Shown: piece after piece, positions 1-64,000 of the stretch
Layout: each line of letters opens with the position of its first letter
How positions within the stretch are numbered: the stretch's first letter is position 1
From: a bacterium
Lineage (GTDB): Bacteria; Bacillota; Clostridia; Oscillospirales; Oscillospiraceae
DNA: 64,000 bases
Assembly (NCBI GenBank): GCA_963590455.1
Contig: CAVAPH010000001.1
Location: 4,777 to 68,776, forward strand
Direction: 5' to 3'
Translations under genes and position numbers: made by a program
The notes under the pieces: generated by a model
Databases searched by the model: none
Told to the model about the DNA's origin: nothing
What the model saw: only the letters and a program-made list of their open reading frames with translations

Positions 1-1832
1 CACTGCCAGATGCCGATGCCCTGAGTGCAGTGCTTTACGGCCTGCTCCATGGTCAGCCACTGGGGGCGCGGGTGCTTGGATGCGACGATTACGTTGACGT
101 AGTTTCTCGAACGGATGCAGTGATCAAAGCAGCTGAGCAGGCAGTTTGCATCCGGCGGCAGATACAGGCGGACAACGTCTGCCTTCTTGTTGGCAACATG
201 ATCGAGGAAGCCGGGATCCTGATGCGTGAAGCCGTTGTGGTCCTGCTGCCACACGTTGGAGGCGAGCACGTAGTTGAGAGAGGCAATCTTCTGTCTCCAG
301 GGCAGCTGATTGCAGACCTTGAGCCATTTTGCGTGCTGGGCAAACATGGAGTCGACAATGCGGATAAAGGCCTCGTAGCTGTTGAAGAAGCCGTGACGGC
401 CGGTCAGCAGATAGCCCTCAAGCAGACCCTCGCAGACGTGCTCGGAGAGCATGGAGTCCATAACTCTGCCGTCGGGAGCGAGGTGATCGTCGGTGTCATA
501 AACCTCGCCTGCCCATGCTCTGTCAGTCTCTTCAAAGACTGCGGAGAGGCGGTTGGAGGTTGTCTCATCAGGGCCGAAGGAGCGGAAGCTGCGCTCGTTC
601 TCGTTGAGCTTATATATGTCGCGCACAAAGTTGCCGAGCACGGACATATCCTGCGCCTCGACGGCACCGGGGTAGGTGACATCCACGCCGAATTCGCGGA
701 AATCGGGCATGCGCAGATCCTTGAGCAGGAGTCCGCCGTTTGCATGCGGGTTTGCGCCCATGCGGCGGTTGCCCTTCGGCGGGAAGTCGAGCAGCTCCTT
801 CACGGGGACGCCGTTCTCGTCAAACAGCTCCTCAGGATGATAGGACTTCAGCCACTCTTCAAGCTGACGGATATGCTCGGGCGTATCGGGCTGAATGGGG
901 ACCTGATGTGCGCGCCAGTAGTTTTCAACCTTGAGACCGTCAACATATGCCGGACCGGTCCAGCCCTTGGGGCTGCGCAGCACGATCATAGGCCAGCGCG
1001 GGCGGTTGACATTGCCGTTCTCTCTTGCGTCCTTCTGGTAGGCAAGGATCTTTTCCACGCACTCATCAAGAGTGTCTGCCATGAGGCGGTGCATAACTGC
1101 AGGGTCATCACCCTCTACAAAATGGGGCTCCCAGCCGCAGCCGCGGAAGAAGTCCTCAAGCTCCTCATGAGAGATGCGGGCGAAGAGCGTGGGGTTTGCA
1201 ATTTTATAACCGTTGAGATGCAGAATCGGGAGAACTGCACCGTCGGTCTTGGCGTTTATAAACTTGTTGAGATGCCATGAGGTCGCGAGCGGGCCGGTCT
1301 CAGCCTCACCGTCACCGACAACGCAGGCAACAATCAGATCAGGGTTATCCGTCACGGCGCCGAATGAGTGAGCCAGAGAGTAGCCGAGCTCACCGCCCTC
1401 GTTGATGGAGCCCGGAGTTTCGGGTGCCACGTGCGAAGGAATGCCGCCGGGGAATGAGAACTGCTTGAATAGCTTCTGCATGCCCTCTTTATCGCGGGAG
1501 ATATTGGGGTAAACCTCCTGATAGCTGCCGTCGAGCCAGTCCTGCGCGACCATTGCGTTGCCGCCGTGGCCCGGGCCGGAGACGTAGATCATGTCGAGAT
1601 CGTATTTCTTGATTGCACGGTTGAGATGCGTATAGATGAAGTTCTGGCCGGGAACAGTGCCCCAGTGGCCGACAATCTTTTTCTTCAGACAATCCTCGGT
1701 GAGCGGCTTTTGGAGGAGTGGGTTATCCAACAAGTACAGCTGGCATGCGGAGAGGTAGTTTGCGGCACGCCAGTAGGCGTCCATAACGGCAAGCTCCTGC
1801 TCAGTTGCCGGAGTGGTTTTTCTTTCGTCCAT
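1..1832 (-). CDS. xfp: Phosphoketolase (xylulose-5-P/fructose-6-P), first ~610 codons; 3' end lies beyond the window edge
   Basis: Absent from the ORF track because it is open to the window edge. My minus-strand translation from ATG 1832-1830 (AGGAGG upstream) reads [81 protein letters not shown]. This contains both phosphoketolase signatures (EGGELGY and the GDGE TPP-binding motif). The + strand ORF 30..1280 is its antisense shadow. Confidence 0.9.
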
Positions 1833-2093
1833 AGCTAAACCTCCTGATTAAATATATATCCTGGGTACGCTTTCATAATAGCAGGAAAATCAGTGATAAT
1901 CAATTGACAGGATTGCAAAATGATTGCCGCGGCGAAAAACAAAAACGGGCAAAATTTATGCTTTTCGCCGAAATTGCAAGCCATTATATGTAACATATGC
2001 CGAAAAAAGCGGCACGCCCGGCCGAATACAAGCCGAACATGCCGCAAAACGGATTGAATTTTGAGAGAACTGGGAGAGAAAATATAAAAGCTG

Positions 2094-3041
2094 TTAAAGC
2101 TCGGGTCTGGCGGATTTTACGGCCCTCAGTATGGCCTTTTCCATGACCTCCGCCGCCAGAGTACCGGCAACGTTTATGTCGGCGTCCACGTTGCCGATGG
2201 ATGCAGCGTATATGGTGTCGCCGTCTGCCATTGTGCCTACGGGGTTTATGCATCTTGCGTAGGCATTTCTTGCCATTGAGGCGATCTTGCTCATCTCGGC
2301 CTTTGTAAAGCCGGCATTGGTGACAATAGCGCCTATTGTAGTGTTGCCGGTGAACATATCGGTTTTCTTGCAGATTTTATAAAGCTCGGTGCGGGAATCG
2401 ACAAGCTCACCCTCCGCATTTCTCAAGCCTGCGAGCTCGGCGCCGGTCTTGGGGTCGTACACATCGCCCAGCGCGTTGACAGCCACAACAGCCGCCATTT
2501 CAAGATCACCGAGTCTCAGCGCACAGATGCCGAGACCGGAGTTTGACGCGAAATCCATGCCGCATATCTTGCCCACGGTAGCGCCGCAGCCAGCGCCGTA
2601 ATCGCCGCATTTCGGGTCGTTCTTCTCTGCATCGAGGCAGGCGGCATATCCCATTTTGGCATCGGGTCTGACATCAGCCCTGCCGTAGCAGAGATCGTAT
2701 ATGCATGAGCCGCACACCAGAGGAACCTTTGCAAAGCGCGTGTCATAGCCGATATCGCGCTCTTCAAAATAGTGCATGATTCCGGAGGCTGCCGCCAGAC
2801 CGAAGGCGGAACCGCCCGCGAGCATGACAGCGTTTACCGGGGTATCCGCAGTTGTCGGATCTGCAAGATGAGTCTCTATTGCAGCGGGGCCGCCGCCGCT
2901 GACGTCAATGCCGACTCTGGCCTTTTTATCGAATATGAGCACGGTTACGCCGGTCTTTGCCTCCTCGTCCTGCGCGTTTCCGATGCGAAGACCCTCAATG
3001 TCCTGAATTTTTATTTCCTCTGCAAGCTCAATGGCATTCAT
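2094..3041 (-). CDS. P1 (S58) family peptidase, DmpA/BapA-like aminopeptidase
   Basis: 315-aa ORF with AGGAG upstream of ATG 3041. GGSAFGL and NTTIGAIVTNA motifs are typical of the DmpA-type Ntn-hydrolase family. Confidence 0.75.
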   Translation of the reverse strand: MNAIELAEEIKIQDIEGLRIGNAQDEEAKTGVTVLIFDKKARVGIDVSGGGPAAIETHLADPTTADTPVNAVMLAGGSAFGLAAASGIMHYFEERDIGYDTRFAKVPLVCGSCIYDLCYGRADVRPDAKMGYAACLDAEKNDPKCGDYGAGCGATVGKICGMDFASNSGLGICALRLGDLEMAAVVAVNALGDVYDPKTGAELAGLRNAEGELVDSRTELYKICKKTDMFTGNTTIGAIVTNAGFTKAEMSKIASMARNAYARCINPVGTMADGDTIYAASIGNVDADINVAGTLAAEVMEKAILRAVKSARPEL

Positions 3042-3126
3042 GTTTTTAATGCTCCTGATTAAAAAATAATTATAAGCGGATTATAGCGCGAACGGCGCAA
3101 AAATACAATAGCGGGGGAAAGCGGAC

Positions 3127-3159
3127 AAAAAAATTCGGGGCACACGAATGTACCCCGAA
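3127..3159 (-). terminator. Rho-independent terminator downstream of coaX
   Basis: On the minus strand: TTCGGGG..loop..CCCCGAA followed by seven T, 15 nt after the coaX stop. Confidence 0.75.
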
Positions 3160-3174
3160 GAGAAGCTGTGATGA

Positions 3175-3942
3175 TTATTTCTTGTTTTTCTTGTAGAGAA
3201 TCCAAAGCCCCTTGAGCAGAAGATCGTTGTCGCAGATTATCTCATGGCGGCAGTACGGAGTGACAAATTTTGCGATGCCGCCCGTTGCGATGAGCTTGCA
3301 CTTTTCACCGAGCTCCTGCTCCATGCGGTCGATCATACCGTCGATCATTCCCGCCGTGCCGAATACGGCGCCGGAGCGCATGCAGTCGACAGTGTTTTTG
3401 GAGATGCACTTTTTCGGAGCGGTTATGGATATGTCCGGCAGAAGACTTGTCCCGGAGGAGAGTGCTGCATACGAGAGCTTTACTCCCGGGAAAATCGCAC
3501 CGCCGAGATAGCAGTTTTGCGCGTCGATGGCGACAATGGTGGTTGCGGTACCCATATCCATGACGATGCACGGAGTGCCGTAGCAGTTCATTGCGGCAAC
3601 GCTGCCGACGACGAGATCAGCGGCGAGTGTGCCGGGGTCGTCTATCTTCACGTTCATGCCGGTCTTTATGCCGGGGCCGACCATCAGGCAGCTGCACCCG
3701 GTGACAAATTTTATCGCGCGCTGAAGCCGCCCTGTTACGGGAGGAACAACGGAGGAGAGTATTGCACCCTCAAATGTGCCGGGATCTACATTGTTTATCT
3801 CAAGAATGTCCTTGAGCTTTATTATATATTCATCAGCCGTCTGATATAAGTTGGTCTGTATGCGGGCTATGTTGAGTATTTCGCCGTTTTCTATGCAACC
3901 TAAAACTATGTTGGTGTTGCCGACGTCGACTGCAAGTATCAT
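3175..3942 (-). CDS. coaX: Type III pantothenate kinase
   Basis: 255 aa. N-terminal MILAVDVGNTN (ASKHA phosphate-binding motif) and overall CoaX-like sequence. Its ATG overlaps the stop of the upstream gene (ATGA). Confidence 0.9.
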   Translation of the reverse strand: MILAVDVGNTNIVLGCIENGEILNIARIQTNLYQTADEYIIKLKDILEINNVDPGTFEGAILSSVVPPVTGRLQRAIKFVTGCSCLMVGPGIKTGMNVKIDDPGTLAADLVVGSVAAMNCYGTPCIVMDMGTATTIVAIDAQNCYLGGAIFPGVKLSYAALSSGTSLLPDISITAPKKCISKNTVDCMRSGAVFGTAGMIDGMIDRMEQELGEKCKLIATGGIAKFVTPYCRHEIICDNDLLLKGLWILYKKNKK

Positions 3943-4556
3943 CAGTGTTTCCTGCCTTTGGTGTATTTAATGATCGCGGTGATGCCTGAGGACAAAATGA
4001 TGTTGATTGCCAGCTCCACAAGGAAATTGATGCCGGTCAGACCGAAGATGATGTAATAGAGAACACCCTGACCGCTTGCCCAGCTCTCCAACGTGGAAGT
4101 GAAGAAAAGAAGCATACCGATGATGAAAAGCCCGGTGTTTGCAACGGGGCAGAGAATGCCGGCCACGAGGACTGCCAGCTTTTCATTGTGCTTTGCAATT
4201 GCCCTGTAGACAAGACCGGAGACCCAGCCTGCGCCCGTGCCCTTGAGCACGCACACCAGAACCAGTGCCACGGGACTTATGCCTAAAAGAAGCATCACCG
4301 TGCCGCCGTCCCATCCGGCGATACCCGTCAGCAGAACCACAACGCCGAACACGGTTCCCAGAATAGCACCGGCGGAAGGCCCGTAGAGTGCGGCACCGAC
4401 AACGATGGGTGCAAGGGAGAGCGTGATGGTGAATGGACCGAAGCGGATAAATGTGCCGAGGACTGTCAGCACGGCGACGATTGCCGTGAGCATGCTCAAC
4501 CCGGTAAGACGGCGGGTAGAAGCATCAGACTTGCTTTTGCTAAGATTTGCGCTCAT
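3942..4556 (-). CDS. ECF transporter S component, probably pantothenate-specific (PanT-like)
   Basis: 204 aa with about 6 hydrophobic helices and the size and composition of ECF S components. It is translationally coupled to coaX. The substrate is inferred from this context only. Confidence 0.55.
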   Translation of the reverse strand: MSANLSKSKSDASTRRLTGLSMLTAIVAVLTVLGTFIRFGPFTITLSLAPIVVGAALYGPSAGAILGTVFGVVVLLTGIAGWDGGTVMLLLGISPVALVLVCVLKGTGAGWVSGLVYRAIAKHNEKLAVLVAGILCPVANTGLFIIGMLLFFTSTLESWASGQGVLYYIIFGLTGINFLVELAINIILSSGITAIIKYTKGRKH

Positions 4557-4687
4557 ATTAAATTTACCTCCTGCTGTCGCTCTTTCAAGAAGATGCGGCG
4601 CAGGTTCATAGTAATATGAGACTGTTCAAATGTCAATACATATTTTAAAGTTTGCCCCTCCTCGTGTATACGAAGAGGGGCAAAAAA

Positions 4688-6139
4688 TCAGTTTGCCACA
4701 TTGTGGTGCATCCCGGGTGATGTTATATCGAGCGCGCGGAAGCTGTAGCCGTTTTCTGTGCCCCATTTGAGCACGGATTCTACCGCGGCGACGCTGAATT
4801 CTTTAATGTCATGCTGCAGCACGACAGCACAGCGCTTCCCGCTGCAGCCGCTGATAATATTAGAGGCGACTTTATCTGAGCTGCTCGCTCCGCCGGCATC
4901 GTTGCTGTCGACATTCCAGTCAAAATAGTGATAGCCCATTGAGTTTATCCGGCTCACGAGGCGCGACATTATCCCGGAGTTAAAGCTGCTGACGGTGTTG
5001 GAGCTGCCGCCGGGGAAACGGCAGAGCTGAGTGTAGCTGCCGGTGAGGGAGTATATCATGTCCTCGGTTGCGGTGAAATCGTCAAAAAAGCTGTCCTCGC
5101 TCGAATATATGCTGCTGTAATTATGCGAATAGGTGTGCACACCGATTGCATGCCCCTCGTTGTAGGCGCGCGTAATGGAGCTGCGGTACTGCTCACGGTT
5201 GCCGGTGACAAAGAACGTGGCCTTTGCACCGTATTTCGCCAGTACGTCCAGCAGCGCATCTGTATACGGGCCGGGGCCGTCATCAAACGTGAGATATATT
5301 ACTTTTTCATCCGGCGTGACCGTCTCAACGCCCGTGCTGCCGAACACAGTCACGTTTCGCTCTGCGCTCACAGTGTCGCCGAGTGAGTTCGTAATGCTGT
5401 AGGTGATGACATAGCTGCCCGGAGTATCTGAACGGAATGTGTCGCTTACCTTTACGTACGCGCCGTAGTCGTTGCCGTATTCGTCATACGCGGCGCAGCC
5501 GGGGTCTGCATAGTGCGGCCGTGCGCTTATTGTCACGCTGCTCTCGCCGAAGAGCTTTATTTCCGGTCTGCCGGAGGTGTAGCTGATCTGACGCGTGACC
5601 TCGGCGCGATTGCCGGAGCTGTCCGAAACCGAATATATTATGCTGTCTCCGCTCGTTTCGGTCTGCACCTCGGCGGTGAGATCTCCGTCATGCGCATCCT
5701 CGGCCCTGTAGCCCTCATCGATATAGCCCGTGAGCCAGCTGGGCTTATAATCCGGGTTTGAGCTGAGCGTTATAACGGGCGGCGTCGTGTCCACAACGTC
5801 AACAATGCGCTTTGTCGTGTATTCCTGGGAATTATACTGCACCGAGTACACAAGCGTGTAGCTGCCGAGATTGCCTGTGTCTACCTGTCCATCACAGCTG
5901 ACCTTCAGCGGCCGCGGAAACGTAAACGATCCGATTGCCACGGCCTTCACACCGGGGTCTTTGAATTCCTCGCCGTACTCCGTCTGCATCTGTGCGTCGC
6001 CGCTTATATAGAAGCGTACATGCCGCTTGTCCGACAGGAAAAACGAGCCCACCGCGAGTATAAAGACGAACACCGCAACCGCGATTACCGCGGCATCAGC
6101 CGTTCGATTATATTTTAATAAGTTCAGGAGCTTTTTCAT
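4688..6139 (-). CDS. Membrane-anchored polysaccharide deacetylase (NodB domain) with Ig-like repeats
   Basis: The likely start is ATG 6139 (MKKLLNLLKY.. then a TM anchor), not the track start 6238. It has three DUF5011/Ig-like repeats and a C-terminal NodB domain with TFDDGP and HTYSH motifs. Confidence 0.85.
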   Translation of the reverse strand: MKKLLNLLKYNRTADAAVIAVAVFVFILAVGSFFLSDKRHVRFYISGDAQMQTEYGEEFKDPGVKAVAIGSFTFPRPLKVSCDGQVDTGNLGSYTLVYSVQYNSQEYTTKRIVDVVDTTPPVITLSSNPDYKPSWLTGYIDEGYRAEDAHDGDLTAEVQTETSGDSIIYSVSDSSGNRAEVTRQISYTSGRPEIKLFGESSVTISARPHYADPGCAAYDEYGNDYGAYVKVSDTFRSDTPGSYVITYSITNSLGDTVSAERNVTVFGSTGVETVTPDEKVIYLTFDDGPGPYTDALLDVLAKYGAKATFFVTGNREQYRSSITRAYNEGHAIGVHTYSHNYSSIYSSEDSFFDDFTATEDMIYSLTGSYTQLCRFPGGSSNTVSSFNSGIMSRLVSRINSMGYHYFDWNVDSNDAGGASSSDKVASNIISGCSGKRCAVVLQHDIKEFSVAAVESVLKWGTENGYSFRALDITSPGMHHNVAN

Positions 6140-6261
6140 CGTCTGTCTGTGCCTCCGTTTTTGCGAACATAAGACGTCACGAGAGCCGAATTTGTTCTGC
6201 GTTGAACAGAGAAATGCGCGGGCGAATAACAGGCCCACGCATATTTTTATGTTTTATAAAT

Positions 6262-7314
6262 TCAGAGCTTATCCGTAAGCTTGTTGACATGCGGCTTGAG
6301 CCAACCGCTGATGAGATGCAGAATCCATGCCGTAACGAATACCTCTGCGATGGTTATCACGGCCTCAAGCCATACGTTGCCGAGCTTTCCTATGATCGTC
6401 AGGCAGCCCTCGACAAATATCATGTGCACAAGATAGACATCGTACGAGAGCGTATCCGTCGTGTCGAAAATCTTCTTTGTCCAGTCCGGCCACTTTACGG
6501 AGCGGGTGAGTATAAAGAGCGTGAGGAAGACGCCAAGCCCGAAGGTCACAACGCCGTACTCAAAGAGAAATACGAAAAGATAATATACCGCGGTGGATAC
6601 CTGCCCGCCGACACTGTCATAGTAATAAAACTTGTACCAGTAGGTCAGCACGGTCAGTGCCACGCCGACAACTGCGCTTATAAGCCACAGAAGACGCAGC
6701 TTTTTCTCATCCTTTATCTCCGGCAGGAAGAAGCCGATGACATAGCAGCTCAGCCAGTATGCCATGAAGTACGACTCATATGATTTGAGCAGCACCTCCA
6801 TCGCGGCAATGAGCAGAATCACGCCGGCGAGCATGCAGTTTTTTGCGCGGAAGTATTTCTTCAGATCATAGAGCGCGGGCGTTACCATGTAGCAAAGCAG
6901 GCAATGGCAGACATACCACAGGTGATGCACACCCTGCCAGCCGCTTCTTGTCAGCAGCATTTTATATATATTGCTGCCCGTCAGATTCTCCGGCGCAACG
7001 AAGTAATAGACAGGGATTATCAGCAGAAATACGCACAGATAATAATCAAGCAGTATTTTTACAAAGTTTTTCAGAACAAAGCTCACGCGGGAGCCGGGCT
7101 CATCAAAGCTCTTGTGTGCGTAGAGATAGCCGCTGAGCAAAAGAAAAATCTGCACTGCGGTTGAGAGAAGATTTGCCGTTATCTCATGCCCCGCCTGCTG
7201 GAACATGTGGCAGGTGAGAAGAGAGAACATGGCAAGAAAGCGCATCAGGCTGAGAGAATAGTTTTTAACGCGCGGAGCACGCACTGCTCCGTCCGCAGCT
7301 TGCAGTGTACCCAT
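6262..7314 (-). CDS. Acyltransferase family 3 (OafA/NolL-type membrane O-acyltransferase)
   Basis: 350 aa, about 10 TM. N-terminal LMRFLAMFSLLTCH resembles the Acyl_transf_3 signature with its conserved His. It lies next to the deacetylase. Confidence 0.7.
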   Translation of the reverse strand: MGTLQAADGAVRAPRVKNYSLSLMRFLAMFSLLTCHMFQQAGHEITANLLSTAVQIFLLLSGYLYAHKSFDEPGSRVSFVLKNFVKILLDYYLCVFLLIIPVYYFVAPENLTGSNIYKMLLTRSGWQGVHHLWYVCHCLLCYMVTPALYDLKKYFRAKNCMLAGVILLIAAMEVLLKSYESYFMAYWLSCYVIGFFLPEIKDEKKLRLLWLISAVVGVALTVLTYWYKFYYYDSVGGQVSTAVYYLFVFLFEYGVVTFGLGVFLTLFILTRSVKWPDWTKKIFDTTDTLSYDVYLVHMIFVEGCLTIIGKLGNVWLEAVITIAEVFVTAWILHLISGWLKPHVNKLTDKL

Positions 7315-7541
7315 TGGAGATCACGTCCGTTTCTGTATTCATGCATCAAATTTACCGTGATATTATAACAGCCGCCGCAGAAAAAAGCTATAGTTATATT
7401 TGAGCGAAAAAGCCCGCGCAAATCGCAATCAGCCGAGCAAGAGTGACATATTTTGCCCGACTGAAAAATATAAGCAAAAAACATAAGTAAAGAGATAAGT
7501 TAAAACAGCGCTAAGATTACCGGAGAAGAATATAAAAACTG

Positions 7542-7570
7542 TTGACAGATACTGCAAGGTAAAATATAGT
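7542..7570 (+). promoter_or_regulatory. Sigma-70-type promoter
   Basis: TTGACA (7542-7547), 17-nt spacer, TATAGT (7565-7570). It lies about 230 nt upstream of the lipoprotein gene at 7802. Confidence 0.6.
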
Positions 7571-7801
7571 AAAAACAGGATAAATAACAAGAAATGCATT
7601 AAATAAAAAATTTGAAAAAGGGCTGAGATGAATGAAGATCACAAAGTACAAAATAGAGGGGGCGATTCCGGTGGGCTGAATACAATATATAACTATTATA
7701 TTGCTCAAGGAGTGCAGATTTCGGGGTACGTATATACAGAATATTTGCAACCGTGATTTAGGACGCAGATATACATCAAAATTACAGGAGCGGCGGCCAA
7801 A

Positions 7802-9882
7802 ATGAAAAAAGTAATTTTATACGTGATTATTGCTGCACTTGCTTTGTCAATGCTGGCTGCCTGCGGAAACTCAGGTGAGACACAGCAGAAGGCGCAGGGG
7901 GAAGTCGGCAGTATCAGTTCAACCGGCGAATGGATAGGCAGCGGCAAATGCTATAGGGCAGAAAACGTTGAAAGTCTGCCAAATGTAACTGATATGCTGT
8001 GGATTGATCAGAATATATATTCCGTGGCCACATATGGTCAGGGACAATATGCACTGGCCAAAAACGGCAGTATTATTTACACGTTTCAGGGAAGTGTATA
8101 CGGGATTGATTCAACAGAAGCCGGAGAAATTTGGACGATCGAAGAGATATATACCGACGGAGAAGGCGACTACATTGTCAGCTGCTTGTCTGATGAAGGA
8201 ACGGTAATAAAGCAGTACAGCTTGGGATCGGAATACAGCGGGGAGAGCTTCAGCCAAAAAATGCGCCGTGCGGCAACAGCCTGTATATCGAATCATCGGA
8301 CATGCGCACGCTTGTCTGCATTGATGCATTGACCGGCGAAGTGTGTTCAGTCTCAATGCCGTCGGGTAAAGCAAGCATGGCAAGAGGGGCAGACGGTCAG
8401 ATTTATGCTGCCGAACAATCGGCGGACGGCGTTAAAGTGTATCTCTTTGACCGGCAGGAACAGAGCTTCACTCTCAAATTCGAGACTCAAAACGGCAAAC
8501 TGCTCGATGGCAGCGGCGACTTTCTGCTGCTTAGTGCAAACGATGACGGCCTTTATTCAATTGGCAATGACGGAAAAACAACGCCGATAATTATATGGGA
8601 CGAATGCGGCATCAATTTGGGCGAAATATACCGGCTATTTATCGAAAGCAACGGTGAAATGCTTTGCCACAGCCTTTTTGGGCTGAAAAAACTTGTGCCT
8701 GCAGAACCGGCAGAGATAAATATAAAAGAAAAACTGGAGATAGCCGGAATAGGTGCGTCATATGAGCTTCAATTGAAGGCAGCACAGTTCAACAATGCCA
8801 GCGATAAATATTATGTCAAGATAGTTGATTACTCTGATGACGGAGTGTTTGATGATGATCAGGCACTGACCAGATTAAATACGGAAATTCTCAGCGGGCA
8901 TGTTCCTGATATGATTTGCTTTAAAAATATTTCGCCTTATCCGTATATAAGCAATGCGCTGCTTGTAAATCTTAACGAGCTGCTTGCAAATGACGCGGAC
9001 ATTCATCGCGAGGATATAGCTGTCGTAAATGCACTGGAGCTGTCGGGAAAAATGTATTATATAAGCGATGGCTTTAATCTGGAGACATATGTCGCAAGAT
9101 ATTCCGAATTCGGCGACCATTTTGGCTGGACGCTTGATGAATATTCGGATGCCGACGACAGAAACGGCTCGGACACGCAAACTCTCTACAACATGACAAA
9201 GGAAGTCTTTTTAGAAAATCTTGCGTGCAGGTATTTCAGCCGGGCAGTGGACTGGAGCAATATGAGCTGTGATTTCAACACTGAAGATTTTGCCGAAATT
9301 CTTGAGTTGAGCGCAAAAATATCCGAAACACCGGAAGACTCGGACAGCATGGTGTACGGCTACGGCCCCACAATGGTGGGAACGGGTTATTTAACAGCGG
9401 CTGCCTCATGGGTGAACAGTGTTTGGAAGTTCGCGTACGAGGAAAAAATGGCCGGCTGCAGATTGAGCTGCATCGGCTGGCCATCGAGTGACGGAAGCTG
9501 CGGATCTGATGTCTATTTAGATAATCCCCTGGGAATTGTCAGCTGCGGCAGCAACATATCCGGCTGTTGGGAGTTTATAAAATATCTTCTGCTGAATTTC
9601 AATGAAAATAGTGACTTGCTGCCTATGTATATGCCGACACTTGAACGCGCGGCCGCCTATGCGAGAAACGACAGTAGCCTTCCCGTGCAGTTTACTCAGG
9701 CAGATGAGGAACGTTTTTTCAATCTTTTATCAGAGGTCAATAATACTGCGCTTTATGACGATACACTGAAAAATATAATAATGGAGAACAGCTCCGCATT
9801 TTTGAACGGAGACCGTTCACTGGATGAGACAATAAAATTAATACAGTCAAAAGCAAGCCTGTATTTAGCTGAGCTTGGCTGA
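7802..9882 (+). pseudogene. Frameshifted paralog of the large solute-binding lipoprotein at 42787..45267
   Basis: Track ORFs 7802..8332 (lipobox LAACGNSG) and 8302..9882 form one gene broken at an A6 run (8256-8261). Adding one A gives ..ESFSQKNAPCGNSLYIESSDMRTLVCIDALTGEV.. and a 693-aa product. The C-terminal half aligns by eye with the 826-aa protein (TEILSGHVPDMICF vs TEILAGNTPDILDL). Confidence 0.7.
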
Positions 9883-9891
9883 GTGAAAATC

Positions 9892-9930
9892 GGGGCACGA
9901 ATACCTGCAGGTGCCCAGCTTATATTTTTT
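9892..9930 (+). terminator. Putative terminator after the lipoprotein gene
   Basis: GGGGCAC..12-nt loop..GTGCCC, then AGCTTATATTTTTT. The T-run starts 8 nt after the stem, so this is only moderate. Confidence 0.45.
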
Positions 9931-9980
9931 CACCATCACCGCGTATATCACATTGCTGCCTGTTAAATCGGCGACAATCG

Positions 9981-10009
9981 TTGATATACGCGGTTTCATC
10001 TGTTATACT
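9981..10009 (+). promoter_or_regulatory. Sigma-70-type promoter of glyQS
   Basis: TTGATA (9981-9986), 17-nt spacer, TATACT (10004-10009). This leaves a leader of only about 60 nt. Confidence 0.55.
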
Positions 10010-10075
10010 GACATGTTGTTGGAAAACAACGAAATATTTATCTCTGCGGCAGCCAGCCGCGGGAAAGGATGTATT

Positions 10076-11512
10076 ATGAAAAACACAGAAAAAACAATGG
10101 ACAAAATCGTTGCGCTTTGCAAAAACCGCGGCTTTATTTTCGCCGGCAGCGAGATTTACGGCGGCCTTGCAAACACCTGGGACTACGGCCCCCTCGGCGT
10201 AGAGCTGAAGAACAACGTAAAACGCGCATGGTGGAAGAAGTTCGTTCAGGAGAACCGCTACAATGTCGGTCTGGACGCCGCCATACTGATGAACCCGCAG
10301 ACATGGGTTGCTTCCGGCCACCTGAGCGGATTTTCCGATCCTCTTATGGACTGCCGCGAGTGCCATGAGCGCTTCCGCGCAGACAAGCTCATTGAGGAGT
10401 GGGCAAGCGAGACCGGCTTTGAGCTGGCAAAGCCCATTGACGCTTTCTCTCAGAGCGAGATGAAGGACTTCGTCGAGGAGCACAATATTCCCTGCCCGAC
10501 CTGCGGCAAGCACAACTTTACCGATATACGCCAGTTTAACCTTATGTTCAAGACCTTCCAGGGCGTCACTGAGGATGCGAAGAACACCGTTTACCTCCGC
10601 CCGGAAACTGCGCAGGGTATATTCACAAACTTTGTCAATGTTCAGCGCACCACCCGCCGCAAGCTGCCCTTCGGCATCGGCCAGATAGGCAAGTCCTTCC
10701 GCAACGAGATCACCCCGGGCAACTTCATTTTCCGCGTGCGTGAGTTCGAACAGATGGAGCTTGAGTTCTTCTGCGAGCCGGGCACCGACCTTGAGTGGTT
10801 CGACTACTGGCGCAGCTTCTGCCATGAGTTCCTGCTCTCCATCGGCCTGAAGGATGAGAACCTCCGCTTGCGCGACCATGACCCGGAGGAGCTGTGCTTC
10901 TACTCCAAGGCCACCACGGACTTTGAATTCCTCTTCCCGTTCGGCTGGGGCGAGCTGTGGGGCGTTGCTGACCGTACCGATTACGACCTTACTCAGCATC
11001 AGACCGTGTCCGGTCAGGATCTGACATATTACGATCAGGACAAGAACGAGCACTACATTCCCTATGTTATCGAGCCTTCTCTCGGTGTTGAGCGTACCGT
11101 GCTGAGCGTGCTGTGCGACGCATATGATGAAGAAGTCGTCGGTCAGGACAAGAAGGGCAACGACGATGTCCGCACCGTGCTGCATCTGCACCCGGCACTG
11201 GCTCCGTTCAAGTGCGCCATCCTGCCGCTGAGCAAGAAAGAGATACTCACCGGCCCCGCACTCGAGCTGTATCAGGAGCTGAGCAAGGAGTTTATGTGCG
11301 ATTACGACGAGACCGGCTCCATCGGCAAGCGCTACCGCCGCGAGGACGAGATCGGCACTCCGTTCTGCATCACCTTCGACTTCAACACCGTCGGCACCGA
11401 GACGGACGAGGCAGACCACTGCGTCACCGTACGTGAGCGCGACAGCATGACTCAGGTCCGTATCCCCATCAGCGAGGTCAAGGATTACATTTCCGAGCGC
11501 ATCAAGTTTTGA
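10076..11512 (+). CDS. glyQS: Glycine--tRNA ligase (homodimeric class II type)
   Basis: Start moved to ATG 10076 ([22 protein letters not shown]); the track start at 9911 is a GTG inside the terminator region. Motifs: [18 protein letters not shown] and [25 protein letters not shown]. Confidence 0.95.
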
Positions 11513-11559
11513 TTAAAAATTAAATAGAGAATAGAATTAGAATAGAGGCAGTAAGTCAG

Positions 11560-13467
11560 ATGAAAGACGGATTTATTAAGGTCGCGGCGGCATCGCCGGT
11601 TATAAAGGTTGCAGATGCGCAGTACAACGCAGAGCGTGTTATAGAGTGCATGAAAGCGGCAGCGGAAAAGGGCGTGAAGATACTTGTCTTCCCCGAGCTT
11701 ACGCTTACCGGCGCATCCTGCTATGATCTCGTCGGCCACAGAGTTGTCCTTGCCGGTGCAGCCCACGCACTCGAGAGCGTGGTTGAGGCTTCCGCCGGTG
11801 TTGACATGCTCATGTTCGTTGGTCTTCCCTATGCATTCGGCAGCAGACTTCTCAGCTGCGCCGCGGTTATCTACTCCGGTGAGCTGCTCGGCCTTGTCCC
11901 GCGCACCAACGTCGAGGGCAGCCGCTTTGCCGAGTATGTCGGCGAGGGCGAGATAGTAACAGTCGGCTCCCTTGAGACGGAGCTTTGCCCCAACACGCTT
12001 TTCGCACACGAGAGCCTTCCCGGCCTCTCCGTTGCAGTTGAGCTCGGCGATGACATTACCGCACCCGACTCCCCGGCAGCTTATTACGCCGTCGAGGGTG
12101 CAACCGTGATCGCACAGATGGCATCCTTCCCTGCAACCGTTTTCTCCACCGATGACGCCGTTCTCGACATCCGCAGCCAGTCCAAGCGCCTGCACTGCGG
12201 CCTTATCCTCGCAGCACCCGGCAAGGGCGAGAGCTCTACCGACAATGTGTACTCCGGTCTCTGCCTCGTCGCAGAAAACGGTGTTGTTCTGGCACAGAAT
12301 GAGTGCCCGGACAGCGTTGCAGTGAGCGAGATAGACGTTGATTACCTCATGAACCTTCGCCGCAAGGCCGGCGGCTTTGATCTGCCGGATGACGATATGG
12401 GTATTGAGCTCTGGGGCGATGCCCTTGAAGACACCACCCTTACCCGTACATATTCCATGCATCCGCATCTGCCCACACGCCCCGAGGACGTGCCGAGCTA
12501 CTGCGAGCGCGTGCTGGACATTCAGGTGTCCGGCCTTGTAAAGCGCATGGAGTACGCACACCTCGACCACTGTGTCGTCGGCATCTCCGGCGGTGTTGAC
12601 TCCACGCTTGCCGTTATGGTCAGCGCAATGGCAGTAAAGCGCCTGGGCCTGCCCTCTACCAATGTCGTGGCATGCACCATGCCGTGCTTCGGCACCTCCT
12701 CCCGCACCAAGTCCAACGCTGTCATCGTGGCAGAGCAGATGGGCGCAGAGGTACGCGTCATAGATATCGGCAAGTCTGTATATCAGCACTTCGATGATAT
12801 CGGCCACGCACACGATGATTACTCCATCGCCTTTGAGAACGCACAGGCACGTGAGCGCACTCAGGTTCTGCTTGACATTGCAAACAAGGTCAACGGCCTT
12901 GATGTCGGCACCGAGGACCTCAGCGAGTTCGTCGACGGCTGGTGCACCTTCAACGGCGACCATACCAGCAACTACGATGTCAACCTCGGCCTGACCAAGA
13001 CCCAGGTTCGCGCAAATGTCCGCTACATCGCCCAGACCACCAAGGACGAGACTCTCGCCGCAGCACTGTGGGATGTGCTTGACTGCCCCGTAACTCCGGA
13101 GCTCCTGCCCATCCATGATGACCAGATCGAGCAGAAGAGCGAGGACGCTGTCGGCTCCTACTCTCTGCAGGACTTCTTCACCCACAAGATGATGATCTGC
13201 GGCTTTACCCCCTCCAAGACCTTCCGCCTTGCAAAGTGCGCATACGGCGAGGAGTTCACGGATGAGGAGCTTGTCCGTTGGCTCAAGAGCTACTGCCGCC
13301 GTTACTTCAGCCAGCAGTTCAAGCGCTCCTGCCTGATGGACGGTCCTGCAGTCGAAGCTTTCACGGTTTCCCCGCGCGTCGGCTTCCTCATCCCCTCCGA
13401 TGCAGAGAATGCACTCTTCCTCGCAGATGTTGAAGAGCTTGAAAAGCGCGTAATGGGCAATAAATAA
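11560..13467 (+). CDS. nadE: Glutamine-dependent NAD+ synthase
   Basis: 635 aa. N-terminal CN-hydrolase domain (VFPELTLTG) and C-terminal NAD synthetase PP-loop (GISGGVDST). Confidence 0.9.
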   Translation: MKDGFIKVAAASPVIKVADAQYNAERVIECMKAAAEKGVKILVFPELTLTGASCYDLVGHRVVLAGAAHALESVVEASAGVDMLMFVGLPYAFGSRLLSCAAVIYSGELLGLVPRTNVEGSRFAEYVGEGEIVTVGSLETELCPNTLFAHESLPGLSVAVELGDDITAPDSPAAYYAVEGATVIAQMASFPATVFSTDDAVLDIRSQSKRLHCGLILAAPGKGESSTDNVYSGLCLVAENGVVLAQNECPDSVAVSEIDVDYLMNLRRKAGGFDLPDDDMGIELWGDALEDTTLTRTYSMHPHLPTRPEDVPSYCERVLDIQVSGLVKRMEYAHLDHCVVGISGGVDSTLAVMVSAMAVKRLGLPSTNVVACTMPCFGTSSRTKSNAVIVAEQMGAEVRVIDIGKSVYQHFDDIGHAHDDYSIAFENAQARERTQVLLDIANKVNGLDVGTEDLSEFVDGWCTFNGDHTSNYDVNLGLTKTQVRANVRYIAQTTKDETLAAALWDVLDCPVTPELLPIHDDQIEQKSEDAVGSYSLQDFFTHKMMICGFTPSKTFRLAKCAYGEEFTDEELVRWLKSYCRRYFSQQFKRSCLMDGPAVEAFTVSPRVGFLIPSDAENALFLADVEELEKRVMGNK

Positions 13468-13485
13468 TATTTTTGATAAAAGCAG

Positions 13486-13525
13486 AGCAGCACCGTGGAG
13501 ATAAAATTCACGGTGCTGCTTTTAT
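13486..13525. terminator. Bidirectional terminator between convergent nadE and the Sel1 gene
   Basis: 12-bp perfect stem AGCAGCACCGTG / CACGGTGCTGCT, flanked by A-rich sequence on the left and TTTTA on the right. Confidence 0.8.
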
Positions 13526-13538
13526 AATTATTATATTT

Positions 13539-14912
13539 TTATCCCGACGCGCCTGACAGCCGTTCAACCGCCGATGACGCCTGCTCATTCCCACGCTGAG
13601 CGGCTGCCGAATACAGCTGCAGCGCCTTCTGCGTGTCCTTGTCAACGCCGGTTCCGTTCTCGTAACAGAGGGCGAGATTATATAAGCCGTTTGCATCGCC
13701 GAAGTCGGCTGCGATGCCGTAGCATTCTACGGCTTTGTCGATGTCGGCATCAAGACCTATCCCGTATTGATACAGGTAGCCGAGATTGTTATACGCCCCC
13801 ATGCAGGTGACCTCGTTGCCCTGCGCGATCGCGGCAGAGTACCATTCGGCGGCCTTTTTGTTATTCTTCTTGACGCCGAGCGCGTCCTGATACATGAGTC
13901 CGATATCCGCCTTCGCTGTTGCACTGCCGAGAGACGCGGCGGATTTATAATATTTCATGGCCTGCTCGTAGTCAGTATCGGTGCCGGTGCCGTTCCTGCA
14001 GAATGTTCCGCACAGCCGCAGCGCGTCCGCATCACCGGCATCCGCGGCCTTTTTCATCCACTCGAAGGCGGATTCGGCGGAGTACGTGATGCCGCCCTCG
14101 CCGTAGAGAAAATACTGCGCGTACTCACGCCGAGCTGCCGGGCATCCGCTCTCGGCGAGATTTTTCAGCGTCGGGAGGAGCTCGGTGAATATCTGCTGGG
14201 CGCGGTCGATATCCGCATCGCCGAAGCGCCCGGCCTGAATATCTGCGGCAATGTCATAGCAAAATACTGCGGGTGTATAATCGCATTCGAGTGCCTTTTC
14301 CGCATAGCTGAGTGCAAGTCCGGCATTGCGCTCACAGCCGAGACCGAGCAGCGCGCAGCGGCCGGCGTAATAATATACAAGCCCTGCTTCCGGAAAGCTG
14401 CTGTCATAGGCTGCCGCGGCGGTGAGAAATTCCGAATATAGCTTCGTGGCCTGCTCATGATCCTCGTCAATCGGATATCCGCGCTGGTATGCGTCTGCCA
14501 GAAGATAAAACGCCGGGGCATATCCGCCGTTTGCAGCAAGATTAAAAAGCTCGCATGCCGCCTTGCAGTCAATTTCGCAGCCGAAGCCGTAACGGCGGCA
14601 GAGAGCCAGCAGAAACTCGGCCTGAGCATGACCGGAGTTTTCAGCACCGCTGAGCAGATTAAAAGCGGCGTTATAATCTGCGTTGACGTAAAATAAGTCT
14701 GCCGCCTGAGAATAAATCGGGTCCCAGCTTCCGGCGGCAGCCGCAGCTGATGCGGAGGGAGTGCTTCCGGAGGCCTGCGGCGATGAGACTGCACCTGCAA
14801 GGTCGAGACGCACACGCTCACTCCCGCAGGCGCAAAGAGACAGCAGAAGTGAGAGCATGAGCAGCACGGAGAGAAGCCTGATATGCTTTGACTGAGTGTT
14901 ATTAGAGGTCAT
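13539..14912 (-). CDS. Sel1-repeat (TPR-like) lipoprotein
   Basis: Start moved to ATG 14912 (MTSNNTQSKHIRLLSVLLMLSLLLSLCACGS, lipobox). The track extension up to 14975 would run through the terminator of the neighbouring gene. There are many Sel1-type repeats (..AAEWYSAAIAQGN.., ..ALQLYSAAAQRGN..). Confidence 0.8.
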   Translation of the reverse strand: MTSNNTQSKHIRLLSVLLMLSLLLSLCACGSERVRLDLAGAVSSPQASGSTPSASAAAAAGSWDPIYSQAADLFYVNADYNAAFNLLSGAENSGHAQAEFLLALCRRYGFGCEIDCKAACELFNLAANGGYAPAFYLLADAYQRGYPIDEDHEQATKLYSEFLTAAAAYDSSFPEAGLVYYYAGRCALLGLGCERNAGLALSYAEKALECDYTPAVFCYDIAADIQAGRFGDADIDRAQQIFTELLPTLKNLAESGCPAARREYAQYFLYGEGGITYSAESAFEWMKKAADAGDADALRLCGTFCRNGTGTDTDYEQAMKYYKSAASLGSATAKADIGLMYQDALGVKKNNKKAAEWYSAAIAQGNEVTCMGAYNNLGYLYQYGIGLDADIDKAVECYGIAADFGDANGLYNLALCYENGTGVDKDTQKALQLYSAAAQRGNEQASSAVERLSGASG

Positions 14913-14940
14913 GCGCCAGCGCCCCTTTATATAATTATAT

Positions 14941-14987
14941 AAAATTATTATAAATGCCCGCAGCTGCTTTGACAAGCGGCTGCGGGC
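14941..14987 (-). terminator. Terminator of the NhaC-like gene
   Basis: Hairpin GCCCGCAGCTGC / GCGGCTGCGGGC (one mismatch), followed on the minus strand by ATTTATAATAATTTT. Confidence 0.6.
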
Positions 14988-15012
14988 CGGATATTTATAT
15001 TATTATATTTAA

Positions 15013-16320
15013 TTATGCCGTTTTACTGCGCATTTTCATGTGCGGGGTGTGAATAAGCCGCCAGAGCGGGATGAGATAGAGATATACTGCAAACAAAAGG
15101 CTCACTGTCGGCGCACCGACGGAGGCGAGCGGGACAGCGGCGGCTATGGACCAGGGAAAGAGCGGCGCGACTATTACGGCGCTGTCTTCAATATCAAGGG
15201 CGAGACGATTATTATCCGTTTCAGTGTCCCGGCAGAGCTGATATGTCAGCATGATGGATAAAGTCTGGTTGCAGGCTATCGCACCGGAGATGAGTGAGGC
15301 GCAGAGAGAGGCAACATAGGGCGTTGTGCGGGAGGATATGCCGTCTGTAATTTTAACCGCGCCGTCAAGCAGACCCGTCTGACGGAATATGCCTGAGAAT
15401 GAAGAGGACAGGCACACTATTGCGGACACCTTCAGCATCGAAACTATGCCGCCGCCGTTGAGCATTGCCGCAACCTCGCTGTCAGCTGCGGTGTATCCCA
15501 TAATCATGATTTTCGGAAGCTCCTGGATCGAAACGCCCTGCAAGAATATGCAGACGGGGATGGACACAATTATGCTCGAGAGCATTGCAAGCTTTACGTT
15601 TACCCTGAAGAGTGCCGGTATGAGTATTGCCAGTGCCGGCAGGAGAGCGTACCATTTGAGCGAAAATTCGCGCGAGAACACCGACTGCAGATTTGCATCC
15701 GCACCGGCGGAGTGAGGCATGAGCCCGGCAAGCGTGTATATTATGCAGGTGGCGGCAAAGGGGACAAAGGCGCTGTGCAGCATGGCTTTGATATTGCCGT
15801 AAATATCCGTGTGCGTGAGCTCGGCCGTCAAAAGCGCACTTGTGGATACGGGCGAGCATCTGTCACCAAAATATGCGCCGGAGAATATCGCGCCGCCCGC
15901 AAGAGCAGGGGAGATGTTCAGCGCGTTTGCCATCGTCATGCATACCACGCCCATCGTCGCCGATGTTCCGAATGACGTACCTGTAAGAAAAGACACGAGA
16001 GAGTTGAGCAAAAATGTCATCAGGAGAAAGAGCGACGGCGTGATTAAATGCACGGTGCCGCAAACAATCACGGGGATAACTCCGGCGGCGCGCCAGAGAG
16101 CCGTGAGTATGCCGATAAGCAGAAAGTTCAGCAGCACGTTTTTCGCGGTTTTTATCCCGTCAAGGCACATTTTAAAAAGCGCTTTCCATGAGAAGTGCTT
16201 AATTCTGCCGTAGATGAGGAATAAAATAAGCCCGGCTGCAAGCGCGTAAAGTATGGATAAATCCAGTACGACGCACAGTATCAGCATTGCCGCAAATATT
16301 ATAATTACCGCAAGCTCCAT
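15013..16320 (-). CDS. Polytopic membrane transporter, Na+/H+ antiporter NhaC family (tentative)
   Basis: 435 aa, 11-12 hydrophobic helices. The family assignment is from remembered resemblance to NhaC-type antiporters and is not motif-proven. Confidence 0.55.
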   Translation of the reverse strand: MELAVIIIFAAMLILCVVLDLSILYALAAGLILFLIYGRIKHFSWKALFKMCLDGIKTAKNVLLNFLLIGILTALWRAAGVIPVIVCGTVHLITPSLFLLMTFLLNSLVSFLTGTSFGTSATMGVVCMTMANALNISPALAGGAIFSGAYFGDRCSPVSTSALLTAELTHTDIYGNIKAMLHSAFVPFAATCIIYTLAGLMPHSAGADANLQSVFSREFSLKWYALLPALAILIPALFRVNVKLAMLSSIIVSIPVCIFLQGVSIQELPKIMIMGYTAADSEVAAMLNGGGIVSMLKVSAIVCLSSSFSGIFRQTGLLDGAVKITDGISSRTTPYVASLCASLISGAIACNQTLSIMLTYQLCRDTETDNNRLALDIEDSAVIVAPLFPWSIAAAVPLASVGAPTVSLLFAVYLYLIPLWRLIHTPHMKMRSKTA

Positions 16321-16496
16321 TGCATTAAAGCCTCATGTTCCGAAAAATATACGCAGATATTAACACAGCCGGGAAGCTTTGTAAACGCGGAAAAAAGCGG
16401 GAGCGCATTTTTCGTTGCATATGGCGATAAAATGATATATAATCACCGCATAATATATAAAAATTATTATAAATATAAACGGAGACGGATAATCAT

Positions 16497-17375
16497 ATGG
16501 AAGAAAAAACTGCCGGCGCATTATACATCGTGGCAACACCCATAGGAAATTCACAGGATATGTCGCCCAGAGGGAAAAAGATTCTCTCCGAGGTGGACAT
16601 TATTGCCGCCGAGGACACCCGCCGTTCAATGGTATTATTAAATAAGCTTGAGATACGCAACAAGCTTGTGTCAAACCACAAGTTCAACGAGTACGGGAAG
16701 GCAAAATATTTTATAAACGAGATGCTCGACGGAAAGTCGGTGGCGGTCATAACCGATGCCGGCACGCCCTGTATATCAGACCCGGGAAACGAACTCATCA
16801 AGGCCGCAGTCGAGGCGGGCATAAGAGTTATAGGCGTTCCGGGCTGCTGCGCTGCAGTGACGGCACTGTCAATATCCGGCTTTGATCTCTCCAGCTTTTT
16901 GTTCTACGGCTTCTTCCCTCGCGAAAATGCCGAACGCCGCCGCCTGCTTGAAAAGCTGCGCCGCGGAGATACGCGCACATATGCACTCTACGAGTCGCCG
17001 AAGCGCATTATGGAGCTGGTTGATTTCTTTATAGATTCAGGCGCAAAATGCCGTATGTGCCTGTGCAACGATATGACGAAGCTCCACGAGATGAGCTTTC
17101 GCGGCACACCGAGCGAGGTTAAGGAGCAGCTTCTTGCCAAGGGCAGCTATGACAAGGGCGAGTATGCCGTCGTGATAGAGATAGACGAGGACTACGTATT
17201 TAATAAAGTAGAGCACACAGTCTCTGCCGAGGCAATGCTTGTCGATGCGATGGTCTCCGGCGGCCTGACGGCAAAAGAGGCAGTCAGCGCCGTTCTTGCC
17301 GACGAGAATAACTCATACAGCAAAAATGAGCTTAAGAGCGCGGCGCTCAGCTTAAAGCGCATGTTCGGAGAGTGA
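16497..17375 (+). CDS. rsmI: 16S rRNA (cytidine1402-2'-O)-methyltransferase
   Basis: ALYIVATPIGNSQDMSPRG..IIAAEDTR..TDAGTPCISDPG pattern of the RsmI tetrapyrrole-methylase-fold family. Confidence 0.9.
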   Translation: MEEKTAGALYIVATPIGNSQDMSPRGKKILSEVDIIAAEDTRRSMVLLNKLEIRNKLVSNHKFNEYGKAKYFINEMLDGKSVAVITDAGTPCISDPGNELIKAAVEAGIRVIGVPGCCAAVTALSISGFDLSSFLFYGFFPRENAERRRLLEKLRRGDTRTYALYESPKRIMELVDFFIDSGAKCRMCLCNDMTKLHEMSFRGTPSEVKEQLLAKGSYDKGEYAVVIEIDEDYVFNKVEHTVSAEAMLVDAMVSGGLTAKEAVSAVLADENNSYSKNELKSAALSLKRMFGE

Positions 17376-17382
17376 GGCGCAG

Positions 17383-18546
17383 ATGACACAAACGGCTTCA
17401 CGTTTGCATGCGGAGCTTGCCGCGGCGCTCGATACACTCTCGAAGGCCGTCTTCAGCCAGCCGACGGACGCACTTTCCGACACGAAGGTCAGTGTGCGCC
17501 CGGTGCTCATAAAGGGCGAGCGGCGTTACCAGACAGAACGCTTCCGCGATAATAAGGCCTTTCATCAGAATTTAAACGCCGATGAGCTTATGCGCCTTTT
17601 TGATGCCGAGCTTGACGGCAGATACCGTCAGGTGCTCATCTCGTCCGGCGCAGGCTCTGCACAGTACAGCCTCAAGACGAACGGCAGCTATAAGCGCAAG
17701 GGACTGAGCGATGTCCCGCTGCCGGGCGGAGCTCAACTGCACAACAGAGGAAAAAATTATATTCTTGCCGAGGGCGAGAATATTCCGGCCTTGGTGGATC
17801 TCGGCGTGTTCACGTCAGACTTTCACGTGGTTCGGGCAAAATATGATAAATATAAGCAGATAAACAGATTTGTTGAGCTCGTGGATGACGAGCTGAGCAA
17901 GATGAACGGCGATGAGATAAGCATACTTGATTTCGGCTGCGGCAAGTCGTATCTGACGTTTATCCTATATTATTATTTTACGGTCAAGCGCGGCATGAGG
18001 GCGAAAATCATCGGCTATGATCTCAAGGCTGACGTGGTGGAGCATTGCAACGAGATCGCCGCGAAATACGGCTATGACGGGCTGCACTTCGTCCATGCCG
18101 ATGTCACCCGTGATGTCCTCTACGATCAGCATATCGACATGATAGTCACGCTTCACGCCTGCGACACAGCGACGGATTACGCGCTCTGGTATGCGCTGTC
18201 GCATCATGTCAGCTATATATTCTCCGTGCCCTGCTGCCAGCATGAGATAAACAGCAGCATCAAAAAGGGCGGAGAGCTGGACATATTCATGTCGCATGGA
18301 ATAATCAAGGAGCGTATGTCGGCCCTGCTGACTGACTCCATACGTGCCGCCGTCCTTGAGGATATGGGCTACAAGGTGGATATGATAGAGTTTATCGACT
18401 TTGAGCACTCGCCGAAAAATCTCATGATACGTGCCGTTCGCAGCGGCACAAAGGGGAAAAAGCGCATATCCCGCGCCCGGGCTCTCGCCGATGAGTACGG
18501 CTTTTCACAGACCCTGCTCCGCCTTGCGGCAGAGAACGAGCTTTAA
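17383..18546 (+). CDS. Class I SAM-dependent methyltransferase, unknown target
   Basis: 387 aa. SAM-binding motif I ILDFGCGKSYLTF in the C-terminal half. It follows rsmI after a 7-nt gap. Confidence 0.6.
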   Translation: MTQTASRLHAELAAALDTLSKAVFSQPTDALSDTKVSVRPVLIKGERRYQTERFRDNKAFHQNLNADELMRLFDAELDGRYRQVLISSGAGSAQYSLKTNGSYKRKGLSDVPLPGGAQLHNRGKNYILAEGENIPALVDLGVFTSDFHVVRAKYDKYKQINRFVELVDDELSKMNGDEISILDFGCGKSYLTFILYYYFTVKRGMRAKIIGYDLKADVVEHCNEIAAKYGYDGLHFVHADVTRDVLYDQHIDMIVTLHACDTATDYALWYALSHHVSYIFSVPCCQHEINSSIKKGGELDIFMSHGIIKERMSALLTDSIRAAVLEDMGYKVDMIEFIDFEHSPKNLMIRAVRSGTKGKKRISRARALADEYGFSQTLLRLAAENEL

Positions 18547-18558
18547 TAAATATATATA

Positions 18559-18598
18559 ATTTCCGGCAGGATTATTATTTTAATGCCGGAAATTTTTC
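18559..18598 (+). terminator. Rho-independent terminator
   Basis: 10-bp stem ATTTCCGGCA / TGCCGGAAAT followed by TTTTT. Confidence 0.8.
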
Positions 18599-18627
18599 TT
18601 GCGTTATCTAAGTCACGTTGTTATAAT
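18599..18627 (+). promoter_or_regulatory. Sigma-70-type promoter of the C11 peptidase gene
   Basis: TTGCGT, 17-nt spacer, TATAAT (18622-18627). Confidence 0.55.
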
Positions 18628-18689
18628 AAAATATTGGAGTATACAAATTTTTTCCACGCTGAGAAAAAATAAAGGAGAGAGGAGCTCAT

Positions 18690-20951
18690 ATGAGTCAGAA
18701 AACAAAAAAGCTTCTGTGGCTGTGCCTGGCTGCCGTTATCGTAATTGGCCTGCTGTCGGTTGCTGCAGTTAAGCTTAAGCCTGCAGAGGAGGTCGAGTCG
18801 GATCTTCCGGGCTGGACCGTTATGGTATATCTCTGCGGCACAGATCTTGAAAGCAACGGCGGCATGGCGACAATCAACCTCGTTGAGATGGCCGAGACAA
18901 CGCCCAATGAGAATGTCAACGTCATAATTCAGACCGGCGGCACCGCAGAATGGCAGGCGGAGGAGCAGCTCGGCCTTGACATAGCGACGGACAAGATTCA
19001 GCGCTATAAGTTTGACAGCGACGGATTTACCCTCGTTGATGAGCAGCCGCTGGACAACATGGCAAACGCTGAGACGCTTTCCGACTTCATCAGCTGGGGT
19101 CAGGAGAATTACCCGGCTGATAAATACATGCTCACGATATGGGACCACGGCGGCGGAAGCCTGGCGGGACTTATTGTCGATGAACTGCACAATGACGCCA
19201 TCATGTCGCTTGACGATATGGGCCGCGCAATTGACCAGTCCGGCGTACATATAGAAGCACTTATGCTGGACACTTGCCTTATGGCAACGATTGAAACCTG
19301 CGCAGCGGTGGATGACAGCGTCAACTATCTTATCGCCTCCGAGGAGACAGTCCCCGGACAGGGCAGCAATTATTCCGGCTGGCTGCAGTACCTCTACGAT
19401 AACCCCGATTGTGACGGTGCACGTCTCGGCCATTGCGTGGCGGACACCATACAGCAGAAGTATGCCGAGATGGGCGACGGCGCAGCAGACGAAGTTACTT
19501 TCTCCGTAATAGATCTCAGCAAGATGGATCCGGTATATACTGCGTTTGACGATATGTTTGCCGAGGCCGGCACACTTCTGAGCGATGTCACGAAGTTCAG
19601 CAAATTTGCGCTCGCGATCAGCCGCTCAGAGTCCTATGCCTCTTCTGATATGCGCGATGTCGGCGACCTGGCATCTCGTGCAGCAGGAAACGGCATAAGT
19701 GAGGAGACCGCAAAGAAGCTCATAAATGCGATTGAGGATGCGGTTGTCTACCAGACAAAGGGCTCCACACACAGCTACTCAACCGGTATGTCCTTCTATT
19801 ATGCACCCACGGCCAACAAGTACTACATGGATCACTATGCGAGAATCTGCCCGAGTGCATCTTATCTCGCATTCCTCGATGCAACGCACATGGACTGGAG
19901 CGCACCGGAGAGCGTATATGAAACAGCTACGCGCCTGCCCGATATCACCAGTGAGGATTATATAGTAAAAACAGATGTCAATGTTACCGGCGACGGTGAG
20001 CTGCAGCTGAACATCACCAGTGCAAGCAATGCAGTTTCCTCAGTCGATGCAAACCTGATCATGCTCAACGAAGAAACAGGCACATGGCAGCTCCTTGGCG
20101 AGACCTATAAGGTCGGTATAGCGGTTGAGGATGACCAGTTTGTCTACAGAGCAAAGTTCGACGGTACATGGCCTTCACTCTGCGGCGCGCCCTGCCAGAT
20201 AAACATTATCGAGGAGAATATGGACTACACGCTCTGCGGTATTCCCGTTTACATCGACGGCGGCAAGTACCTGCTTCGTGCTGCATACGTGTTTGACAAT
20301 TCTCTTGAAAACCTCTATGAGCAGCTGCTTGAGGCCTACACAGAGGAAGACAGCGGTGACGCAACGGAAGAGGAGCAGAGTGCTGAAGTCGTTAACAACA
20401 TGCTTGATGCTCTCAACGGCAATACACAGGACGGCAGTGAGCCCTATGCCGGCAGCTATCAGGTCTACGGCGTATGGGGCGGCGGCAACTCTGCACTTGA
20501 TATGCCCGGCCGTGATGTTATTTCGATTACTCAGCTCGAGGGTTCGGAGCTTCATGTGCTCATCTCAGACTACAGCTTCCGCACAGGAGCTGAAATCGGC
20601 TACAGGCAGTCTGCAGGAGTTACTGTCAGCAAATCACTCACCATTACCGATGAGCCCCTGCCCGCCGGCTGGTATGCATATTCGTTTGTTGTCAATGACG
20701 TGCTCAACAATAAGAACGTGACAGATGTCGTGTTCTTCTACTGGGACGGCGAGAATGCAGATTTCGCAAACAGCTATAGCTTTGTCGACGTCATTGATGC
20801 CTATTATTCCTTCTACTACGCGGATGATCCTGCAGAAGCTGAAAGCGAAATGGATCCTGATCTTAAAGAGCTGGTCATATCCGTGCTCGGCGAACTTCCC
20901 AACACGGATGAGGTGGACTCAACTGAAAGCAGCTCGGACACCGCAGCATAA
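18690..20951 (+). CDS. Clostripain-family (C11) cysteine peptidase, membrane-anchored/secreted, with a large C-terminal extension
   Basis: N-terminal signal anchor. WTVMVYLCGTDLE, TIWDHGGG (catalytic His context) and LMLDTCLMA (catalytic Cys context). Confidence 0.85.
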   Translation: MSQKTKKLLWLCLAAVIVIGLLSVAAVKLKPAEEVESDLPGWTVMVYLCGTDLESNGGMATINLVEMAETTPNENVNVIIQTGGTAEWQAEEQLGLDIATDKIQRYKFDSDGFTLVDEQPLDNMANAETLSDFISWGQENYPADKYMLTIWDHGGGSLAGLIVDELHNDAIMSLDDMGRAIDQSGVHIEALMLDTCLMATIETCAAVDDSVNYLIASEETVPGQGSNYSGWLQYLYDNPDCDGARLGHCVADTIQQKYAEMGDGAADEVTFSVIDLSKMDPVYTAFDDMFAEAGTLLSDVTKFSKFALAISRSESYASSDMRDVGDLASRAAGNGISEETAKKLINAIEDAVVYQTKGSTHSYSTGMSFYYAPTANKYYMDHYARICPSASYLAFLDATHMDWSAPESVYETATRLPDITSEDYIVKTDVNVTGDGELQLNITSASNAVSSVDANLIMLNEETGTWQLLGETYKVGIAVEDDQFVYRAKFDGTWPSLCGAPCQINIIEENMDYTLCGIPVYIDGGKYLLRAAYVFDNSLENLYEQLLEAYTEEDSGDATEEEQSAEVVNNMLDALNGNTQDGSEPYAGSYQVYGVWGGGNSALDMPGRDVISITQLEGSELHVLISDYSFRTGAEIGYRQSAGVTVSKSLTITDEPLPAGWYAYSFVVNDVLNNKNVTDVVFFYWDGENADFANSYSFVDVIDAYYSFYYADDPAEAESEMDPDLKELVISVLGELPNTDEVDSTESSSDTAA

Positions 20952-20966
20952 TTAAATATAATTTTT

Positions 20967-21007
20967 ACGGGACTGTTATGAAAAATATAGCAGTCCTGTT
21001 TTATTTT
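20967..21007 (+). terminator. Rho-independent terminator
   Basis: Stem ACGGGACTG / CAGTCCTGT (one G-U pair), followed by TTTTATTTT. Confidence 0.7.
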
Positions 21008-21016
21008 AAAAACATG

Positions 21017-21045
21017 TTGACAAACGGCGATGACGGGAGTATAAT
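21017..21045 (+). promoter_or_regulatory. Consensus sigma-70 promoter of cysK
   Basis: TTGACA (21017-21022), exactly 17 nt, TATAAT (21040-21045). Confidence 0.75.
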
Positions 21046-21176
21046 ACAACCAACCTACAGGGTAGGTAGGAAATAAAGAAAAGGGGCACAGATCATGAGA
21101 GATGAGATACGTACCCGCCGCGCTGCATTCCGATGTCGGCAGTAATAAATATTTTTCACGAAAACAGATGGCTAAC

Positions 21177-21205
21177 CCGGATGCGCTTCCGGTTTTATAT
21201 TTTTA
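21177..21205 (+). terminator. Short hairpin plus T-run inside the cysK leader (possible attenuator)
   Basis: CCGGA-TGCGCT-TCCGG followed by TTTTATATTTTT, 35 nt before the cysK ATG. The stem is only 5 bp. Confidence 0.4.
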
Positions 21206-21240
21206 TTTATTATAATTAATTAAAAAGGAGATTTGTTATT

Positions 21241-22173
21241 ATGTCCGCTATATATACCGCCGCTGATCAGCTTATAGGAAAAACTCCGCTGCTGGAGCTG
21301 ACGAATATAGAGAAAAAGCTCAGCCTTAAGGCAAAGGTCGTTGCAAAGCTTGAGTACTTCAACCCCGCGGGTTCCGTGAAGGACAGAGTAGCCAAGGCCA
21401 TGGTGGAAGACGCCGAGGCAAAGGGAATTCTCAAGGAGGGCTCCGTCATCATAGAGCCGACCTCCGGCAACACGGGCATAGGCCTTGCCTCCGTCGCCGC
21501 TGCACGCGGATATCGCCTGATTATCGTTATGCCGGAGACCATGTCCGTAGAGCGCCGCCAGATTATGAAGGCTTACGGCGCAGAGCTCGTTCTCACCGAG
21601 GGCGCAAAGGGAATGACCGGCGCCATAGAGAAGGCGGATGAGCTGGCAAAGGAGATTCCCAACAGCTTTGTCGCAGGCCAGTTCGTAAATCCGGCAAACC
21701 CCAAGGCACATTTTGAGACCACCGGCCCCGAAATATATGAAGATACCGACGGCGAGGTTGATTTCTTCGTCGCAGGTGTCGGTACGGGCGGCACGATCAC
21801 CGGCGTCGGACAGTATCTCAAGAGCAAAAAGCCCGATGTCAAGGTTGTTGCGGTAGAACCTGCAACATCACCTGTGCTCTCGCAGGGCAAGTCCGGTGCG
21901 CACAAGATTCAGGGCATCGGTGCGGGCTTTGTACCCAAGGTGCTGGACACCAAGGTGTATGACGAGATAATCCCCGTTGCAAACGAGGATGCCTTTGCAA
22001 CCGGAAAGCTCATCGGCAAGAGCGAGGGCGTGCTTGTCGGAATATCCTCCGGCGCTGCGGTCTGGGCGGCTATAGAGCTCGCAAAGAGACCGGAGAACGA
22101 GGGAAAGACCATAGTGGTTCTTCTGCCGGACACCGGCGACAGATACCTCTCAACTCCGCTTTTCGCAGATTAA
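21241..22173 (+). CDS. cysK: Cysteine synthase A (O-acetylserine sulfhydrylase)
   Basis: PLP-lysine motif NPAGSVKDR and [10 protein letters not shown]; 310 aa. Confidence 0.95.
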
Positions 22174-22268
22174 AATATTATCGGGCAGGCCGAGGCTTAA
22201 TAAAAAGTTATTCGGCCTGCCCGGATTATGCCCCGGAAATAAGGGCAAAAAACAGGATAGAAACTTAA

Positions 22269-23342
22269 ATGAAGATACTTGTTGCAATGAGCGGCGGAGT
22301 GGATTCAAGCGTGGCCGCGAAGCTGCTCACTCAGGCCGGTAACAGCTGCATAGGCTGCACGATGAAGCTCTACGCCAATGAGGACGCCGGAGTGTCGCGC
22401 GCACACAGCTGCTGCTCGCTTGACGATGTGGAGGATGCGCGCAGTGTGGCGTTTTCCCTCGGCATGCCATATTACGTGTTTAATTTTACGGAGGACTTCC
22501 GACATAAAGTCATAGATAAATTTGTCGACAGCTACTGCCGAGGCATGACGCCGAACCCCTGCATAGACTGCAACCGGTACATGAAGTTTGACAAGCTCTT
22601 TGAACGCGCCGATATTCTCGGCTGTGATCATATTGCCACGGGGCACTATGCACGGATAGAGCGGGAAGGGGAGCGCTTTGTCCTCAAAAAGGCGCGCGAT
22701 GAGAATAAAGATCAGAGCTACGTGCTCTACGCTATGACGCAGCGGCAGCTTGCGCACACGCTCTTTCCGCTCGGAGAACTGACAAAGCCGCAGGTGCGCA
22801 GACTTGCGGAGGAGAGCGGCTTTATAAACGCATCGAAGCCGGACAGTCAGGACATCTGCTTTGTGCCGGACGGCGATTATGCCCGCGTGATAGAGCTGCA
22901 TACCGGAGAAAAGGCACAGCCCGGGGATTTCGTTAACAGTGCGGGGCATGTGCTCGGCAGGCATGAGGGCATTATTCATTATACCGTCGGGCAGCATCGC
23001 GGCCTCGGACTCTCAATGCCGGAAAAACGCTATGTCTGCCGAATCTGCCCGGATAATAACACCGTTATACTCGGCGGCGCCGAAGAGCTCTATTCATCTG
23101 CGGCTATAGCGAGAGATTTCAATTGGATATCCGGCGAGAGGCCGGAAAAGCCGCTGCATTGCGCCGTAAAGACACGCTACCGCCAGCATGAGCAGCCCGC
23201 GCTTGCCGTGCCGCTCGATAACGGACGTGTGCGCATAGAATTTAGCACGCCGATGCGCTCGGTCACGCCGGGACAGGCGGCAGTGCTGTATGACGGCGAT
23301 ACGGTCCTCGGCGGCGGGACAATTATGGAGATTTTAAAATAA
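22269..23342 (+). CDS. mnmA: tRNA 2-thiouridine(34) synthase
   Basis: PP-loop MKILVAMSGGVDSSVAA. Conserved Cys context NPCIDCN. 357 aa. Confidence 0.95.
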   Translation: MKILVAMSGGVDSSVAAKLLTQAGNSCIGCTMKLYANEDAGVSRAHSCCSLDDVEDARSVAFSLGMPYYVFNFTEDFRHKVIDKFVDSYCRGMTPNPCIDCNRYMKFDKLFERADILGCDHIATGHYARIEREGERFVLKKARDENKDQSYVLYAMTQRQLAHTLFPLGELTKPQVRRLAEESGFINASKPDSQDICFVPDGDYARVIELHTGEKAQPGDFVNSAGHVLGRHEGIIHYTVGQHRGLGLSMPEKRYVCRICPDNNTVILGGAEELYSSAAIARDFNWISGERPEKPLHCAVKTRYRQHEQPALAVPLDNGRVRIEFSTPMRSVTPGQAAVLYDGDTVLGGGTIMEILK

Positions 23343-23379
23343 AAAAGCCTGTCGCAAAAACAGGCAGGGAGAGAATGCG

Positions 23380-23805
23380 ATGATATCCACACGCGGAAGA
23401 TATGCTTTAAGAGTAATGATAGATCTGGCAGAGCACAGAAACGGCAGCTACATCCCGATGAAGGAGGTTGCCGAACGGCAGGATATCTCGCTTAAATATA
23501 TCGAGCGCATTATGCCCCTGCTGACAAAGGAGAACTTCGTGGAGGGGCAGCACGGCAAGGGCGGGGGATATAAGCTCTGCCGTGAGCCGGAGGACTACAC
23601 CGCCGGTGAGATACTTCGCGCCGCGGAGGGCGATCTCGCGCCGGTCGCATGCCTCGGCTGCAATGCACAGCCCTGTACACGCGCCGCCTATTGCAAGACT
23701 CTTCCTATGTGGGAAAAATATTATAAGCTCACGAATGATTTCTTTGACGGCATCACGCTTGCGGATCTGGCGAATAACGAAACGGCGCAAAATTACGTGA
23801 TATAA
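23380..23805 (+). CDS. Rrf2 family transcriptional regulator (CymR/IscR-like)
   Basis: MISTRGRYALRVMIDLA winged-helix N-terminus. Cys cluster CLGCNAQPC....C could ligate Fe-S. Confidence 0.85.
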   Translation: MISTRGRYALRVMIDLAEHRNGSYIPMKEVAERQDISLKYIERIMPLLTKENFVEGQHGKGGGYKLCREPEDYTAGEILRAAEGDLAPVACLGCNAQPCTRAAYCKTLPMWEKYYKLTNDFFDGITLADLANNETAQNYVI

Positions 23806-23810
23806 ATATT

Positions 23811-24449
23811 TTACTCTAAAAGTTTTATTTTCCGCCCGCTGCGCTCAATGAGCCCGTCATCGCACATGTTTTTAAGCTCACGCATCATGCTCGTGCGGTC
23901 AGCGCAGAGAAAGCCCGCCAGCTGTGAGAGTGACATCTCTATTTCAAAGCTGCGGCTTCCCGTCTTCTCGCGCAGATACTCAAAATACGCCGAGAGCTTG
24001 CGCCGCAGAGAGCGCTTGCAGAGCATGTTTATCCGGACAGACAGAGCCTGCGCCTTCTTTGCCGAGAGCTCAAAGAGATTTCGCGTCAGCTGCGTGTGAT
24101 GCTCGCAGGCCCGCGGGCAGCGGCCATATATGCAGGAAAACCTGATGAACATGACCTCGCAGTCACTGTCCGCCTCCACCGCATAGCCGAGATCCCCGTA
24201 GGGCATGGCGAATACCTCGCCGAATATGTCGTTTGCGGAGTAATTCTCCAGCAACACATATTCTCCGTCGCTGTCCATGCAGTATAGATGTGCAGTCCCG
24301 CGCAAAAGCACGCACAGATAGCTCAGCTCCGATGAATATACCATCACGGTTTCGCCCCGTCGAAAGCTTCGTACCTCAGGATTAAAGCAGGTGATCATCT
24401 GATCAATACTCTCCTGACTTATCCCGTTGAACAGCTCTGTATTTGACAT
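23811..24449 (-). CDS. Crp/Fnr family transcriptional regulator
   Basis: Start moved to ATG 24449 (MSNTELFNGISQESIDQM); the track start 24515 is a TTG. It has a cNMP-binding-like N-domain and a C-terminal HTH (LSQLAGFLCADRTSMMRELK). Confidence 0.8.
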   Translation of the reverse strand: MSNTELFNGISQESIDQMITCFNPEVRSFRRGETVMVYSSELSYLCVLLRGTAHLYCMDSDGEYVLLENYSANDIFGEVFAMPYGDLGYAVEADSDCEVMFIRFSCIYGRCPRACEHHTQLTRNLFELSAKKAQALSVRINMLCKRSLRRKLSAYFEYLREKTGSRSFEIEMSLSQLAGFLCADRTSMMRELKNMCDDGLIERSGRKIKLLE

Positions 24450-24747
24450 ATTCCGGCTCAGCCCCTCTTTGGTTAATTTGCATATAATAATATCATGAAC
24501 CTGTTGCAAATGCAACGGGTTTTAATTTTGCTTATTTAAGCAAACGGAATATTTGCGAGTTAAATAAAATTAACTATCTGTGCGCCGGATACGGACGACA
24601 AGTGCAGCAAAGCAGCAAAAAAGCAGAAAATGGACATAAAAGAGAAAAGTTTGCAAAAATAAGTGCAAAAAACGGCCATTGCTAACATTTTGACAGGATT
24701 GTTAATAACTTATCTTGATTTTCTCGCATTTTTTGTACATTATCTTG

Positions 24748-24776
24748 TAGACAATGCAAAAACGTTGTGATAAAAT
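24748..24776 (+). promoter_or_regulatory. Candidate rnf promoter with extended -10
   Basis: TAGACA (24748-24753), 17-nt spacer including TG at 24768-24769, TAAAAT (24771-24776). About 110 nt upstream of rnfC. Confidence 0.4.
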
Positions 24777-24885
24777 TCATACATCGTACATATTTATCAA
24801 CGCTATCAGTCTGCCCTTTTGCGTAAAGACTCTTAACGCTGAAGAAATCCCAGTACACGCGAATACTTTATGAGGTGAAGCTAAT

Positions 24886-26238
24886 ATGTCCCACACTTTT
24901 AAAGGCGGCGTGCATCCTAATTACATGAAGGCACCGGAAGTTCCGATGACCGTCATTGCACCGCCACCTCAGGTAATCATCCCTATGGCACAGCACATAG
25001 GCGCTCCCTGCACCCCCACGGTCAAAAAGGGTGACTATGTGAAAATGGGTCAGGTCGTCGGCACAAACCCGGCACCCGTATCAGCTCCGGTACACGCTTC
25101 TGTGTCCGGCACAGTTGTTGCGGTAGAGCCTCGTCCCCATCCCCTGGGCGACATGATCATGTCCGTAGTCATTGAAAATGACTACAAAGATGAACTCTGC
25201 ACGGATATGGCCCCTCTCACTGAAGAGCAGCTGCACGACGGCGAAGCGATACTTGCACGTATCCGCGATGCCGGTGTCGTCGGTATGGGCGGCGCAATGT
25301 TCCCGACCGCATTCAAGATCCGCGGCGGTCTTGGCAAGGTCGACACGCTCATCATCAACGGCGCAGAATGCGAGCCGTATCTGAACGGTGACCATCTCAC
25401 CATGAAGAACTACCCCGAGCAGCTTCTCAAGGGCATTGAGCTTGTGCGCATTGCTTCCGGCCTTGACAAAGCCTACTACGGCATTGAGGTCAACAAGCAG
25501 GACGCTATAGACCTGCTCAATTCCTATCATCCCGAGAAGTACGGCATTGAGATCGTCCCCGAAGCGGTCAAGTACCCGCAGGGCGGCGAGAAGATGCAGG
25601 TTAAGGCAATCACCGGCCGCGAAGTCAAGCCCGGCGGAATCCCCTCCGGCGTCGGCTGCAACGTCGTGAGCACCCGTACCTGCTATGCCATCTACCAGGC
25701 CTGCTATGAAGGAAGACCGGTCATCGACCGTATCGTCACTGTCGCAGGCAGCGCACTTCAGGCACCTGTCAACGCACTCACCCGCGTCGGAACTCCGTTC
25801 GGTTATCTCGCAGAGGCATGCGGCGGTTTCGTCCGCACCCCGCGCAAGATAGTCCTCGGCGGCCCGATGATGGGTATTTGCGCAACCGACTTTGATGCAC
25901 CCACCATTAAGGGCACGGCCGGCGTGCTGTTCTTCACTGAGAAGGAAGACAAGCATGTTGAAGAGCCGACCTGCATCCGCTGCGGCAAGTGCATTTCCGT
26001 CTGCCCGATGAACCTTGAGCCTGTATTCATGTACATGTACTACAGCAAGGGTGACTTTGAGAACATGCAGAAGTATCACATTACCGACTGCTTTGAGTGC
26101 GGCAGCTGCGCATACAACTGCCCCGCAAGAATGCCTCTTACCCACGCGTTCAAGACGGCAAAGCTCATGTTCCAGGCCAAGGCAGCTAAGGAAAAGGCCA
26201 AGGCTGAAGCAGCAGCCGCAAAGGAGGCAAATAAATGA
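24886..26238 (+). CDS. rnfC: Rnf electron transport complex subunit C
   Basis: 450 aa. Two 4Fe-4S motifs, CIRCGKCISVCP and CFECGSCAYNCP. First gene of a cluster in C-D-G-E-A-B order. Confidence 0.95.
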   Translation: MSHTFKGGVHPNYMKAPEVPMTVIAPPPQVIIPMAQHIGAPCTPTVKKGDYVKMGQVVGTNPAPVSAPVHASVSGTVVAVEPRPHPLGDMIMSVVIENDYKDELCTDMAPLTEEQLHDGEAILARIRDAGVVGMGGAMFPTAFKIRGGLGKVDTLIINGAECEPYLNGDHLTMKNYPEQLLKGIELVRIASGLDKAYYGIEVNKQDAIDLLNSYHPEKYGIEIVPEAVKYPQGGEKMQVKAITGREVKPGGIPSGVGCNVVSTRTCYAIYQACYEGRPVIDRIVTVAGSALQAPVNALTRVGTPFGYLAEACGGFVRTPRKIVLGGPMMGICATDFDAPTIKGTAGVLFFTEKEDKHVEEPTCIRCGKCISVCPMNLEPVFMYMYYSKGDFENMQKYHITDCFECGSCAYNCPARMPLTHAFKTAKLMFQAKAAKEKAKAEAAAAKEANK

Positions 26239-27275
26239 ACGACAATAAAGTAAAAATCGTACTTGACGTTGCGTATCAGCCTCAGGTAAGAACCGAGACC
26301 GATACAAGACGCATCATGATGGACGTTATCATCGCCCTCATGCCGGCGCTTATCGTCTCCATCTTCCAGTTTGGCTGGCGTCCTCTCGGTGTCGCAGTGG
26401 TTTCCATGCTCTCCGCTGTGTTCTTTGAGTGGGCATACCGCAAGCTCCTCAAGAAGAGCAATACCATCGGTGACTGCTCCGCAGCCGTTACCGGTCTGCT
26501 CATGGCAATGACCATGCCTCCCACGTCTCCGCTGTGGCTCCCGATCGTCGGCAGCTTCTTCTCGATAGTCATCGTCAAGCAGCTCTACGGCGGCCTCGGC
26601 AAGAACTTCCTCAACCCCGCACTTGCAGGCCGTGCATTCCTCATTGCTTCCTATGCAAACCACATGACCTCCTGGGCAGTCCCCAACGGACTCAAGGGTG
26701 TTGTTGATGCAACCACCATGGCAACCCCGATGACTTACATGTACACCGGCGAGGCTATGCCCGAGTATCTCTCCTTCACCAACATGTTCCTCGGCAACAT
26801 GCCCGGCTGCATTGGTGAGATAAGCTCTCTTGCACTGCTCATCGGTGTTATCTACCTCTTCGTCCGCAAGGTCATAACCTGGCGTATTCCCACCTCCTTC
26901 ATCGCGACCGTCGTTATTCTTACCTTCGTATTCGGTCACGAGGGATACAGCCGCATCGAGTGGGTCGGCTACAACATCTTCGCAGGCAGCCTTCTCCTCG
27001 GCGCATTCTTCATGGCAAACGACTATGCTACCAGCCCTGTTACCGGCCCCGGCCAGATCATATACGGTATCGGCTGCGGTGCTATAACCGTGCTTATCCG
27101 TTACTTCGGCAGCTACCCCGAAGGCGTCAGCTATGCAATCCTCATCATGAACCTGTGCACATGGGCAATTGATAAGGCATTCTGCCGCCCGCAGTTCGGC
27201 GTCACAAAAGAGGATCTCGCCGCTCAGAAGGCAGCAAAGAAAGCCGCAAAGGCTGCGGCAAAGGAGGGCGCATAA
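26235..27275 (+). CDS. rnfD: Rnf complex subunit D
   Basis: 346-aa polytopic membrane protein. ATGA overlap with rnfC. NqrB/RnfD-like sequence. Confidence 0.9.
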   Translation: MNDNKVKIVLDVAYQPQVRTETDTRRIMMDVIIALMPALIVSIFQFGWRPLGVAVVSMLSAVFFEWAYRKLLKKSNTIGDCSAAVTGLLMAMTMPPTSPLWLPIVGSFFSIVIVKQLYGGLGKNFLNPALAGRAFLIASYANHMTSWAVPNGLKGVVDATTMATPMTYMYTGEAMPEYLSFTNMFLGNMPGCIGEISSLALLIGVIYLFVRKVITWRIPTSFIATVVILTFVFGHEGYSRIEWVGYNIFAGSLLLGAFFMANDYATSPVTGPGQIIYGIGCGAITVLIRYFGSYPEGVSYAILIMNLCTWAIDKAFCRPQFGVTKEDLAAQKAAKKAAKAAAKEGA

Positions 27276-27823
27276 TGAATAAAGTAGTAAAGCTTGCTCT
27301 CGTGCTGTTCCTTGTCTGCGCTGTTGTTGCAGGTATTCTGGGCGCAGTCAATCTCATCACTTCCGACAAGATAGCAGAGCAGGATGCACTGACGACAAAA
27401 GCCGCATATGCCGCCGTTCTCGCAGCTGACAGCTACGAGGATGTAGAGTTTGATCCGACTGCGGAAGGCTTTGAGACCATCGACAAGATAGTCAAGGCCG
27501 ATGGCGACAAGGGTTACGTTGTCACCACCACATTCTCCGGCGCACAGGGCAGCATCACCATGGCTGTCGGTGTCGATATGGACTACAAGTGCACCGGCAT
27601 TTCCATCATCTCGCACTCTGAGACTTCCGGCCTCGGCGCGAAGGCAGCAGATACCGGTGAGTTCGGTACCAACTGGCGTGCAGAGTTCGTCGGTGAGGGC
27701 GATGACATCGCAATCACCAAGAAGGGCGGCAACATTGACGCAATCACTGCCGCGACCATAACCTCCAACGCTGTTACCGGTGCCGTTTCCACCAGCATCA
27801 AGGCAGTCGAATCTTTGGGCTAA
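27275..27823 (+). CDS. rnfG: Rnf complex subunit G (FMN-binding)
   Basis: 182 aa. N-terminal TM anchor. FMN_bind-type region ..SHSETSGLG... TAATG overlap with rnfD. Confidence 0.9.
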   Translation: MNKVVKLALVLFLVCAVVAGILGAVNLITSDKIAEQDALTTKAAYAAVLAADSYEDVEFDPTAEGFETIDKIVKADGDKGYVVTTTFSGAQGSITMAVGVDMDYKCTGISIISHSETSGLGAKAADTGEFGTNWRAEFVGEGDDIAITKKGGNIDAITAATITSNAVTGAVSTSIKAVESLG

Positions 27824-27837
27824 GGAGGCAAAGCTGA

Positions 27838-28530
27838 ATGAATATCAAGAAACAGTTCAAAGAAGGCCTCATCACCAATAACCCCGTTCTCGTTCAGCAG
27901 ATCGGTATGTGCGCCACCATGGCAATCACGACCTCTCTGTTCAACGGTCTGGGCATGGGCCTGTCCGTTCTCATAATTCTCACCTGCTGCAACGTGGTTA
28001 TTTCCGCAATGCGCAAGATCATCCCTGAAGAGATACGTCTGGCAATATTCGTTGTCGTTATCGCGGGCTTTGTTACCATCGTTGACCTGCTGCTGCAGGC
28101 GTACGTTCCGGCACTGAGTTCTGCACTGGGCGTGTTCATTCCCCTTATAGTTGTTAACTGCATCATCATCGGCCGTGCAGAGGCATTCTGCCAGCACAAC
28201 CCCGTCGGCCCGTCCTTCTTCGACGGCATATTCCAGGGCCTCGGCTACACCTGCGTGCTTGTTATCATGTGCATCGTGCGTGAGTTCCTCGGCTCCGGTC
28301 GTTTCGGCGGCGGCCTTATCGACATCGCAAACGGCTTCCGCATCACTCTTGACGGTACCGGCTCCGGTATCCAGCTGTTCGCAGAAGACTTCGGCGCAAC
28401 CATACTCATCATGCCCTTCGGCGGATTCCTTACTCTTGGTATGCTGATCGCATTGATGCAGTACGCACTCAAGAAGTCCGCAAAGAAAAAACAGCTTGCC
28501 GAAGAAGCTGCAAAGGAGGCTGAAGAATAA
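27838..28530 (+). CDS. rnfE: Rnf complex subunit E
   Basis: 230-aa, 6-TM NqrD/RnfE-like protein in the canonical position. Confidence 0.9.
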   Translation: MNIKKQFKEGLITNNPVLVQQIGMCATMAITTSLFNGLGMGLSVLIILTCCNVVISAMRKIIPEEIRLAIFVVVIAGFVTIVDLLLQAYVPALSSALGVFIPLIVVNCIIIGRAEAFCQHNPVGPSFFDGIFQGLGYTCVLVIMCIVREFLGSGRFGGGLIDIANGFRITLDGTGSGIQLFAEDFGATILIMPFGGFLTLGMLIALMQYALKKSAKKKQLAEEAAKEAEE

Positions 28531-29114
28531 TGCTTACAAATATTCTCTCCATCTCCCTCGGTGCAATACTCATAAACAACTTCATTTTCTCGCAGTTCCT
28601 CGGCTGCTGCCCGTTCCTCGGCTGCTCCAACAAGGTTGACACCGCAGTCGGCATGGGCCTTGCAGTTACCTTCGTTATGGGCCTTGCATCCGCAATCTGC
28701 TGGGTTATCGACCAGTATGTCCTCGTGGCACTCGGCCTCGAGTTCCTGCAGACCCTCACGTTTATTCTTGTTATCGCAGCTCTCGTGCAGTTCGTTGAGA
28801 TGTTCCTGAAGAAGATGGTTCCGTCTCTCTACTCCGCACTGGGCATTTACCTCCCGCTTATCACCACCAACTGCGCTGTTCTCGGTGTTGTTCTTCTGAA
28901 CGTTCAGAATGGCTACAACTTCATCGAGTCCGTTGTCTACGGCATCACCGGCGGTCTCGGCTTCATGCTCGCTATCGTCCTGTTCTCCACCGTACGTGAG
29001 CGCGTTGAGTTTTCCGATTACCCCGAGTGCTTCAAGGGATTCCCGATCTGCCTTGTTTCTGCAGCTCTGCTTGCACTTGCATTCATGGGCTTCAGCGGCA
29101 TGCAGATATTCTGA
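28530..29114 (+). CDS. rnfA: Rnf complex subunit A
   Basis: 194-aa, 6-TM NqrE/RnfA-like protein. TAATG overlap with rnfE. Confidence 0.9.
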   Translation: MLTNILSISLGAILINNFIFSQFLGCCPFLGCSNKVDTAVGMGLAVTFVMGLASAICWVIDQYVLVALGLEFLQTLTFILVIAALVQFVEMFLKKMVPSLYSALGIYLPLITTNCAVLGVVLLNVQNGYNFIESVVYGITGGLGFMLAIVLFSTVRERVEFSDYPECFKGFPICLVSAALLALAFMGFSGMQIF

Positions 29115-29132
29115 TAGGGAGGACGTAACAGT

Positions 29133-29942
29133 ATGAAATCAATTCTTTTCTCCATCCTGGTGCTGGGCGTCCTCGGCGGCCTTTTCGGTGCGCTGCTCGC
29201 ATATGCCTCCAAGATATTCCACGTTGAAGTAGACCCCAAGCAGGAACAGGTTCGCGCCTGCCTCGCCGGTGCAAACTGCGGCGGCTGCGGCTACCCCGGC
29301 TGTGACGGTTACGCTGCTGCTGTTGCGGCAGGCAAAGCCCCCACCAACAAGTGTGTTGCCGGCGGCGCAGAGACTGCTGCCAAGGTCGCGGCAATCATGG
29401 GCGTTGACGGTGCTGCCGCTGAGAAGATGGTTGCATTCGTGCCCTGCTCCGGTACTGCCGGTCATGCACAGATGCGCTTCAACTACTCAGGTCCTGTTGA
29501 CTGCCGCGCTGCAATGCTGTTCGGCGGCAAGAGCAACAAGGAATGCACCTTCGCCTGCATTGGTCTCGGCAACTGCACCCGTGTCTGCCAGTTTGACGCA
29601 ATTCATGTTGTTGACGGCGTTGCAAAGGTCAACCGTATGCGCTGTGTCGGCTGCGGCGCCTGCGCAGATGCATGCCCGAAGAGCATCATAAAGCTCATCC
29701 CCGAGAGCCAGAAGGTCATGCCCGCTTGCAGCAACCACGACAAGGGCGCGAAGGTCATGAAGATGTGCGACTACGGCTGCATCGGCTGCATGAAGTGCCA
29801 GCGCGAGTGCCCTGCAGACGCTATCGTCGTTGTGGATAACCTCGCACAGGTTGACGCATCCAAGTGCGTCGGCTGCGGCCACTGCGCTGATGTCTGCCCC
29901 AGACATATCATCAACTGGTTCGGCAAGAAGAGCCAGAATTAA
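29133..29942 (+). CDS. rnfB: Rnf complex subunit B (polyferredoxin)
   Basis: 269 aa. N-terminal [11 protein letters not shown] Fe-S domain, then several CxxCxxCxxxCP motifs. Confidence 0.9.
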
Positions 29943-29974
29943 AACTTCCCGCGTAAAGCGAAATAAGAGTAAAT

Positions 29975-30010
29975 ACACGCAGAGTGCATCGCCGCTCTGC
30001 GTGTTCTTTG
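29975..30010 (+). terminator. rnf operon terminator hairpin 1
   Basis: 10-bp stem ACACGCAGAG / CTCTGCGTGT, then TCTTTG. Its loop and 3' arm contain the left copy of the 19-bp direct repeat. Confidence 0.6.
29987..30005 (+). repeat. Direct repeat, left copy (CATCGCCGCTCTGCGTGTT)
   Basis: 19/19 identical to 32605-32623 in the same orientation. Confidence 0.95.
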
Positions 30011-30017
30011 CAATTTT

Positions 30018-30072
30018 GCTCCGCGACAACGTATAATTTCACGTGTCGCGGAGCGTTTTGCGTTTATTTTTT
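30018..30072. terminator. Hairpin 2 between rnfB and the convergent TetR gene
   Basis: 11-bp perfect stem GCTCCGCGACA / TGTCGCGGAGC, followed on the + strand by GTTTTGCGTTTATTTTTT. Confidence 0.7.
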
Positions 30073-30097
30073 AGTGCCGGACTTGAAATGTGAGACG

Positions 30098-30673
30098 TTA
30101 TTTTGCTTGTATCTCAAGATTTTCAAGCTTTACCAGTACCTTCAGAATATTCTTAAGCATATCTGCCGGAGAGAGAGCAATATCGTTTGAAAGCCACCAT
30201 TCTATAATTCCGGACAGAGCAGATGCTTTTAACTGTATTGTAAACTCGTTTTCAAGTGCATCACTGTCAGAAAGCGGCTTTGCACCCTGCGTAATAATTT
30301 TGCTTATAACAGCTTTGAAACGCGGTTGAAAATAAGGGCTGTTTTCTTTTTTGAACAGGATTCTGAATTTATCTCTTTTGTCGTAAAGACAGGAAAGAAC
30401 TATCGAGAGACAATGCTCTATTTCGCTGAATTCGGGTGCATGCAAAAGTATTCCTGACTGTTCATACAGATCCTTAAGCAGGTCATCTATGTACTCATCA
30501 AGAAGAGCATACTTGTCGACAAAATGCAGATAAAAAGTTGAGCGATTAATATTCGCAAGCTCAGCAATTTCATTGATGCTTATTTTTTCAAAAGGCTCTT
30601 TATCAAGAAGCGAGTTAAAGGCATCCATGATATATTTTCTTGTTCGCAGGTAACGTCGGTCTGTTTTATTCAT
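30098..30673 (-). CDS. TetR/AcrR family transcriptional regulator
   Basis: Start moved to ATG 30673 (MNKTDRRYLRTRKYIMDAFNSLL..ISINEIAELANINRSTFYLHF, TetR_N HTH). Confidence 0.85.
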   Translation of the reverse strand: MNKTDRRYLRTRKYIMDAFNSLLDKEPFEKISINEIAELANINRSTFYLHFVDKYALLDEYIDDLLKDLYEQSGILLHAPEFSEIEHCLSIVLSCLYDKRDKFRILFKKENSPYFQPRFKAVISKIITQGAKPLSDSDALENEFTIQLKASALSGIIEWWLSNDIALSPADMLKNILKVLVKLENLEIQAK

Positions 30674-30704
30674 ATCAAATCTCCTAATAGACACTTTCTG
30701 AAAA

Positions 30705-30722
30705 ACGTTGCATATACAACGT
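30705..30722. promoter_or_regulatory. Candidate TetR operator 1 (16/18 palindrome ACGTTGCATATACAACGT)
   Basis: Imperfect palindrome 32 nt upstream of the TetR ATG. It shares the 9-mer GTTGCATAT with the second palindrome. Confidence 0.45.
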
Positions 30723-30785
30723 ACAGCAATAATCAACGATTGAAAGAGCAATACACAACTACTATAGTATAGACGACGTGATACT

Positions 30786-30802
30786 GATATGCAACACATA
30801 TC
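30786..30802. promoter_or_regulatory. Candidate TetR operator 2 (GATATG-N5-CATATC)
   Basis: 6-bp inverted arms. It contains GTTGCATAT on the minus strand (30787-30795). About 105 nt upstream of the hydratase-like gene. Confidence 0.4.
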
Positions 30803-30907
30803 TATTATTTAGCTTCACGAGAATTATCCTGACGGATGATTAAAAAAGTATTCAGCATCTTTGCTGAGCTTGTACGCGACAAAAATACAAGTGGAGGGAC
30901 GATAATT

Positions 30908-31873
30908 ATGACAGACCAAAAGTATCCGACGTTTACGAATGTTCATTCGGATATGAAGACTAAGCCGGAAAAGACGACAGATTCCTGGTATCTTAGAACA
31001 AATTTTATTGCAGACGGACATACTATAGGCTTTGAGTGGCATCAGATGGTGGTTCGCCCGCTGCCGATGTTCAGCATGAGCGTGATGGATTTCCTGGTGA
31101 TGGACGCGACGGATGATATATATCTTTCACATGATTTTTCAGGAAAAGCAAGCGCGTCTAACGGACCGGCAAAGGGGAAATGCTGCGTAAACTCAAAGTA
31201 CGGCAGCTTACAGGGTGACGAAAACAAGCTGCGGCTGGATTTGAAGGCGGATGACAGTGAGGTCCACGTGGAAGTGTATCCGCGAAAGGTTATACATAAC
31301 GGCTGCACAGGGCTGCTGCCGCTTGCGGGATTAAATTCGTATCAGTTCTCTTTCCCAAATGCCGATATAATCGGAACCGTGGTAATCAGAGGAAAAGCGT
31401 ATCGCGTAGAGAATGCTGTTGCATGGTTTGACCGTCAATGGACAAAGGCATCAATTAAAGATGTGGAAGCACCTCATTGGTTATGGCTCGGAATGAACCT
31501 GAACAAAGAAAAGACCGTTTCAATGTCTGCATGGGATGTTGTAAAGGACAGAGACAAGTGGGGCTGCTTTGCCACAATTGTTGACGAGAATGATATTCAT
31601 TCCCTGCACCCGATCGATATTAGCTACAGTGAGCTTTGGGACAGTAAGCTGACAAGTAATAAATATCCGAAGAGCTTTCATGTAAGCATTCCTACGGCGG
31701 ATACGGAGATAAATTTCACGGTACTGCAGAAAGATCCCGAATTTTTTAAGGGCTTCGGCAAGTTTGCGATGGGCGGAAGTCAGGCTCTTTGCAAGGCCAC
31801 GGGACATTACAAAGACGAGAGCGTTGATTCAATAGAGATTGTTGAAGTGCTCGGAGACTTTGCAGATAAATAA
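30908..31873 (+). CDS. CrtC/AttH-like lipocalin-fold protein (carotenoid 1,2-hydratase / kievitone hydratase superfamily)
   Basis: Start moved to ATG 30908 (GGAGGG upstream). AVAWFDRQWT and HWLWLGMNL match the AttH/CrtC hallmark W-F-D-x-x-W region as I remember it. No signal peptide. Confidence 0.65.
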   Translation: MTDQKYPTFTNVHSDMKTKPEKTTDSWYLRTNFIADGHTIGFEWHQMVVRPLPMFSMSVMDFLVMDATDDIYLSHDFSGKASASNGPAKGKCCVNSKYGSLQGDENKLRLDLKADDSEVHVEVYPRKVIHNGCTGLLPLAGLNSYQFSFPNADIIGTVVIRGKAYRVENAVAWFDRQWTKASIKDVEAPHWLWLGMNLNKEKTVSMSAWDVVKDRDKWGCFATIVDENDIHSLHPIDISYSELWDSKLTSNKYPKSFHVSIPTADTEINFTVLQKDPEFFKGFGKFAMGGSQALCKATGHYKDESVDSIEIVEVLGDFADK

Positions 31874-31899
31874 TAGGTCCGAAAGGAAAACAAAAGCGT

Positions 31900-32532
31900 A
31901 TGGAATTTTGCGGAACGATTCTCGTCGGTATCAGCGGAATTGCCTGGACGATTGTGTATATTGAGCTGATCCGGCAGGGAAACCGGGACAAGGCATGCGG
32001 AATGCCGCTGTTTGCTTTGACATTAAATCTGGCGTGGGAGTGGATCTACGGCATTGACGGCCTGTTTATCAGCAGGTCATTTATTCCTGCTCAATCTGTT
32101 GCCAATATAGCTTGGGCAGTTTGCGATATTTTCGTGATGATGACCTGGGTAAAATACGGTAAGCAGTATCTCCCCAAAAGAGCAGAGAAGTATTTTGTGC
32201 CATATACAATTTTAGCTACAGCCTTCGGCTTTGCCATGCAGCTAGCGCTCTATTTTAATTGTGAAACGGTTGAAATCGCTTCGATATACTCCGCATTTCT
32301 TCAGAACGCAGCTATGTCCGTGATGTTTGTCACGATGCTGTTTTCAAGAGATGACACCAGGGCACAAACCTTGCTGATAGCCGTCTGCAAATGGATTGGA
32401 ACACTGGCACCGACTGTTTACGGACAAATAAACGGGAACGCTGTGTCCGGATTTATTCTTATCACCGGGATTGCGTGCAGTGTTTTTGATATAATTTATA
32501 TTCTGCTGCTGTATGAAAGAAAACGGATATGA
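31900..32532 (+). CDS. 7-TM integral membrane protein, possible Pyr4/PaxB-type membrane terpene cyclase
   Basis: 210 aa with seven hydrophobic segments. RDKACGMPLFALTLNLAWEWIYG resembles the Pyr4/PaxB motif YGM..PL..N.AWE..Y (catalytic Glu). FDIIYILLLY in the last helix resembles the conserved Asp region. Comparison is from memory only. Confidence 0.4.
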   Translation: MEFCGTILVGISGIAWTIVYIELIRQGNRDKACGMPLFALTLNLAWEWIYGIDGLFISRSFIPAQSVANIAWAVCDIFVMMTWVKYGKQYLPKRAEKYFVPYTILATAFGFAMQLALYFNCETVEIASIYSAFLQNAAMSVMFVTMLFSRDDTRAQTLLIAVCKWIGTLAPTVYGQINGNAVSGFILITGIACSVFDIIYILLLYERKRI

Positions 32533-32604
32533 CAGACAAGCTTCTGATACGGGCGTAATTTTAATTAATATATAAATATAAAGGCCGGTCAGCTTAGATT
32601 TCAT

Positions 32605-32623
32605 CATCGCCGCTCTGCGTGTT
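32605..32623 (+). repeat. Direct repeat, right copy (CATCGCCGCTCTGCGTGTT)
   Basis: 19/19 identical to 29987-30005. There is no complementary 5' arm upstream, so this copy is not a hairpin. Confidence 0.95.
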
Positions 32624-32714
32624 TTGCTATTGCTATATTTATATAATATTTCTTGACTTTGAAAATATAACGGAGTATTTTGAGAAAAACATAATAGCAC
32701 GGAGGCATAGTATT

Positions 32715-33191
32715 ATGATCTTTGCAAAGCTGAACGCAAACGGTGAGAAACACGTATATCCCGAAGCTATCGAGAAGGCGCTTGATTTTATAAGCAATAC
32801 TGATTTCATGCAGCTTAAACCAGGTAAATATATAATAGACGGCGATAAGATGTTTGCAAACGTTATGGATATGACGACGCACGGCTTTGAGGGCTCACAT
32901 CCGGAAGTACACAAAAAATACGCCGATCTTATGTATTGGCCGGAGGACGGTGAAATTATTGGTGTCGCGCCTAATCTCGGCAGCGAGAAAATATTCGAGT
33001 CACACCCGGAGAATGATATCGCCCTTCTTGAAGACGTTGTGAATGAAAGCTATATCACGGCAACCGCTGGCTGCTTCGGCGTGTTTTTCCCGTGGGATGC
33101 ACATCGACCCGCACTTATGATGGGCGATAGTCCTGCTACAAGCAGAAAATGCGTAATTAAAATCAGTATGGAGCTTTTTGACAGAGCTTGA
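32715..33191 (+). CDS. YhcH/YjgK/YiaL family protein (DUF386)
   Basis: Start moved to ATG 32715 (GGAGG upstream). MIFAKLNANGEKHVYPEAIEKALDFI..GKYIIDGDKMFANV..EVHKKYADL pattern of the family. Confidence 0.7.
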   Translation: MIFAKLNANGEKHVYPEAIEKALDFISNTDFMQLKPGKYIIDGDKMFANVMDMTTHGFEGSHPEVHKKYADLMYWPEDGEIIGVAPNLGSEKIFESHPENDIALLEDVVNESYITATAGCFGVFFPWDAHRPALMMGDSPATSRKCVIKISMELFDRA

Positions 33192-33212
33192 TGTTGAGCA
33201 TATAAAAAATAT

Positions 33213-33262
33213 AACGTTTGCCGCGAGCATATGAGTATAGAAGCATGCGGCAAGCGTTTTTT
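33213..33262 (+). terminator. Rho-independent terminator
   Basis: Stem AACGTTTGCCGC / GCGGCAAGCGTT (with mismatches) followed by TTTTTT. Confidence 0.7.
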
Positions 33263-33358
33263 AATTATTTCGTGATTATTTGCGGTTGACCGTATTATGT
33301 TTTAATGATAAAATAAAACGTCAAATTATGTACATGAAGTGACCTTCGGAGAGAGCAA

Positions 33359-34219
33359 ATGTGGATTTCAGATAAATGGCAGGATTTTGAGCTTATAGAC
33401 TGTTCCAAGGGCGAGAAGCTGGAGCGCTGGGGAAAGTATTTTCTCGTGCGTCCGGACCCGCAGGCAATATGGGAGACACCCCGCAGAAACAGCCACTGGA
33501 ACGACCGTGACGCGCGCTATCGCCGCAGCGAGACCGGCGGCGGAAGCTGGGACAGGGGACATCTGCCCGAAAACTGGCGTATAAAATACGGTGAGTTGAC
33601 ATTTAACGTCAAGCCCATGAATTTCAAGCATACCGGCCTTTTCCCGGAGCAGGCATGCAACTGGGACTGGGCGATGCAGAAAATACGCGGTGCCGGCAGG
33701 CAGATAAGCGTATTAAACCTTTTCGGATATACGGGCGCTGCAACCGTTGCCTGCGCCAAAGCAGGGGCAAGCGTATGCCACGTGGATGCCGCACGCGGAA
33801 TGGTAGCATGGGGCAAGGATAATGCCGCGGCTTCCGGTCTGTCGGATGCGCCGATACGCTGGATTGTAGATGACTGCGGCAAGTTCGTGGAGCGCGAGAT
33901 ACGCCGCGGACATAAATACGACGCGATAATAATGGATCCGCCATCCTACGGACGCGGACCGGGCGGCGAGATATGGAAGCTTGAAACAAATCTCTGGCCT
34001 TTCGTGTCACTGTGTGCCGGCGTCTTGTCCGATGATCCGCTTTTTGTCATTATAAATTCGTATACGACGGGCCTTTCCGCCTCGGTACTTTCATATGTCA
34101 CGGAGAGCATATTCACGAAGAAGTTCGGCGGCAGCTCTGAAGCGCAGGAGCTCGGATTGCCCGTTACGGACAGCGGTCTGTATCTGCCCTGCGGTGCAAC
34201 ATGCCGTTGGCAGCGCTGA
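33359..34219 (+). CDS. Class I SAM-dependent methyltransferase (RlmI/RlmK-like, COG1092-type)
   Basis: VLNLFGYTGAATVACA (motif I) and IIMDPPSYG (motif IV). Confidence 0.65.
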   Translation: MWISDKWQDFELIDCSKGEKLERWGKYFLVRPDPQAIWETPRRNSHWNDRDARYRRSETGGGSWDRGHLPENWRIKYGELTFNVKPMNFKHTGLFPEQACNWDWAMQKIRGAGRQISVLNLFGYTGAATVACAKAGASVCHVDAARGMVAWGKDNAAASGLSDAPIRWIVDDCGKFVEREIRRGHKYDAIIMDPPSYGRGPGGEIWKLETNLWPFVSLCAGVLSDDPLFVIINSYTTGLSASVLSYVTESIFTKKFGGSSEAQELGLPVTDSGLYLPCGATCRWQR

Positions 34220-34253
34220 TAAAAATAATATTATTATATAATCCTGGAGCACA

Positions 34254-35093
34254 ATGAGTATAATAAGTTTTGAAAATGTGCATTACACCTATCCGGGCGA
34301 TGAGCTTGAAAGCCTTTGCGGTGTAAGCCTGAATATAGAAAAGGGCGAATTTGTGACGGTGCTGGGCCATAACGGCTCCGGCAAGTCCACGCTCTCAAAG
34401 CACACCAATGCAATTCTTGTGCCGGATGAGGGCCGCGTGCTGATAGACGGGATTGACACCGCAGACGAGTCGCGCATTATCGATGTGCGCCGCCGTGTGG
34501 GCATGGTCTTTCAGAATCCGGACAACCAGATTGTTGCAAACGTGGTGGAGGACGATGTCGCCTTTGCCCCGGAAAACCTCGGGATAGAGCCTGCGGAGAT
34601 ACGCCGCCGTGTGGACGAGGCGCTAAAGCAGGTCGGTATGTACGAGCTGCGCGAGCATGCCCCGCATCTCCTCTCAGGCGGTCAGAAGCAGCGTGTGGCC
34701 ATTGCAGGCGTTCTTGCAATGCAGCCGGAGATAATCGTGCTCGACGAGCCGACGGCAATGCTTGACCCGCAGGGACGTCAGGAGGTTATATCCACGGTTA
34801 CGCGCCTGTGCCGCGAAAATGGCATGACAGTGGTGCTTATAACCCACCATATGGACGAGTGCATCAATGCCGACAGGCTTATAGTCATGTCAAACGGCAA
34901 TATAGTTGCCGACGGCAAGCCGGCCGAGGTCTTCTCCGATGTGGAGCTTATGAAGCGCGAGGGTCTTGACGTGCCGGAGACTACAAGACTGATGTACGAG
35001 CTCAACGCGGAGGGCTTCTCCCTGCCGCTGAGTGCGCTCAGCCCGGCGGAGTGTGCCGAGAAGATAGCAGAAAGCCTTAATATCCGCCAATAA
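34254..35093 (+). CDS. ecfA1: ECF transporter ATPase component 1
   Basis: Walker A GHNGSGKST, signature LSGGQKQRVAIA, Walker B IIVLDEPT. First gene of an A1-A2-T-truA arrangement. Confidence 0.9.
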   Translation: MSIISFENVHYTYPGDELESLCGVSLNIEKGEFVTVLGHNGSGKSTLSKHTNAILVPDEGRVLIDGIDTADESRIIDVRRRVGMVFQNPDNQIVANVVEDDVAFAPENLGIEPAEIRRRVDEALKQVGMYELREHAPHLLSGGQKQRVAIAGVLAMQPEIIVLDEPTAMLDPQGRQEVISTVTRLCRENGMTVVLITHHMDECINADRLIVMSNGNIVADGKPAEVFSDVELMKREGLDVPETTRLMYELNAEGFSLPLSALSPAECAEKIAESLNIRQ

Positions 35094-35125
35094 GCGGTAA
35101 AGTTTGAAATATCAGAGGAAAGCTA

Positions 35126-35986
35126 ATGTCAGAGATCAAAGTGGAGGGGCTGCGCCATGTTTACAGCGCGGGGACTCCTTTTGAAAAAGTCGCTTTAGAC
35201 AATATAAATATCACCGTGCCGCATGGTCAGCTTGTGGGTATAATCGGCCATACCGGCTCGGGCAAGTCAACGTTTATACAGCATCTCAACGCGCTTTTGC
35301 AGCCGACATCGGGCAAGGTCTACTGCGGCGGCAAGGATATAAATGCCGACAAGTACGCCCGCAAGGCCGTAAAGGGCGAGGTGGGGCTTGTGTTCCAGTA
35401 CCCCGAGTACCAGCTCTTTGAGGAGACTGTTTATAAAGACATCGCCTTCGGACCGCGCAATCTCAAGCTGGACGAGGATGAGATAGACGCCCGCGTCCGT
35501 GAGGCTGCAGGCTTCGTTGGCGTGGACGAGGCAATGTTTGAAAAGTCCCCGCTGGAGCTCTCCGGCGGTCAGAAGCGCCGTGTTGCTATAGCCGGCGTTA
35601 TTGCCATGCGCCCGGGTGTGCTTATTCTGGATGAGCCGACAGCGGGTCTTGACCCGGCAGGCTGCCGCCAGATAACAGAGAATATTCTCTCGTATCGCGA
35701 AAAAACCGGATCCACCGTCATAGTCGTCAGCCATAACATGGACGATGTCGCCGCCCTTGCCGAACGCATTCTTGTCTTCAGCCACGGCAGCATATTGATG
35801 GACGGCACGCCTGAGCAGGTTTTCAGCCAGCCGGAGCGTCTTACTGAGATCGGTCTGTCAGTCCCGCATGCGACGGAGATTGCAATGGAGCTGCGCCGCC
35901 GCGGTGTAAATCTCCCCGAGTCGATCTATACGCATGAGCAGCTCAAGGCTGCGCTGCTTGCCGCAAAGGGGGTGGCCGCATGCTGA
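35126..35986 (+). CDS. ecfA2: ECF transporter ATPase component 2
   Basis: Walker A GHTGSGKST, signature LSGGQKRRVAIA, Walker B LILDEPT. Confidence 0.9.
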   Translation: MSEIKVEGLRHVYSAGTPFEKVALDNINITVPHGQLVGIIGHTGSGKSTFIQHLNALLQPTSGKVYCGGKDINADKYARKAVKGEVGLVFQYPEYQLFEETVYKDIAFGPRNLKLDEDEIDARVREAAGFVGVDEAMFEKSPLELSGGQKRRVAIAGVIAMRPGVLILDEPTAGLDPAGCRQITENILSYREKTGSTVIVVSHNMDDVAALAERILVFSHGSILMDGTPEQVFSQPERLTEIGLSVPHATEIAMELRRRGVNLPESIYTHEQLKAALLAAKGVAAC

Positions 35987-36777
35987 AGGATGTTACGCTC
36001 GGTCAGTTCTTCCCGGGCAACACGATAGTGCACCGCCTCGATGCGCGCACGAAGCTGATTCTCGTAATAGTATATATTATCGCCCTGTTTCAGGCAGTCA
36101 ACTGGGGGTCTTATATTGCAATGACGGTTATTACCGCGCTCTGCATGTGGGCCTCGCACATCACGGTCGCAAATATATTCAAGGGTCTCAAGCCGATGCT
36201 GTTTATCATCGTGCTCACGGCGCTGCTGAATATATTCTACACGCAGGGCACGCCCATAATACCCGGCTGGATAATAACCTGGGAGGGCATTGCGCGCTCC
36301 GTGCAGATGGTGCTGCGCATTGTGCTGCTGATAACCGGCACATTTCTCCTGACCTATACGACAAGCCCCATCGCCCTCACGGACGGCCTTGAGATTCTGA
36401 TGAACCCGCTTAAAAAGATCAAGGTTCCTGTGCACGAGATGACCATGATGATGAGCATGGCGCTGCGCTTTATCCCCACGCTCATAGAGGAGACGGATAA
36501 AATAATGTCCGCCCAGAAGGCACGCGGCGCTGATTTCGAGACGGGCAATCTCATACAGCGCGCCAAAGCACTGCTGCCTATTATGGTGCCGCTTTTCGTG
36601 TCCGCATTCCGCCGCGCGGATGAGCTCGCCGTTGCAATGGAGAGCCGCTGCTACCACGGCGGCGAGGGCCGTACCCGCATGAAGCAGCTGAAAATGGCGG
36701 GCCGCGATTATATCGCACTGCTGCTCGGCGCAGTTGTACTCGCGGGCATGATAGTATTGAAAAAGCTCGGGATATGA
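35980..36777 (+). CDS. ecfT: ECF transporter transmembrane (T) component
   Basis: 265-aa CbiQ-like membrane protein. Overlaps ecfA2 by 7 nt. ARG motifs (..AQKARGADF..). Confidence 0.9.
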   Translation: MLKDVTLGQFFPGNTIVHRLDARTKLILVIVYIIALFQAVNWGSYIAMTVITALCMWASHITVANIFKGLKPMLFIIVLTALLNIFYTQGTPIIPGWIITWEGIARSVQMVLRIVLLITGTFLLTYTTSPIALTDGLEILMNPLKKIKVPVHEMTMMMSMALRFIPTLIEETDKIMSAQKARGADFETGNLIQRAKALLPIMVPLFVSAFRRADELAVAMESRCYHGGEGRTRMKQLKMAGRDYIALLLGAVVLAGMIVLKKLGI

Positions 36778-36789
36778 CGAGATAATAAG

Positions 36790-37557
36790 ATGAGAAATAT
36801 CGCATTGCGCTTAAAATATGACGGCAGTGCCTATCACGGCTGGCAGGTGCAGAAAAATGACGTCACTGTCGCCGAAACGCTGGACACGGCGCTCTCAAAG
36901 GTGTGCGGCCACCCCGTGCGCACGGTAGGCTGCGGCAGGACGGATGCCGGCGTACACGCGCTGCGCTACTGCGCAAATTTCCGCACCGACAGCCGCATCC
37001 CGATAGACAGAATACCGCTTGCCGTAAACACCCGTCTGCCGGGCGACATTGCCGTGTGTATGGCGACCGAGGCGGATGAGAGCTTTAACGCCATCTCCTC
37101 GTGCATAAAGAAAGAGTATATTTATAAAATACTAAACAGCAATATCCGGGACCCCTTTCTTGAAAAACGCGTCTGCTTTTACCCGCAGCAGCTGGATATG
37201 TCACGTATGAGCGCCGCGGCAAAAGCATTCGAGGGCACGCATGATTTTAAAGCCGTGCGTTCACTCGGCACAGAGACCAAGACTACGGTGCGCACGGTGC
37301 ACTGGTGCCGCGCAGAAAAAGAGGGCGACGTTATAACAATTTCAATCTGCGCAAACGGATTTCTCTATAACATGTGCCGCGCAATGGTCGGCACAATGGT
37401 CTATGCCTCGTACGGCAAGCTGGAGCCGGAGGAAATCCCCGAGCTTTTGGAGATAGGCGACAGGCGGCTGACCGGCCCCACGATGCCCCCGCAGGGGCTC
37501 TATCTCAATCGCGTCTGGTACGACGGACCGGTGGGAGAAATGTTTTTGAAAGATTGA
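36790..37557 (+). CDS. truA: tRNA pseudouridine(38-40) synthase
   Basis: MRNIALRLKYDGSAYHGWQ and the catalytic GRTDAGVHA motif. Confidence 0.95.
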   Translation: MRNIALRLKYDGSAYHGWQVQKNDVTVAETLDTALSKVCGHPVRTVGCGRTDAGVHALRYCANFRTDSRIPIDRIPLAVNTRLPGDIAVCMATEADESFNAISSCIKKEYIYKILNSNIRDPFLEKRVCFYPQQLDMSRMSAAAKAFEGTHDFKAVRSLGTETKTTVRTVHWCRAEKEGDVITISICANGFLYNMCRAMVGTMVYASYGKLEPEEIPELLEIGDRRLTGPTMPPQGLYLNRVWYDGPVGEMFLKD

Positions 37558-37689
37558 ATCGGTAATTATATATATTTATTCACAATTTCATGGTATATAT
37601 AGTTACAAAGACTATAAACAACGCATCATAACATCACAATTCGTGTGTTCCGGGCAACCGGTGAGTACATACAAAGGATGAGATTATAT

Positions 37690-38406
37690 ATGAAAGCTGT
37701 AATTGACATCATACTGCTGATAATAATCGCGCTGTGCATATGGGGCGGTTACAAACGCGGGCTTGTCGGCGGCATTGCCGGTATCCTTGCAATAATCGTC
37801 GCACTCTTCGGCGGCAGTCTGCTATCCTCTGCATATTCGCAGGAGGTTGTCCCCGCACTCGAGCCGTTCGTTGACGGTTATATCGACTCGCAGACGAACC
37901 GCGACGCCGTGCTGGAGAGCATGGGCTACGGCGACAGCGATTATTCGCTTGAGGATATTCTCGCGCAGGACAGCTCACTTAAATATGATTACGCGTATGA
38001 GAGCATGCTGTCTATCGGCTTTTATTCCAAGACCGCGGACAAGCTTGCAAACAAGGCGGTAGAGCTTGCGGCGAGTGACGGAGTGGACATGACCGAGGCT
38101 GTGGTTTCGGTTGTGTGCGACACGGCGACATACGTCGGCGGGCTTGCACTCTGCTTCCTGCTGATATTAATATTTCTCATTGCGATTGCAAACGTCGGCA
38201 ATCTCTCACTGCGTCTGCCGAACATGGAAAATCTCGACGAGATAGGCGGCGCCGTGGTGGGCTTCGTGAAGGGCTTTATCTACTGTGTGCTGCTGTGCTG
38301 GCTTTTGAGCTTCCTTGGTCTTATTATCGGCAAGGATACTCTGGCGAACACGACGCTTGCGAGATTCTTTATGGTCTTTGATTTTCTGACGGGTACGCTT
38401 TTATAA
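37690..38406 (+). CDS. CvpA family membrane protein
   Basis: Start moved to ATG 37690. The N-terminus MKAVIDIILLIIIALCIWGGYKRGLV is typical of CvpA (colicin V production) family proteins. 4-5 TM. Confidence 0.7.
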   Translation: MKAVIDIILLIIIALCIWGGYKRGLVGGIAGILAIIVALFGGSLLSSAYSQEVVPALEPFVDGYIDSQTNRDAVLESMGYGDSDYSLEDILAQDSSLKYDYAYESMLSIGFYSKTADKLANKAVELAASDGVDMTEAVVSVVCDTATYVGGLALCFLLILIFLIAIANVGNLSLRLPNMENLDEIGGAVVGFVKGFIYCVLLCWLLSFLGLIIGKDTLANTTLARFFMVFDFLTGTLL

Positions 38407-38526
38407 AATAACATACGGATTAGGGCGCCTACACGGCGCTTTAGTTCGAGAAATTATTAAGTATGGGTTTACCTGATATTATATATTAGCCGCGGCGTAT
38501 AATAAAACACCGCGCGGAGGAGAAGT

Positions 38527-40896
38527 ATGCAGCCAACAATGTGTTCACGCTGCGGAAAAAACGTGGCAATAATATTCATAACCAAGATAGAAAACGGGCA
38601 GTCCAAAAACGAGGGACTCTGCCTTAAGTGCGCGCGCGAGCTGCACATAAAGCCGGTGGATGATGTCATCAACAAGATGGGCATATCCGATGATGATCTC
38701 GATAATATTTCCGGCGACATGATGAACGCGATGAACGGCGTGGAGGAGCTTATGTCTCTCGACGACGAAGATGCCGGCAGCGATGACGACGGCAAGACCG
38801 CGACATTCCCGTTCCTCAGCCGTCTTTTCGGCGGCCCTGCCGGAAACGGAAATAATAACGCACAGGATCAGGGCGGCAGCATCCCGCAGGATAAGCCGCG
38901 CCAGGATAATAACCAGCAGCAGCCCAAGGGCAAGCGCAAGTTCCTGGACAACTACTGCATTGACCTGACCGCACGCGCAAGAGCAGGCAAGCTCGATTCC
39001 ATGATCGGACGCGAGGAGGAGCTTGAGCGCGTCATCCAGATACTCAACCGCCGCCAGAAGAATAACCCCTGCCTTATCGGCGAACCCGGCGTCGGCAAGA
39101 CTGCGATTGCGGAGGGGCTTGCTCAGCGCATCGCAATGGGTAATGTCCCGTACAAGCTGCAGGATAAGCAGGTCTTTCTGCTCGATCTGACCGCACTTGT
39201 CGCCGGCACGCAGTTCCGCGGCCAGTTTGAAAGCCGCATGAAGGGCCTTATCGAAGAGGTACGCAAGCAGGGCAATATAATACTCGTGATTGACGAGGTG
39301 CATAATATTGTCGGCGCGGGCGATGCCGAGGGCAGCATGAACGCCGCCAATATATTAAAGCCCGCACTCTCCAGAGGCGAGATACAGGTCATCGGCGCCA
39401 CTACATTTGCCGAGTACCGCAAGCATATAGAGAAGGACTCCGCACTCGAGCGCCGCTTCCAGCCGGTCACCGTGAATGAGCCGTCCATTGAGGACAGCGT
39501 GAAGATTCTGCTGGGCATTGCGCATTATTACGAGAAATATCACGGCGTGCATATCTCCGAGGAGATGTGCCGTCAGGCCGTGCTTCTGAGCGAGAGATAC
39601 ATTACGGACCGCTTCCTGCCGGACAAGGCTATAGATCTTATAGACGAGGCCTGCTCGGATGTAAATCTCAAGGATGAGGGAATTAACTCTCTCATGCTCA
39701 AGGAGCGGGAGCTTGAAAATGTCCGCTATGAGCGCGAGGGGCTTATGAGCGCCGACGCACCCGCGGGCGTTGAGATGAATGATGAAATGCTCGACAAGCG
39801 CTACGCCTGCATTGCGGAGCTGCGCAGCAAGGAGCTTAAGCTGCAGCAGGAGATTGACGAGCTCAAGCACCGCAGCCGCCCTGAGCTCACGCTTGATAAT
39901 CTGGCACGCATAATCGAGCTGTGGACAAAGATCCCGGCCTCCAGCATCCGCGAGGATGAGTATGAGCGCCTTGCAAAGCTCGACGAACGCCTCAAGGCGC
40001 ATATCGTCGGACAGGATGAGGCGGTTGACGCAGTGTGCGCCGCAATAAAGCGCAGCCGCGTCGGCTTAAAAGTGAAACGCAAGCCCGTCAGCTTTATCTT
40101 CGTCGGCGGCACCGGCGTCGGCAAGACGGAGCTTGTCAAACGCCTTGCAGCGGATATGTTTGATTCGCCCGAGTCACTTATTCGCCTTGATATGTCTGAA
40201 TTCATGGAGAAGTTCTCCGTTTCACGCATTATCGGCTCACCTCCGGGATATGTCGGCTATGATGAGGCCGGACAGCTGACCGAGAAGATACGCCGCAAGC
40301 CCTACAGCGTGGTGCTCTTCGACGAGATAGAGAAGGCGCACCCCGATGTGATGAATATACTCCTGCAGATTCTCGATGACGGACGCATTACCGATGCGCA
40401 GGGCCGCACCGTCAACTTTGAAAACACCGTCATCGTCATGACCACGAACGCGGGCAGCTCCAACAAGACCGGCTCCGTCGGCTTCGGCGGCACTCTGAGC
40501 GATATGACAAAGGAGCGCACGATGAAGGCACTCAACGAGTTCCTGCGCCCCGAGTTTATCAACCGTGTGGATGAGGTCGTATGCTTCAACCAGCTCACTG
40601 AGGAGAACTTCCGCGGCATTGCGGAGCTTATGCTCGGCGAGGTGCGCACCGTGCTTGAAGAGCGCGGACAGACGCTTGACTGGGACGAGAAGCTTGTCGA
40701 TTATCTCGTGTCCAAGGGTTACTCCGCAACGTACGGCGCGCGCAATCTGCGCCGCCTGATCCAGAAGGAGATAGAGGACGTTCTGGCAGAAAAGATCATC
40801 GAGCGCCGCGGCGAGGATATAAAGCATATCTCACTCTCGGCACAGGATGACAAGGTAATCGTTGAGATGAAAGGAGACCAAGATGGCGAAGCTTGA
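38527..40896 (+). CDS. ClpC-type class I AAA+ unfoldase with an N-terminal McsA-like zinc ribbon instead of a Clp_N domain
   Basis: Two AAA+ modules ([13 protein letters not shown]; [14 protein letters not shown]). Short coiled-coil M-domain. GSVGFGG ClpP-docking-type loop. The N-terminus [32 protein letters not shown] has CxxC..CxxC, followed by an acidic/Gln-rich linker. Confidence 0.85.
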
Positions 40897-41404
40897 AATA
40901 ATCAAGGGCGATATCACATTGCAGCATGTTGACGCGATAGTCAACGCGGCGAACCGCTCACTTCTCGGCGGCGGCGGAGTTGACGGCGCAATCCATCGTG
41001 CCGCAGGGCCTGAGCTCCTGGCGGAGTGCCGCACGCTTAACGGCTGCGAGACCGGCGAGGCCAAGATAACAAAGGGCTATAATCTGCCTGCAAAGCACGT
41101 CATTCATACCCCCGGCCCAATCTGGCGCGGCGGTACCCACGGCGAGCCGGAGCAGCTTGCATCCTGCTACCGCAACTGCCTGAGGCTTGCTGTTGAAAAC
41201 GACTGCAAGACGGTGGATTTCCCGTCCATAAGCACAGGCGTGTATTCTTATCCGATAGAAAAGGCCGCGAAGATCGCAGTTTCGACCATAATGACGTTCC
41301 TTGAAGATCACCCGCAGATTGAGCGCGTGCGCATGGTCTGCTTCAGCGAGTCCAACAGGAAAACCTATCAGGACGCGCTTGACGAGTATCTCGCAAAGGC
41401 ATGA
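40883..41404 (+). CDS. Macro domain protein (O-acetyl-ADP-ribose deacetylase / ADP-ribose hydrolase, YmdB-like)
   Basis: [16 protein letters not shown] and [14 protein letters not shown] motifs. Overlaps the unfoldase gene by 14 nt. Confidence 0.9.
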
Positions 41405-41964
41405 AGAGAGTAGTAAAGCTGCAGTATAATTCGCCTGTCGTGCTGACGTTTGCGCTGCTGTCGCTGGCGGCGCTCATACTCGGCAAGCTCACCGGCGGAT
41501 GGACGACGACTAAGCTCTTCTCTGTCTACCGCTCCTCACCGGCGGATCTGCTCACGTACCCACGCTTTATCCTGCACGTGCTCGGCCACAGCAGCTACTC
41601 GCACTATATCGGCAATATCATGATGCTGCTTGTCATCGGTCCCACGCTTGAGGAGCGCTACGGCAGTAAATGCCTGCTGGAGACGATAGTTATAACAGCG
41701 CTGGTTTCCGGCATGATACAGTGGCTCTTCTTCCCGAATACCGCGCTGCTCGGCGCATCGGGAATAGTATTCATGATGATCGTCATGTGCTCGCTCTCCG
41801 GCATGAAGAACGGCTGCATCCCGCTTACGCTGGTGCTTGTGCTGATATTATATATCGGCGGCGAGATTATCGACGGCGTGACGCTCAAGGACAACGTCTC
41901 CCAGCTGACGCATATCATCGGCGGCATATGCGGCGCGGTCCTCGGCATTGCGATGAGAAAATAA
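41401..41964 (+). CDS. Rhomboid family intramembrane serine protease
   Basis: 6 [11 protein letters not shown] (GxSG Ser) and [12 protein letters not shown] (His). ATGA overlap with the macro gene. Confidence 0.8.
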
Positions 41965-42025
41965 ATTAAATTATAAAAAGATGCGCCGCGTGCGCATCTT
42001 TTATAATATCAGGAGGAAAAATGCC

Positions 42026-42463
42026 ATGGAAAAACTGCTTATCAGCTCATGCCTTCTGGGCAACAACTGCAAATACAGCGGCGGCAATAACCGCCTGCCG
42101 GATGAGCTGCTCTCGGCGCTGAGGGCAAAATATACACTCATACCCGTCTGCCCGGAGACTGCCGGAAAGCTGCCCATTCCCCGTGAACCGAGCGAGAGAG
42201 TCGGCAAGCTTGTGCTCAGCCGCAGCGGCAGGGACGTCACCGCGGAATACACGGCGGGCGCGGATGCGGCGGAGTATCTCGTGAAAAGCCACGGAATTAA
42301 AATTGCGCTGATGAAGGCCAATTCACCGTCATGCGGCAGCGGCAGCATATACGACGGGAGCTTTTCAGGCACGCTTATACCGGGAGACGGTGTGACGACG
42401 CAGCGCCTTCGCAAATTAAACGTGAAGGTGTACTCCGAGAAGGAAATAGAAAAGCTGATTTAA
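42026..42463 (+). CDS. DUF523 family protein (TudS-like)
   Basis: Start moved to ATG 42026 (AGGAGG 9 nt upstream). SSCLLGNNCKYSGG and NSPSCGS Cys motifs are typical of DUF523. Confidence 0.7.
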   Translation: MEKLLISSCLLGNNCKYSGGNNRLPDELLSALRAKYTLIPVCPETAGKLPIPREPSERVGKLVLSRSGRDVTAEYTAGADAAEYLVKSHGIKIALMKANSPSCGSGSIYDGSFSGTLIPGDGVTTQRLRKLNVKVYSEKEIEKLI

Positions 42464-42497
42464 TCACGGCATGAATAAACTGTTAAATCATTTGGAA

Positions 42498-42525
42498 ACA
42501 GGCGTGCAAAAACGCCTGTTCTCTT
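42498..42525 (+). terminator. Hairpin after the DUF523 gene
   Basis: ACAGGCG-TGCAAAAA-CGCCTGT, then TTCTCTT. The T-run is weak. Confidence 0.45.
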
Positions 42526-42552
42526 GACATTACGGGGCGAAATCTATAATAT
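42524..42552 (+). promoter_or_regulatory. Sigma-70-type promoter of the large binding-lipoprotein gene
   Basis: TTGACA (42524-42529), 17 nt, TAATAT (42547-42552). This leaves a leader of about 230 nt. Confidence 0.65.
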
Positions 42553-42786
42553 GTTGTGGGCGCAAAATGCCTGTAACTTTTGTAAAACGCCTGCGTATAT
42601 ATTATTGCAGACGTGCGTTGCAGCATAAAATCCGTGTTAAGAATCGGAAAAGATTAAAATAATACAGAACTTTTTTCCGCAAATTGCGTCTGATAGCCTG
42701 TCCGCCGAAGTGCGGAGTATTGAAACACAACGAATTGCGTTATCTGACCGGCTCTGTCCGGACGGAGGAACAATTAGGAGGATAAA

Positions 42787-45267
42787 ATGAAAAGAAACCT
42801 TACCAAGCTCACGGCTCTTCTTTTAGTGCTCGTCATGGCGCTGTCCCTTTGCGCCTGCGGCAGCGGAAGCAGCTCGAAGAGCAGCACTTCAGAGGAGGAG
42901 ACTCCGACCAATGTCTATAACACCGAATTCACCACGATAGTCAGCGGCGTAAAGAATTCGCTCAACCCCGTGCTCTACTCCGGCAACGGCTTCTATGCCG
43001 TTACGTACGAGCTCGTTGAAGACGAGAGCGCGCCGACAGAAGAGAACACGGAAGAAAGCGCGAATGAAACTGCAGCTGAAAGCACATACGCAGTAGCTGA
43101 AACCTCAGATCCCCAGACCTACGCTTCGATGATCAGCTATGTTGACTTCTCAGGCACGGTAAGCGAGCTTGTAAAGTATGCACCCAAGACCGCCGAGAAC
43201 ACGGAGAACTATAAAGACTTCTACTCCGGCAGCAGCATATTCGGAATGGCAGAGACCTCCGACGGCAAGCTTGTCACCATTGAAAGCACGTATTCATCCT
43301 GGTATGAGGGACCGGACAACTTCACCTCTGACGACGCCGAGTATTATAATTACCAGAATTACAACAACGCCTATTATCTGCGCGTTCTCGACAGCGAAGG
43401 CAATGAGCTCAGCTGCGTGACCCTGGATGTCGATGAGAACGAAGGAATCTCCATCGGTCAGGCGCTTACCCTTGACGACAATGACAATGTTATCTTAGGT
43501 ATGGGCGATTCCGTATGCGTTATAGGCCTCGACGGACAGCAGGTCATGAAAATTAATGCGGCCGAAGAGAGCTCCGGCGACTACTTCTACATTGACAGTA
43601 TCATCAAGCTCAACGACGGCAGCATCGCCGTGACCACCTATGCCAACGGCGGCGAGGAGCTGTGGCTGCTTGACGAGAGCACCAAGGGCTTCGGCGACAA
43701 GTATACTCTGCCGTCCAGCGCCTACGGTATCATCTCCGGCGGCGGTAATTACCAGCTCTATTACACCAGCGGCACCAATTTCTACGGCTTTAATCTCGGA
43801 GACAGCGAGGCAACCCGCCTCTTCAACTGGATAAACTGCGATATCAACAACAGTGACGGCGGCCTTACGTACGTCCGTGATGACGGCAGCATAGTCACGG
43901 TTATAAACGACTACGACTCCGCCGAGGAGACCTATGAGGTCAGCCTCGCCACCGTCAGCCTTGTCCCGTATGACTCCGTTCCCCACAAAGAGGAGATCAC
44001 CCTTGCAACCCAGTACCTCAGCTGGACTGTAAGAGACCAGGTAATTTCCTTCAACCGCAAGAACGACCAGTACCGCATAGTCGTCAAGGATTATTCTCAG
44101 TACAACACCGACGAGGATTATTCCGCCGGCCTCACCAAGCTCACAACCGAGATTCTTGCCGGCAACACCCCGGATATTCTGGACCTCACCGGATTGCCCT
44201 ATACTCAGCTTGCGGCAAAGGGCCTGCTTGAGGACCTCTACCCCTATATGGACAGCGACAGTGAGTTTGGCCGCGAGGACTTCTTCCCCAACGTTCTTGC
44301 AGCGCTTGAGGTCAACGGCAGCCTGTACTCCACGGCTTCAAGCTTCTACCTCAACAGCGTAATCGGCGCGTCCTCCGTCGTCGGCGATGAGCCGGGCTGG
44401 ACCTATGACGAGTTTAATGCGGCACTTGCATCAATGCCCGAAGGCTGCGAGCCCTTTGATCGCTACACCACCCGCGACACTATTCTCCAGACCTGCCTTA
44501 ACCTCGACATGGATAAGTACGTCGACTGGACTACCGGCAAGTGCGACTTTAATAACGAGAGCTTCACCCAGCTCCTTGAGTTTGCCGCCCAGTTCCCGGA
44601 GACCTTTGACTGGGAGAACTATGACTACTCCAATGAGGACAACGCAACTACGCGCATTGCCCAGGGCAAGCAGATGCTCATGATGACCAGCATCTACTCC
44701 ATTACGGATATTATCTATGATGATCAGTACTTCGGCGGCAGCTCCACCTACATCGGCTACCCGACCTCTGACGGCAGCGTCGGCAATCTTATCACCCTTG
44801 CAGACTCCGGCTACGCAATGTGCTCAAAGAGCACCCATAAGGACGCAGTCTGGCAGTTCCTGAGAAACTTCTTCACCGAGAAGGGACAGAGCAGCGTGTA
44901 TGCTATCCCGACTAATATCAACGTCTATAATTCAAGACTCAAGGAGAGCATGACCGTCCAGTACGAGAAGGACGACAACGGACAGTACAAGCTCGACAAG
45001 GACGGCAACAAGATCCCTGTGACCCTCGGCAGCTACACCGGCTCCGACGGCAAGACAGTTAAGTTCTACTCCATCACACAGGAACAGGCGGATAAGCTCT
45101 ACCAGGCGCTCACCTCCGCCACCGCCCTCAACGACTACACGCAGAACAGCATCTTCACCATCGTAAAAGAGCAGTCCCAGGCCTACTTCGAGGGCCAGAA
45201 GACCGCAGAAGAGGTCGCAAAGCTCGTACAGAGCAAAGCCAATATCTACGTCAACGAACAGAGATAA
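42787..45267 (+). CDS. Large lipoprotein: N-terminal ~390-aa repeat-rich domain fused to an extracellular solute-binding (CUT1 SBP-like) domain
   Basis: Lipobox LSLCACGSG. The C-terminal half has SBP-like features and is followed by two CUT1 permease genes. The N-terminal half has recurrent ..DG(S/K).V.. strands suggestive of a beta-propeller-like fold. Confidence 0.75.
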   Translation: MKRNLTKLTALLLVLVMALSLCACGSGSSSKSSTSEEETPTNVYNTEFTTIVSGVKNSLNPVLYSGNGFYAVTYELVEDESAPTEENTEESANETAAESTYAVAETSDPQTYASMISYVDFSGTVSELVKYAPKTAENTENYKDFYSGSSIFGMAETSDGKLVTIESTYSSWYEGPDNFTSDDAEYYNYQNYNNAYYLRVLDSEGNELSCVTLDVDENEGISIGQALTLDDNDNVILGMGDSVCVIGLDGQQVMKINAAEESSGDYFYIDSIIKLNDGSIAVTTYANGGEELWLLDESTKGFGDKYTLPSSAYGIISGGGNYQLYYTSGTNFYGFNLGDSEATRLFNWINCDINNSDGGLTYVRDDGSIVTVINDYDSAEETYEVSLATVSLVPYDSVPHKEEITLATQYLSWTVRDQVISFNRKNDQYRIVVKDYSQYNTDEDYSAGLTKLTTEILAGNTPDILDLTGLPYTQLAAKGLLEDLYPYMDSDSEFGREDFFPNVLAALEVNGSLYSTASSFYLNSVIGASSVVGDEPGWTYDEFNAALASMPEGCEPFDRYTTRDTILQTCLNLDMDKYVDWTTGKCDFNNESFTQLLEFAAQFPETFDWENYDYSNEDNATTRIAQGKQMLMMTSIYSITDIIYDDQYFGGSSTYIGYPTSDGSVGNLITLADSGYAMCSKSTHKDAVWQFLRNFFTEKGQSSVYAIPTNINVYNSRLKESMTVQYEKDDNGQYKLDKDGNKIPVTLGSYTGSDGKTVKFYSITQEQADKLYQALTSATALNDYTQNSIFTIVKEQSQAYFEGQKTAEEVAKLVQSKANIYVNEQR

Positions 45268-45287
45268 ATCAAATAACCCAATCCCAA

Positions 45288-45318
45288 ACGGGGCAGCACA
45301 ACCTGCTGCCCCGTTTTT
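45288..45318 (+). terminator. Strong rho-independent terminator after the SBP gene
   Basis: 10-bp stem ACGGGGCAGC / GCTGCCCCGT followed by TTTTT. Confidence 0.85.
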
Positions 45319-45427
45319 AAAACCGCGCACGGTACCGAGCTTAAAAAGACTAATACCCATCCCCGCTTCGTCACATTCCGTCACTCAATTGTTTCCACAA
45401 TTTAATAGAACGTTAAACCCGTATATG

Positions 45428-45456
45428 TTGAAATAACGCTGTTTTTGATGTATTAT
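45428..45456 (+). promoter_or_regulatory. Sigma-70-type promoter of the permease/MFP operon
   Basis: TTGAAA (45428-45433), 17 nt, TATTAT (45451-45456). Confidence 0.5.
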
Positions 45457-45559
45457 AAACAAGATGGTGTATTATGCCATTATACGGAAAAACTGCGTTG
45501 CTGCCTTGCTTTTTGCTTGGCTGCACAAATCTGATTTTATTAAAAAAGCGTATTATTTA

Positions 45560-46447
45560 ATGAAAAGTCATAAGTTGAAATTAAACGAGAAGTCGAAGGA
45601 CTTCCTGCACAGTCTGTGCTTCCTCTCGCCGAGCCTTTTGGGCGTGTGCGTGTTCTTCATCGTGCCTTTCGGCGTGGTGGTGTACTACTCGCTGATTGAC
45701 GGCGTCGGTTCGAGAAACTTTGTCGGGCTTGAGAATTTTATAAAGCTTTTTCAAAACTCGGCCTTTCTCCTCGCCGCGAAGAATACGCTGATCTTCTCGG
45801 CATGGGCGGTGCCGCTGGCGGTCATACTCTCTATGATACTGGCGCTGCTGCTTGAGGCGCGTATTCCGCTCAAATCGCAGTTTCGCACCTTCTTCCTGAG
45901 CCCGATGATGGTGCCTGTCGCCTCCGTTGTGCTCATATGGCAGGTGCTCTTTAACTACAACGGCACGATAAACGAATTCTTGATGGTCTTCGGCGCGGAT
46001 AAGATCGACTGGCTGCAGTCGCAGCACAGCATTGCCGTCGTTCTGCTGCTGTTTTTGTGGAAAAACCTCGGCTACTTCATGATTCTCTTCATGGCGGGCC
46101 TTGCCAACATACCCAAGGAGCTTCTGGAGGTGGCGGACGTAGAGGGCGCGGGCGAGCTTTATAAGTTTTTTGCCATTAAGCTGCGTTATCTCTCGCCGAC
46201 GGTGCTCTTTGTCATGATCCTCTCGCTCATCAACTCCTTCAAGGTCTTCAGAGAGGTGTATCTGCTGACGGGCGACTACCCGTATGAAACGCTGTATATG
46301 CTGCAGCACTTCATGAACAACACCTTCAAGTCTCTCGATTATCAAAAGCTCTCTGCCGCGGCCGTCGTGATGGCGATTGTAATGGTCGTAATCATCGCGC
46401 TGCTGTTCAAGGCGGAGGACTGGTTCGGAAAGGACGTGGAGGGATGA
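45560..46447 (+). CDS. Carbohydrate ABC transporter permease (CUT1, MalF-like)
   Basis: 6 TM. EAA loop EVADVEGAGELYKFFAIKLRYLSP. The start is uncertain: ATG 45560 has no SD, and the in-frame ATG 45464 coincides with the predicted transcription start. Confidence 0.8.
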   Translation: MKSHKLKLNEKSKDFLHSLCFLSPSLLGVCVFFIVPFGVVVYYSLIDGVGSRNFVGLENFIKLFQNSAFLLAAKNTLIFSAWAVPLAVILSMILALLLEARIPLKSQFRTFFLSPMMVPVASVVLIWQVLFNYNGTINEFLMVFGADKIDWLQSQHSIAVVLLLFLWKNLGYFMILFMAGLANIPKELLEVADVEGAGELYKFFAIKLRYLSPTVLFVMILSLINSFKVFREVYLLTGDYPYETLYMLQHFMNNTFKSLDYQKLSAAAVVMAIVMVVIIALLFKAEDWFGKDVEG

Positions 46448-47319
46448 AGAAAAAGCGTTATTTCGGCCGTGCCGTGACATTTATACTCTGCCTGATCTTT
46501 GCGATCCTCTTCCTGCTGCCGACTGTGCTGACGATAACAAACTCCTTCATGTCGGAAGCGGAGATAAAGGCAAACTACGGCATGATTTTCTCAACGACCT
46601 CCGGCGGCTACGTCTCCAAGACGGTCAATCTCAAGTTTATCCCCGACAAGGTCACGCTCTCGCAGTACATTACCGGCCTTATCAAGACGCCGGAATATCT
46701 CCTTAAATTCTGGAACAGCATAATCCTTGTCGTGCCTATCGTCGTGCTTCAGGTGGCAATCGCCGCGGTCGCCGCGTATTCGTTCACACGCTGGCGCGGC
46801 AGAATAAGAAGCGGCATATTCTTCTTTTATGTCATTCTTATGCTCATGCCCTATCAGGTAACCCTCGTGCCGAACTACCTTGTCAGCGACTGGCTGGGCA
46901 TACTCAACACCCGCTGGGCGATAATACTGCCGGGCGTGTTCGCACCGTTCTCGGTTTTCTTGCTGACAAAATTCATGCGCCGCATACCCTACGCCCTCAT
47001 AGAGGCGGCGAAGGTGGACGGGGCAGGCGAGTGGGAGATTTTCACGAAGGTCTGCCTGCCGCAGTGCCGCTCGGCGCTGTACTCCATCGCAATATTGGTC
47101 TTCATCGACTACTGGAACATGGTCGAGCAGCCGCTTATCCTCCTTGATGATGCGGACAAGCAGCCGCTTTCGGTGTTCCTCTCGTCTATAAATTCCGGTG
47201 AGATCGGCCTTGCCTTTGCAATGGCCACAGTGTATATGATCCCCACACTGCTGTTGTTCCTCCACGGTGAGGAGTACCTTGTCGAGGGTATTGCAAACTC
47301 CGGCAGCGTCAAGGGATAA
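46444..47319 (+). CDS. Carbohydrate ABC transporter permease (CUT1, MalG-like)
   Basis: 6 TM. EAA loop EAAKVDGAGEWEIFTKVCLP. ATGA overlap with the preceding permease. Confidence 0.85.
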   Translation: MKKKRYFGRAVTFILCLIFAILFLLPTVLTITNSFMSEAEIKANYGMIFSTTSGGYVSKTVNLKFIPDKVTLSQYITGLIKTPEYLLKFWNSIILVVPIVVLQVAIAAVAAYSFTRWRGRIRSGIFFFYVILMLMPYQVTLVPNYLVSDWLGILNTRWAIILPGVFAPFSVFLLTKFMRRIPYALIEAAKVDGAGEWEIFTKVCLPQCRSALYSIAILVFIDYWNMVEQPLILLDDADKQPLSVFLSSINSGEIGLAFAMATVYMIPTLLLFLHGEEYLVEGIANSGSVKG

Positions 47320-47341
47320 GCGTCACAGCGAGGTAATTAAT

Positions 47342-49084
47342 ATGGAAACAAAACCAAACAGAGCCTGGGTAAAGGATGCGGCGATAGTATTCCTTGTGAT
47401 ACTTCTTGTGCTCACATTCTTCTCCAACACTATTATGAACCACTCTCTGCCGGAGGTCGCCACACAGATGGTCTCCAACGGCACAATAACCGCCAAAGTG
47501 CGCGGCACCGGCACGGTTACGGCAGTCGGCACGCACAAGGTCAAGGCGACGGATTCCATCACCATCGGCAGGGTCCTCGTCAAGTCCGGGCAGGAGGTCA
47601 ACGCCGGTGACGTGCTCTTTGTCCTCGGCGCGGCGGACAGCTCAAAGCTTGAGGAGGCATACGCCACTCTTGAGGATCTGCAGGCCAGCTACGCCCAGCA
47701 GGCCGCCAGCTCTCCCATACTCAGCCAGTTTGTTGAAGAACAGAATGCGGTTGAACAGGCATATCAGGACTACGAGGATGCAGAGGATGCATACAATACG
47801 GCTAAAGCAGAGGAAACAAGCGCTGCATCATCAGCTGAAGTTAAGAAGCTGCTGCAGCAGAAGTCCGATACGGAGACTGCTTTGACGACGGCAACGCAGG
47901 AGCTCGACAGAGAGAAACTTGAACTGAGCTCAATAGAAGCTGCGCTTGCAGGTGCAAAAAGCACGTATACTACACTCTACACACAGTACTTGCAGCAGAA
48001 CAATGACGCGGCAGCTCCGGCTGAAAATCCGGGTGATGCTGCTAATAACGAATCTGGTGATGGAGCAAAGCAAGATGAAAGCAAGTCTCAAACTGTCAAA
48101 ACCGTCACTAAGGAAGAGGTAGACCAGGCAGAGCAAAAAGTTAAAGAGCTTGAGCAGCAGAAAAGCGATAAAGAAGCTGAATTGGTAGACGGAGTTACCA
48201 GAGTACAGTATATCAGCAACAAGCAGTATGAGGTAGACACACTCACGCAGAAGCTCACAGCGATAAACACACAGCTTACGGCTCTCGGTGGAAATGCGTC
48301 GAATGTTGATGCTTTAGAGAGAGCCATGAATACAGCATATAATAATTATCTGGCTAAACAGGAAGCTCTGAACAACAAGCTCGCAAGTCAGAACCAGTCT
48401 GTTGCGTCTTCTTCTGCCAGCCTTACTGCCATATCCAACAAGATCAAGCGCCAGCAGGAGAAGATAAAGAAGCTCTCCGGCGAGGGTGACTCCAACACCA
48501 TCACGGCGAACGTCTCCGGTACCGTCACCGAGGTCAACTGCACGGCGGGAGACAGCATGATCAAGGACGATATCCTCTGCGCCATCGAGGTGCCGGATCA
48601 GGGCTACACCGTCAGCTTCTCCGTCACGAACGATCAGGCAAAGCGTCTGCACGTCGGCGACACGGCGACAATCAGCAACTATTACTGGGGCAACGAGATA
48701 GTCGCAACCCTCTCAAGCATACAGACTGATAAGAAAAAGCCCATGACCAACAAGACGCTGACCTTTAACCTTGAGGGCGACGTCACCTCCGGCTCGGAGC
48801 TTACTATCTCCGTCGGCCAGAAGAGCGCAAACTATGATACCATCATACCCAACAGCGCCATCCGCTCCGACTCCAACGGCAGCTTCGTCCTTGCGGTCAC
48901 GGCGAAGAACTCACCTCTCGGCAACCGCTATATTGCAAAGCGCGTCAAGATAGAGGTGCTCGCGCAGGATGACAACAATGCCGCAGTCACCGCGGATCTC
49001 TCCAACGGCGATTACGTCATCACCACATCCTCCGCACCTATTTCCAGCGGCGACATGGTTCGCCTTGCGGACAGTGAGAAGTAA
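47342..49084 (+). CDS. HlyD/membrane-fusion-protein family periplasmic adaptor with a very long coiled coil
   Basis: Start moved to ATG 47342. N-terminal TM anchor. Lipoyl-like hairpin halves (TITAKVRGTGTV..GQEVNAGDVLFVL and ITANVSGTVTEVNCTAGDSMIKDDILCAI) are separated by about 300 aa of heptad-rich sequence. C-terminal beta-barrel-like region. Confidence 0.75.
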   Translation: METKPNRAWVKDAAIVFLVILLVLTFFSNTIMNHSLPEVATQMVSNGTITAKVRGTGTVTAVGTHKVKATDSITIGRVLVKSGQEVNAGDVLFVLGAADSSKLEEAYATLEDLQASYAQQAASSPILSQFVEEQNAVEQAYQDYEDAEDAYNTAKAEETSAASSAEVKKLLQQKSDTETALTTATQELDREKLELSSIEAALAGAKSTYTTLYTQYLQQNNDAAAPAENPGDAANNESGDGAKQDESKSQTVKTVTKEEVDQAEQKVKELEQQKSDKEAELVDGVTRVQYISNKQYEVDTLTQKLTAINTQLTALGGNASNVDALERAMNTAYNNYLAKQEALNNKLASQNQSVASSSASLTAISNKIKRQQEKIKKLSGEGDSNTITANVSGTVTEVNCTAGDSMIKDDILCAIEVPDQGYTVSFSVTNDQAKRLHVGDTATISNYYWGNEIVATLSSIQTDKKKPMTNKTLTFNLEGDVTSGSELTISVGQKSANYDTIIPNSAIRSDSNGSFVLAVTAKNSPLGNRYIAKRVKIEVLAQDDNNAAVTADLSNGDYVITTSSAPISSGDMVRLADSEK

Positions 49085-49141
49085 ATAGAATTATGACTCG
49101 GGAGCCACCGTAATTCGCGGTGGCTCCGACAGAAAAGAAGT

Positions 49142-50539
49142 ATGAAGAAGATAGTCCGTAAACTCGGAATCAAAAAGATAATATTATACTCCGTTGAGCT
49201 TCTTATGGTGCTTGTCGCAATAGGCAGCTTTATCGGCATTCACGCACTCTCCGAGCTGCTGCCAAGTCAGCTTGCGGCGGAGCGCTGGCAGGGGACGAGC
49301 GATAAAAAATACGCCCAGGTCAGCTGCTTCCTCACGCTTGACGGAAAGGTCAGCAAAAACCAGATCGGCAGCTTCCGCGAGGAGATGGCGAAAAAGCTCA
49401 AGGAGGCGGCACTGACCATAGACAATACGGACGTGCTCACGTCGGATGCGTGGAGCTGCGTCAACAAGGTCAGCGTGCAGAGCTCTCTCGGCAGCGGCAC
49501 GGTGCAGGCCACGGCAGTCGGCGGAAATTATTTCGACTTCCACCCGATAACACTGCTCAGCGGCAACTATATCACCGACTCCGACCTGATGCAGGACCGC
49601 GCTCTGCTCGACGAGGACACGGCGTGGCTGCTCTTCGGCTCGACGGATATTCAGGGGCTGACATTTAAGATAAACGGCGCTACCTTCACCGTCGCCGGCG
49701 TTATAGAGCGCGAGCAGGATTTTGCCTCAAAGCTCGCCTATAAGGACGGCATGGGCATATTTATCTCATATGACGCGTGGGAGGATCTTGTCAACGGCAC
49801 GGGCATAGCTGAAAACGTCGTCACTGCCGAATCAAGCGACACGTCGTCAAGCTCAAGCTCCGGCACGTCTTCAAGCTCCACCGGCAGCCTCGGCGGCATA
49901 CAGTGCTATGAGGTCGTTATGGCGGAGGCTGTCACCGGCTTTGCAAAGAACGTCGTAAAGGACAAGTTCCCGATAGGTCAGGGCGAGATCGTCTGCAACT
50001 CCACGCGCTACACATACTCGAATCTCTGGAGCCTGCTCAAGAGCTCCGGCACGCGCTCTATAATATCCCACGGCGTAATGTACCCGTACTGGGAGAACGC
50101 CGCCCGTGTGGTGGAGGACAGAGCGGTGCTGCTGCTCGCCGTGGCTATTCTCTCGCTCATTCTCCCCGGCGTCACCGGTCTGGTGCATATTATAAAATAC
50201 GCGATTATCGGCAAACGCAAGCTCGCCGATGAGCTTATCCCCCGCTGGAAGGACAGAGCCGAGGAGGCTATCCGTTCGCGTGAGCGCAAACAGTGGCTCA
50301 GACACCATGTTGTCAGAAGGCGCCGCGGCTCAAACTACGGCGATGAGGACGAGATCGGCATGTCCGCGCCCGCCGAGCCCGCAAGTATTCCGGATAACAC
50401 GCCGGATAATACGCCCGATGAGAGCGATGAGAGCAATACGGACGAGCATGAGAGCGAGAGCGAAGCCGAGGCAGAGAATAAAAATAATAAAAAATCCGAT
50501 GAATCCTTCGACTCGCTTTTCGACGATGACGATGATTAA
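49142..50539 (+). CDS. MacB-periplasmic-core-domain protein lacking the FtsX permease domain (half-MacB), with an acidic disordered tail
   Basis: TM1, then a MacB_PCD-like region (ATAVGGNYFDFHPITLLSGNYITDSDL..ALLDEDTAWLLFG..TFKINGATFTVAGVIE), a Ser-rich linker, one more TM, then RRRR and a D/E-rich tail ending FDSLFDDDDD. I see no TM3/TM4. Confidence 0.65.
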   Translation: MKKIVRKLGIKKIILYSVELLMVLVAIGSFIGIHALSELLPSQLAAERWQGTSDKKYAQVSCFLTLDGKVSKNQIGSFREEMAKKLKEAALTIDNTDVLTSDAWSCVNKVSVQSSLGSGTVQATAVGGNYFDFHPITLLSGNYITDSDLMQDRALLDEDTAWLLFGSTDIQGLTFKINGATFTVAGVIEREQDFASKLAYKDGMGIFISYDAWEDLVNGTGIAENVVTAESSDTSSSSSSGTSSSSTGSLGGIQCYEVVMAEAVTGFAKNVVKDKFPIGQGEIVCNSTRYTYSNLWSLLKSSGTRSIISHGVMYPYWENAARVVEDRAVLLLAVAILSLILPGVTGLVHIIKYAIIGKRKLADELIPRWKDRAEEAIRSRERKQWLRHHVVRRRRGSNYGDEDEIGMSAPAEPASIPDNTPDNTPDESDESNTDEHESESEAEAENKNNKKSDESFDSLFDDDDD

Positions 50540-50590
50540 AAATGATCCGGAGCACTTGAGTGCTCCGGATTTTATAATAATTATTATAAA

Positions 50591-51268
50591 TTATATCTGG
50601 TGTATGAGATTTGCCTTTGCGCGGGGCTTCGGATATGCGATGAGATACGCAACGATGCACAGCGGGAGGGACGCGACCACGTCTATGACAGAGTGCTGCT
50701 TCATGAACACCGTGGAGATGCTTATCAGTATGCAGCACGCCACGTTGACAATGCGCCAGCCTGTGCTTGAGAATCGCGGCGTATACCACAGCGCGTACAT
50801 AGCTGCAAACGAGCCGATCACGTGCAGCGAGGGGCAGACGTTCGTGTCCGTGTCGAAGGTATAGAATAACGCTATGAACTGCGTGAGTATGTTGTCGCGC
50901 TCAAAGCTTGTAGGCCGCAGGTGCTGGCAGTTCGGGAAGACGAGGTATACAAGCAGCGTCGCCGAATAGCTGATGATTATAAACCACATCATCTTTCTGA
51001 AGTTTGCCACATCGCAGAGAAAGACGTATACAACCGCGCCCGTCAGGTAGACAAACCAGAACAGATACGGGATAAGAAACCACTCGCAAAACGGAATCAT
51101 ATCATCAAGCGCGCAGTGAACAACGAGATAGGCGGCCGGATGATAAACCCGTTCGACGAAGAAAAACATAAGCCCGTATATCGGCCAGTAGAGCAGCAGC
51201 TTGAAATGACTGTACTCCGGTGTTCCGAGCTTGTCAAATGAAAAATTACGCAGATCGGTCTTGTTCAT
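50591..51268 (-). CDS. PAP2-superfamily membrane protein (PAP2_3 / phosphatidyl-transfer type)
   Basis: 225 aa, 6 TM. CPSLHV and KQHSVIDV resemble the PAP2 C2/C3 motifs. Overlaps the upstream glycosyltransferase gene by 23 nt. Confidence 0.6.
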   Translation of the reverse strand: MNKTDLRNFSFDKLGTPEYSHFKLLLYWPIYGLMFFFVERVYHPAAYLVVHCALDDMIPFCEWFLIPYLFWFVYLTGAVVYVFLCDVANFRKMMWFIIISYSATLLVYLVFPNCQHLRPTSFERDNILTQFIALFYTFDTDTNVCPSLHVIGSFAAMYALWYTPRFSSTGWRIVNVACCILISISTVFMKQHSVIDVVASLPLCIVAYLIAYPKPRAKANLIHQI

Positions 51269-52376
51269 GATTATCCATCACCTTGTAAATACATTCTGCC
51301 GGTGTCTCCGTGCCGGTACCTCTGAGCGCCGCGGACATCTCACTGCGCCGCTGAGCGTCATTTATGAGCTCTATCGCAGCCGCTGCAAGTCCGTCGGGCG
51401 TGTCGGCAGTTACCGCGCCGCCGCAGCCGGTGAAATATTCTAAATTGTGAGATTCGCAGCCCGCAACCGCATCGACAAGCACCATCGGCAGGCCCATAGC
51501 TGCGGCCTCCGTCGTGCTCAATCCGCCGGGCTTTGTTATATACACATCTGCCGAGCGCATGTAAAGCGGCATGTTGCTGACCTTCGCCTCAATGTGCACG
51601 TGGGGATTCATATAAAACGCATCGTAGAGCTGCTCGTGGAGCTTCTCGTTGCTGCCGCATATTACGGTCAGCTCCGCATCAACCGGCAGCAGTGCGGAGA
51701 GCTTTTCGGTCAGCTCCGCCATCGGCCCGCAGCCCATGCTGCCGCACATCATGAGAATGTGGCTGTGCTCATGCGGAATGCCGAGCATACGCTTTGCCGC
51801 GTCCCTGTCGCCCTCGGTGTAGAACTGCGCCCTTGCGGGAAGACCGCTTGCGATGATTTTTTCCGCAGGCACGCCGCAGTATTCAAACTCCTCGCGAAGC
51901 GCCTCCGCCGGAATGAAGTAATATTGCAGAGCCGAGTCCGCCGTGCCGGGGGAGCAGGTGTAGTCCGTTGCGACGAAAGCCGTCTTGATCGGCAGGTGAT
52001 GCTTCTCCATCATCGCGGTCAGTGCGAGCGCTGCGAATATGTGCGTGCAGATGACGCAGTCATAGCCGCCTTTGCGGATGTATTTATACAACCTTTCAGA
52101 CCCCGAAGTCAAGTACTCATATATTAAAGTATCCTTCTGGAACGGGGAAGCGTGCTTTTCCACCTCGTCGTAGCCGCTTTTGAACAGCCGCGGGAGGTGC
52201 CGGTATATGCGCACATGCCAGTTGCATATGAACTTGGATGCCTTTTTAGAGATAAACGAGAGCGAGTCCGTTATGTCGCAGGGCACGCCGTGTGCCTCGA
52301 AGCACTCCTTGAGCGCCCTTGCGCAGGAGTTATGCCCCTCGCCTGTGTTGGCGCTGAGTATGAGGGTACGCTTCAT
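51246..52376 (-). CDS. Diacylglycerol glycosyltransferase (MGDG-synthase/UgtP-like, GT28 family)
   Basis: MKRTLILSANTGEGHNSCARAL N-terminus typical of MGDG_synth-domain proteins. C-terminal GT-B motif ITKPGGLSTTEAAAMGLPMV. Confidence 0.8.
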   Translation of the reverse strand: MKRTLILSANTGEGHNSCARALKECFEAHGVPCDITDSLSFISKKASKFICNWHVRIYRHLPRLFKSGYDEVEKHASPFQKDTLIYEYLTSGSERLYKYIRKGGYDCVICTHIFAALALTAMMEKHHLPIKTAFVATDYTCSPGTADSALQYYFIPAEALREEFEYCGVPAEKIIASGLPARAQFYTEGDRDAAKRMLGIPHEHSHILMMCGSMGCGPMAELTEKLSALLPVDAELTVICGSNEKLHEQLYDAFYMNPHVHIEAKVSNMPLYMRSADVYITKPGGLSTTEAAAMGLPMVLVDAVAGCESHNLEYFTGCGGAVTADTPDGLAAAAIELINDAQRRSEMSAALRGTGTETPAECIYKVMDNHEQDRSA

Positions 52377-52861
52377 TTGCCACCTCCGCTGCGTCTGCTG
52401 CGGTGATCAGCGAGTCTTTGCAGCCGCGGGCGGTTGTAGCGCTGAATAATAATAAACGGCAGGTTGCCGAAGAGAACATATACCGCGGCGATGATTATAC
52501 CGCCGACGCCCGGCCATATGAACGGGAACGCGACAGCGCACACGCACAGCAGTACATGTGTCAGCTCCGCAACGCAGGTCTCCTGCAGCATGCGCGGCAG
52601 ATCCGCGAGCGTGTCGGACGTTATGCGCTTTTCCGGCATGATGCGCTTGAAAATGCGGCTCATATCCGGAACCTTGCTCTGCCAGTCCTTCACGCGCAGA
52701 AGCTTGTGCAGCTTTGCCTCTTTTTCGTGGCACTTAAACGGAAACGCATCGCTGCGAAACCACGTCTTCGGAACAAGCCGCCCTATTACGAAGGACAGCA
52801 CGCCCAGAGCCGCCGCGTATATAAGGCAGCCGATAAAGCCTGATATTTTTCTCTTTTTCAT
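52373..52861 (-). CDS. CrtO-like membrane acyltransferase (glycosyl-4,4'-diaponeurosporenoate acyltransferase family)
   Basis: Start moved to ATG 52861 (GAGG upstream); the track start 52873 is a TTG. ETCVAELTHV and IIQRYNRPRL match the S. aureus CrtO motifs E..AEL.HW and VQRYNRPRL as I remember them. ATGA overlap with the glycosyltransferase gene. Confidence 0.6.
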   Translation of the reverse strand: MKKRKISGFIGCLIYAAALGVLSFVIGRLVPKTWFRSDAFPFKCHEKEAKLHKLLRVKDWQSKVPDMSRIFKRIMPEKRITSDTLADLPRMLQETCVAELTHVLLCVCAVAFPFIWPGVGGIIIAAVYVLFGNLPFIIIQRYNRPRLQRLADHRSRRSGGGK

Positions 52862-53082
52862 ATTTTTCCTCAACTAAGCTCTCTTGTTAAAAATATATTT
52901 TCCCAACAAATAATCTAACATCATATTAGCAACGCTGCGTCAACCTAATATCAACGTTTCGTGAACTTTGGTTGAAATGAGGTTTATTTTGGCAGATTAT
53001 AATGAAATCCTAAAGAAATATTAATAATCCGGCATTATTCCCGGAATAAAATGCGTAATTAAATATACAGGGAGGAGAAACG

Positions 53083-54609
53083 ATGAGAAGAACGATAAGA
53101 AGAATAATATCCGTCCTGCCCGCCGTGGCAATACAGGTAGCGCTGCTTCTGGTGCTGATGAAGTGGCTGTCGAGCTATGCGGCGATTATAAACTTCGTAT
53201 TGTCTCTGCTCTCCATCGTGCTGGTATTATATATTATTATCAAGCGCGACGAGGCGGCATACAGAACGCTGTGGCTGATGGTTATTCTCCCGTTTCCCGC
53301 TGCAGGTGTGCTGCTGTATCTCCTCTTCGGCAACAAGCGCACTGCCCGTCCGCTTCAGCACCGGCTTGCCGCCTCCTTGCCGAAAAAGGAGAATGCCGAG
53401 GAGAGCAACACAGACATAGTCTGCAATCTCCGCGCCGAGGAGCCGCGCCTTGCCCAGACCTTCATGTATATCCAGAAAAAGAGCGGCTGCCCCGTCCTTG
53501 CAAACGAGAGCGCTAAATATTACGCCCTCGGTGATGATATGTTCCCGGACATGCTCGAGGATCTGCGCCATGCGGAAAAATATATCTATATCGAGTATTT
53601 TATAATTCAGCACGGAGTGATGCTTGACTCTATCTTGGACATTCTCAAGCAGAAGAACTCCGAGGGCGTCGACGTGCGCATTATCTACGATGATCTCGGC
53701 AGTATTTCCACGTTTTCCGCCGATGACCGCCGCGAGCTGCGTGAGTCGGGCATAAGATGCATTGCGTTCAACCCCATGTATGCCATCGGCGGCACGCTCA
53801 ACTACCGTGACCACAGAAAAATAATGGCAATCGACGGGAAGGTCGCATACACGGGCGGCGTGAATCTTGCGGACGAGTATATAAACCAGAAGGAGCGCTT
53901 CGGCAAGTGGAAGGATATAGGCTTCCGCATAACAGGGGAGAGCGCCAGGGTCTTTGCCGCCCTCTTTGAAATATTCTGGAACGCCTTCTCCGAGTGGCAG
54001 CCGGAGAGGATAGAGCTGCCTGAGGATGAGAAAATACAGTGCCTCCCCGCACCGGAGAAATCAGACGGCTATGTCCTGACCTACAGCGACTCGCCCATAT
54101 ATTCAGAGGCGGTAAGCTATAATCTCTATATAGACATACTCTCGCAGGCGCGCGATTACGTCTGGTTTTATACGCCGTATTTCACACCCGGAGATGAGCT
54201 GCAGGCGGCGTTTATCCGCGCGGCGGAGCGCGGCGTCGATGTGCGCGTGATACTCCCCGGCATACCGGACAAGAAAATTATCTACAGGCTTTCGCACAGC
54301 TACTGTCAGGCACTGCTTGAGGCGGGCGTTAAGATATACGAGTATACACCCGGCTTCCTGCACGCCAAGGCCTGCATTGCGGACGATGTTCTCGGCACCG
54401 TCGGCACGGTAAATCTCGATTACCGCAGTCTTTTCCTGCACTTTGAGAACAACACGCTTTTTTATAAGGCCTCGCTTCTCGGCGATCTGAAAAAGGATTT
54501 TATAAGCACCCTCTCCGAGTGCCGTGAGCTCAAGCCCTACGACAGAAAAAAATATCTGCGCCGCGGAATAGTGGACGGTCTGCTCCGTGTCTTTGCCCCG
54601 CTGTGCTGA
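53083..54609 (+). CDS. cls: Cardiolipin synthase
   Basis: Two N-terminal TMs and two HKD motifs: HRKIMAIDGKVAYTGGVNLADEY and LHAKACIADDVLGTVGTVNLDYRS. Confidence 0.9.
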   Translation: MRRTIRRIISVLPAVAIQVALLLVLMKWLSSYAAIINFVLSLLSIVLVLYIIIKRDEAAYRTLWLMVILPFPAAGVLLYLLFGNKRTARPLQHRLAASLPKKENAEESNTDIVCNLRAEEPRLAQTFMYIQKKSGCPVLANESAKYYALGDDMFPDMLEDLRHAEKYIYIEYFIIQHGVMLDSILDILKQKNSEGVDVRIIYDDLGSISTFSADDRRELRESGIRCIAFNPMYAIGGTLNYRDHRKIMAIDGKVAYTGGVNLADEYINQKERFGKWKDIGFRITGESARVFAALFEIFWNAFSEWQPERIELPEDEKIQCLPAPEKSDGYVLTYSDSPIYSEAVSYNLYIDILSQARDYVWFYTPYFTPGDELQAAFIRAAERGVDVRVILPGIPDKKIIYRLSHSYCQALLEAGVKIYEYTPGFLHAKACIADDVLGTVGTVNLDYRSLFLHFENNTLFYKASLLGDLKKDFISTLSECRELKPYDRKKYLRRGIVDGLLRVFAPLC

Positions 54610-54638
54610 GAATTACGAGAAAAATATATAATTCGCAT

Positions 54639-54671
54639 AAACGGTCGAGCATATCGGCCGTTTATATTTTT
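54639..54671 (+). terminator. Rho-independent terminator after cls
   Basis: 10-bp stem AAACGGTCGA / TCGGCCGTTT (one G-U pair) followed by a T-rich run. Confidence 0.7.
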
Positions 54672-54672
54672 C

Positions 54673-54701
54673 TTGATAAAAAAAGGCTCATGGCGTATAA
54701 T
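54673..54701 (+). promoter_or_regulatory. Sigma-70-type promoter of the GT-C/GT2/GtrA operon
   Basis: TTGATA (54673-54678), 17 nt, TATAAT (54696-54701). Confidence 0.65.
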
Positions 54702-54747
54702 AACATGAATTATTTTGTGCCATGACAGGCCATGATAGGAATATGCC

Positions 54748-56328
54748 ATGAAAAGCTGGATAAAAAAATACGCGGCGTTAATACTGTCGCTGGTGATAAT
54801 AAGCGGGGTCTGCTTTCTCTTCGGCAGCCGCAAGGAGGGTATGTTTATCGATGAGATATACACCTACGGCCTTGCAAACAGCTATTATGCGCCATATGTG
54901 ACGGATCTCAAGGACGGCGACCTTATCGACAAGGTCATAACGCGCGATGAGCTTTATGACTATCTCTCCGTCGACGATGACGACAGATTTGCCGCCGGAT
55001 CTGTATATTACAATCAGACGCAGGATGTCCACCCGCCGCTGTATTACTGGCTGCTGAACTTCTTCTCGTCGCTCTGCCCCGGGGAGTTCTCGATGTGGAT
55101 CGGCCTCGGACTTAACTATTTTATATATATCGCGGCGCTGCTTTTGCTCTATAAGCTCGTAATGCTGCTCTTTGACAGCCGATTGAACGCCGTGGCGGCG
55201 GTGCTGCTCTACGGCTTGAGCACCATTGGCCTCTCCACGATGCTGATGATACGCATGTATGTGCTGCTCATGTTCTTCACCGTGCTGCTGGGCTATCTCA
55301 TTGCAGAGCTGATGTGCAAAAAGCGCACCCTGCTCTATCCGCTCATAGGCCTCACGATTTTCCTCGGGCTTATGACGCAGTATTACTTCGTCTTCTACGC
55401 CTTCTTCGTCTGCCTTGCCTATGATATCTACGCACTGATAAAGAAGGATTACCGCGGCTTTGTGATGTTCTCGCTGGCGGCACTGTGCGGCGCCGTGTGC
55501 CTGATTCCGGCATTCCCTGCCTGCCTTGATCAGCTCTTCGCGGATAAGCTGGTCTCCGGCGGCAACGCTGTTGAAAATCTCACCACGGTCTCGCAGTATT
55601 CCGAGCGCATAGGCACGTTTGTCAGCGACTCGCGCCACCGCATGAAGGCAATTGTCTACACCGCAATCGTGCTTGTGCTCGCGGGGCTCATCTGCTGCAA
55701 AAAGATTTCCGCCGCCGTGCGTGAAAAGCGCGTGCACTTTGATTCGCTCGTGCTGATAATCCCGGCGTTTGTCTGCTTCTTCCTCATCGCCGTCATTGCG
55801 CCGGTTACGGAGATAAGATATATATATAATCTCGTCCCCATGCTGGTTCTCGCGGTCAGCTTCCTGCTGCACCTTGTCGAGCAGGGCGATATTGAGCACA
55901 GCGGCAAACGCGGCGTGCAGGATGCGCTCGCAATTATAATACTCGTCCTCTGCCTCTGGGAGGCGCGCTGCATTGCGCCGGATTATCTCTACGATGAGTA
56001 CAGCGATTATGATGAAATGCTGCAGGCGCACAGCAGCTCACCCTGCGTATATATAGACAACAACTATTTCTCACCCATAACCTATGACATGCTGCAGCTG
56101 ATGAACTTTGACGAGTTCTTTGTCACGAACGACACCTCATCCGAGGCAATGATTGATTATATAGGCGACGCGAAAGAAATGGTGGTGTTTATTGATATAA
56201 GCAAGCAGTGGTCCAGCGGCTATGACGCAAAAGAAGTCGTCGCCGAGCTTGAAGAGAGCACGGGATTTACCAAGGCGCAGTCGCTCTACAGCAACGGCTT
56301 CTCCGCCGTGTATCTTCTCAAGAATTAA
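54748..56328 (+). CDS. GT-C fold glycosyltransferase (GT39/ArnT/PMT_2-like, polyprenyl-phosphate-sugar dependent)
   Basis: 526 aa, about 11 TM. First-loop DE motif (FIDEIYTYGLAN) and QDVHPPLYYWLL, typical of ArnT-like enzymes. Confidence 0.75.
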   Translation: MKSWIKKYAALILSLVIISGVCFLFGSRKEGMFIDEIYTYGLANSYYAPYVTDLKDGDLIDKVITRDELYDYLSVDDDDRFAAGSVYYNQTQDVHPPLYYWLLNFFSSLCPGEFSMWIGLGLNYFIYIAALLLLYKLVMLLFDSRLNAVAAVLLYGLSTIGLSTMLMIRMYVLLMFFTVLLGYLIAELMCKKRTLLYPLIGLTIFLGLMTQYYFVFYAFFVCLAYDIYALIKKDYRGFVMFSLAALCGAVCLIPAFPACLDQLFADKLVSGGNAVENLTTVSQYSERIGTFVSDSRHRMKAIVYTAIVLVLAGLICCKKISAAVREKRVHFDSLVLIIPAFVCFFLIAVIAPVTEIRYIYNLVPMLVLAVSFLLHLVEQGDIEHSGKRGVQDALAIIILVLCLWEARCIAPDYLYDEYSDYDEMLQAHSSSPCVYIDNNYFSPITYDMLQLMNFDEFFVTNDTSSEAMIDYIGDAKEMVVFIDISKQWSSGYDAKEVVAELEESTGFTKAQSLYSNGFSAVYLLKN

Positions 56329-56369
56329 TTTATATATTTTATATTAGAATTATAGGAGGAAATGCGTAA

Positions 56370-57290
56370 ATGCTGTCTGTAATTCTTCCGTCATATAACG
56401 AAGAAAAAATGATCCCCATCGCCGCAGACACGATCTCCGGCATCCTCGAGCGGGAGAACATTGATTTTGAGCTCCTTTTCATAGATGACGGCTCAAAGGA
56501 CGCAACCTGGGAAAACATCACTCAGGCGTCAAAGCTCAATCCCCACGTTGTCGGCGTACATTTCAGCCGCAACTTCGGCAAGGAGGCGGCAATGTTTGCA
56601 GGCCTTGAGAAGGCGACAGGTGACTGCTGCGTCGTCATCGACTGTGACCTTCAGCACCCGCCCGAGAAAATCGTCGAGATGTACCGCCTCTGGGAGGACG
56701 GCTATGAGGTCGTCGAGGGCATAAAGGAGGACCGCGGCGAGGAGAGCGGGCTGCACAAGTTCGCCGCCAACAGCTTCTACGGGCTCATAAGCCGCGCCAC
56801 CGGCATGGACATGTCCTCATCGTCTGACTTTAAGCTGCTTGACCGCAAGGTTGTCGACACTCTCAACAAGCTGCCGGAGCGCAACGTCTTCTTCCGCGCG
56901 CTCTCGTTCTGGGTCGGCTTCAAAAAAGCCACTGTGTACTACAGTGTGCAGGAGCGCACCGAAGGGGAGAGCAAATGGTCGACAAAGTCGCTCATAAAAT
57001 ACGCGATAACAAATATCGGCTCCTTCTCCTCCGCACCGCTGCATATGGTGACGGTTCTTGGCGTTATCATGCTGATGGTCGCTGTCGTTTTCGGCATTAT
57101 TTCGCTTGTGCAGAAGCTTACCGGGCAGGCGCTCGGCGGCTTTACGACGGTTATTCTGCTGCTGCTCTTTTCCAGCAGTATTATAATGATAAGCCTCGGC
57201 ATTGTCGGCTACTACATCGCGCGCATATATGACGAGATCAAGGGTCGCCCGCGCTACATCATATCTCAGATGGTAGGAGAGAAGAAATGA
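56370..57290 (+). CDS. GT2 polyprenyl-phosphate glycosyltransferase (GtrB/CsbB/ArnC-like)
   Basis: SVILPSYNEE, FIDDGSKD, VIDCDLQHPPE and two C-terminal TMs. Confidence 0.85.
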   Translation: MLSVILPSYNEEKMIPIAADTISGILERENIDFELLFIDDGSKDATWENITQASKLNPHVVGVHFSRNFGKEAAMFAGLEKATGDCCVVIDCDLQHPPEKIVEMYRLWEDGYEVVEGIKEDRGEESGLHKFAANSFYGLISRATGMDMSSSSDFKLLDRKVVDTLNKLPERNVFFRALSFWVGFKKATVYYSVQERTEGESKWSTKSLIKYAITNIGSFSSAPLHMVTVLGVIMLMVAVVFGIISLVQKLTGQALGGFTTVILLLLFSSSIIMISLGIVGYYIARIYDEIKGRPRYIISQMVGEKK

Positions 57291-57763
57291 AAGAGAAAAT
57301 AATCGAGCTTATAAAGAAATACAGAGAGTTTCTGGTTTATTTCATAGTCGGCTGCCTGACTACGATTGTCGCGGCGATCGCGCGCTTCGGCTTTAACTTC
57401 CTGTTCTTCGGCGGCGCGCTCAACCCGACAGCACTGCAGAACACCATACTCACAATAGTCGACTGGGTCGCCGGTGTGGCGTTTGCGTATCCCACAAACC
57501 GCAAGTGGGTTTTCCAGAGCAAGAACCCCAACATACTCGCAGAGCTCGGCGGCTTTGTCGCATCGCGCCTTGCAACGCTCGGCATGGACTGGGCAGTGAC
57601 GCAGATTCTCGGCACGCTCCTCGGCATCAACGTGTATATAACCTGGTTCATCAAGTCCGTCCTGGTGTTCCTCGGCAATTATATTTTGAGCAAGGTGTTC
57701 GTATTCAAAAAGAAATCTGCCGAGCCTGAAAAATCAGAGGACTCGCAGAAAAATGAGGCATAA
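57287..57763 (+). CDS. GtrA family membrane protein (putative lipid-linked sugar flippase)
   Basis: 158 aa, 4 TM. YPTNRKWVF motif. ATGA overlap with the GT2 gene. Confidence 0.8.
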   Translation: MKEKIIELIKKYREFLVYFIVGCLTTIVAAIARFGFNFLFFGGALNPTALQNTILTIVDWVAGVAFAYPTNRKWVFQSKNPNILAELGGFVASRLATLGMDWAVTQILGTLLGINVYITWFIKSVLVFLGNYILSKVFVFKKKSAEPEKSEDSQKNEA

Positions 57764-57787
57764 TAAAGCTTAACGGGAGAGACAAGC

Positions 57788-58012
57788 ATGGATATACATG
57801 AGAAAATAGATCTGCAGGCCTGCCCTTACTGCGGCGGCGCGGGACTTCTTGAAGAGGAAAACGGCTGGTGCTGGTACGTCATGTGCATGGACTGCGGCTC
57901 ACAGACCGCGGCGTTTGAATACAGTAACGAGCAGGAGAGCGAGGAGGCGGCCCGCACGGCTGCGCATCTCTGGAACATCGGCAAGGTCGTCCGCGGGGAC
58001 ATCGGAGAATAA
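57788..58012 (+). CDS. Lar-family zinc-ribbon protein
   Basis: 74 aa. CPYCGG..CMDCGS..AA.LWN layout, as in Lar (restriction alleviation) family small proteins. Confidence 0.55.
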   Translation: MDIHEKIDLQACPYCGGAGLLEEENGWCWYVMCMDCGSQTAAFEYSNEQESEEAARTAAHLWNIGKVVRGDIGE

Positions 58013-58030
58013 ATAATATATAAATATAAA

Positions 58031-58060
58031 ACAGGCATGACCGGAGTCACGCCTGTTTTT
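58031..58060. terminator. Bidirectional terminator between convergent genes
   Basis: ACAGGCATGAC-CGGA-GTCACGCCTGT (one mismatch), flanked by AAA on the left and TTTTT on the right. Confidence 0.75.
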
Positions 58061-58099
58061 GCATATTCGCTTAAAAATTTATATTTTTATCGGTTCAGA

Positions 58100-58288
58100 T
58101 CAGTTGTGCTTGCTTTCACATTCGGCGATGACCTTGGAAGCTGAGACGCTTGCAATATAGCCGAAGCCGAGAGCTGCGAGACCAAATACGTTGACAACAA
58201 CCCCGGAGACTGAACCCATCATGTAGCTTGAGAAGCCTGCAAGAAGGGTGCCAACGATAAGAGCGAAGACGAAAATATTGTTTTTCAT
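58100..58288 (-). CDS. Small two-TM hydrophobic protein, copy A
   Basis: 62 aa. AAGGAGGAT SD. 55/62 identical to copy B. Confidence 0.7.
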   Translation of the reverse strand: MKNNIFVFALIVGTLLAGFSSYMMGSVSGVVVNVFGLAALGFGYIASVSASKVIAECESKHN

Positions 58289-58400
58289 GACTTTATCCTC
58301 CTTGTAAAGTAATAATTTATGTTTAAGAGCCTTTATATTTTGCTCTTCGTCATTAAGTACGCGGTGCTGTGGGAAATGTTACGATAAATTTTTTAGCAGA

Positions 58401-58589
58401 TCAGTTGCGGCTGCCTTCGCATGCGGCGATGACCTTGGAAGCTGAGACGCTTGCAATGTAGCCGAAGCCGAGAGCTGCGAGACCGAATACGTTGACAACA
58501 ACTCCGGAGACTGTACCCATCATGTAGCTTGAGAAGCCTGCAAGAAGGGTACCAACGATGAGTGCGAATACGAAAAAGTTGGTTTTCAT
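58401..58589 (-). CDS. Small two-TM hydrophobic protein, copy B
   Basis: 62 aa. AAGGAGGAT SD. Tandem paralog of copy A. Confidence 0.7.
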   Translation of the reverse strand: MKTNFFVFALIVGTLLAGFSSYMMGTVSGVVVNVFGLAALGFGYIASVSASKVIAACEGSRN

Positions 58590-58694
58590 GGGTATATCCT
58601 CCTTGTAAAATAAAGATTTTTTTCTAAGAGCCTTTGTGTTTTGCTCTTTGACCTTAAGTACGCAGGGCAGATGGAAATGTTACAGGGGGGGAGA

Positions 58695-58723
58695 AATATA
58701 TAAATAAATTTTGCTCTTGATAA
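58695..58723 (-). promoter_or_regulatory. Candidate promoter of small-protein copy B
   Basis: On the minus strand: TTATCA (58723-58718), 17 nt, TATATT (58700-58695). This predicts a leader of about 100 nt. Confidence 0.35.
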
Positions 58724-58841
58724 GTGGAAAAAAATAAAATTATATGTTATACTGACCCGAAAGCTTAATTTATTTTATAATGATGTTGATATATAAACTC
58801 TGCACTGCCGTATTGAAACACGGTGCACTTCAGGAGGAAAT

Positions 58842-60425
58842 ATGCTGCCTTTGGAAAATATTACGGTCGGAGAGCTTATTCGCCGCAACTGTGTAAAATA
58901 TCGCCGCCGCCCCGCAATCTGGTACAACGGAGAGACCATAAGCTATGCAGAGCTTGAGGGTATGATCGTGGATTCCGCCGGCCGTCTGCTGAAAATGGGC
59001 ATAAGGCACGGCGATCATGTCGCATTTCTCACCGATCCGGATCCGGATGCAGTTGCGATGATGTACGCTATCCAGTTCATAGGCGCCGTGGCTGTCATGC
59101 TCAACACAAGCCTCAGCGGGGATGAGCTGCGCGTGCTTATTGATAAAACAGACGTCCGCTGCCTCATTCTCGGCCACTCATACAAGGGTGACGGATATTT
59201 CGCAAAGCTCCTGCCGTCCGACTCCATGCCGGCCTGCGTTAAAAAGACCGTCACGCTGCATAATACAGACACCGAATATCCGTGGATTGAGAGCCTCGCA
59301 AAGCCAAACTGCGAGGAGGTCTTTGCCGCCGCCGACATAGTTTCGCCGGAAGATACCTCGATGATACTTTTCACCTCCGGCAGTACAGCCGTGCCGAAGG
59401 GCGTCTGCTCCAGCCATTTTTCACGCGTGAACGGCGGAATACAGCAGGCAAGCGACATTGGGGCCAATAAGAACGACAAGTTCTGCGTGACAGTGCCCAT
59501 CTATCACTGCTTCAGCATTCAGGTCAATCTCATCGCCGCGCTTGCCGTGGGCGGCTGCGTATGTATTCCGCAGGACAGACATATTGCCAGCATAGTCAAA
59601 ACGATAGATGATGCGGGCTGCACCATACTCAGCTCTGTTCCTACTCTCTATCATGCCATTATTGCAAAGCCTGACTTCTCACAGTCGCGCCTCAAAACCC
59701 TGCGCACCGGCATAATAGGCGGCTCACTCTGCGCAGGCGAGAGATTCAAACGCATAGAGAGAGCCTTCGGCCCGCAGTTCACCCTCATGTCTAGCCTTGG
59801 GCAGACCGAGTGCACAGCAGGCCTCACCGTGTGCAATCAGAGGGACTCTCTCGAAACGCGCAGTGCAACCGTCGGCCATTTCATGAATTACGTTGAGGGC
59901 AAGATTGCGGACCACGAGACGGGTAAGACGCTTCCCGTTGGCGAGACCGGCGAGATATGCGTGCGCGGCTATCTCACAATGCAGCGCTATTACGGCGACG
60001 AGGAGGAGACCGCAAAGACCCTCGATGCTGACGGCTGGGTACACACGGGCGACCTCGGCGTGCTTGACGACAAGGGATATATTACGCTGCGCGGCCGCTG
60101 CCGTGAGCTCATAATCCGCGGCGGTGAGAATATAAGCCCCGTAGAGATAGAGCATGAGATAGAGCAGGATAAGTCCGTGGCGGAGTGCAAGGTCGTCGGT
60201 GTCCCGGATGATCACTTCGGTGAGGAGATCTGTGCATGCATCCGTCCTGCAGACGGCGCGTCACCGGACGCCGGAGAGATAAAAGCGCGCGTCAGGGCAG
60301 CCCTTGCATATTATAAGGTCCCGCGCTATGTGCTCTTCTTTGACACCCTGCCGAAAACCTCAAAAGGTGCCCTCAGCGGCCCCGAGTGCAGAAAGCTTGC
60401 GATTAAAGAGCTCGGACTTGAGTGA
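58842..60425 (+). CDS. AMP-dependent synthetase/ligase (acyl-CoA synthetase family)
   Basis: AMP-binding motif FTSGSTAVPKGV, GWVHTGDLG, and RGGENISPVEIE. Confidence 0.85.
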   Translation: MLPLENITVGELIRRNCVKYRRRPAIWYNGETISYAELEGMIVDSAGRLLKMGIRHGDHVAFLTDPDPDAVAMMYAIQFIGAVAVMLNTSLSGDELRVLIDKTDVRCLILGHSYKGDGYFAKLLPSDSMPACVKKTVTLHNTDTEYPWIESLAKPNCEEVFAAADIVSPEDTSMILFTSGSTAVPKGVCSSHFSRVNGGIQQASDIGANKNDKFCVTVPIYHCFSIQVNLIAALAVGGCVCIPQDRHIASIVKTIDDAGCTILSSVPTLYHAIIAKPDFSQSRLKTLRTGIIGGSLCAGERFKRIERAFGPQFTLMSSLGQTECTAGLTVCNQRDSLETRSATVGHFMNYVEGKIADHETGKTLPVGETGEICVRGYLTMQRYYGDEEETAKTLDADGWVHTGDLGVLDDKGYITLRGRCRELIIRGGENISPVEIEHEIEQDKSVAECKVVGVPDDHFGEEICACIRPADGASPDAGEIKARVRAALAYYKVPRYVLFFDTLPKTSKGALSGPECRKLAIKELGLE

Positions 60426-60472
60426 ATTATTAAATGCCGGGAGAATAAAAATAAAATTCAACATGAATAAAT

Positions 60473-60516
60473 AACCACTTTTTGAAGCAAAACTATAGCT
60501 TCAAAGAGTGGTTTTT
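60473..60516 (+). terminator. Rho-independent terminator
   Basis: Long stem AACCACTTTTTGAAGC / GCTTCAAAGAGTGGTT (one mismatch) followed by TTTT. Confidence 0.85.
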
Positions 60517-60605
60517 GCAGTATTTTGATCAAAAAAGGCCAAATACGTAAAAGCGACGTAAAATCCGCGAAATGAGTTTGTAACAAATTATTCATATCAA
60601 TGTGA

Positions 60606-60634
60606 TTGACATGTTTTGTGAATTGTGCTATATT
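60606..60634 (+). promoter_or_regulatory. Sigma-70-type promoter of the CUT2 sugar ABC operon
   Basis: TTGACA (60606-60611), 17 nt, TATATT (60629-60634). Confidence 0.65.
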
Positions 60635-60811
60635 CCACATTGTTGAGGAAAGTGTACAAACGCAGCGGCTCAAACGCTCAAAATCCGGCGTTGCTTGGGT
60701 AATTGTGCACGAAGACCGGCCGCCTCATATAAAATACAGCCGGCAAAACTAATTTTGATTCATAGGCCTAAGGCGCCTTTGAATAGATCTAAAATTTTTA
60801 ATGGAGGAAAA

Positions 60812-61852
60812 ATGATGAAAAAGTTTCTCGCACTGATGCTCGCACTGTGCATGGTTTTCGCACTTTGCGCATGCGGCTCCAGCTCCAGCAGCACCGAAAC
60901 TGCTACTGCTACTGAAGCACCTGCAGCAGAAGCAGCTACTGATGATGCAGCTGAAGCTACTGCAGAAGAGTCCACTGACGGTCCCGTAATCAAGGTCGGT
61001 ATTGCCGCTCCTGAAGTCACCCACGGCTGGGTTGCAGGTGTTGCATACTATGCAGAGAAGTACTGCATAGACAACAATCTTGAGTACAAGGTCACCACTT
61101 CCGCTGACGCAGCAGGCATGCAGACCGGTCTGCAGGACCTCGTCGAGTGGGGCGCAACTCTTATCGTTTCTTACCCGCAGTGGTCCGGCATGGAGACCGC
61201 TATCCAGGAAGTTATCGACTCCGGTATTCCTGTTGTCAACTTTGACGTTGATGTTGACTGCGAAGGCGTTTACAAAGTAACCGGCGACAACTACGACATG
61301 GGCTACCAGTCCGCAAAGTACATCGTTGACAAAGTCGGCGACGGTGCTGTTATCGCAGTTCTCGACGTTCCTTCTTCCGGCTCCGTCTGCGAGCTCCGCA
61401 AGGAAGGCTTCTATGCTTACCTCGAAGAGATCGGCTACGATCAGTCCAACATCTTTGAGTCTCAGGAAGACGCATTCACCCGTGACGACGGCCTGAAGGA
61501 TATGGCAGACCTCCTCGAGAAGTATGACCACATCGACGCTGTCTTCTCCATGGACGATGAGACCTCCATGGGCGCTATCCAGGCTATCACCGAGGCCGGC
61601 CGTACCGACATTAAGGCTATCACCGGCGGCGGCGGATGCCAGGAGTACTTCAACATGATCGCTGATGAGCAGTATGCAGACCTCGGCCTTGCTTCCGCTC
61701 TCTACAGCCCGATGATGATCCAGGATGCTATCAAGAACGGCATCGCACTCCTCAACGGTGAGGAAGTCGAGCAGACCACCATTATCCCCACCACCATCGT
61801 TTCTGCTGAGAACGTTGCAGATTACCTCGATCCGGACAACGACGTTTACTAA
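60812..61852 (+). CDS. Sugar ABC transporter substrate-binding lipoprotein (CUT2, periplasmic-binding-protein type I fold)
   Basis: Start moved to ATG 60812 (GGAGG upstream). Lipobox FALCACGSS, then an Ala/Glu/Thr-rich linker and a ribose/galactose-binding-protein-like domain. Confidence 0.8.
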   Translation: MMKKFLALMLALCMVFALCACGSSSSSTETATATEAPAAEAATDDAAEATAEESTDGPVIKVGIAAPEVTHGWVAGVAYYAEKYCIDNNLEYKVTTSADAAGMQTGLQDLVEWGATLIVSYPQWSGMETAIQEVIDSGIPVVNFDVDVDCEGVYKVTGDNYDMGYQSAKYIVDKVGDGAVIAVLDVPSSGSVCELRKEGFYAYLEEIGYDQSNIFESQEDAFTRDDGLKDMADLLEKYDHIDAVFSMDDETSMGAIQAITEAGRTDIKAITGGGGCQEYFNMIADEQYADLGLASALYSPMMIQDAIKNGIALLNGEEVEQTTIIPTTIVSAENVADYLDPDNDVY

Positions 61853-61879
61853 TTAAGAAACTTAAGCTCATACAATCAG

Positions 61880-61909
61880 GGGCTATGGCTTTATAGCCAT
61901 AGCCCTTTT
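61880..61909 (+). terminator. Intra-operon hairpin / partial terminator between the SBP and ATPase genes
   Basis: 11-bp perfect stem GGGCTATGGCT / AGCCATAGCCC with a 4-nt loop, followed by TTTT. Confidence 0.7.
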
Positions 61910-62055
61910 AATTTACGGCCTTCCGCATAGAAGCGTCGACAAGCCTGATTTAATTATTATTTTTGTCGACGGTTCTATGCAGAATATGCTATAATAAATT
62001 ATCACTGCTTAACGCGGTTAAAAACGGAATTGGATGTGATCGCTTGAACCTCTCC

Positions 62056-63549
62056 ATGCAGCATATCTACAAGTCCTTCGGCGCGAACAACGTTCTGGAC
62101 GATGTAGATCTCAACCTTGCCGGCGGCGAAATTCTTGCTCTTCTGGGCGAAAACGGCGCCGGTAAATCCACGCTGATGAATATCCTCGGCGGTGTTCTTC
62201 AGGCAGACAGCGGCGAAATCGTAATCGACGGGGAAGGCCGCAGCTTTGCCTCGCCTGTTGAGTCGCTTGATGCCGGCATCGGCTTTATTCATCAGGAGCT
62301 CAACCTCATAAATGACCTGAGTATTTATGAGAACATGTTTATAACCCATCTGCCGAAGAAGGGACTTTTCCTTGACGCAAAGCAGATGCAGGCCAAGACT
62401 GCGGAGCTTTTTGAGAAGATGAACCTCAATATAGATCCGCGTACCATGGTAAGAGAGCTTGACGCATCTTATAAGCAGATAGTTGAAATCTGCCGCGCAC
62501 TGATGCAGGACGCTTCCGTTATCATCATGGACGAGCCGACCACATCACTGACCGAGCCTGAGATACAGCGCGTCTTCGCAATGATGCGCATGCTGCGCGA
62601 GCACGGCGTCAGCATAATATTTATCTCACATAAGCTCAACGAGGTTATGGAGATCTGTGACAGATACATGGTTCTGCGTGACGGTAAAAAAGTCGCGGAG
62701 GGCGCTGTTAAAGACACCGACACCAAGAAGCTTGCCGCCTACATGGTCGGTCACGAGGTCAGCACCGACGTGCTGCAGCGTGAGATTAAGCTCGGTGATG
62801 AGGTGCTCAGACTGGAGAATCTGTCCGACGGGAAGTACTTCCATGACATCTCCCTCTCGGTTCGTGCGGGCGAGGTCCTCGGCGTAACCGGCCTTCTCGG
62901 CGACGGGCGCAGCGAGCTGTTCCAGACCGTTTTCGGCGCGATGGAGAGCGGGTACACCGGAAAGATCTTCCTCTGCGGCGAGGAGCAGCACATCAACAGG
63001 ACGTATCAGGCACTCGAGGCCGGGATTGCATATCTCCCCAGAAACCGCAAGGAGAACGCAATATTAAAAGACATGACCATCATCGACAACGGCTCCATCG
63101 TAGAGCTGCCGAAGATGAAAAAGCACAAGCTCTTTATAGATTTTGACAAGCAGGACAAGCTCTTCACCAAGCAGGAAGAGGAGCTGAGAATAAAGATGGG
63201 CGCAAAGACGGATCTCATCACAAGCCTCTCCGGCGGCAACCAGCAGAAGGTTGTCCTGGCAAAGTGGCTGATGAGCGAGCCGAAGCTGCTCATCCTCGAT
63301 AACCCCACACAGGGCGTTGATGTCGGCGCAAAAGAGGAAATCTACACGATAATTCACCGCCTTGCAGGTGAGGGCGTCGCTGTAATAGTCCTCTCGTCCG
63401 AGGCACAGGAGATAATCCGTGTCTGCGACAGAAGCATTGTCATGTTCCACGGCCGTCAGACCGGCGAGGTCAGCGGCGATGAGATGAACGAGCATAATAT
63501 CATGTATCTTGCCACCGGCGGCAATCAGAACGAAGGAGAGAATGACTGA
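62056..63549 (+). CDS. Sugar ABC transporter ATP-binding protein (two fused ABC cassettes, RbsA/MglA-like)
   Basis: Walker A GENGAGKSTL in cassette 1 and signature LSGGNQQKVVLAKWL in cassette 2. The start is uncertain: ATG 62056, or TTG 62044, which would give LNLSMQHIYKSF. Confidence 0.85.
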   Translation: MQHIYKSFGANNVLDDVDLNLAGGEILALLGENGAGKSTLMNILGGVLQADSGEIVIDGEGRSFASPVESLDAGIGFIHQELNLINDLSIYENMFITHLPKKGLFLDAKQMQAKTAELFEKMNLNIDPRTMVRELDASYKQIVEICRALMQDASVIIMDEPTTSLTEPEIQRVFAMMRMLREHGVSIIFISHKLNEVMEICDRYMVLRDGKKVAEGAVKDTDTKKLAAYMVGHEVSTDVLQREIKLGDEVLRLENLSDGKYFHDISLSVRAGEVLGVTGLLGDGRSELFQTVFGAMESGYTGKIFLCGEEQHINRTYQALEAGIAYLPRNRKENAILKDMTIIDNGSIVELPKMKKHKLFIDFDKQDKLFTKQEEELRIKMGAKTDLITSLSGGNQQKVVLAKWLMSEPKLLILDNPTQGVDVGAKEEIYTIIHRLAGEGVAVIVLSSEAQEIIRVCDRSIVMFHGRQTGEVSGDEMNEHNIMYLATGGNQNEGEND

Positions 63550-64000
63550 AATGGAAGCAAAGAAACTTGAAAACAAAAACGGATTCATAGCAAAGCTTAA
63601 AGATGCCTGGTCGAAAAACAGCATGGTCTCCACGCTCTTTGCCCTTCTGGTAATGGTAATTATCCAGTGCATAGTTCTGGGCATAAATGTCGGCTCCTTC
63701 AGCGGCATGTTCGGCAAGGTCGGTATGGCATGGCTCAACATTCTCAGAAATAATACCTATGCAGGCATCATCGCACTCGGCATGTGCTTTATCATTATAT
63801 CCGGCGGCATTGATCTCTCCGTCGGCTCCATGCTCTGTGCACTCGGCGCAATCCTCATGTACCTCATTGAGCCGACCAAGGGTCTGCTTGCCGGTATGGG
63901 TATCACCGGCGGCACGGCATATGCCATTGCAATAGTCGTTGTAATCGCTGCAGGCTACGTGCTCGGCTCCCTCAACGGTGTGCTCATTGCACGCGGAAAG
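63542..64000 (+). CDS. Sugar ABC transporter permease (RbsC-like), N-terminal 153 codons; continues beyond the window
   Basis: Not in the track because it is open at the edge. My translation from ATG 63542 reads MTEMEAKKLENKNGFIAKLKDAWSKNSMVSTLFALLVMVIIQ..GIIALGMCFIIISGGIDLSVGS.., the typical BPD_transp_2 N-terminus. Overlaps the ATPase stop by 8 nt. Confidence 0.8.
   Translation, partial: MTEMEAKKLENKNGFIAKLKDAWSKNSMVSTLFALLVMVIIQCIVLGINVGSFSGMFGKVGMAWLNILRNNTYAGIIALGMCFIIISGGIDLSVGSMLCALGAILMYLIEPTKGLLAGMGITGGTAYAIAIVVVIAAGYVLGSLNGVLIARGK

Follow-up and report, generated by a model that had tools for sequence, protein, structure and literature searches.

The described systems closest to the locus analysed here are CIMEs and the integrated forms of phages and genomic islands. 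As in CIMEs, a small gene islet is enclosed by identical direct repeats, one of which supplies the missing 3' end of the feature that serves as target. The islet carries no integrase, excisionase, relaxase or transfer gene, and conspecific strains possess an empty site with a single copy of the core. It differs from CIMEs in that no cognate ICE or IME is known for its att site and nothing remains of a recombination or transfer module, in that its target is a species-specific intrinsic terminator rather than the 3' end of a conserved gene or tRNA, and in its size of 2.6 kb, which is far below that of described CIMEs. Phage and genomic-island integration is similar in that the 19-bp core falls in the same length range, the core copies are direct repeats and the interrupted feature is restored, in the case of the islet the 3' arm of the terminator. 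However, those elements encode their own integrase beside the att site and use conserved genes as targets, whereas the islet lacks an integrase and occupies a non-conserved hairpin. The insertion is of an ordinary kind. Relatives of the cargo proteins have also been described. Pyr4-like transmembrane cyclases are known in bacteria (XiaH, TylF, GroF and the zigralone cyclase; PMC13307353), and the active-site residues of fungal Pyr4 are E63 and D218 (PMC6486709). CrtC is a carotenoid 1,2-hydratase (PMC12402844), and Hgs is an archaeal hydroxy-GDGT synthase (bioRxiv 10.1101/2025.10.20.683597).

The DNA analysed is a 64-kb stretch of one contig from an uncultured gut Oscillospiraceae bacterium (GCA_963590455.1), referred to as the window. 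The islet (30006-32604; 2,599 bp) follows the rnfCDGEAB operon (24886-29942), whose last gene is rnfB and whose gene order is the same in contigs L001 and L091. It contains exactly three genes, with tetR oriented divergently from both cargo genes (Table 1). On the right flank, a promoter-like site for yhcH is located at ~32653-32681, and yhcH itself is found in strains with the islet (filled) and without it (empty) alike.

Table 1. Coordinates of features at the rnfB/yhcH junction of the window.
Feature	Position	Strand	Remarks
rnfB	29133..29942	+	Pfam FeS and several Fer4 domains; chromosomal left flank
rnfB terminator hairpin	29975..30004	+	12-bp stem (one G-U pair), 6-nt loop CATCGC
Left 19-bp direct repeat (attL-like)	29987..30005	+	Loop, 3' arm and one more base of the rnfB terminator
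Islet-borne hairpin (30017-30055), then T tract	30017..30072	+	Between left repeat and tetR end
TetR-family regulator, 191 aa	30098..30673	-	Pfam TetR_N 35.2 bits, TetR_C_8 43.3 bits
Divergent promoter/operator region between tetR and AttH-like gene	30674..30907		35% GC
AttH/CrtC-like two-domain lipocalin-fold protein, 321 aa	30908..31873	+	Pfam CrtC, Lipocalin_9
Pyr4-family 7-helix membrane protein, 210 aa	31900..32532	+	Pfam PF25129
Right 19-bp direct repeat (attR-like)	32605..32623	+	Orphan 3' half of the terminator, original T tract kept, without 5' arm
yhcH/DUF386 gene	32715..33191	+	Pfam DUF386 119.7 bits, NCBIfam TIGR00022; chromosomal right flank

An earlier reading of this DNA (the sequence-only reading) had reported perfect 19-bp direct repeats in the same orientation, and both copies of CATCGCCGCTCTGCGTGTT were located and found to match at 19/19 positions. 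Apart from a 287-nt tandem duplication, the window has no other perfect direct repeat as long as this one; shuffled sequences gave an expectation of 0.04 matches, and at least two matches were obtained in 0/100 shuffles. With up to 3 mismatches allowed, no third copy was found in the window and none outside this site in the fetched related loci (1.5 Mb in all). The multi-copy, REP-like character that had been raised as a counter-possibility was thus not observed, the 64 kb holding two copies. Each of the eight exact matches in JGI metagenome contigs and IMG/VR is embedded in unrelated sequence, and they appear to be due to chance. The filled contig L001 has an identical repeat pair, and the pairs of L090 and L114 match at 18/19 and 17/19 positions, respectively, with a C>A change of the first base of the left repeat in both strains and a G>T change at position 5 of the right repeat in L114. 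Past the repeat, both copies run into loosely similar T-rich motifs (TTTGC...TTGCT). A 17-mer likewise has two perfect copies in the window (11425 and 28988), which fall within unrelated coding regions.

Empty sites were identified in nine conspecific contigs from nine samples (L091-L098 and L109), each with a single 19-mer and with the rnfB terminator leading directly into the yhcH promoter, which is the arrangement that the sequence-only reading had predicted; its counter-case, in which all relatives are filled, did not materialise. The islet is present at the same site in five further contigs (six filled sequences, counting the window), and the flanks of these same-species contigs are 96-98% identical. 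BLAST alignments of the empty contigs to the window break at 30005 and restart at 32605, exactly at the repeats, which supports the proposed duplication of a target or att core around an inserted islet. At the junction, the first 25 of the 30 predicted bases are identical (GCATCGCCGCTCTGCGTGTTTTGCT), followed by local strain polymorphism only. As judged from the contig names, assembly was performed with k=119 or k=141, so that the assembler could not have merged the copies of a 19-bp repeat. These data bear on the view that the repeats reflect a chance match, a REP-like element or an assembly artefact and that the three genes are ordinary core genes. The recurrent 17-mer lends this view a little weight, because it indicates that composition inflates chance matches somewhat. 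Nevertheless, it was refuted and retains practically no probability, since the repeats match to the base the ends of the indel polymorphism in 15 independent assemblies, only two copies are present in the window and the assembly k-mers exceed the repeat in length.

The base composition of the islet is distinct. Its GC content is 42.4%, as compared with 52.2% for the window, and no other 2.6-kb segment is as low in GC or deviates as far in tetranucleotide content (as extreme: 0/282 non-overlapping windows), so that the lower GC content and distinct k-mer composition previously ascribed to it hold against the rest of the window. The GC content of rnfB, previously put at about 65%, was measured as 59%. 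The description of the repeats as brackets around a lower-GC islet applies to the islet itself but fails at its right end, where the low-GC tract passes the repeat and continues through yhcH to ~33350. Composition therefore does not delimit the insert, as yhcH is equally low in GC outside the repeats. The GC3 values are 0.35 for tetR, the lowest among the 54 ORFs of the window, and 0.48 for yhcH.

No recombinase gene was found in the islet or elsewhere in the 64-kb window. Neither a transposase within the islet nor an inverted repeat between its ends was detected, in agreement with the sequence-only reading. Integrase-bearing elements containing the 19-mer were absent from JGI metagenome contigs and IMG/VR, and the islet DNA gave no match to phage and plasmid records. 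A DDE transposon, IS or MITE was rejected as a candidate, given the absence of inverted repeats and of a transposase, the single copy in the window and the 19-bp duplication. We consider the locus to be best read as an integrase-less, att-flanked (CIME-like) islet, left by site-specific integration into a terminator.

In the rnfB terminator, 29975-29986 pairs with 29993-30004, and the left repeat starts precisely with the first base of the loop. The fold of the 81-nt stretch around this hairpin (-28.9 kcal/mol, z = -4.2) agrees with the earlier assignment of the left copy to the loop and 3' arm, to which one further base has to be added, and the right copy proved to lack a hairpin, as had been stated (z = +0.3). 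In the empty allele, the terminator combines a stem of 15 pairs with a 6-nt loop and a T-rich tail, and it was called canonical by terminator prediction. In the filled allele, the hairpin is retained and the T tail after it is weakened (TCTTTGCA); no terminator was called here in the window. The right copy and its T tract constitute a half-terminator without a hairpin, and the element-side sequence next to it, TTAGATTTCAT, is no mirror of the 3' arm, whereas a symmetric core site would show such mirroring. This orphan half-terminator implies that the intact terminator of the empty allele preceded the filled state. The insertion point lies inside the hairpin, and 19 bases (loop, 3' arm and first tail base) are now found on both sides. 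The islet brings a hairpin of its own (-29.8 kcal/mol for a 70-nt stretch, z = -6.2, equally stable shuffles 0/200), with a terminator-like match at 30047-30062 that is followed by TTTATTTTTT. It probably stops read-through from rnfB and may also terminate tetR from the opposite side. In sister species, the rnfB terminators are unrelated and the downstream genes are different, which marks the rnfB/yhcH junction as a site of variation within this Oscillospiraceae lineage.

Since terminators are species-specific, a donor already carrying these 19 bases would need a special history, which a target-site duplication would not. In that case, 19-nt staggered cuts in the terminator, perhaps guided by the hairpin or a cruciform, would have been filled in after the transposase-like, casposase-like or end-joining capture of a foreign fragment, with no homology required in the donor. 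The 19-mer is indeed native to the terminator of this species and absent from sister species, which makes a donor carrying it beforehand awkward; moreover, the duplicated stretch starts exactly at the stem/loop border, and a cognate integrase or attP was found nowhere searched. However, the islet has no terminal inverted repeats, transposase or other copy, no flanking repeats and hence no such duplications are seen around the related cassettes in L099, L100 and L103, and at 19 bp the duplication would be longer than the fixed ones made by almost every DDE transposon (2-14 bp) or casposon (14-15 bp). We therefore regard a target-site duplication as rather unlikely.

Between lineages, the islet is 1.9-2.1% diverged; the corresponding values are 1.8% in rnf and 3-4% in the right flank, and the repeats in L090 and L114 contain one or two substitutions. 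The insertion is old, because the islet is about 2% diverged between lineages like its flanks and the repeats are mutating in some strains. No sign of current mobility of the islet was detected.

The same comparison raises the possibility that the empty alleles are secondary. In that case, the common ancestor of the sampled strains would already have had the islet, which a single lineage then shed when the DNA between the repeats was precisely deleted, through site-specific excision or RecA-independent slippage. This reading is about which allele came first among the present-day strains, and an insertion at an earlier time fits with it. The strains form three clades (window/L001, the L090 group and the empty strains), and divergence is greatest for the window lineage (3.2-3.5% from the rest, as compared with 2.5-3.1% between the L090 group and the empty strains), so that midpoint rooting renders the filled strains paraphyletic and one loss most parsimonious. 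The diversity of the islet (~2%) is also as deep as that of core genes, and filled and empty strains share haplotypes near the junction. On the other hand, filled and empty strains are cleanly split at twelve sites, which one gain fits equally in an unrooted tree, and within-species recombination can blur the topology. In addition, an outgroup with conserved gene order was not found, and both alleles were seen together in none of the samples. On balance, a secondary loss appears possible, although it is the less probable polarity.

The sequences beyond the repeats are informative about a Campbell-type origin by RecA-mediated recombination. Here, circular DNA containing the cassette and the terminator region of this species, for instance excised from another strain, would have recombined through a longer homology that has since decayed to 19 bp. 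No recombinase would be necessary, and the T-rich motifs after both repeat copies could be seen as traces of such homology. Yet in each of the six filled sequences, identity falls off sharply to either side, whereas flank divergence is just 2-4%. Furthermore, efficient RecA recombination usually requires more than 19 bp of homology, and an earlier copy at the same site is presupposed. This route is accordingly judged highly improbable.

We thus return to site-specific recombination. The account that we favour, and hold to be somewhat more likely than not, is a single old insertion of a cassette into the rnfB terminator by this mechanism, with vertical inheritance since and a cargo that modifies isoprenoids. 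A foreign 2.6-kb cassette would have entered the intrinsic terminator once, in one lineage of the species, by conservative recombination in which the terminator served as attB and a circular donor supplied the same 19-bp core. The recombinase may have been supplied in trans or by a larger element that has been deleted since, and what is left would be a cargo-only remnant between attL and attR. With its 12-6-12 geometry, the hairpin resembles the core site of a tyrosine recombinase, and the repeat begins exactly at the border of stem and loop. This mechanism is weakened by the absence of a recombinase gene from the window, of integrase-bearing elements with the 19-mer from JGI metagenome contigs and IMG/VR, and of flanking repeats from the related cassettes. 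After insertion, the islet would have been passed on vertically, no longer detectably mobile.

The earlier assignment of TetR, CrtC/AttH-like and 7-TM genes to the islet was corroborated by Pfam matches and structural modelling. The tetR/AttH-like intergenic region contains a promoter-like site on the + strand (30740-30768) and a GGAGG ribosome-binding site 8 nt upstream of the ATG at 30908; no long palindrome was found in it (30674..30907). The cargo is predicted to be a self-contained unit in which the TetR repressor controls a divergent two-gene operon that encodes an AttH/CrtC-fold hydratase and a Pyr4-family membrane protein.

The AttH/CrtC-like protein exceeds the cut-offs for both Pfam domains (CrtC, PF07143: 35.7 bits, cut-off 22.5; Lipocalin_9, PF17186: 26.8 bits, cut-off 26.2). 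Its AlphaFold2 model (pLDDT 90) shows the two-domain lipocalin-like fold of AttH, CrtC and kievitone hydratase (TM 0.76-0.79), with AttH (2ICH; TM 0.78, E = 1e-18) and kievitone hydratase (7A0T; TM 0.76) as best PDB matches in Foldseek. Like these proteins, it is soluble, and its N-terminal sequence is without a visible signal peptide. By contrast, it is only 16-18% identical to the solved structures, and the islet has no carotenoid or tetraether lipid genes nearby. Just 17 relatives were found at E<=1e-10 among 5.8 billion proteins, which places it in a very rare lineage. We regard the protein as a putative hydratase that acts on isoprenoid C=C bonds without a cofactor.

The second cargo protein matches PF25129 well above threshold (80.8 bits, cut-off 27; E = 1.6e-22). 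Its AlphaFold2 model (pLDDT 91) predicts seven transmembrane helices of 21-29 residues, in agreement with the hydropathy profile. E47, D76 and D197 are invariant in 21-23 homologues; of these, E47 lies in helix 2 and D197 in the last helix, and they are candidate counterparts of the acidic catalytic pair of Pyr4 (E63 and D218). Characterised Pyr4-like cyclases are encoded together with prenyltransferases and oxygenases in meroterpenoid clusters, predominantly of Actinomycetota, Cyanobacteria or fungi, whereas the islet protein stems from a strict-anaerobe lineage and has only tetR and the AttH-like gene as neighbours; no prenyltransferase or terpene synthase was found in the islet or its flanks. 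Its role as a transmembrane terpene cyclase, and hence its cyclase activity, is putative. The model also bears a weak likeness to SWEET, PQ-loop and KDEL-receptor folds (TM 0.5-0.65, E>0.005), and the protein may act as a transporter.

Cassettes consisting of tetR, one to three AttH copies and a Pyr4-family gene are also found in other Clostridia in unrelated contexts (L099 and L100), and a related TetR-AttH cassette without the Pyr4-family gene adjoins an integrase/Xis prophage end (L103). At the DNA level, identity to the closest cassette reaches only 72%, and a donor is thus not known. Both enzyme families use acid catalysis on isoprenoid double bonds, and the pair could therefore point to an anaerobic modification of terpenoids in the gut; most plausibly, it would protonate, hydrate or cyclise terminal double bonds of an isoprenoid lipid in an oxygen-free manner. 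In a broader and quite doubtful reading, the islet would represent an unrecognised class of recombinase-less cassettes that use terminator hairpins as att sites, with arms and loop serving as tyrosine-recombinase core, strand exchange at the loop border and regeneration of the terminator. The TetR-controlled cargo of the islet would perhaps be a pathway for the oxygen-independent hydration or cyclisation of isoprenoid lipids (quinone tails, polyprenols or dietary terpenoids) in gut anaerobes.

With its junctions resolved to the base and both alleles present in natural populations, the locus provides a clean natural example of the entry of an accessory operon. A small operon of this kind can enter the boundary of a core operon without damage, as the rnfB terminator is rebuilt and a second, insert-borne hairpin is available as backup. 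The more useful lead is the cargo: the TetR/AttH-like/Pyr4-family cassette is conserved across several uncultured Clostridia, and lipid or terpenoid profiles could be compared directly between strains of a single species that have the islet and strains that lack it.

The islet downstream of rnfB is present in some strains of the species and precisely absent from others. As the YhcH protein of the window has no exact database record, members of its 90%-identity cluster were used instead; the contigs obtained in this way belong to the species of the window, as shown by 96-98% identity of their flanks. Nine of them, each from a different sample (L091-L098 and L109; ERZ272792xx, SRR11880814), carry an empty allele, in which yhcH follows 148 nt after rnfB and the 19-mer is present once, giving the junction ...ACACGCAGAGTG-CATCGCCGCTCTGCGTGTT-TTGCTTTGTTTATATAAT... 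(spanning sequence GAGTGCATCGCCGCTCTGCGTGTTTTGCT). BLAST alignments of the empty contigs with the window stop at 30005 and restart at 32605. Five more contigs (L001, L090, L107, L108 and L114) harbour the islet at the same site; filled samples are ERZ27245998, ERZ27245999, ERZ27246004 and ERZ27246013. Contig L002 was uninformative, as it breaks off at the hairpin's 5' arm. Each sample showed one allele only, and since the ENA assemblies used k=119 or k=141 (contig name prefixes k119_ and k141_), a collapse of the 19-bp repeat is impossible. The sequence-only reading had predicted an empty site in which the rnfB terminator runs into the yhcH promoter, as now seen in the nine conspecific contigs; the first 25 bases of its 30-base junction are identical, whereas the remainder differs by local polymorphism only, the window itself having an extra TTGCTA. 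Its proposal of an inserted islet flanked by a duplicated target or att core is thus supported by nine empty contigs with exact breakpoints. No empty site was readable in other species among the GTDB species representatives (80 loci retrieved via RnfB); in the closest representative, UBA5888 (90% aa identity in RnfB), the terminator and the genes following rnfB differ.

Features of the islet and its surroundings in window coordinates
Feature	Position	Strand	Remarks
rnfCDGEAB operon			left flank
rnfB terminator hairpin	29975-29986 / 29993-30004		12-bp stem, 6-nt loop (RNA folding)
19-mer, left copy	29987-30005	plus
Second strong hairpin and T tract	30017-30072		islet-borne, z = -6.2 (RNA folding)
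TetR regulator gene	30098-30673	minus
CrtC/AttH-like gene	30908-31873
Membrane protein gene	31900-32532		210 aa; Pfam PF25129 'Pyr4-like transmembrane terpene cyclases', 80.8 bits
19-mer, right copy	32605-32623	plus
yhcH (DUF386), then SAM methyltransferase gene, ecfA1-A2-T genes, truA			right flank

The two copies of the 19-mer proved identical and in the same orientation, as originally described. A third copy was absent from the 64-kb window even when up to three mismatches were allowed, and with two copies the sequence does not behave as a multi-copy REP-like element. Shuffling gave a chance expectation of 0.04 matches, with at least two matches in none of 100 shuffles; among the perfect direct repeats of the window, only a 287-nt tandem duplication near 58 kb is longer than the 19-mer. 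The 17-mer CACCGTACGTGAGCGCG also recurs exactly, in a class II tRNA synthetase gene (11425-11441) and in rnfA (28988-29004), whose coding sequences are unrelated; this match is probably due to chance, and its recurrence shows that exact-match expectations are raised by GC-rich coding sequence.

RNA folding of an 81-nt stretch with the left-copy hairpin yielded -28.9 kcal/mol (z = -4.2). The left repeat runs exactly from the first loop base to one base past the stem, so that it comprises the loop and 3' arm of the rnfB terminator, as had been recognised, plus one extra base. The surroundings of the right copy fold no better than shuffles (z = +0.3), in agreement with its presumed lack of a hairpin partner. 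In the empty allele, the hairpin has 15 pairs followed by TTTTGCTTTGTTT and is a canonical terminator by scan; in the window, TCTTTGCA lies directly 3' of the left copy and the terminator call is lost. The right copy and its T tract are an orphan half-terminator, which is explicable only if an intact terminator predates the islet and had its two halves parted by it. Substitutions in the left copy (C>A at base 1 in L090 and L114) and the right copy (G>T at base 5 in L114) indicate that the repeats are drifting.

No terminal inverted repeats were detected at the islet ends, and no transposase or recombinase was found in the islet or elsewhere in the 64-kb window, in accordance with the reported absence of an integrase, transposase or terminal inverted repeat from the islet. 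The window contains no tRNA, tmRNA or Rfam RNA gene as a target, the islet DNA had no match in plasmid and phage records, and the matches of the 19-mer in JGI metagenome contigs (seven) and IMG/VR (one) all lie in unrelated contexts. The favoured mechanism is conservative site-specific recombination with an absent recombinase: the islet would have been inserted across the 19-bp identical core by an enzyme that came in trans or vanished with the remainder of a larger element, the outcome would be a CIME-like remnant (as defined in PMC5704250), and an excised circle would carry the junction TTTCATCATCGCCGCTCTGCGTGTTCTTTGC. This mechanism is favoured because the core length of 19 bp is typical of att sites, the insertion restores the interrupted feature, the 12-6-12 hairpin, with identity from the loop border, resembles a recombinase core, and a related AttH cassette at another locus (L103) adjoins an integrase/Xis prophage end. 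Its chief difficulty lies in the species-specific terminator, which leaves the prior presence of the 19 bases on a donor to be explained. If the repeat were a target-site duplication, the donor would need no prior copy of these bases, but every other hallmark of transposition is absent. No donor is known, since the nearest related cassette is only 72% identical in DNA and the related cassettes at L099, L100 and L103 lack flanking direct repeats. An integron cassette was rejected because the 3' end lacks an attC-like imperfect palindrome and GTTRRRY does not match the junctions. A Xer/dif-dependent element was rejected in view of the dif sequences of Firmicutes and of the location in a gene terminator. 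The data support a small, old, integrase-less islet with att-like repeats at a terminator, textbook-like on its mobile-element side.

Judging from its divergence, the islet is an old insertion and no recent arrival: the values between the window, L090 and L114 (1.9-2.1%) match the scale set by the rnf operon (1.8%, window versus empty strains) and the right flank (3-4%). In the right flank, window/L001, the L090 group and the empty strains each form a clade, and twelve sites set filled and empty strains apart. As an outgroup, the nearest YhcH from another species (76% identity) was of no use, since it belongs to a sialic-acid locus with no gene order in common. In the unrooted tree, one gain and one precise loss are equally parsimonious; the empty clade may be secondary, with the islet lost there by precise deletion, and midpoint rooting would favour this loss.

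With a GC content of 42.4% (window, 52.2%), the islet is the most extreme 2.6-kb segment in GC and tetranucleotide distance, and its composition, far from being indistinguishable, was equalled by 0 of 282 other windows, which supports a foreign origin. The GC3 of tetR (0.35) is the lowest of 54 ORFs. The low GC noted in the sequence-only reading was thus reproduced, but the repeats do not limit the anomaly: yhcH, which is located outside them and occurs in filled and empty strains alike, shows a GC3 of 0.48 (median, 0.66), as low as the two cargo genes, and the low-GC tract extends past the right repeat to about 33350 (32715-33350, yhcH and flanking spacers), so that composition cannot delimit the insert. 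Divergence between strains is highest in the same stretch (about 6% in its first 500 nt). This junction may have acquired yhcH at an earlier time, and acquired genes seem to have gathered downstream of rnfB more than once, which accords with the position of the closest outside YhcH in a sialic-acid locus; there (L110 and L111) it is accompanied by genes for a DHDPS/NanA-like protein and a sialidase. Variation also affects the upstream boundary of the rnf operon, since the Crp-like regulator gene and rnfC are adjacent in the window (24515, 24886) and ~4.9 kb apart in the sister species UBA5888 (L003, 850-5743).

The second most deviant region in composition, 6600-10000 (GC 0.44-0.46), may be another acquired segment; its ORFs 7802-8332 and 8302-9882 (GC3 0.48-0.49) had no Pfam match. 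A tandem duplication of ~300 nt (58096-58683, 87% identity, low-GC spacer, no Rfam match) encodes on the minus strand of each copy a small hydrophobic protein of ~63 aa (roughly 58288->58097 and 58590->58398) and is preceded by a small Zn-ribbon-like ORF (57790-58013). On the minus strand at 50591-52873, genes for a PAP2 phosphatase, an MGDG-synthase-like glycosyltransferase and a CrtO-like protein (PF18927, glycosyl-diaponeurosporenoate acyltransferase family) lie one after another and make up a module for glycolipid acylation; its Pfam name is also suggestive of carotenoid-type lipids.

The 2,599 bp between the repeats are wholly taken up by the three cargo genes, and the divergent intergenic region (30674-30907) contains no palindromic TetR operator of at least 10 nt. 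In the filled contig L108 (1-581), a 1-nt deletion (CTCTATTTTATTGTG versus CTCTATTTTAATTGTG in the window) splits the Pyr4-family gene into two ORFs, reflecting either pseudogenisation or an assembly error. NCBIfam has no family for the AttH-like or the membrane protein, and sequence searches of the PDB with the cargo returned nothing. Relatives of the AttH-like protein are rare, with only 17 in a set of 5.8 billion proteins at E<=1e-10; its AlphaFold2 model (pLDDT 90) resembles AttH (2ICH, TM 0.78) and kievitone hydratase (7A0T, TM 0.76). The next PDB neighbours are 25-phosphosteroid lyases (9FZN and 9G4C, TM 0.5-0.6), which act on the isoprenoid side chain of sterols, a further hint that the modelled fold may handle isoprenoid substrates. 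An archaeal AttH-like hydratase makes hydroxy-GDGT lipids (bioRxiv 10.1101/2025.10.20.683597; PMC12402844). For the membrane protein, at least 872 relatives were found, those named by their source being 'hypothetical' and one a DMT-like permease. Seven helices are predicted by its model (pLDDT 91), and E47, D76 and D197 are invariant among its homologues; Pyr4 uses E63 and D218 (PMC6486709). The PDB gives only weak seven-helix look-alikes of the model (SWEET, cystinosin and the KDEL receptor), and the protein may therefore still be a transporter. A Streptomyces plasmid carries a TetR/Pyr4-family pair and, about 4 kb away, a gene with the annotation 'hydroxyneurosporene dehydrogenase', and a Nostoc homologue adjoins an isopentenyl phosphate kinase gene.

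The order TetR, AttH (one to three copies) and Pyr4-family gene recurs in L099 and L100, and L103 contains TetR and AttH copies without the Pyr4-family gene. The L103 cassette (7119-11335, 47% identity) lies beside genes for URO-D, TnpV, a Tn916-type integrase with Xis and phage-like proteins, so that cassettes of the AttH kind can be located at the edge of integrase-bearing elements. With low to moderate confidence, the cargo may be assigned to a putative pathway under TetR control that hydrates or cyclises an isoprenoid lipid independently of oxygen; the recurrent uncharacterised cassette and the natural filled and empty strains are useful leads.

Follow-up and report, generated by a model that had tools for sequence, protein, structure and literature searches.

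Members of the Pyr4 family, which include the fungal proteins Pyr4, PaxB, AndB and AscF and the bacterial proteins XiaH, TylF, GroF, DmtA1 and ZigF, are compact proteins of about 210-240 amino acids (aa) with seven transmembrane helices (7-TM), an N-x2-W-E-x2-Y motif in the second helix (TM2) and an Asp in the last one. The published active-site residues of Pyr4 are E63 and D218 (PMC6486709). In surveys, about 840 of 1,107 bacterial Pyr4 homologues were set aside because they lack terpenoid neighbours. A second group of proteins that bears on the present locus comprises kievitone hydratase (Nectria/Fusarium; 7A0T/7A0Q) and AttH NE1406 (2ICH), which share a two-barrel, lipocalin-like fold and belong to a family that works without a cofactor. 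A prenylated phytoalexin is the substrate that kievitone hydratase detoxifies, through addition of water to the prenyl C=C, and the enzyme takes xanthohumol and 8-prenylnaringenin as well (PMC5805349). An archaeal AttH hydratase acts on endogenous membrane isoprenoids and makes hydroxy-GDGTs (bioRxiv 10.1101/2025.10.20.683597), and the related carotenoid-acting enzyme CrtC of Rubrivivax gelatinosus (RgCrtC) requires residues D268, W110, W283 and W285 (PMC12402844).

The window analyzed here, a single stretch of 64,000 nt, contains a three-gene cassette with one representative of each of these groups. A gene for a 321-aa AttH-like protein (30908..31873, plus strand) is followed by a co-oriented gene for a 210-aa 7-TM protein (31900..32532, plus strand), and a gene for a 191-aa TetR-family regulator (30098..30673, minus strand) is divergent from both. 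The 26-nt gap between the two enzyme genes (31874..31899) holds no terminator-like site, and the 7-TM gene is probably co-transcribed with its upstream neighbor. The cassette is flanked on the left by rnfCDGEAB and on the right by DUF386, a SAM methyltransferase gene, ecfA/A'/T and truA. A preliminary description of this DNA had proposed that the two enzymes form a terpenoid-modifying pair, and the co-orientation, the 26-nt spacing and the AWFDRQW motif that it reported all hold on the sequence. The divergent regulator is likewise present, with Pfam matches to TetR_N (1e-8) and TetR_C_8 (4e-11), and no prenyltransferase, polyprenyl synthase, epoxidase, terpene synthase or P450 gene, the first, third and fourth of which had already been described as missing, was found within the ~5 kb annotated on each side of the cassette. 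In this respect the locus differs from those of the described Pyr4 family, in which such genes form the cluster; its constant neighbor is instead a TetR gene, and among the hosts anaerobic Bacillota and other non-producers predominate.

Profile comparisons identify the 7-TM protein as a member of the Pyr4 family, as first suggested. In a Pfam scan it matched PF25129 (Pyr4-like transmembrane terpene cyclases) with 80.8 bits and an E-value of 1.6e-22, against a curated cut-off of 27 bits, and the same domain was present in all of 120 homologues, among the matches listed. Profile-profile alignment (hhalign) with Pyr4 gave a probability of 98.7% (E 2.6e-16) and paired E47 with E63 and D197 with D218, the two correspondences that had been predicted; the Pyr4 sequence used was checked by its full-length PF25129 match (284.8 bits) and by the presence of E at 63 and D at 218. 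Glu47 lies in GMPLFALTLNLAWEWIYG, within the intramembrane TM2 motif N43-x2-W46-E47-x2-Y50, and Asp197 lies in SVFDIIYILLLY; both residues are kept in 76/76 aligned homologues. The AlphaFold2 (AF2) model (mean pLDDT 93.5) agrees with the predicted seven helices and places E47 in the middle of TM2 and D197 in the middle of TM7. Identity to Pyr4 is ~26%, and the clade has invariant polar residues of its own, Q65, D76, Q114, Q135 and N136, which differ from those of Pyr4 in the hhalign alignment, so its chemistry may differ as well. A cyclase activity is predicted from family membership. The YhhN, EXPERA and transporter families gave no Pfam match to this protein at E<=1; the sole other match at that threshold was to TspO, at 14 bits and under the cut-off. 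NCBIfam has no model for either enzyme protein, and searches of PDB sequences with each of them and with a 76-sequence 7-TM profile gave no usable match.

The model does resemble transport proteins in its overall shape. Its best Foldseek matches were cystinosin, SWEET and the KDEL receptor, with a probability of 1.00 and TM scores of 0.5-0.65. These matches would fit a transport role, in which a small secondary transporter or an exporter, built as a SWEET/PQ-loop-like 7-helix bundle, moves the AttH substrate or product, or a toxic lipophile, across the membrane, using Glu47 and Asp197 for proton coupling, and in which the TetR protein is an efflux repressor. The dominant layout among relatives, a divergent TetR gene and one membrane-protein gene, points the same way, as does a DMT-like permease label that one source gives to the homologue P0096. 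The usual efflux module likewise consists of a TetR gene and a single membrane-protein gene. The Foldseek E-values, however, are weak (best 7e-3, none reaching 1e-3; RMSD 5.5-7 A), and unlike the 3+1+3 proteins of the SWEET/PQ-loop/KDEL-receptor type, the protein has neither a transporter profile match nor an internal three-helix repeat (hhalign of the N-half against the C-half, 0.2% probability). By sequence, it shares strong homology with proven cyclases, down to both catalytic residues, and in some loci separate MATE or ABC pumps adjoin the 7-TM gene. A transporter is therefore an improbable identity for this protein, and we regard it below as Pyr4-like.

The protein encoded upstream belongs to the AttH/CrtC family by both Pfam and fold, in line with its earlier assignment. 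It matched PF07143 with 35.7 bits (cut-off 22.5) and PF17186 with 26.8 bits, the latter marginally over the cut-off of 26.2, and its AF2 model (pLDDT 90) aligned in Foldseek with AttH NE1406 (2ich; E 1.2e-18, TM 0.78) and with kievitone hydratase (7a0t/7a0q; E 3.2e-17, TM 0.76), to which it is 16-18% identical in the structural alignment. Like CrtC, it has an N-terminal PF07143 domain. Invariant in the alignment of AttH-like proteins are D175, within AWFDRQW (residues 172-178), W191 and W193, within WLWLG, and W44/H45. The spacing of D175 and W191-x-W193 repeats the Asp-15/16-WxW arrangement of RgCrtC, so that these residues resemble D268, W283 and W285, a correspondence that was drawn from motif spacing and not from an alignment with RgCrtC. 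By analogy with its family, the protein may be a hydratase. It differs from CrtC in lacking a membrane anchor and a carotenoid gene cluster; it also has no signal peptide and is predicted to be cytoplasmic, whereas kievitone hydratase is a secreted, glycosylated protein of fungi and the present one is bacterial and placed beside a TetR gene.

The divergent control region (30674..30907) was analyzed by a promoter scan and by comparison with relatives. Its right end is set by the start codon of the AttH-like gene, an ATG with GGAGGG 9 nt 5' of it. The left end is most likely the regulator start at 30673, which gives a product of 191 aa as in relatives and not the 233-aa ORF; tblastn matched the shorter product over its full length in L001/L002, at 68-71% identity, and the gene called in L088 supports the same start. 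The region contains a promoter-like site on the plus strand (TTGAAA-17-TATAGT; 30740..30768) and two conserved palindromic elements, GTTGCATATACAAC (30707..30720) and GATATGCAACACATATC (30786..30802), that have the 9-mer ATATGCAAC in common, in opposite orientation. Both palindromes and the -35/-10 region are kept in L088, L001 and L002, despite the proteins being only about 70-83% identical. This conservation makes the two palindromes candidate operators for the TetR protein. The locus resembles TetR xenobiotic response modules in its divergent regulator, its short control region, its conserved palindromes overlapping a promoter-like site and its accessory distribution, but its effectors are Pyr4-like and AttH-like proteins, where those modules have a pump or one of the classical modifying enzymes.

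Several signs point to the three-gene set being an accessory element. The cassette has a G+C content of 42%, compared with 53-54% in its flanks, and lies between two copies of an exact 19-nt direct repeat, CATCGCCGCTCTGCGTGTT, for which 0.01 chance matches are expected. The left copy (29987..30005, plus strand) lies in the hairpin of the rnfB terminator, of which it makes up the loop and the 3' arm, and is kept in L088 with one mismatch; the right copy (32605..32623, plus strand) is located 72 nt past the 7-TM stop codon, and the start-to-start distance is 2,618 nt. The low-GC stretch runs beyond the right copy and across the DUF386 gene, which weakens the case for the repeats as bounds of the whole island. 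In L001/L002 the flanking genes differ from those found here, and genes for Tn916-type integrases or transposases adjoin loci L082 and L081. A search of metagenome contigs for an empty site, with the predicted rnfB-terminator/DUF386 junction as an exact pattern, found none; the exact DUF386 protein gave no match when looked up, and all contigs returned for RnfB were filled or too short. A recent insertion is therefore no more than a possibility, but the three genes do look like a self-contained unit of 2.6 kb that moves as a whole.

The preliminary description had made recurrence of the gene pair outside its genome a test of the proposal, and the pair does recur, both in close relatives (L001, L002, L086 and L088) and in L011-L013 and L084/L085, whose 7-TM protein is 45-54% identical. 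In 8 further species the 7-TM gene is paired with a member of a second AttH subfamily. Taken together, AttH-like genes of the two subfamilies adjoin the 7-TM gene in 13/80 species loci (16%), mostly upstream and co-oriented, and a 7-TM gene was found at none of 26 AttH-subfamily loci. Tandem arrays of AttH paralogues occur in L002, L084 and L101. The constant partner of each enzyme gene is a TetR gene, usually a divergent one: it lies within 2.5 kb of the 7-TM gene in 49/80 loci, being divergent and upstream in 36/80, and is divergent in 17/26 AttH-subfamily loci. Since most 7-TM genes and most AttH genes of these subfamilies stand alone beside TetR, the pairing is facultative; the claim of a pair survives as a recurrent association, but not as a dedicated two-step unit.

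The same neighborhoods bear on whether the two genes might act late in a cryptic pathway to a meroterpenoid or terpenoid, with the prenyltransferase and the epoxidase encoded elsewhere in the genome. Each characterised Pyr4-family member is biosynthetic (PMC13307353, PMC11109268), and the annotation of the present locus covered about 5 kb on each side, which would leave room for such distant genes. We nevertheless think a cryptic pathway very unlikely. Across the 80 species loci, 45 putative operon partners were scanned, and the 25 Pfam families listed, out of 59, included no polyprenyl synthase, UbiA, terpene synthase, P450 or other terpenoid gene; the host clades are not known as terpenoid producers, the unit looks self-contained, and standalone Pyr4-like genes have been judged unlikely to be meroterpenoid-biosynthetic (SI of PMC13307353). 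In the neighborhoods from high-GC Actinomycetota (Streptomyces and Arthrobacter), genes were simple longest-ORF calls, which are unreliable at such a G+C content, and most of them had no Pfam match.

Recurrent putative operon partners of the 7-TM genes were flavodoxin-like reductases, other oxidoreductases and efflux pumps; the partners comprise quinone-reductase-like proteins, an FAD_binding_2 reductase and members of the SDR, AKR, MATE and ABC families. The quinone reductases would fit menaquinone as a substrate, and hence a cassette that remodels the cell's own polyprenyl lipids (a menaquinone side chain, undecaprenol or a C30 carotenoid or squalene-type lipid) to tune membrane properties. 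The membrane-embedded nature of the 7-TM enzyme and the archaeal isoprenoid and carotenoid substrates of AttH-family hydratases and CrtC are consistent with this idea. The partner families just described include no linked isoprenoid-synthesis gene, however, the distribution is patchy and accessory-looking (low G+C, repeats, mobile-element neighbors), and ligand-sensing TetR control is unusual in housekeeping lipid synthesis. Moreover, the 7-TM carriers include Bifidobacterium and lactobacilli, groups that are not known to make menaquinone or carotenoids. We accordingly rate a role in remodeling endogenous lipids as unlikely, although somewhat less so than transport.

The interpretation that we tentatively favor, at not far short of an even chance, is that of a ligand-induced accessory module which hydrates or cyclizes the prenyl or isoprenoid C=C of an exogenous lipophilic compound. 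The cassette would probably be switched on when a lipophilic ligand binds the TetR repressor. Both enzymes would be general acids that need no cofactor, and their target would be a prenyl or isoprenoid group, attacked at a trisubstituted, non-activated C=C or at an epoxide. In the AttH-like protein, Asp175 would protonate the bond, Trp191, Trp193 and Trp44 would stabilize the cation, and quenching by water would yield a tertiary alcohol. In the Pyr4-like protein, the bond would be protonated by the intramembrane Glu47/Asp197 pair, and an internal nucleophile would close a ring in a class-II-type cyclization. Either enzyme may be able to act alone, the two being alternative or consecutive effectors for one substrate class and no obligate pair. 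The substrate would most likely come from outside; examples are terpenoids, sterol-type lipids and prenylated phenolics or quinones of dietary or plant origin. Transformation or detoxification of an external compound appears more likely than natural-product synthesis because no genes to make such compounds are adjacent. The carrier is a gut-type anaerobe, and several contigs come from gut samples. A point against this interpretation is that the characterised Pyr4-family enzymes are all found in biosynthetic clusters and act mostly on epoxy-prenyl substrates, for which an epoxidase is needed that this locus lacks.

A broader generalization, which we consider possible but doubtful, is that standalone bacterial Pyr4-like proteins as a group are TetR-controlled, ligand-induced transformers of xenobiotics or lipids and not biosynthetic enzymes. 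They would neutralize or convert exogenous prenyl compounds by acid-catalyzed ring closure, as in a chromanol-type closure of a prenylquinol once reduced by the flavodoxin-like partners, and AttH-like proteins would provide the alternative water quench.

A literature search on Pyr4-like proteins in Bacillota, Listeria or Lactobacillus, and on AttH-TetR modules, found no relevant paper. The probable non-biosynthetic nature of standalone Pyr4-like genes is already in the literature, and the new element is their TetR/AttH context. Pyr4-family cyclases have so far been known only as builders of meroterpenoids in fungi and actinobacteria; the orphan bacterial homologues now gain a testable context. 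It includes a putative ligand-sensing repressor of the TetR type with a candidate operator, recurrent partners that are predicted hydratases and reductases, and carriers that can be cultivated, among them Listeria, Blautia schinkii, Butyricicoccus porcorum and Clostridium pascui. With dietary or host isoprenoids as the substrates, the cassette would represent a new way in which microbes transform prenylated plant compounds, vitamins K and E or sterol-like lipids, and its enzymes would also serve as cofactor-free biocatalysts. Should the xenobiotic interpretation prove true, gut and food-associated Bacillota would gain a previously unrecognized route for dietary prenyl-phenolics, prenylquinones and terpenoids.

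The 210-aa product of the 7-TM gene (31900..32532, + strand) scored 80.8 bits (E = 1.6e-22) with the Pfam family PF25129, "Pyr4-like transmembrane terpene cyclases," whose cut-off is 27; the sole further Pfam match was a sub-threshold one to TspO. No NCBIfam model covered the protein, and PDB sequence searches returned no related entry. For comparison, we used a Pyr4 sequence that was checked against PF25129, matching across the full profile (284.8 bits), and against published residue numbers. Its residues 63 and 218 are Glu and Asp, respectively, in agreement with the reported active site of Pyr4 (PMC6486709). Profile-profile alignment of this sequence with the 76-sequence family of the window protein (98.7% probability, E = 2.6e-16, 200 columns) paired GMPLFALTLNLAWEWIYG of the 7-TM protein with GMAILPLCCNFAWEFVYS of Pyr4, placing E47 opposite E63, and GIACSVFDIIY with GLMCFSLDIAY, placing D197 opposite D218. 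E47, D197, N43, and W46 were invariant among the 76 homologs down to 51% identity, and Y50 was kept in at least 90% of them. Membership of the Pyr4 family and the equivalence of Glu47 and Asp197 to its active-site pair, both proposed in the preliminary description, were thus borne out. The clade has further invariant polar residues of its own, Q65, D76, Q114, Q135, and N136, which differ from Pyr4. A library-wide HMM search recovered 1,378 clusters (50% identity) at E ≤ 1e-3, and the family is therefore large.

An AlphaFold2 model built on 76 homologs consisted of seven helices (mean pLDDT 93.5). The positive-inside rule predicts a cytoplasmic C-terminus and cytoplasmic placement of the Lys/Arg-rich loops 1-2, 3-4, and 5-6, a topology that would put Glu47 (TM2) and Asp197 (TM7) mid-membrane. 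The closest solved folds found by Foldseek were PQ-loop/cystinosin, SWEET, and the KDEL receptor (TM 0.5-0.65), as would suit a transporter, but the E-values were weak (E ≥ 7e-3), no transporter profile in Pfam was matched, and no sequence repeat between the N and C halves could be detected; a transport role seems improbable. Pyr4-type cyclases and 3+1+3 transporters may nonetheless be remotely related in structure. The protein agrees with the Pyr4 family in every sequence and structure test and departs from it only in cluster context.

The 321-aa product of the AttH/CrtC-like gene (30908..31873, + strand) matched the Pfam CrtC N-terminal lipocalin domain (35.7 bits; cut-off 22.5) and, barely above threshold, Lipocalin_9 (26.8 vs. 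26.2). Its structural model (pLDDT 90) superposed on AttH NE1406 (2ICH; E = 1e-18, TM 0.78) and kievitone hydratase (7A0T/7A0Q; E = 3e-17, TM 0.76), with remoter matches to 25-phosphosteroid lyase and fungal Diels-Alderases. The protein possesses neither a signal peptide nor a membrane anchor and is therefore cytoplasmic, as had been claimed along with its lipocalin fold. D175, W191, W193, and W44 were invariant in the 17 detectable homologs, and the first three, judged from spacing and not alignment, would correspond to the Asp-then-WxW pattern D268, W283, and W285 of RgCrtC, whose mutation abolishes hydration (PMC12402844). The family assignments of both enzymes are near certain.

Glu47, Asp197, and the AWFDRQW motif were confirmed in the window translations, as was the gene order described earlier. 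The 7-TM gene starts after a 26-nt gap behind the co-oriented AttH-like gene, a gap in which no terminator-like site was found; GGAGGG lies just upstream of the AttH-like gene, and a TetR gene (30098..30673, - strand) is divergent from the pair. The regulator most likely comprises 191 aa, because the N-terminal extension of an alternative 233-aa ORF is not seen in relatives. The cassette stretch has 42% G+C vs. a window average of 52-54%. It is preceded by the rnfCDGEAB operon (24886..29942), and beyond its right end lie a DUF386/YhcH gene (YhcH/YjgK/YiaL; 32715-33191) and, at 34254-37557, a SAM-dependent RNA-methyltransferase-like gene, ecfA1/ecfA2/ecfT, and truA. As previously stated, no prenyltransferase, epoxidase, or terpene synthase gene is adjacent, the ~5 kb on either side holding nothing but housekeeping genes. 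Assembly GCA_963599265.1 has a nearly identical flank arrangement (rnfCDGEAB upstream; methyltransferase-like, ecf, and truA genes downstream). Within rnfB, an internal 50-nt direct repeat (29643-29692 and 29865-29914; 74% identity) represents duplicated 4Fe-4S ferredoxin motifs (CxxCxxCxxxCP), an ordinary feature of that gene.

The 234-nt divergent region contains a promoter-like site (TTGAAA-17-TATAGT; 30740..30768) and two palindromic elements, GTTGCATATACAAC at 30707 and GATATGCAACACATATC at 30786, which have the 9-mer ATATGCAAC in common in opposite orientation. Site and palindromes are conserved in three homologous loci (L088, L001, L002) whose proteins are only ~70-83% identical, and the palindromes may be operators for TetR. 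The three genes are flanked, at 29987..30005 and 32605..32623, by exact copies of a 19-nt direct repeat, CATCGCCGCTCTGCGTGTT (0.01 expected by chance). In the rnfB terminator hairpin (ACACGCAGAG-N10-CTCTGCGTGT), the left copy makes up the loop plus the 3′ arm, and no 5′ arm accompanies the right copy; the arrangement suggests insertion or recombination at this terminator. A strain with 7-TM and TetR proteins 97% identical also keeps the repeat, and in L001 and L002 close cassette homologs lie next to different flanking genes. An exact-pattern scan of metagenome contigs and an exact DUF386 protein look-up yielded no empty site (cassette-free junction), and the low-GC tract (0.40-0.45) runs on through 32624-33358, past the right repeat and across the DUF386 gene; acquisition of the cassette as a unit is therefore no firmer than plausible. 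With the N-acetylneuraminate anomerase model (cut-off 160), the DUF386 protein fell short at 98.6 bits; its gene may have been acquired separately or earlier.

When each species was scanned through a single genome, relatives of the 7-TM protein turned up in 213 species; 80 loci were kept, and ORFs called within 6 kb of each match were clustered. Hosts were mostly Bacillota (Clostridia, Lactobacillales, Listeria, Erysipelotrichales), with further relatives in Bifidobacterium, Streptomyces, Arthrobacter, Chloroflexota, Sphaerochaetaceae, and Acidobacteriota. TetR was the most conserved neighbor, lying within 300 nt of the 7-TM gene at 35 of 80 loci and within 2.5 kb at 49, upstream and divergent in 36 of the latter. 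Pfam detected TetR_N in 45 of 46 TetR neighbors scanned and TetR_C_8, the ligand domain of the window's regulator, in 21. AttH/CrtC-like genes of two different subfamilies ranked second (13/80 loci), mostly upstream and co-oriented, sometimes in two to four tandem copies (loci L001, L002, L014; likewise L084/L085). The 7-TM proteins so linked share between 42% and 80% identity with the query, and the linkage is therefore spread across the family. Among 26 metagenome loci of the window's AttH subfamily, 17 had a TetR gene divergent directly upstream and none a 7-TM gene. Recurrence of the pair thus held from the 7-TM side, but from the AttH side the linkage is weak. Counts in both directions therefore define three unit types, TetR|AttH, TetR|Pyr4-like, and the combined TetR|AttH(n)-Pyr4-like form found in the window; the first two each lack one enzyme. 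Two loci adjoin mobile-element genes: TetR, AttH, AttH, URO-D a Tn916-type integrase/excisionase (L082; three AttH genes, with TetR and the URO-D-family gene, across 2673-8150) and TetR, AttH, AraC, AttH a transposase (L081). Other arrays comprised four AttH-like copies with TetR and 7-TM genes (L002, 5088-10627), three with a 7-TM gene (L084, 3000-7616), three successive TetR|AttH modules (L101, 291-5993), and tandem second Pyr4-like 7-TM genes, which share 38-42% identity with the query, beside the main copy (L006, 9351-10615; L033, 9345-10594; L056, 8880-10117).

Forty-five putative operon partners of 7-TM genes were scanned against Pfam; polyprenyl synthase, UbiA/ABBA prenyltransferase, terpene synthase, squalene cyclase, and P450 were absent among the best 25 of 59 families. 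Recurrent partners included Flavodoxin_4 (3 loci), Flavodoxin_2/NAD(P)H-quinone-reductase-like proteins (Listeria L021, Eggerthellaceae L055), a flavodoxin-ferredoxin fusion, an FAD_binding_2/FMN_bind reductase, SDR and AKR oxidoreductases, and MATE and ABC transporters. Standalone 7-TM genes were often co-oriented with flavin/quinone-reductase-like genes of these four kinds (L021, 10627-11241, Listeria cossartiae; L055, 9355-9951; L025, L052, L061; L029, 10625-11416; L046, 8237-9940), which hints at a prenylquinone or quinol as substrate.

The AttH/CrtC/kievitone-hydratase and Pyr4 families are cofactor-independent Brønsted-acid catalysts that act by protonating either an epoxide or a non-activated C=C of an isoprenoid. 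The cation is captured by water in the former and by an internal alkene or hydroxyl in the latter (PMC13307353, PMC12402844, PMC5805349), and kievitone hydratase detoxifies a prenylated phytoalexin (PMC5805349). By analogy, the AttH-like protein would protonate the isoprenoid C=C or epoxide of its substrate with quenching by water, and the 7-TM protein would trap the cation through an internal alkene or hydroxyl, the two working in parallel or in sequence. We tentatively propose, at somewhat less than even confidence, that the TetR-controlled cassette is switched on to transform or detoxify a lipophilic compound, prenyl or isoprenoid in kind and exogenous in origin, through these two acid catalysts. 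Such a role is preferred over biosynthesis because TetR is the constant partner, no substrate-making gene was seen within ~5 kb or among the partner families listed, redox and efflux partners and tandem paralog arrays recur, the distribution is accessory with carriers often from the gut, and kievitone hydratase provides a precedent; dispersed cryptic biosynthesis is the least supported reading. Remodeling of endogenous lipids, for which an archaeal AttH producing hydroxy-GDGT is a precedent, appears unlikely given a cassette that is patchy, apparently regulated, and mobile in character; moreover, some carriers of the 7-TM gene are not known to make quinones or carotenoids.

In fungi, 690 of 1,050 pyr4-like loci are without another core gene (PMC11109268). 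A 2026 bacterial survey retained 264 of 1,107 homologs, only four from Bacillota, the remainder being without terpenoid neighbors, and considered standalone genes "unlikely involved in meroterpenoid biosynthesis" (PMC13307353 and SI). We found no paper tying orphan Pyr4-like genes to TetR regulators, AttH-like hydratases, or flavodoxin-like reductases. With the family known and its orphans already surveyed, what is new is therefore a putatively regulated, probably non-biosynthetic context for a known enzyme family. The value of the finding is bounded by the existing PF25129 annotation in Pfam and by the putative function of the cassette; the window locus and its relatives make the acknowledged question of orphan Pyr4-like genes directly testable.

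What the first reader, a model, noticed from the sequence alone, without database searches (positions are those of the whole stretch)
47342..50539. Membrane-fusion protein plus half-MacB (PCD without FtsX or ATPase), co-transcribed with CUT1 importer permeases
Downstream of two MalF/MalG-type importer permeases, and without an intervening terminator, lie two further genes.

- The first is a 581-aa HlyD-type adaptor with an unusually long coiled coil of about 300 aa.
- The second is a 465-aa protein with TM1, a clear MacB periplasmic-core-domain-like region and one further TM. It lacks the rest of the FtsX permease domain. It ends in an Arg cluster and a long acidic tail (..FDSLFDDDDD).

Canonical Gram-positive MFP systems (YknX-YknYZ type) need a MacB-type permease with four TMs and an ABC ATPase. 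Neither is present here, and the next gene is convergent. A 10-bp intercistronic hairpin (49096-49122) separates the two genes.

Either this is an uncharacterised extracytoplasmic scaffold that works with the importer and its giant binding lipoprotein, or it borrows an ATPase/permease encoded elsewhere.
Basis: partly seen in the sequence, partly recalled or inferred. Interest (0 to 1): 0.6.

Follow-up and report, generated by a model that had tools for sequence, protein, structure and literature searches.

The report
Sugar-type ABC importer with exporter-type accessories
A gut Oscillospiraceae bacterium encodes, in one operon with the two membrane subunits of a sugar-type ABC importer, a very long "membrane-fusion" adaptor and a two-helix protein that keeps only the outer domain of MacB-type exporters. 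The same four-gene block recurs in hundreds of Clostridia, so it looks like an undescribed accessory apparatus of an uptake system, though its function is only inferred.

Summary
Gene 47342-49084 encodes a 580-aa MacA/YknX-like adaptor with one N-terminal TM helix and a ~280-aa helical insert. Gene 49142-50539 encodes a 465-aa protein built as TM1, MacB periplasmic core domain (PCD), TM2. It has no FtsX domain, and no ATPase gene is nearby. Both genes sit in a promoter-to-terminator unit with the CUT1 permease genes. The binding-protein gene upstream has its own terminator.

- **Conservation.** In about 140 loci from many Clostridia families and Desulfotomaculia, the block permease-permease-adaptor-PCD is kept, twice in permuted order. 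Binding-protein genes (1-4 copies) lie on either side.
- **ATPase.** In seven loci a MalK-type ATPase gene directly follows the PCD gene. No locus has a MacB-type ATPase gene in that position.
- **Origin.** Distant versions carry a divergent 4-6-TM MacB-like permease. On the permease tree the 2-TM form is one derived clade.
- **Contacts.** The adaptor's TM helix is 87% conserved and its coiled coil about 36%.

My best reading is that these are accessory subunits of a type I ABC importer, forming a MacAB-like tower that projects into or through the wall. Function and mechanism are inferred, not shown. I found no published description. This scan noted the same module on other DNA (e1-4309780, e1-3950241).

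The parts
42787..45267 (+). Giant CUT1 solute-binding lipoprotein (826 aa). It has a lipobox (LSLCAC), an unassigned N-terminal ~400 aa, and an SBP_bac_1 domain at aa 444-701.
   Evidence: The best solved relatives of the C-terminal half bind oligosaccharides (CbpC 7x0o, Lmo0181, NagB1). Homologues flank the module in most loci, on either side, in 1-4 copies.
45286..45316 (+). Terminator-like hairpin after the binding-protein gene (13-bp stem, then UUUUAAAA).
   Evidence: -24 kcal/mol, z -5.6.
45428..45456 (+). Promoter-like site (TTGAAA-17-TATTAT) in front of the permease genes.
   Evidence: This is a consensus match only.
45464..46447 (+). PermF, a MalF/UgpA-type permease (BPD_transp_1). The start is either 45464 or 45560. 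EAA loop: LEVADVEGAG.
46444..47319 (+). PermG, a MalG/UgpE-type permease (BPD_transp_1). EAA loop: IEAAKVDGAG. It overlaps PermF by 4 nt. It is the most conserved component of the module.
47342..49084 (+). Membrane-fusion (periplasmic adaptor) protein, MacA/YknX-like, 580 aa.
47375..47443 (+). Adaptor N-terminal TM anchor (aa 12-34). It is 87% identical across homologues, and the cytoplasmic stub aa 1-11 is 89% identical.
47639..48478 (+). Adaptor alpha-helical insert: arm 1 aa 100-223, low-complexity tip aa 224-256, arm 2 aa 257-379. At 1.5 A per residue each arm would be about 18 nm long.
   Evidence: One search gives the confident helices. One search shows the arms are 35-38% conserved. One search shows inserts of 119-558 aa (median 295) in 99 module adaptors. 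The length in nm is an inference.
48479..49081 (+). Adaptor C-terminal lipoyl half, beta-barrel and membrane-proximal region (aa 380-580), 83% conserved.
   Evidence: HlyD_3 at aa 386-478; YknX_C and BSH_CzcB precomputed in homologues. The AF2 model is poor in this region.
49101..49127 (+). Intercistronic hairpin (11-bp stem, 5-nt loop, no U tract). It occurs once in the genome and is missing in relatives, where the two genes abut.
49142..50539 (+). PCD-only two-TM membrane protein (465 aa), a reduced MacB-type permease.
49178..49252 (+). TM1 of the PCD protein (aa 13-37). It is poorly conserved (33%).
49253..50122 (+). Extracytoplasmic domain (aa 38-327) with MacB Porter and Sabre subdomains. 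It carries a variable Ser/Gly-rich loop (aa 222-250) and highly conserved stalk motifs next to the membrane (AERWQG; YPYWENAAR, 81%).
   Evidence: (TM-score 0.60-0.64 to the YknZ and MacB ectodomains).
50123..50329 (+). TM2 (aa 328-357) continuing into a conserved basic cytoplasmic helix (aa 358-396; P367, E375 and R378 invariant).
50330..50536 (+). Disordered Arg-cluster and acidic tail. It is specific to this lineage.
50544..50571 (.). Two-way intrinsic terminator that closes the operon and the convergent gene.
   Evidence: -21.4 kcal/mol, z -7.3.

Best explanation
The adaptor and the PCD-only protein are dedicated accessory subunits of a CUT1-type (type I) ABC importer. The importer consists of PermF, PermG, one or more binding lipoproteins and a MalK/MsmK-type ATPase, which in this genome is encoded elsewhere or not assembled.

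**Proposed working (inferred).**
1. The two-TM protein keeps exactly the parts of a MacB-type permease that form the dimeric stalk and the outer platform: TM1, the Porter/Sabre domain and TM2.
2. By analogy with MacA6-MacB2 and Spr0693-0695, a ring of adaptor subunits sits on this platform. Its alpha-hairpins form a helical tube or strut about 18 nm long that projects into or through the thick wall.
3. The adaptor's strongly conserved TM helix and cytoplasmic stub tie this tower to the conserved PermFG/ATPase core.
4. The tower would hold open or organise a path between the cell surface and the membrane-anchored binding protein and permease, for a bulky, probably oligosaccharide-like substrate.

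**Shown:** domain identities, operon layout, strict gene linkage, one-clade origin of the 2-TM form, and a MalK-type ATPase in some operons.

**Inferred:** physical complex, stoichiometry, tube formation, direction of transport and substrate.
For: 1. **Linkage.** I examined about 140 loci.
   - The adaptor gene is the immediate upstream neighbour of the PCD gene wherever upstream DNA exists. PermF and PermG precede it.
   - The linkage survives rearrangement: H-P-S-F-G in L098 and H-P-F-G in L194.
   - It holds where the flanks are wholly different (L005).
   - It holds across Oscillospirales, Butyrivibrio, Ruminiclostridium, Lutispora, Peptostreptococcaceae and Desulforamulus.
2. **Search starting from PermG, not from the PCD protein.** Every PermG at least 43% identical to the window's lies next to an adaptor, and next to a PCD gene wherever the contig extends far enough. 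Only four of the weakest matches (35-40% identity) lack a complete pair.
3. **ATPase.** A MalK-type ATPase gene (ABC_tran + OB_MalK + TOBE_2; UgpC model above its cut-off) follows or overlaps the PCD gene in L034, L039, L093 and L189-L192. A MacB-type ATPase never takes this position. One unrelated canonical MacB pair lies upstream in L166.
4. **Importer hallmarks are intact.** These are a lipobox binding protein, EAA loops in both permeases, and oligosaccharide-binding relatives in the PDB.
5. **The PCD fold is MacB-like.** This is supported by Pfam, the PDB profile search, and AF2 with Foldseek.
6. **Evolution.** Distant modules carry a 4-6-TM protein that aligns with a canonical MacB permease through TM3 (hhalign probability 98.9). 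On the PermG tree the 2-TM state needs only one change (support 99/99).
7. **Conservation pattern.** The adaptor TM is 87% conserved and its cytoplasmic stub 89%, against 35-38% for the coiled coil. The PCD stalk next to the membrane is 81% conserved, against 33% for its TM1. In MacAB, the adaptor's membrane-proximal domain contacts the PCD, and its TM and N-terminus stimulate the ATPase (PMC5985334).
Against:
- No multimer model could be made.
- The AF2 model of the adaptor is poor outside the helices, and its Foldseek search gave nothing at E<=0.001.
- All known adaptors and PCD proteins serve export or mechanotransmission, never uptake (PMC5985334).
- No glycoside hydrolase or catabolic gene recurs next to the module.
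- The module also occurs in Desulforamulus ruminis, which I know from memory only as a non-saccharolytic sulfate reducer. An oligosaccharide substrate is therefore uncertain.
- No MalK-type ATPase is found anywhere in this 92.7%-complete assembly.
- It is geometrically unclear how a binding protein and PermFG would be served by a MacA-like tube.
Confidence: 0.6

Rival explanations
1. The whole module, PermFG included, does outward or mechanical work rather than nutrient uptake. The PermFG/MalK motor would replace the lost FtsX/NBD motor of a MacB-type machine. Through the PCD platform and the long coiled coil it would drive an extracytoplasmic task: expelling or extracting an envelope component, controlling a wall enzyme as FtsEX-EnvC/PcsB does, or sensing the envelope.
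For: - Every characterised PCD protein (MacB, LolCE, FtsX, BceB, HrtB) works by mechanotransmission or export (PMC5985334).
- The PCD protein keeps a conserved cytoplasmic helix after TM2, at the place where MacB has its major coupling helix.
- No catabolic genes recur nearby.
- A two-component system flanks the module in about 35 of 134 loci.
- Cell-wall genes lie next to it in some lineages: NlpC/P60 in L003 and LysM-GH18 in Ruminiclostridium.
- The module occurs in Desulforamulus, which I recall as non-saccharolytic.
Against: - Binding lipoproteins, EAA-loop permeases and a MalK-type ATPase are the defining set of type I importers. To my knowledge, none is known to export.
- Both NBD grooves would be occupied by the EAA loops of PermF and PermG, leaving no canonical site for a MacB-type coupling helix.
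- The 2-TM form has lost TM3, TM4 and the loop between TM2 and TM3.
Confidence: 0.17
2. The adaptor and PCD protein form a separate unit that borrows a MacB/FtsX-type permease and ATPase encoded elsewhere, for example the canonical system on contig C18. On this view it is co-located with the importer genes only for shared regulation.
For: - The genome has one canonical adaptor / MacB-ATPase / MacB-permease operon (C18:6267-9820) and four further FtsX-domain proteins.
- Adaptors of Gram-positive bacteria are normally found with macB homologues (PMC5985334).
Against: - The C18 system has its own adaptor.
- In about 140 loci the pair is never adjacent to a MacB-type ATPase or an FtsX permease. 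One chance neighbour occurs in L166. The pair always sits with one particular PermFG subfamily, even after rearrangement.
- That PermFG subfamily is essentially never found without the pair.
- The MalK-type ATPase is the only ATPase ever found inside the operon.
Confidence: 0.08
3. The two genes are evolutionary leftovers of a dismantled exporter. They persist next to the importer genes without a function of their own.
For: - The PCD protein is a truncated derivative of a 4-TM MacB-like permease.
- Its tail and Ser/Gly-rich loop are unconstrained.
- A few of the most distant loci keep only 120-180-aa adaptor fragments (L195, L197, L200).
Against: - The 2-TM family has at least 338 clusters at 50% identity with E<=1e-30.
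- It occurs in at least 405 species-level genomes.
- It has about 60 invariant positions, intact reading frames and strongly conserved stalk motifs.
- The adaptor's globular parts are 78-89% conserved.
- The module appears to have moved between families as a unit.
Confidence: 0.03

Closest known systems
MacAB(-TolC) and its Gram-positive versions: Spr0693-0694-0695 of Streptococcus pneumoniae and YknXYZ of Bacillus
   Same: - An adaptor with an N-terminal TM helix, split lipoyl motif, alpha-hairpin, and beta-barrel/membrane-proximal region. MacA is the best solved relative by sequence.
- A membrane partner with a Porter/Sabre periplasmic core domain between TM1 and TM2. Foldseek finds MacB, Spr0695 and the YknZ ectodomain.
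- The genes are adjacent and in the order adaptor then PCD protein.
   Different: - There is no FtsX domain, no TM3/TM4, no coupling-helix loop and no MacB-type ATPase.
- The operon partners are importer permeases, a binding protein and, in some genomes, a MalK-type ATPase.
- The hairpin arms are about 123 residues here, and the insert median is 295 aa. The helical barrel traced in Spr0693 is 56 A high (PMC5768738).
CUT1 (MalFGK2-MalE / UgpAEC-UgpB / MsmEFGK-type) type I ABC importers
   Same: A binding lipoprotein of the SBP_bac_1 family, two BPD_transp_1 permeases with EAA loops, and a MalK/UgpC-type ATPase in related operons.
   Different: - No described CUT1 system includes a membrane-fusion protein or a MacB-like subunit; six literature searches found none.
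- The binding protein often carries an extra ~400-aa N-terminal domain and is often duplicated.
- No regulator or glycoside hydrolase is consistently linked.
FtsEX with its coiled-coil partners (EnvC, PcsB, CwlO)
   Same: A PCD-like ectodomain between TM1 and TM2 is paired with a long extracytoplasmic coiled-coil protein. EnvC and PcsB appear as weak coiled-coil matches.
   Different: The partner here is a true adaptor with lipoyl and beta-barrel domains, not a hydrolase activator. There is no FtsE-type ATPase and no FtsX TM domain.

Membership tests
Membrane-fusion / periplasmic adaptor proteins (HlyD-MacA-YknX) | A single N-terminal TM anchor, or a lipid anchor. | tested here: met
   One hydrophobic segment at aa 6-36. 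AF2 gives a helix at aa 8-35.
Membrane-fusion / periplasmic adaptor proteins (HlyD-MacA-YknX) | A lipoyl domain split by an alpha-helical hairpin. | tested here: met
   Biotin_lipoyl_2 at aa 77-95 and Biotin_lipoyl at aa 384-415, both above their cut-offs. Confident helices of equal length at 100-223 and 257-379.
Membrane-fusion / periplasmic adaptor proteins (HlyD-MacA-YknX) | Beta-barrel and membrane-proximal domains. | tested here: inconclusive
   HlyD_3 scores 32.6 bits against a cut-off of 22.2 at aa 386-478. TIGR01730 scores 78 bits, below its cut-off of 94.9. YknX_C and BSH_CzcB are precomputed in homologues. The AF2 model has low confidence there, and Foldseek found nothing at E<=0.001.
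Membrane-fusion / periplasmic adaptor proteins (HlyD-MacA-YknX) | Works with an exporter (ABC, RND or MFS) encoded alongside it. | tested here: not met
   The operon partners are importer-type permeases. No exporter gene lies in the operon, here or in about 140 related loci.
Membrane-fusion / periplasmic adaptor proteins (HlyD-MacA-YknX) | Hexameric tube assembly. | not testable with these tools
   No multimer prediction was available.
MacB/FtsX (type VII ABC) permeases | A periplasmic core domain (Porter + Sabre) between TM1 and TM2. | tested here: met
   PF12704 scores 39 bits against a cut-off of 27. The AF2 model has beta-alpha-beta / Sabre / beta-alpha-beta topology. Foldseek gives probability 1.0 to MacB, Spr0695, YknZ and LolC/E.
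MacB/FtsX (type VII ABC) permeases | Four TM helices with an FtsX domain (TM2-TM4). | tested here: not met
   Only two hydrophobic segments. No PF02687 hit at E<=1. hhalign against a canonical MacB permease aligns only aa 126-217. The own-genome FtsX search does not hit this gene.
MacB/FtsX (type VII ABC) permeases | A major coupling helix between TM2 and TM3 that engages a dedicated MacB/LolD/FtsE-type ATPase. | tested here: not met
   There is no TM3. No such ATPase is adjacent, here or in relatives. A conserved helix follows TM2, but its partner is unknown.
CUT1 type I ABC importers (the operon as a whole) | An extracytoplasmic solute-binding protein. | tested here: met
   SBP_bac_1 is above its cut-off and a lipobox is present.
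CUT1 type I ABC importers (the operon as a whole) | Two BPD_transp_1 permeases with EAA coupling loops. | tested here: met
   PF00528 scores 59 and 54 bits. UgpA/UgpE/MalF/MalG-like by NCBIfam. The EAA motifs can be read directly.
CUT1 type I ABC importers (the operon as a whole) | A MalK/MsmK-type ATPase. | tested here: inconclusive
   None is present in the window or in the 92.7%-complete assembly. One is present inside the operon in seven related loci.

The most novel reading that the evidence does not exclude
This would be the first uptake-direction 'tripartite-like' ABC machine. A MacA-like adaptor ring on a stripped-down MacB platform would form an envelope-spanning tube (hairpin arms about 18 nm) physically coupled to a type I importer. 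The tube would lead a bulky or polymeric substrate from the cell surface to the binding protein and permease, or would recapture an envelope-derived sugar, as LpqY-SugABC does for trehalose. Membrane-fusion proteins would then not be restricted to export.
Probability: 0.3. Interest if true: 0.85.

Novelty: new variant of a known kind. Interest (0 to 1): 0.72.

Why it matters
- Membrane-fusion adaptors and MacB-type periplasmic domains are textbook parts of exporters. Their role in bacteria without an outer membrane is still debated.
- Here they are strictly and anciently wedded to a binding-protein-dependent importer, in hundreds of gut, rumen and environmental Clostridia.
- If they are real subunits, ABC importers can carry an extracytoplasmic superstructure. 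That bears on how thick-walled anaerobes take up large substrates and on what Gram-positive adaptors are for.
- Current annotation ("efflux RND transporter periplasmic adaptor", "multidrug resistance efflux pump", "ABC transporter permease") would be misleading for resistance-gene surveys.
- Cultured carriers make the question testable: Butyrivibrio sp. INlla18, Ruminiclostridium herbifermentans, Lutispora thermophila and Desulforamulus ruminis (Desru_0037, with neighbouring genes not individually looked up).

Tried and rejected
- **Adaptor structure.** The AF2 model was confident only in the helices (pLDDT 60, pTM 0.31). Its Foldseek search gave no hit at E<=0.001; EmrA and Spr0693 were among the top five with weak scores. 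I do not count this as evidence.
- **RNA families.** Rfam found nothing in 42300-50700. The intercistronic hairpin is not a repeated element.
- **Defence systems.** PADLOC gave only coiled-coil noise.
- **Shared ATPase in this genome.**
  - The four best MalK-family matches all sit in their own polyamine- or iron-type operons.
  - No OB_MalK domain exists in the assembly.
  - The gene may lie in the unassembled ~7%, because other CUT1 permease pairs in this genome would need it too.
- **Flanking genes.** Clustering the flanks of 134 loci gave no recurrent catabolic enzyme. Several top clusters were antisense ORF artefacts.
- **Two-component systems.** These do recur. In Desulforamulus the kinase is VanS-like and sits with a probable D,D-carboxypeptidase gene (read from its SxxK motif; not run through Pfam), separated from the module by oppositely oriented genes. 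I rejected it as part of the module.
- **Possible fusion.** The 1089-aa PCD-binding-protein ORF (P0232) keeps an internal lipoprotein signal peptide. It may be two genes read as one, so I do not count it as a Rosetta-stone fusion.
- **Literature.** Six searches found no description of the combination.

Full report
**What is there.**

The region holds five co-oriented genes:
- a lipoprotein of the SBP_bac_1 family (42787-45267, 826 aa);
- two BPD_transp_1 permeases of the UgpA/MalF and UgpE/MalG kind (45464 or 45560-46447; 46444-47319);
- a 580-aa HlyD/MacA-like protein (47342-49084);
- a 465-aa protein whose only Pfam match is the MacB periplasmic core domain (49142-50539).

The adaptor has one N-terminal hydrophobic segment. 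The PCD protein has exactly two, at aa 8-41 and 321-357. No FtsX domain is found at E<=1. No ATPase gene lies nearby, and the next gene is convergent.

**Transcription signals.**
- A terminator-like hairpin follows the binding-protein gene (45286-45316). A promoter-like site follows it (45428-45456).
- The four remaining genes are separated by -4, 22 and 57 nt and are closed by a strong two-way terminator (50544-50571).
It lies at 49101-49127 (-23.2 kcal/mol, no U tract) and occurs only once in the genome.

**The two proteins.**

*PCD protein.*
- An alignment of 23 homologues (A1) shows about 60 invariant positions. They are concentrated in the ectodomain and in the stalk next to the membrane (AERWQG after TM1, YPYWENAAR before TM2).
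- The alignment also shows a variable Ser/Gly loop, a conserved basic helix after TM2, and an unconserved tail.
- The AF2 model (pLDDT 73) has TM1, then beta-alpha-beta / Sabre-like / beta-alpha-beta, then one long helix that contains TM2.
- Foldseek returns MacB, Spr0695, the YknZ ectodomain (TM-score 0.64), LolC/E and HrtB.

*Adaptor.*
- Lipoyl half-motifs lie at aa 77-95 and 384-415. Confident helices at 100-223 and 257-379 flank a low-complexity tip. MacA is the best solved relative by sequence.
- With about 123 residues per arm, the hairpin would be about 18 nm long. This is an inference from 1.5 A per residue.
- The helical barrel traced in Spr0693 is 56 A high, and the apex of that whole assembly lies 154 A above the membrane (PMC5768738).
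- Across 99 module adaptors the insert ranges from 119 to 558 aa, with a median of 295.

**Comparative genomics.**

*Size of the family.*
- It has 910 clusters at 50% identity (338 at E<=1e-30).
- Relatives occur in at least 405 species-level genomes. The 80 best are all uncultured gut or rumen Oscillospiraceae, including Candidatus Limivicinus.
- It is found in 15 of 301 sampled genomes of the order and 22 of 399 of the class.

*Gene order.* I examined about 140 loci.
- Wherever upstream sequence exists, the adaptor gene directly precedes the PCD gene, and PermF-PermG precede the adaptor.
- Two loci have permuted orders that still keep all four genes together: L098 (H-P-S-F-G) and L194 (H-P-F-G).
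- In one locus (L127) my screen missed PermF.
- Binding-protein genes lie upstream, downstream or both, in one to four copies of 436 to about 900 aa. In L045-L047 they are translationally coupled to the PCD gene.
- The flanks differ completely between lineages.

*Search from PermG.* Starting from PermG avoids defining the set by the feature being counted.
- 42 of 399 class genomes have a PermG match at E<=1e-50.
- Every match at least 43% identical to the window's PermG lies next to an adaptor, and next to a PCD-type gene wherever the contig extends far enough.
- Only four of the weakest matches (35-40% identity: L195, L197, L198, L200) lack a full pair. Three of them keep a 120-180-aa adaptor fragment.

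**The ATPase.**
- In L034, L039, L093 (Lutispora thermophila), L189, L190, L191 and L192 (two Desulforamulus species), an ATPase gene follows or overlaps the PCD gene.
- It has ABC_tran, OB_MalK and TOBE_2 domains and scores above the UgpC cut-off. It is therefore the importer's MalK/MsmK-type motor.
- A MacB-type ATPase never takes this position.
- In the window's own assembly (92.7% complete) no OB_MalK domain is found at all.
- The best MalK-family genes there belong to other operons. Several other CUT1 permease pairs exist in the genome.
- The ATPase gene is therefore probably unassembled or shared. This remains open.
- The genome has one canonical adaptor / MacB-ATPase / MacB-permease operon on contig C18, complete in itself.

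**Origin of the half-MacB.**
- In more distant modules the gene after the adaptor encodes a 350-485-aa protein with TM1, a PCD and three to five further hydrophobic segments. Pfam recognises only the PCD.
- These modules occur in Ruminiclostridium, Lutispora, Paramaledivibacter, a Peptostreptococcaceae isolate, Desulforamulus and others.
- A profile of these proteins aligns with the genome's canonical MacB permease from TM1 through TM3 (hhalign probability 98.9). It aligns with the 2-TM family across the PCD (probability 97.9).
- On a maximum-likelihood tree of PermG, rooted with a paralogue on a very long branch, the 45 modules with a 2-TM protein form one side of a branch with 99/99 support, nested among the multi-TM ones. 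One change of state suffices.
- The 2-TM protein is thus a derived truncation that keeps TM1, the PCD and TM2. In MacB these are the helices of the dimeric four-helix stalk (PMC5985334).
- The tree also mixes taxonomic families. Butyrivibrio, f70 and a family from another class fall among Oscillospirales, which suggests the module moves horizontally as a unit.

**Interpretation.**
- Strict linkage that survives rearrangement and transfer argues for one functional unit. So do a permease subfamily found almost only with the pair, and the importer's ATPase sitting inside some operons.
- That unit is a type I importer with two extra subunits derived from a MacAB-like system.
- The adaptor's TM helix and cytoplasmic stub are 87-89% conserved, while the PCD protein's TM1 is 33% conserved. 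The adaptor therefore probably contacts something highly conserved in or at the membrane, most plausibly PermFG or the ATPase.
- In MacAB, the adaptor's TM and N-terminus stimulate the ATPase, and its membrane-proximal domain sits on the PCD (PMC5985334).
- I therefore propose a MacA-like ring on a PCD platform, coupled to PermFG, projecting an 18-nm helical tube or strut into the wall. The complex, the stoichiometry, the tube, the direction of transport and the substrate are all inferred.
- The binding protein's solved relatives bind oligosaccharides.
- Two points keep an outward or mechanical role alive as the main rival. No catabolic genes recur nearby. The module also occurs in Desulforamulus, which I recall as non-saccharolytic.
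- Borrowing a MacB motor, and genetic decay, are both poorly supported.

**Novelty.**
- Six full-text searches and two reviews of MacB-type systems gave no description of an adaptor or PCD protein attached to an importer.
- Public annotations call these proteins efflux adaptors, multidrug pumps or ABC permeases.
- Earlier notes of this scan describe the same module on other DNA (e1-4309780, e1-3950241). I reached the same reading independently.

Noticed in passing
window 45286-45316 and 45428-45456: The giant binding-protein gene has its own terminator-like hairpin. A promoter-like site follows, in front of the permease genes. The binding protein is therefore probably expressed separately, and likely more strongly, than the four-gene operon.
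   Followed up: partly
own genome contig C83:4095-6200, and window about 8302-9873: Two paralogues of the giant binding protein. The one on C83 is 41% identical over 715 aa and has no module permeases next to it. A weak one (25% identical) lies about 34 kb upstream in the window.
   Followed up: partly
own genome contig C18:6267-11895: A canonical Gram-positive MacAB-like operon: a 556-aa adaptor, a 222-aa ATPase and a 400-aa PCD+FtsX permease, followed by a 715-aa membrane-anchored protein of unknown kind.
   Followed up: partly
whole assembly G000: No OB_MalK domain, and so no MalK/MsmK-type ATPase, is detectable in the 92.7%-complete assembly. Several CUT1 permease pairs are present (C13, C16, C79, C81, C97, C99).
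   Followed up: partly
L128, L141, L148, L150, L153, L162, L164, L169, L171, L172, L174, L178 and others; also L081, L096, L166, L177: An OmpR-type response regulator and a HAMP-HisKA kinase lie next to the module in about 35 of 134 loci, usually divergent from the binding-protein gene. Ruminiclostridium herbifermentans has a HisKA_3/GerE pair plus a 407-aa unknown protein instead (L107).
   Followed up: partly
L192:44-2700 (Desulforamulus ruminis) and L191: A kinase above the curated VanS cut-off (409 bits against 400), with its regulator and a probable serine D,D-carboxypeptidase gene (SxxK motif; not run through Pfam), lies 2.3 kb upstream of the module. Oppositely oriented genes separate it from the module, so it is probably an unrelated van-like unit.
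   Followed up: partly
P0232 (1089 aa, from the representatives search): One open reading frame joins a 2-TM PCD protein to a giant binding protein and keeps an internal lipoprotein signal peptide with a lipobox. It is either a real fusion that would be cut by signal peptidase II, or two genes read as one.
   Followed up: no
PermG tree: Module permeases from Butyrivibrio (Lachnospiraceae), family f70 and a family of another class nest inside the Oscillospirales sequences. This suggests the whole module transfers horizontally among gut and rumen anaerobes.
   Followed up: partly
L122, L123, L142, L159, L161: These five loci have two adaptor-like ORFs in tandem before the PCD gene. One of each pair has a short insert (119-137 aa).
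   Followed up: no
L107:15378-16655 and L108:12075-13355: In Ruminiclostridium a LysM-LysM-GH18 protein, resembling spore-cortex lytic enzymes (the resemblance is from memory), lies just downstream of the module. In L003 an SH3/NlpC-P60 wall hydrolase gene lies directly upstream of the binding-protein gene.
   Followed up: no
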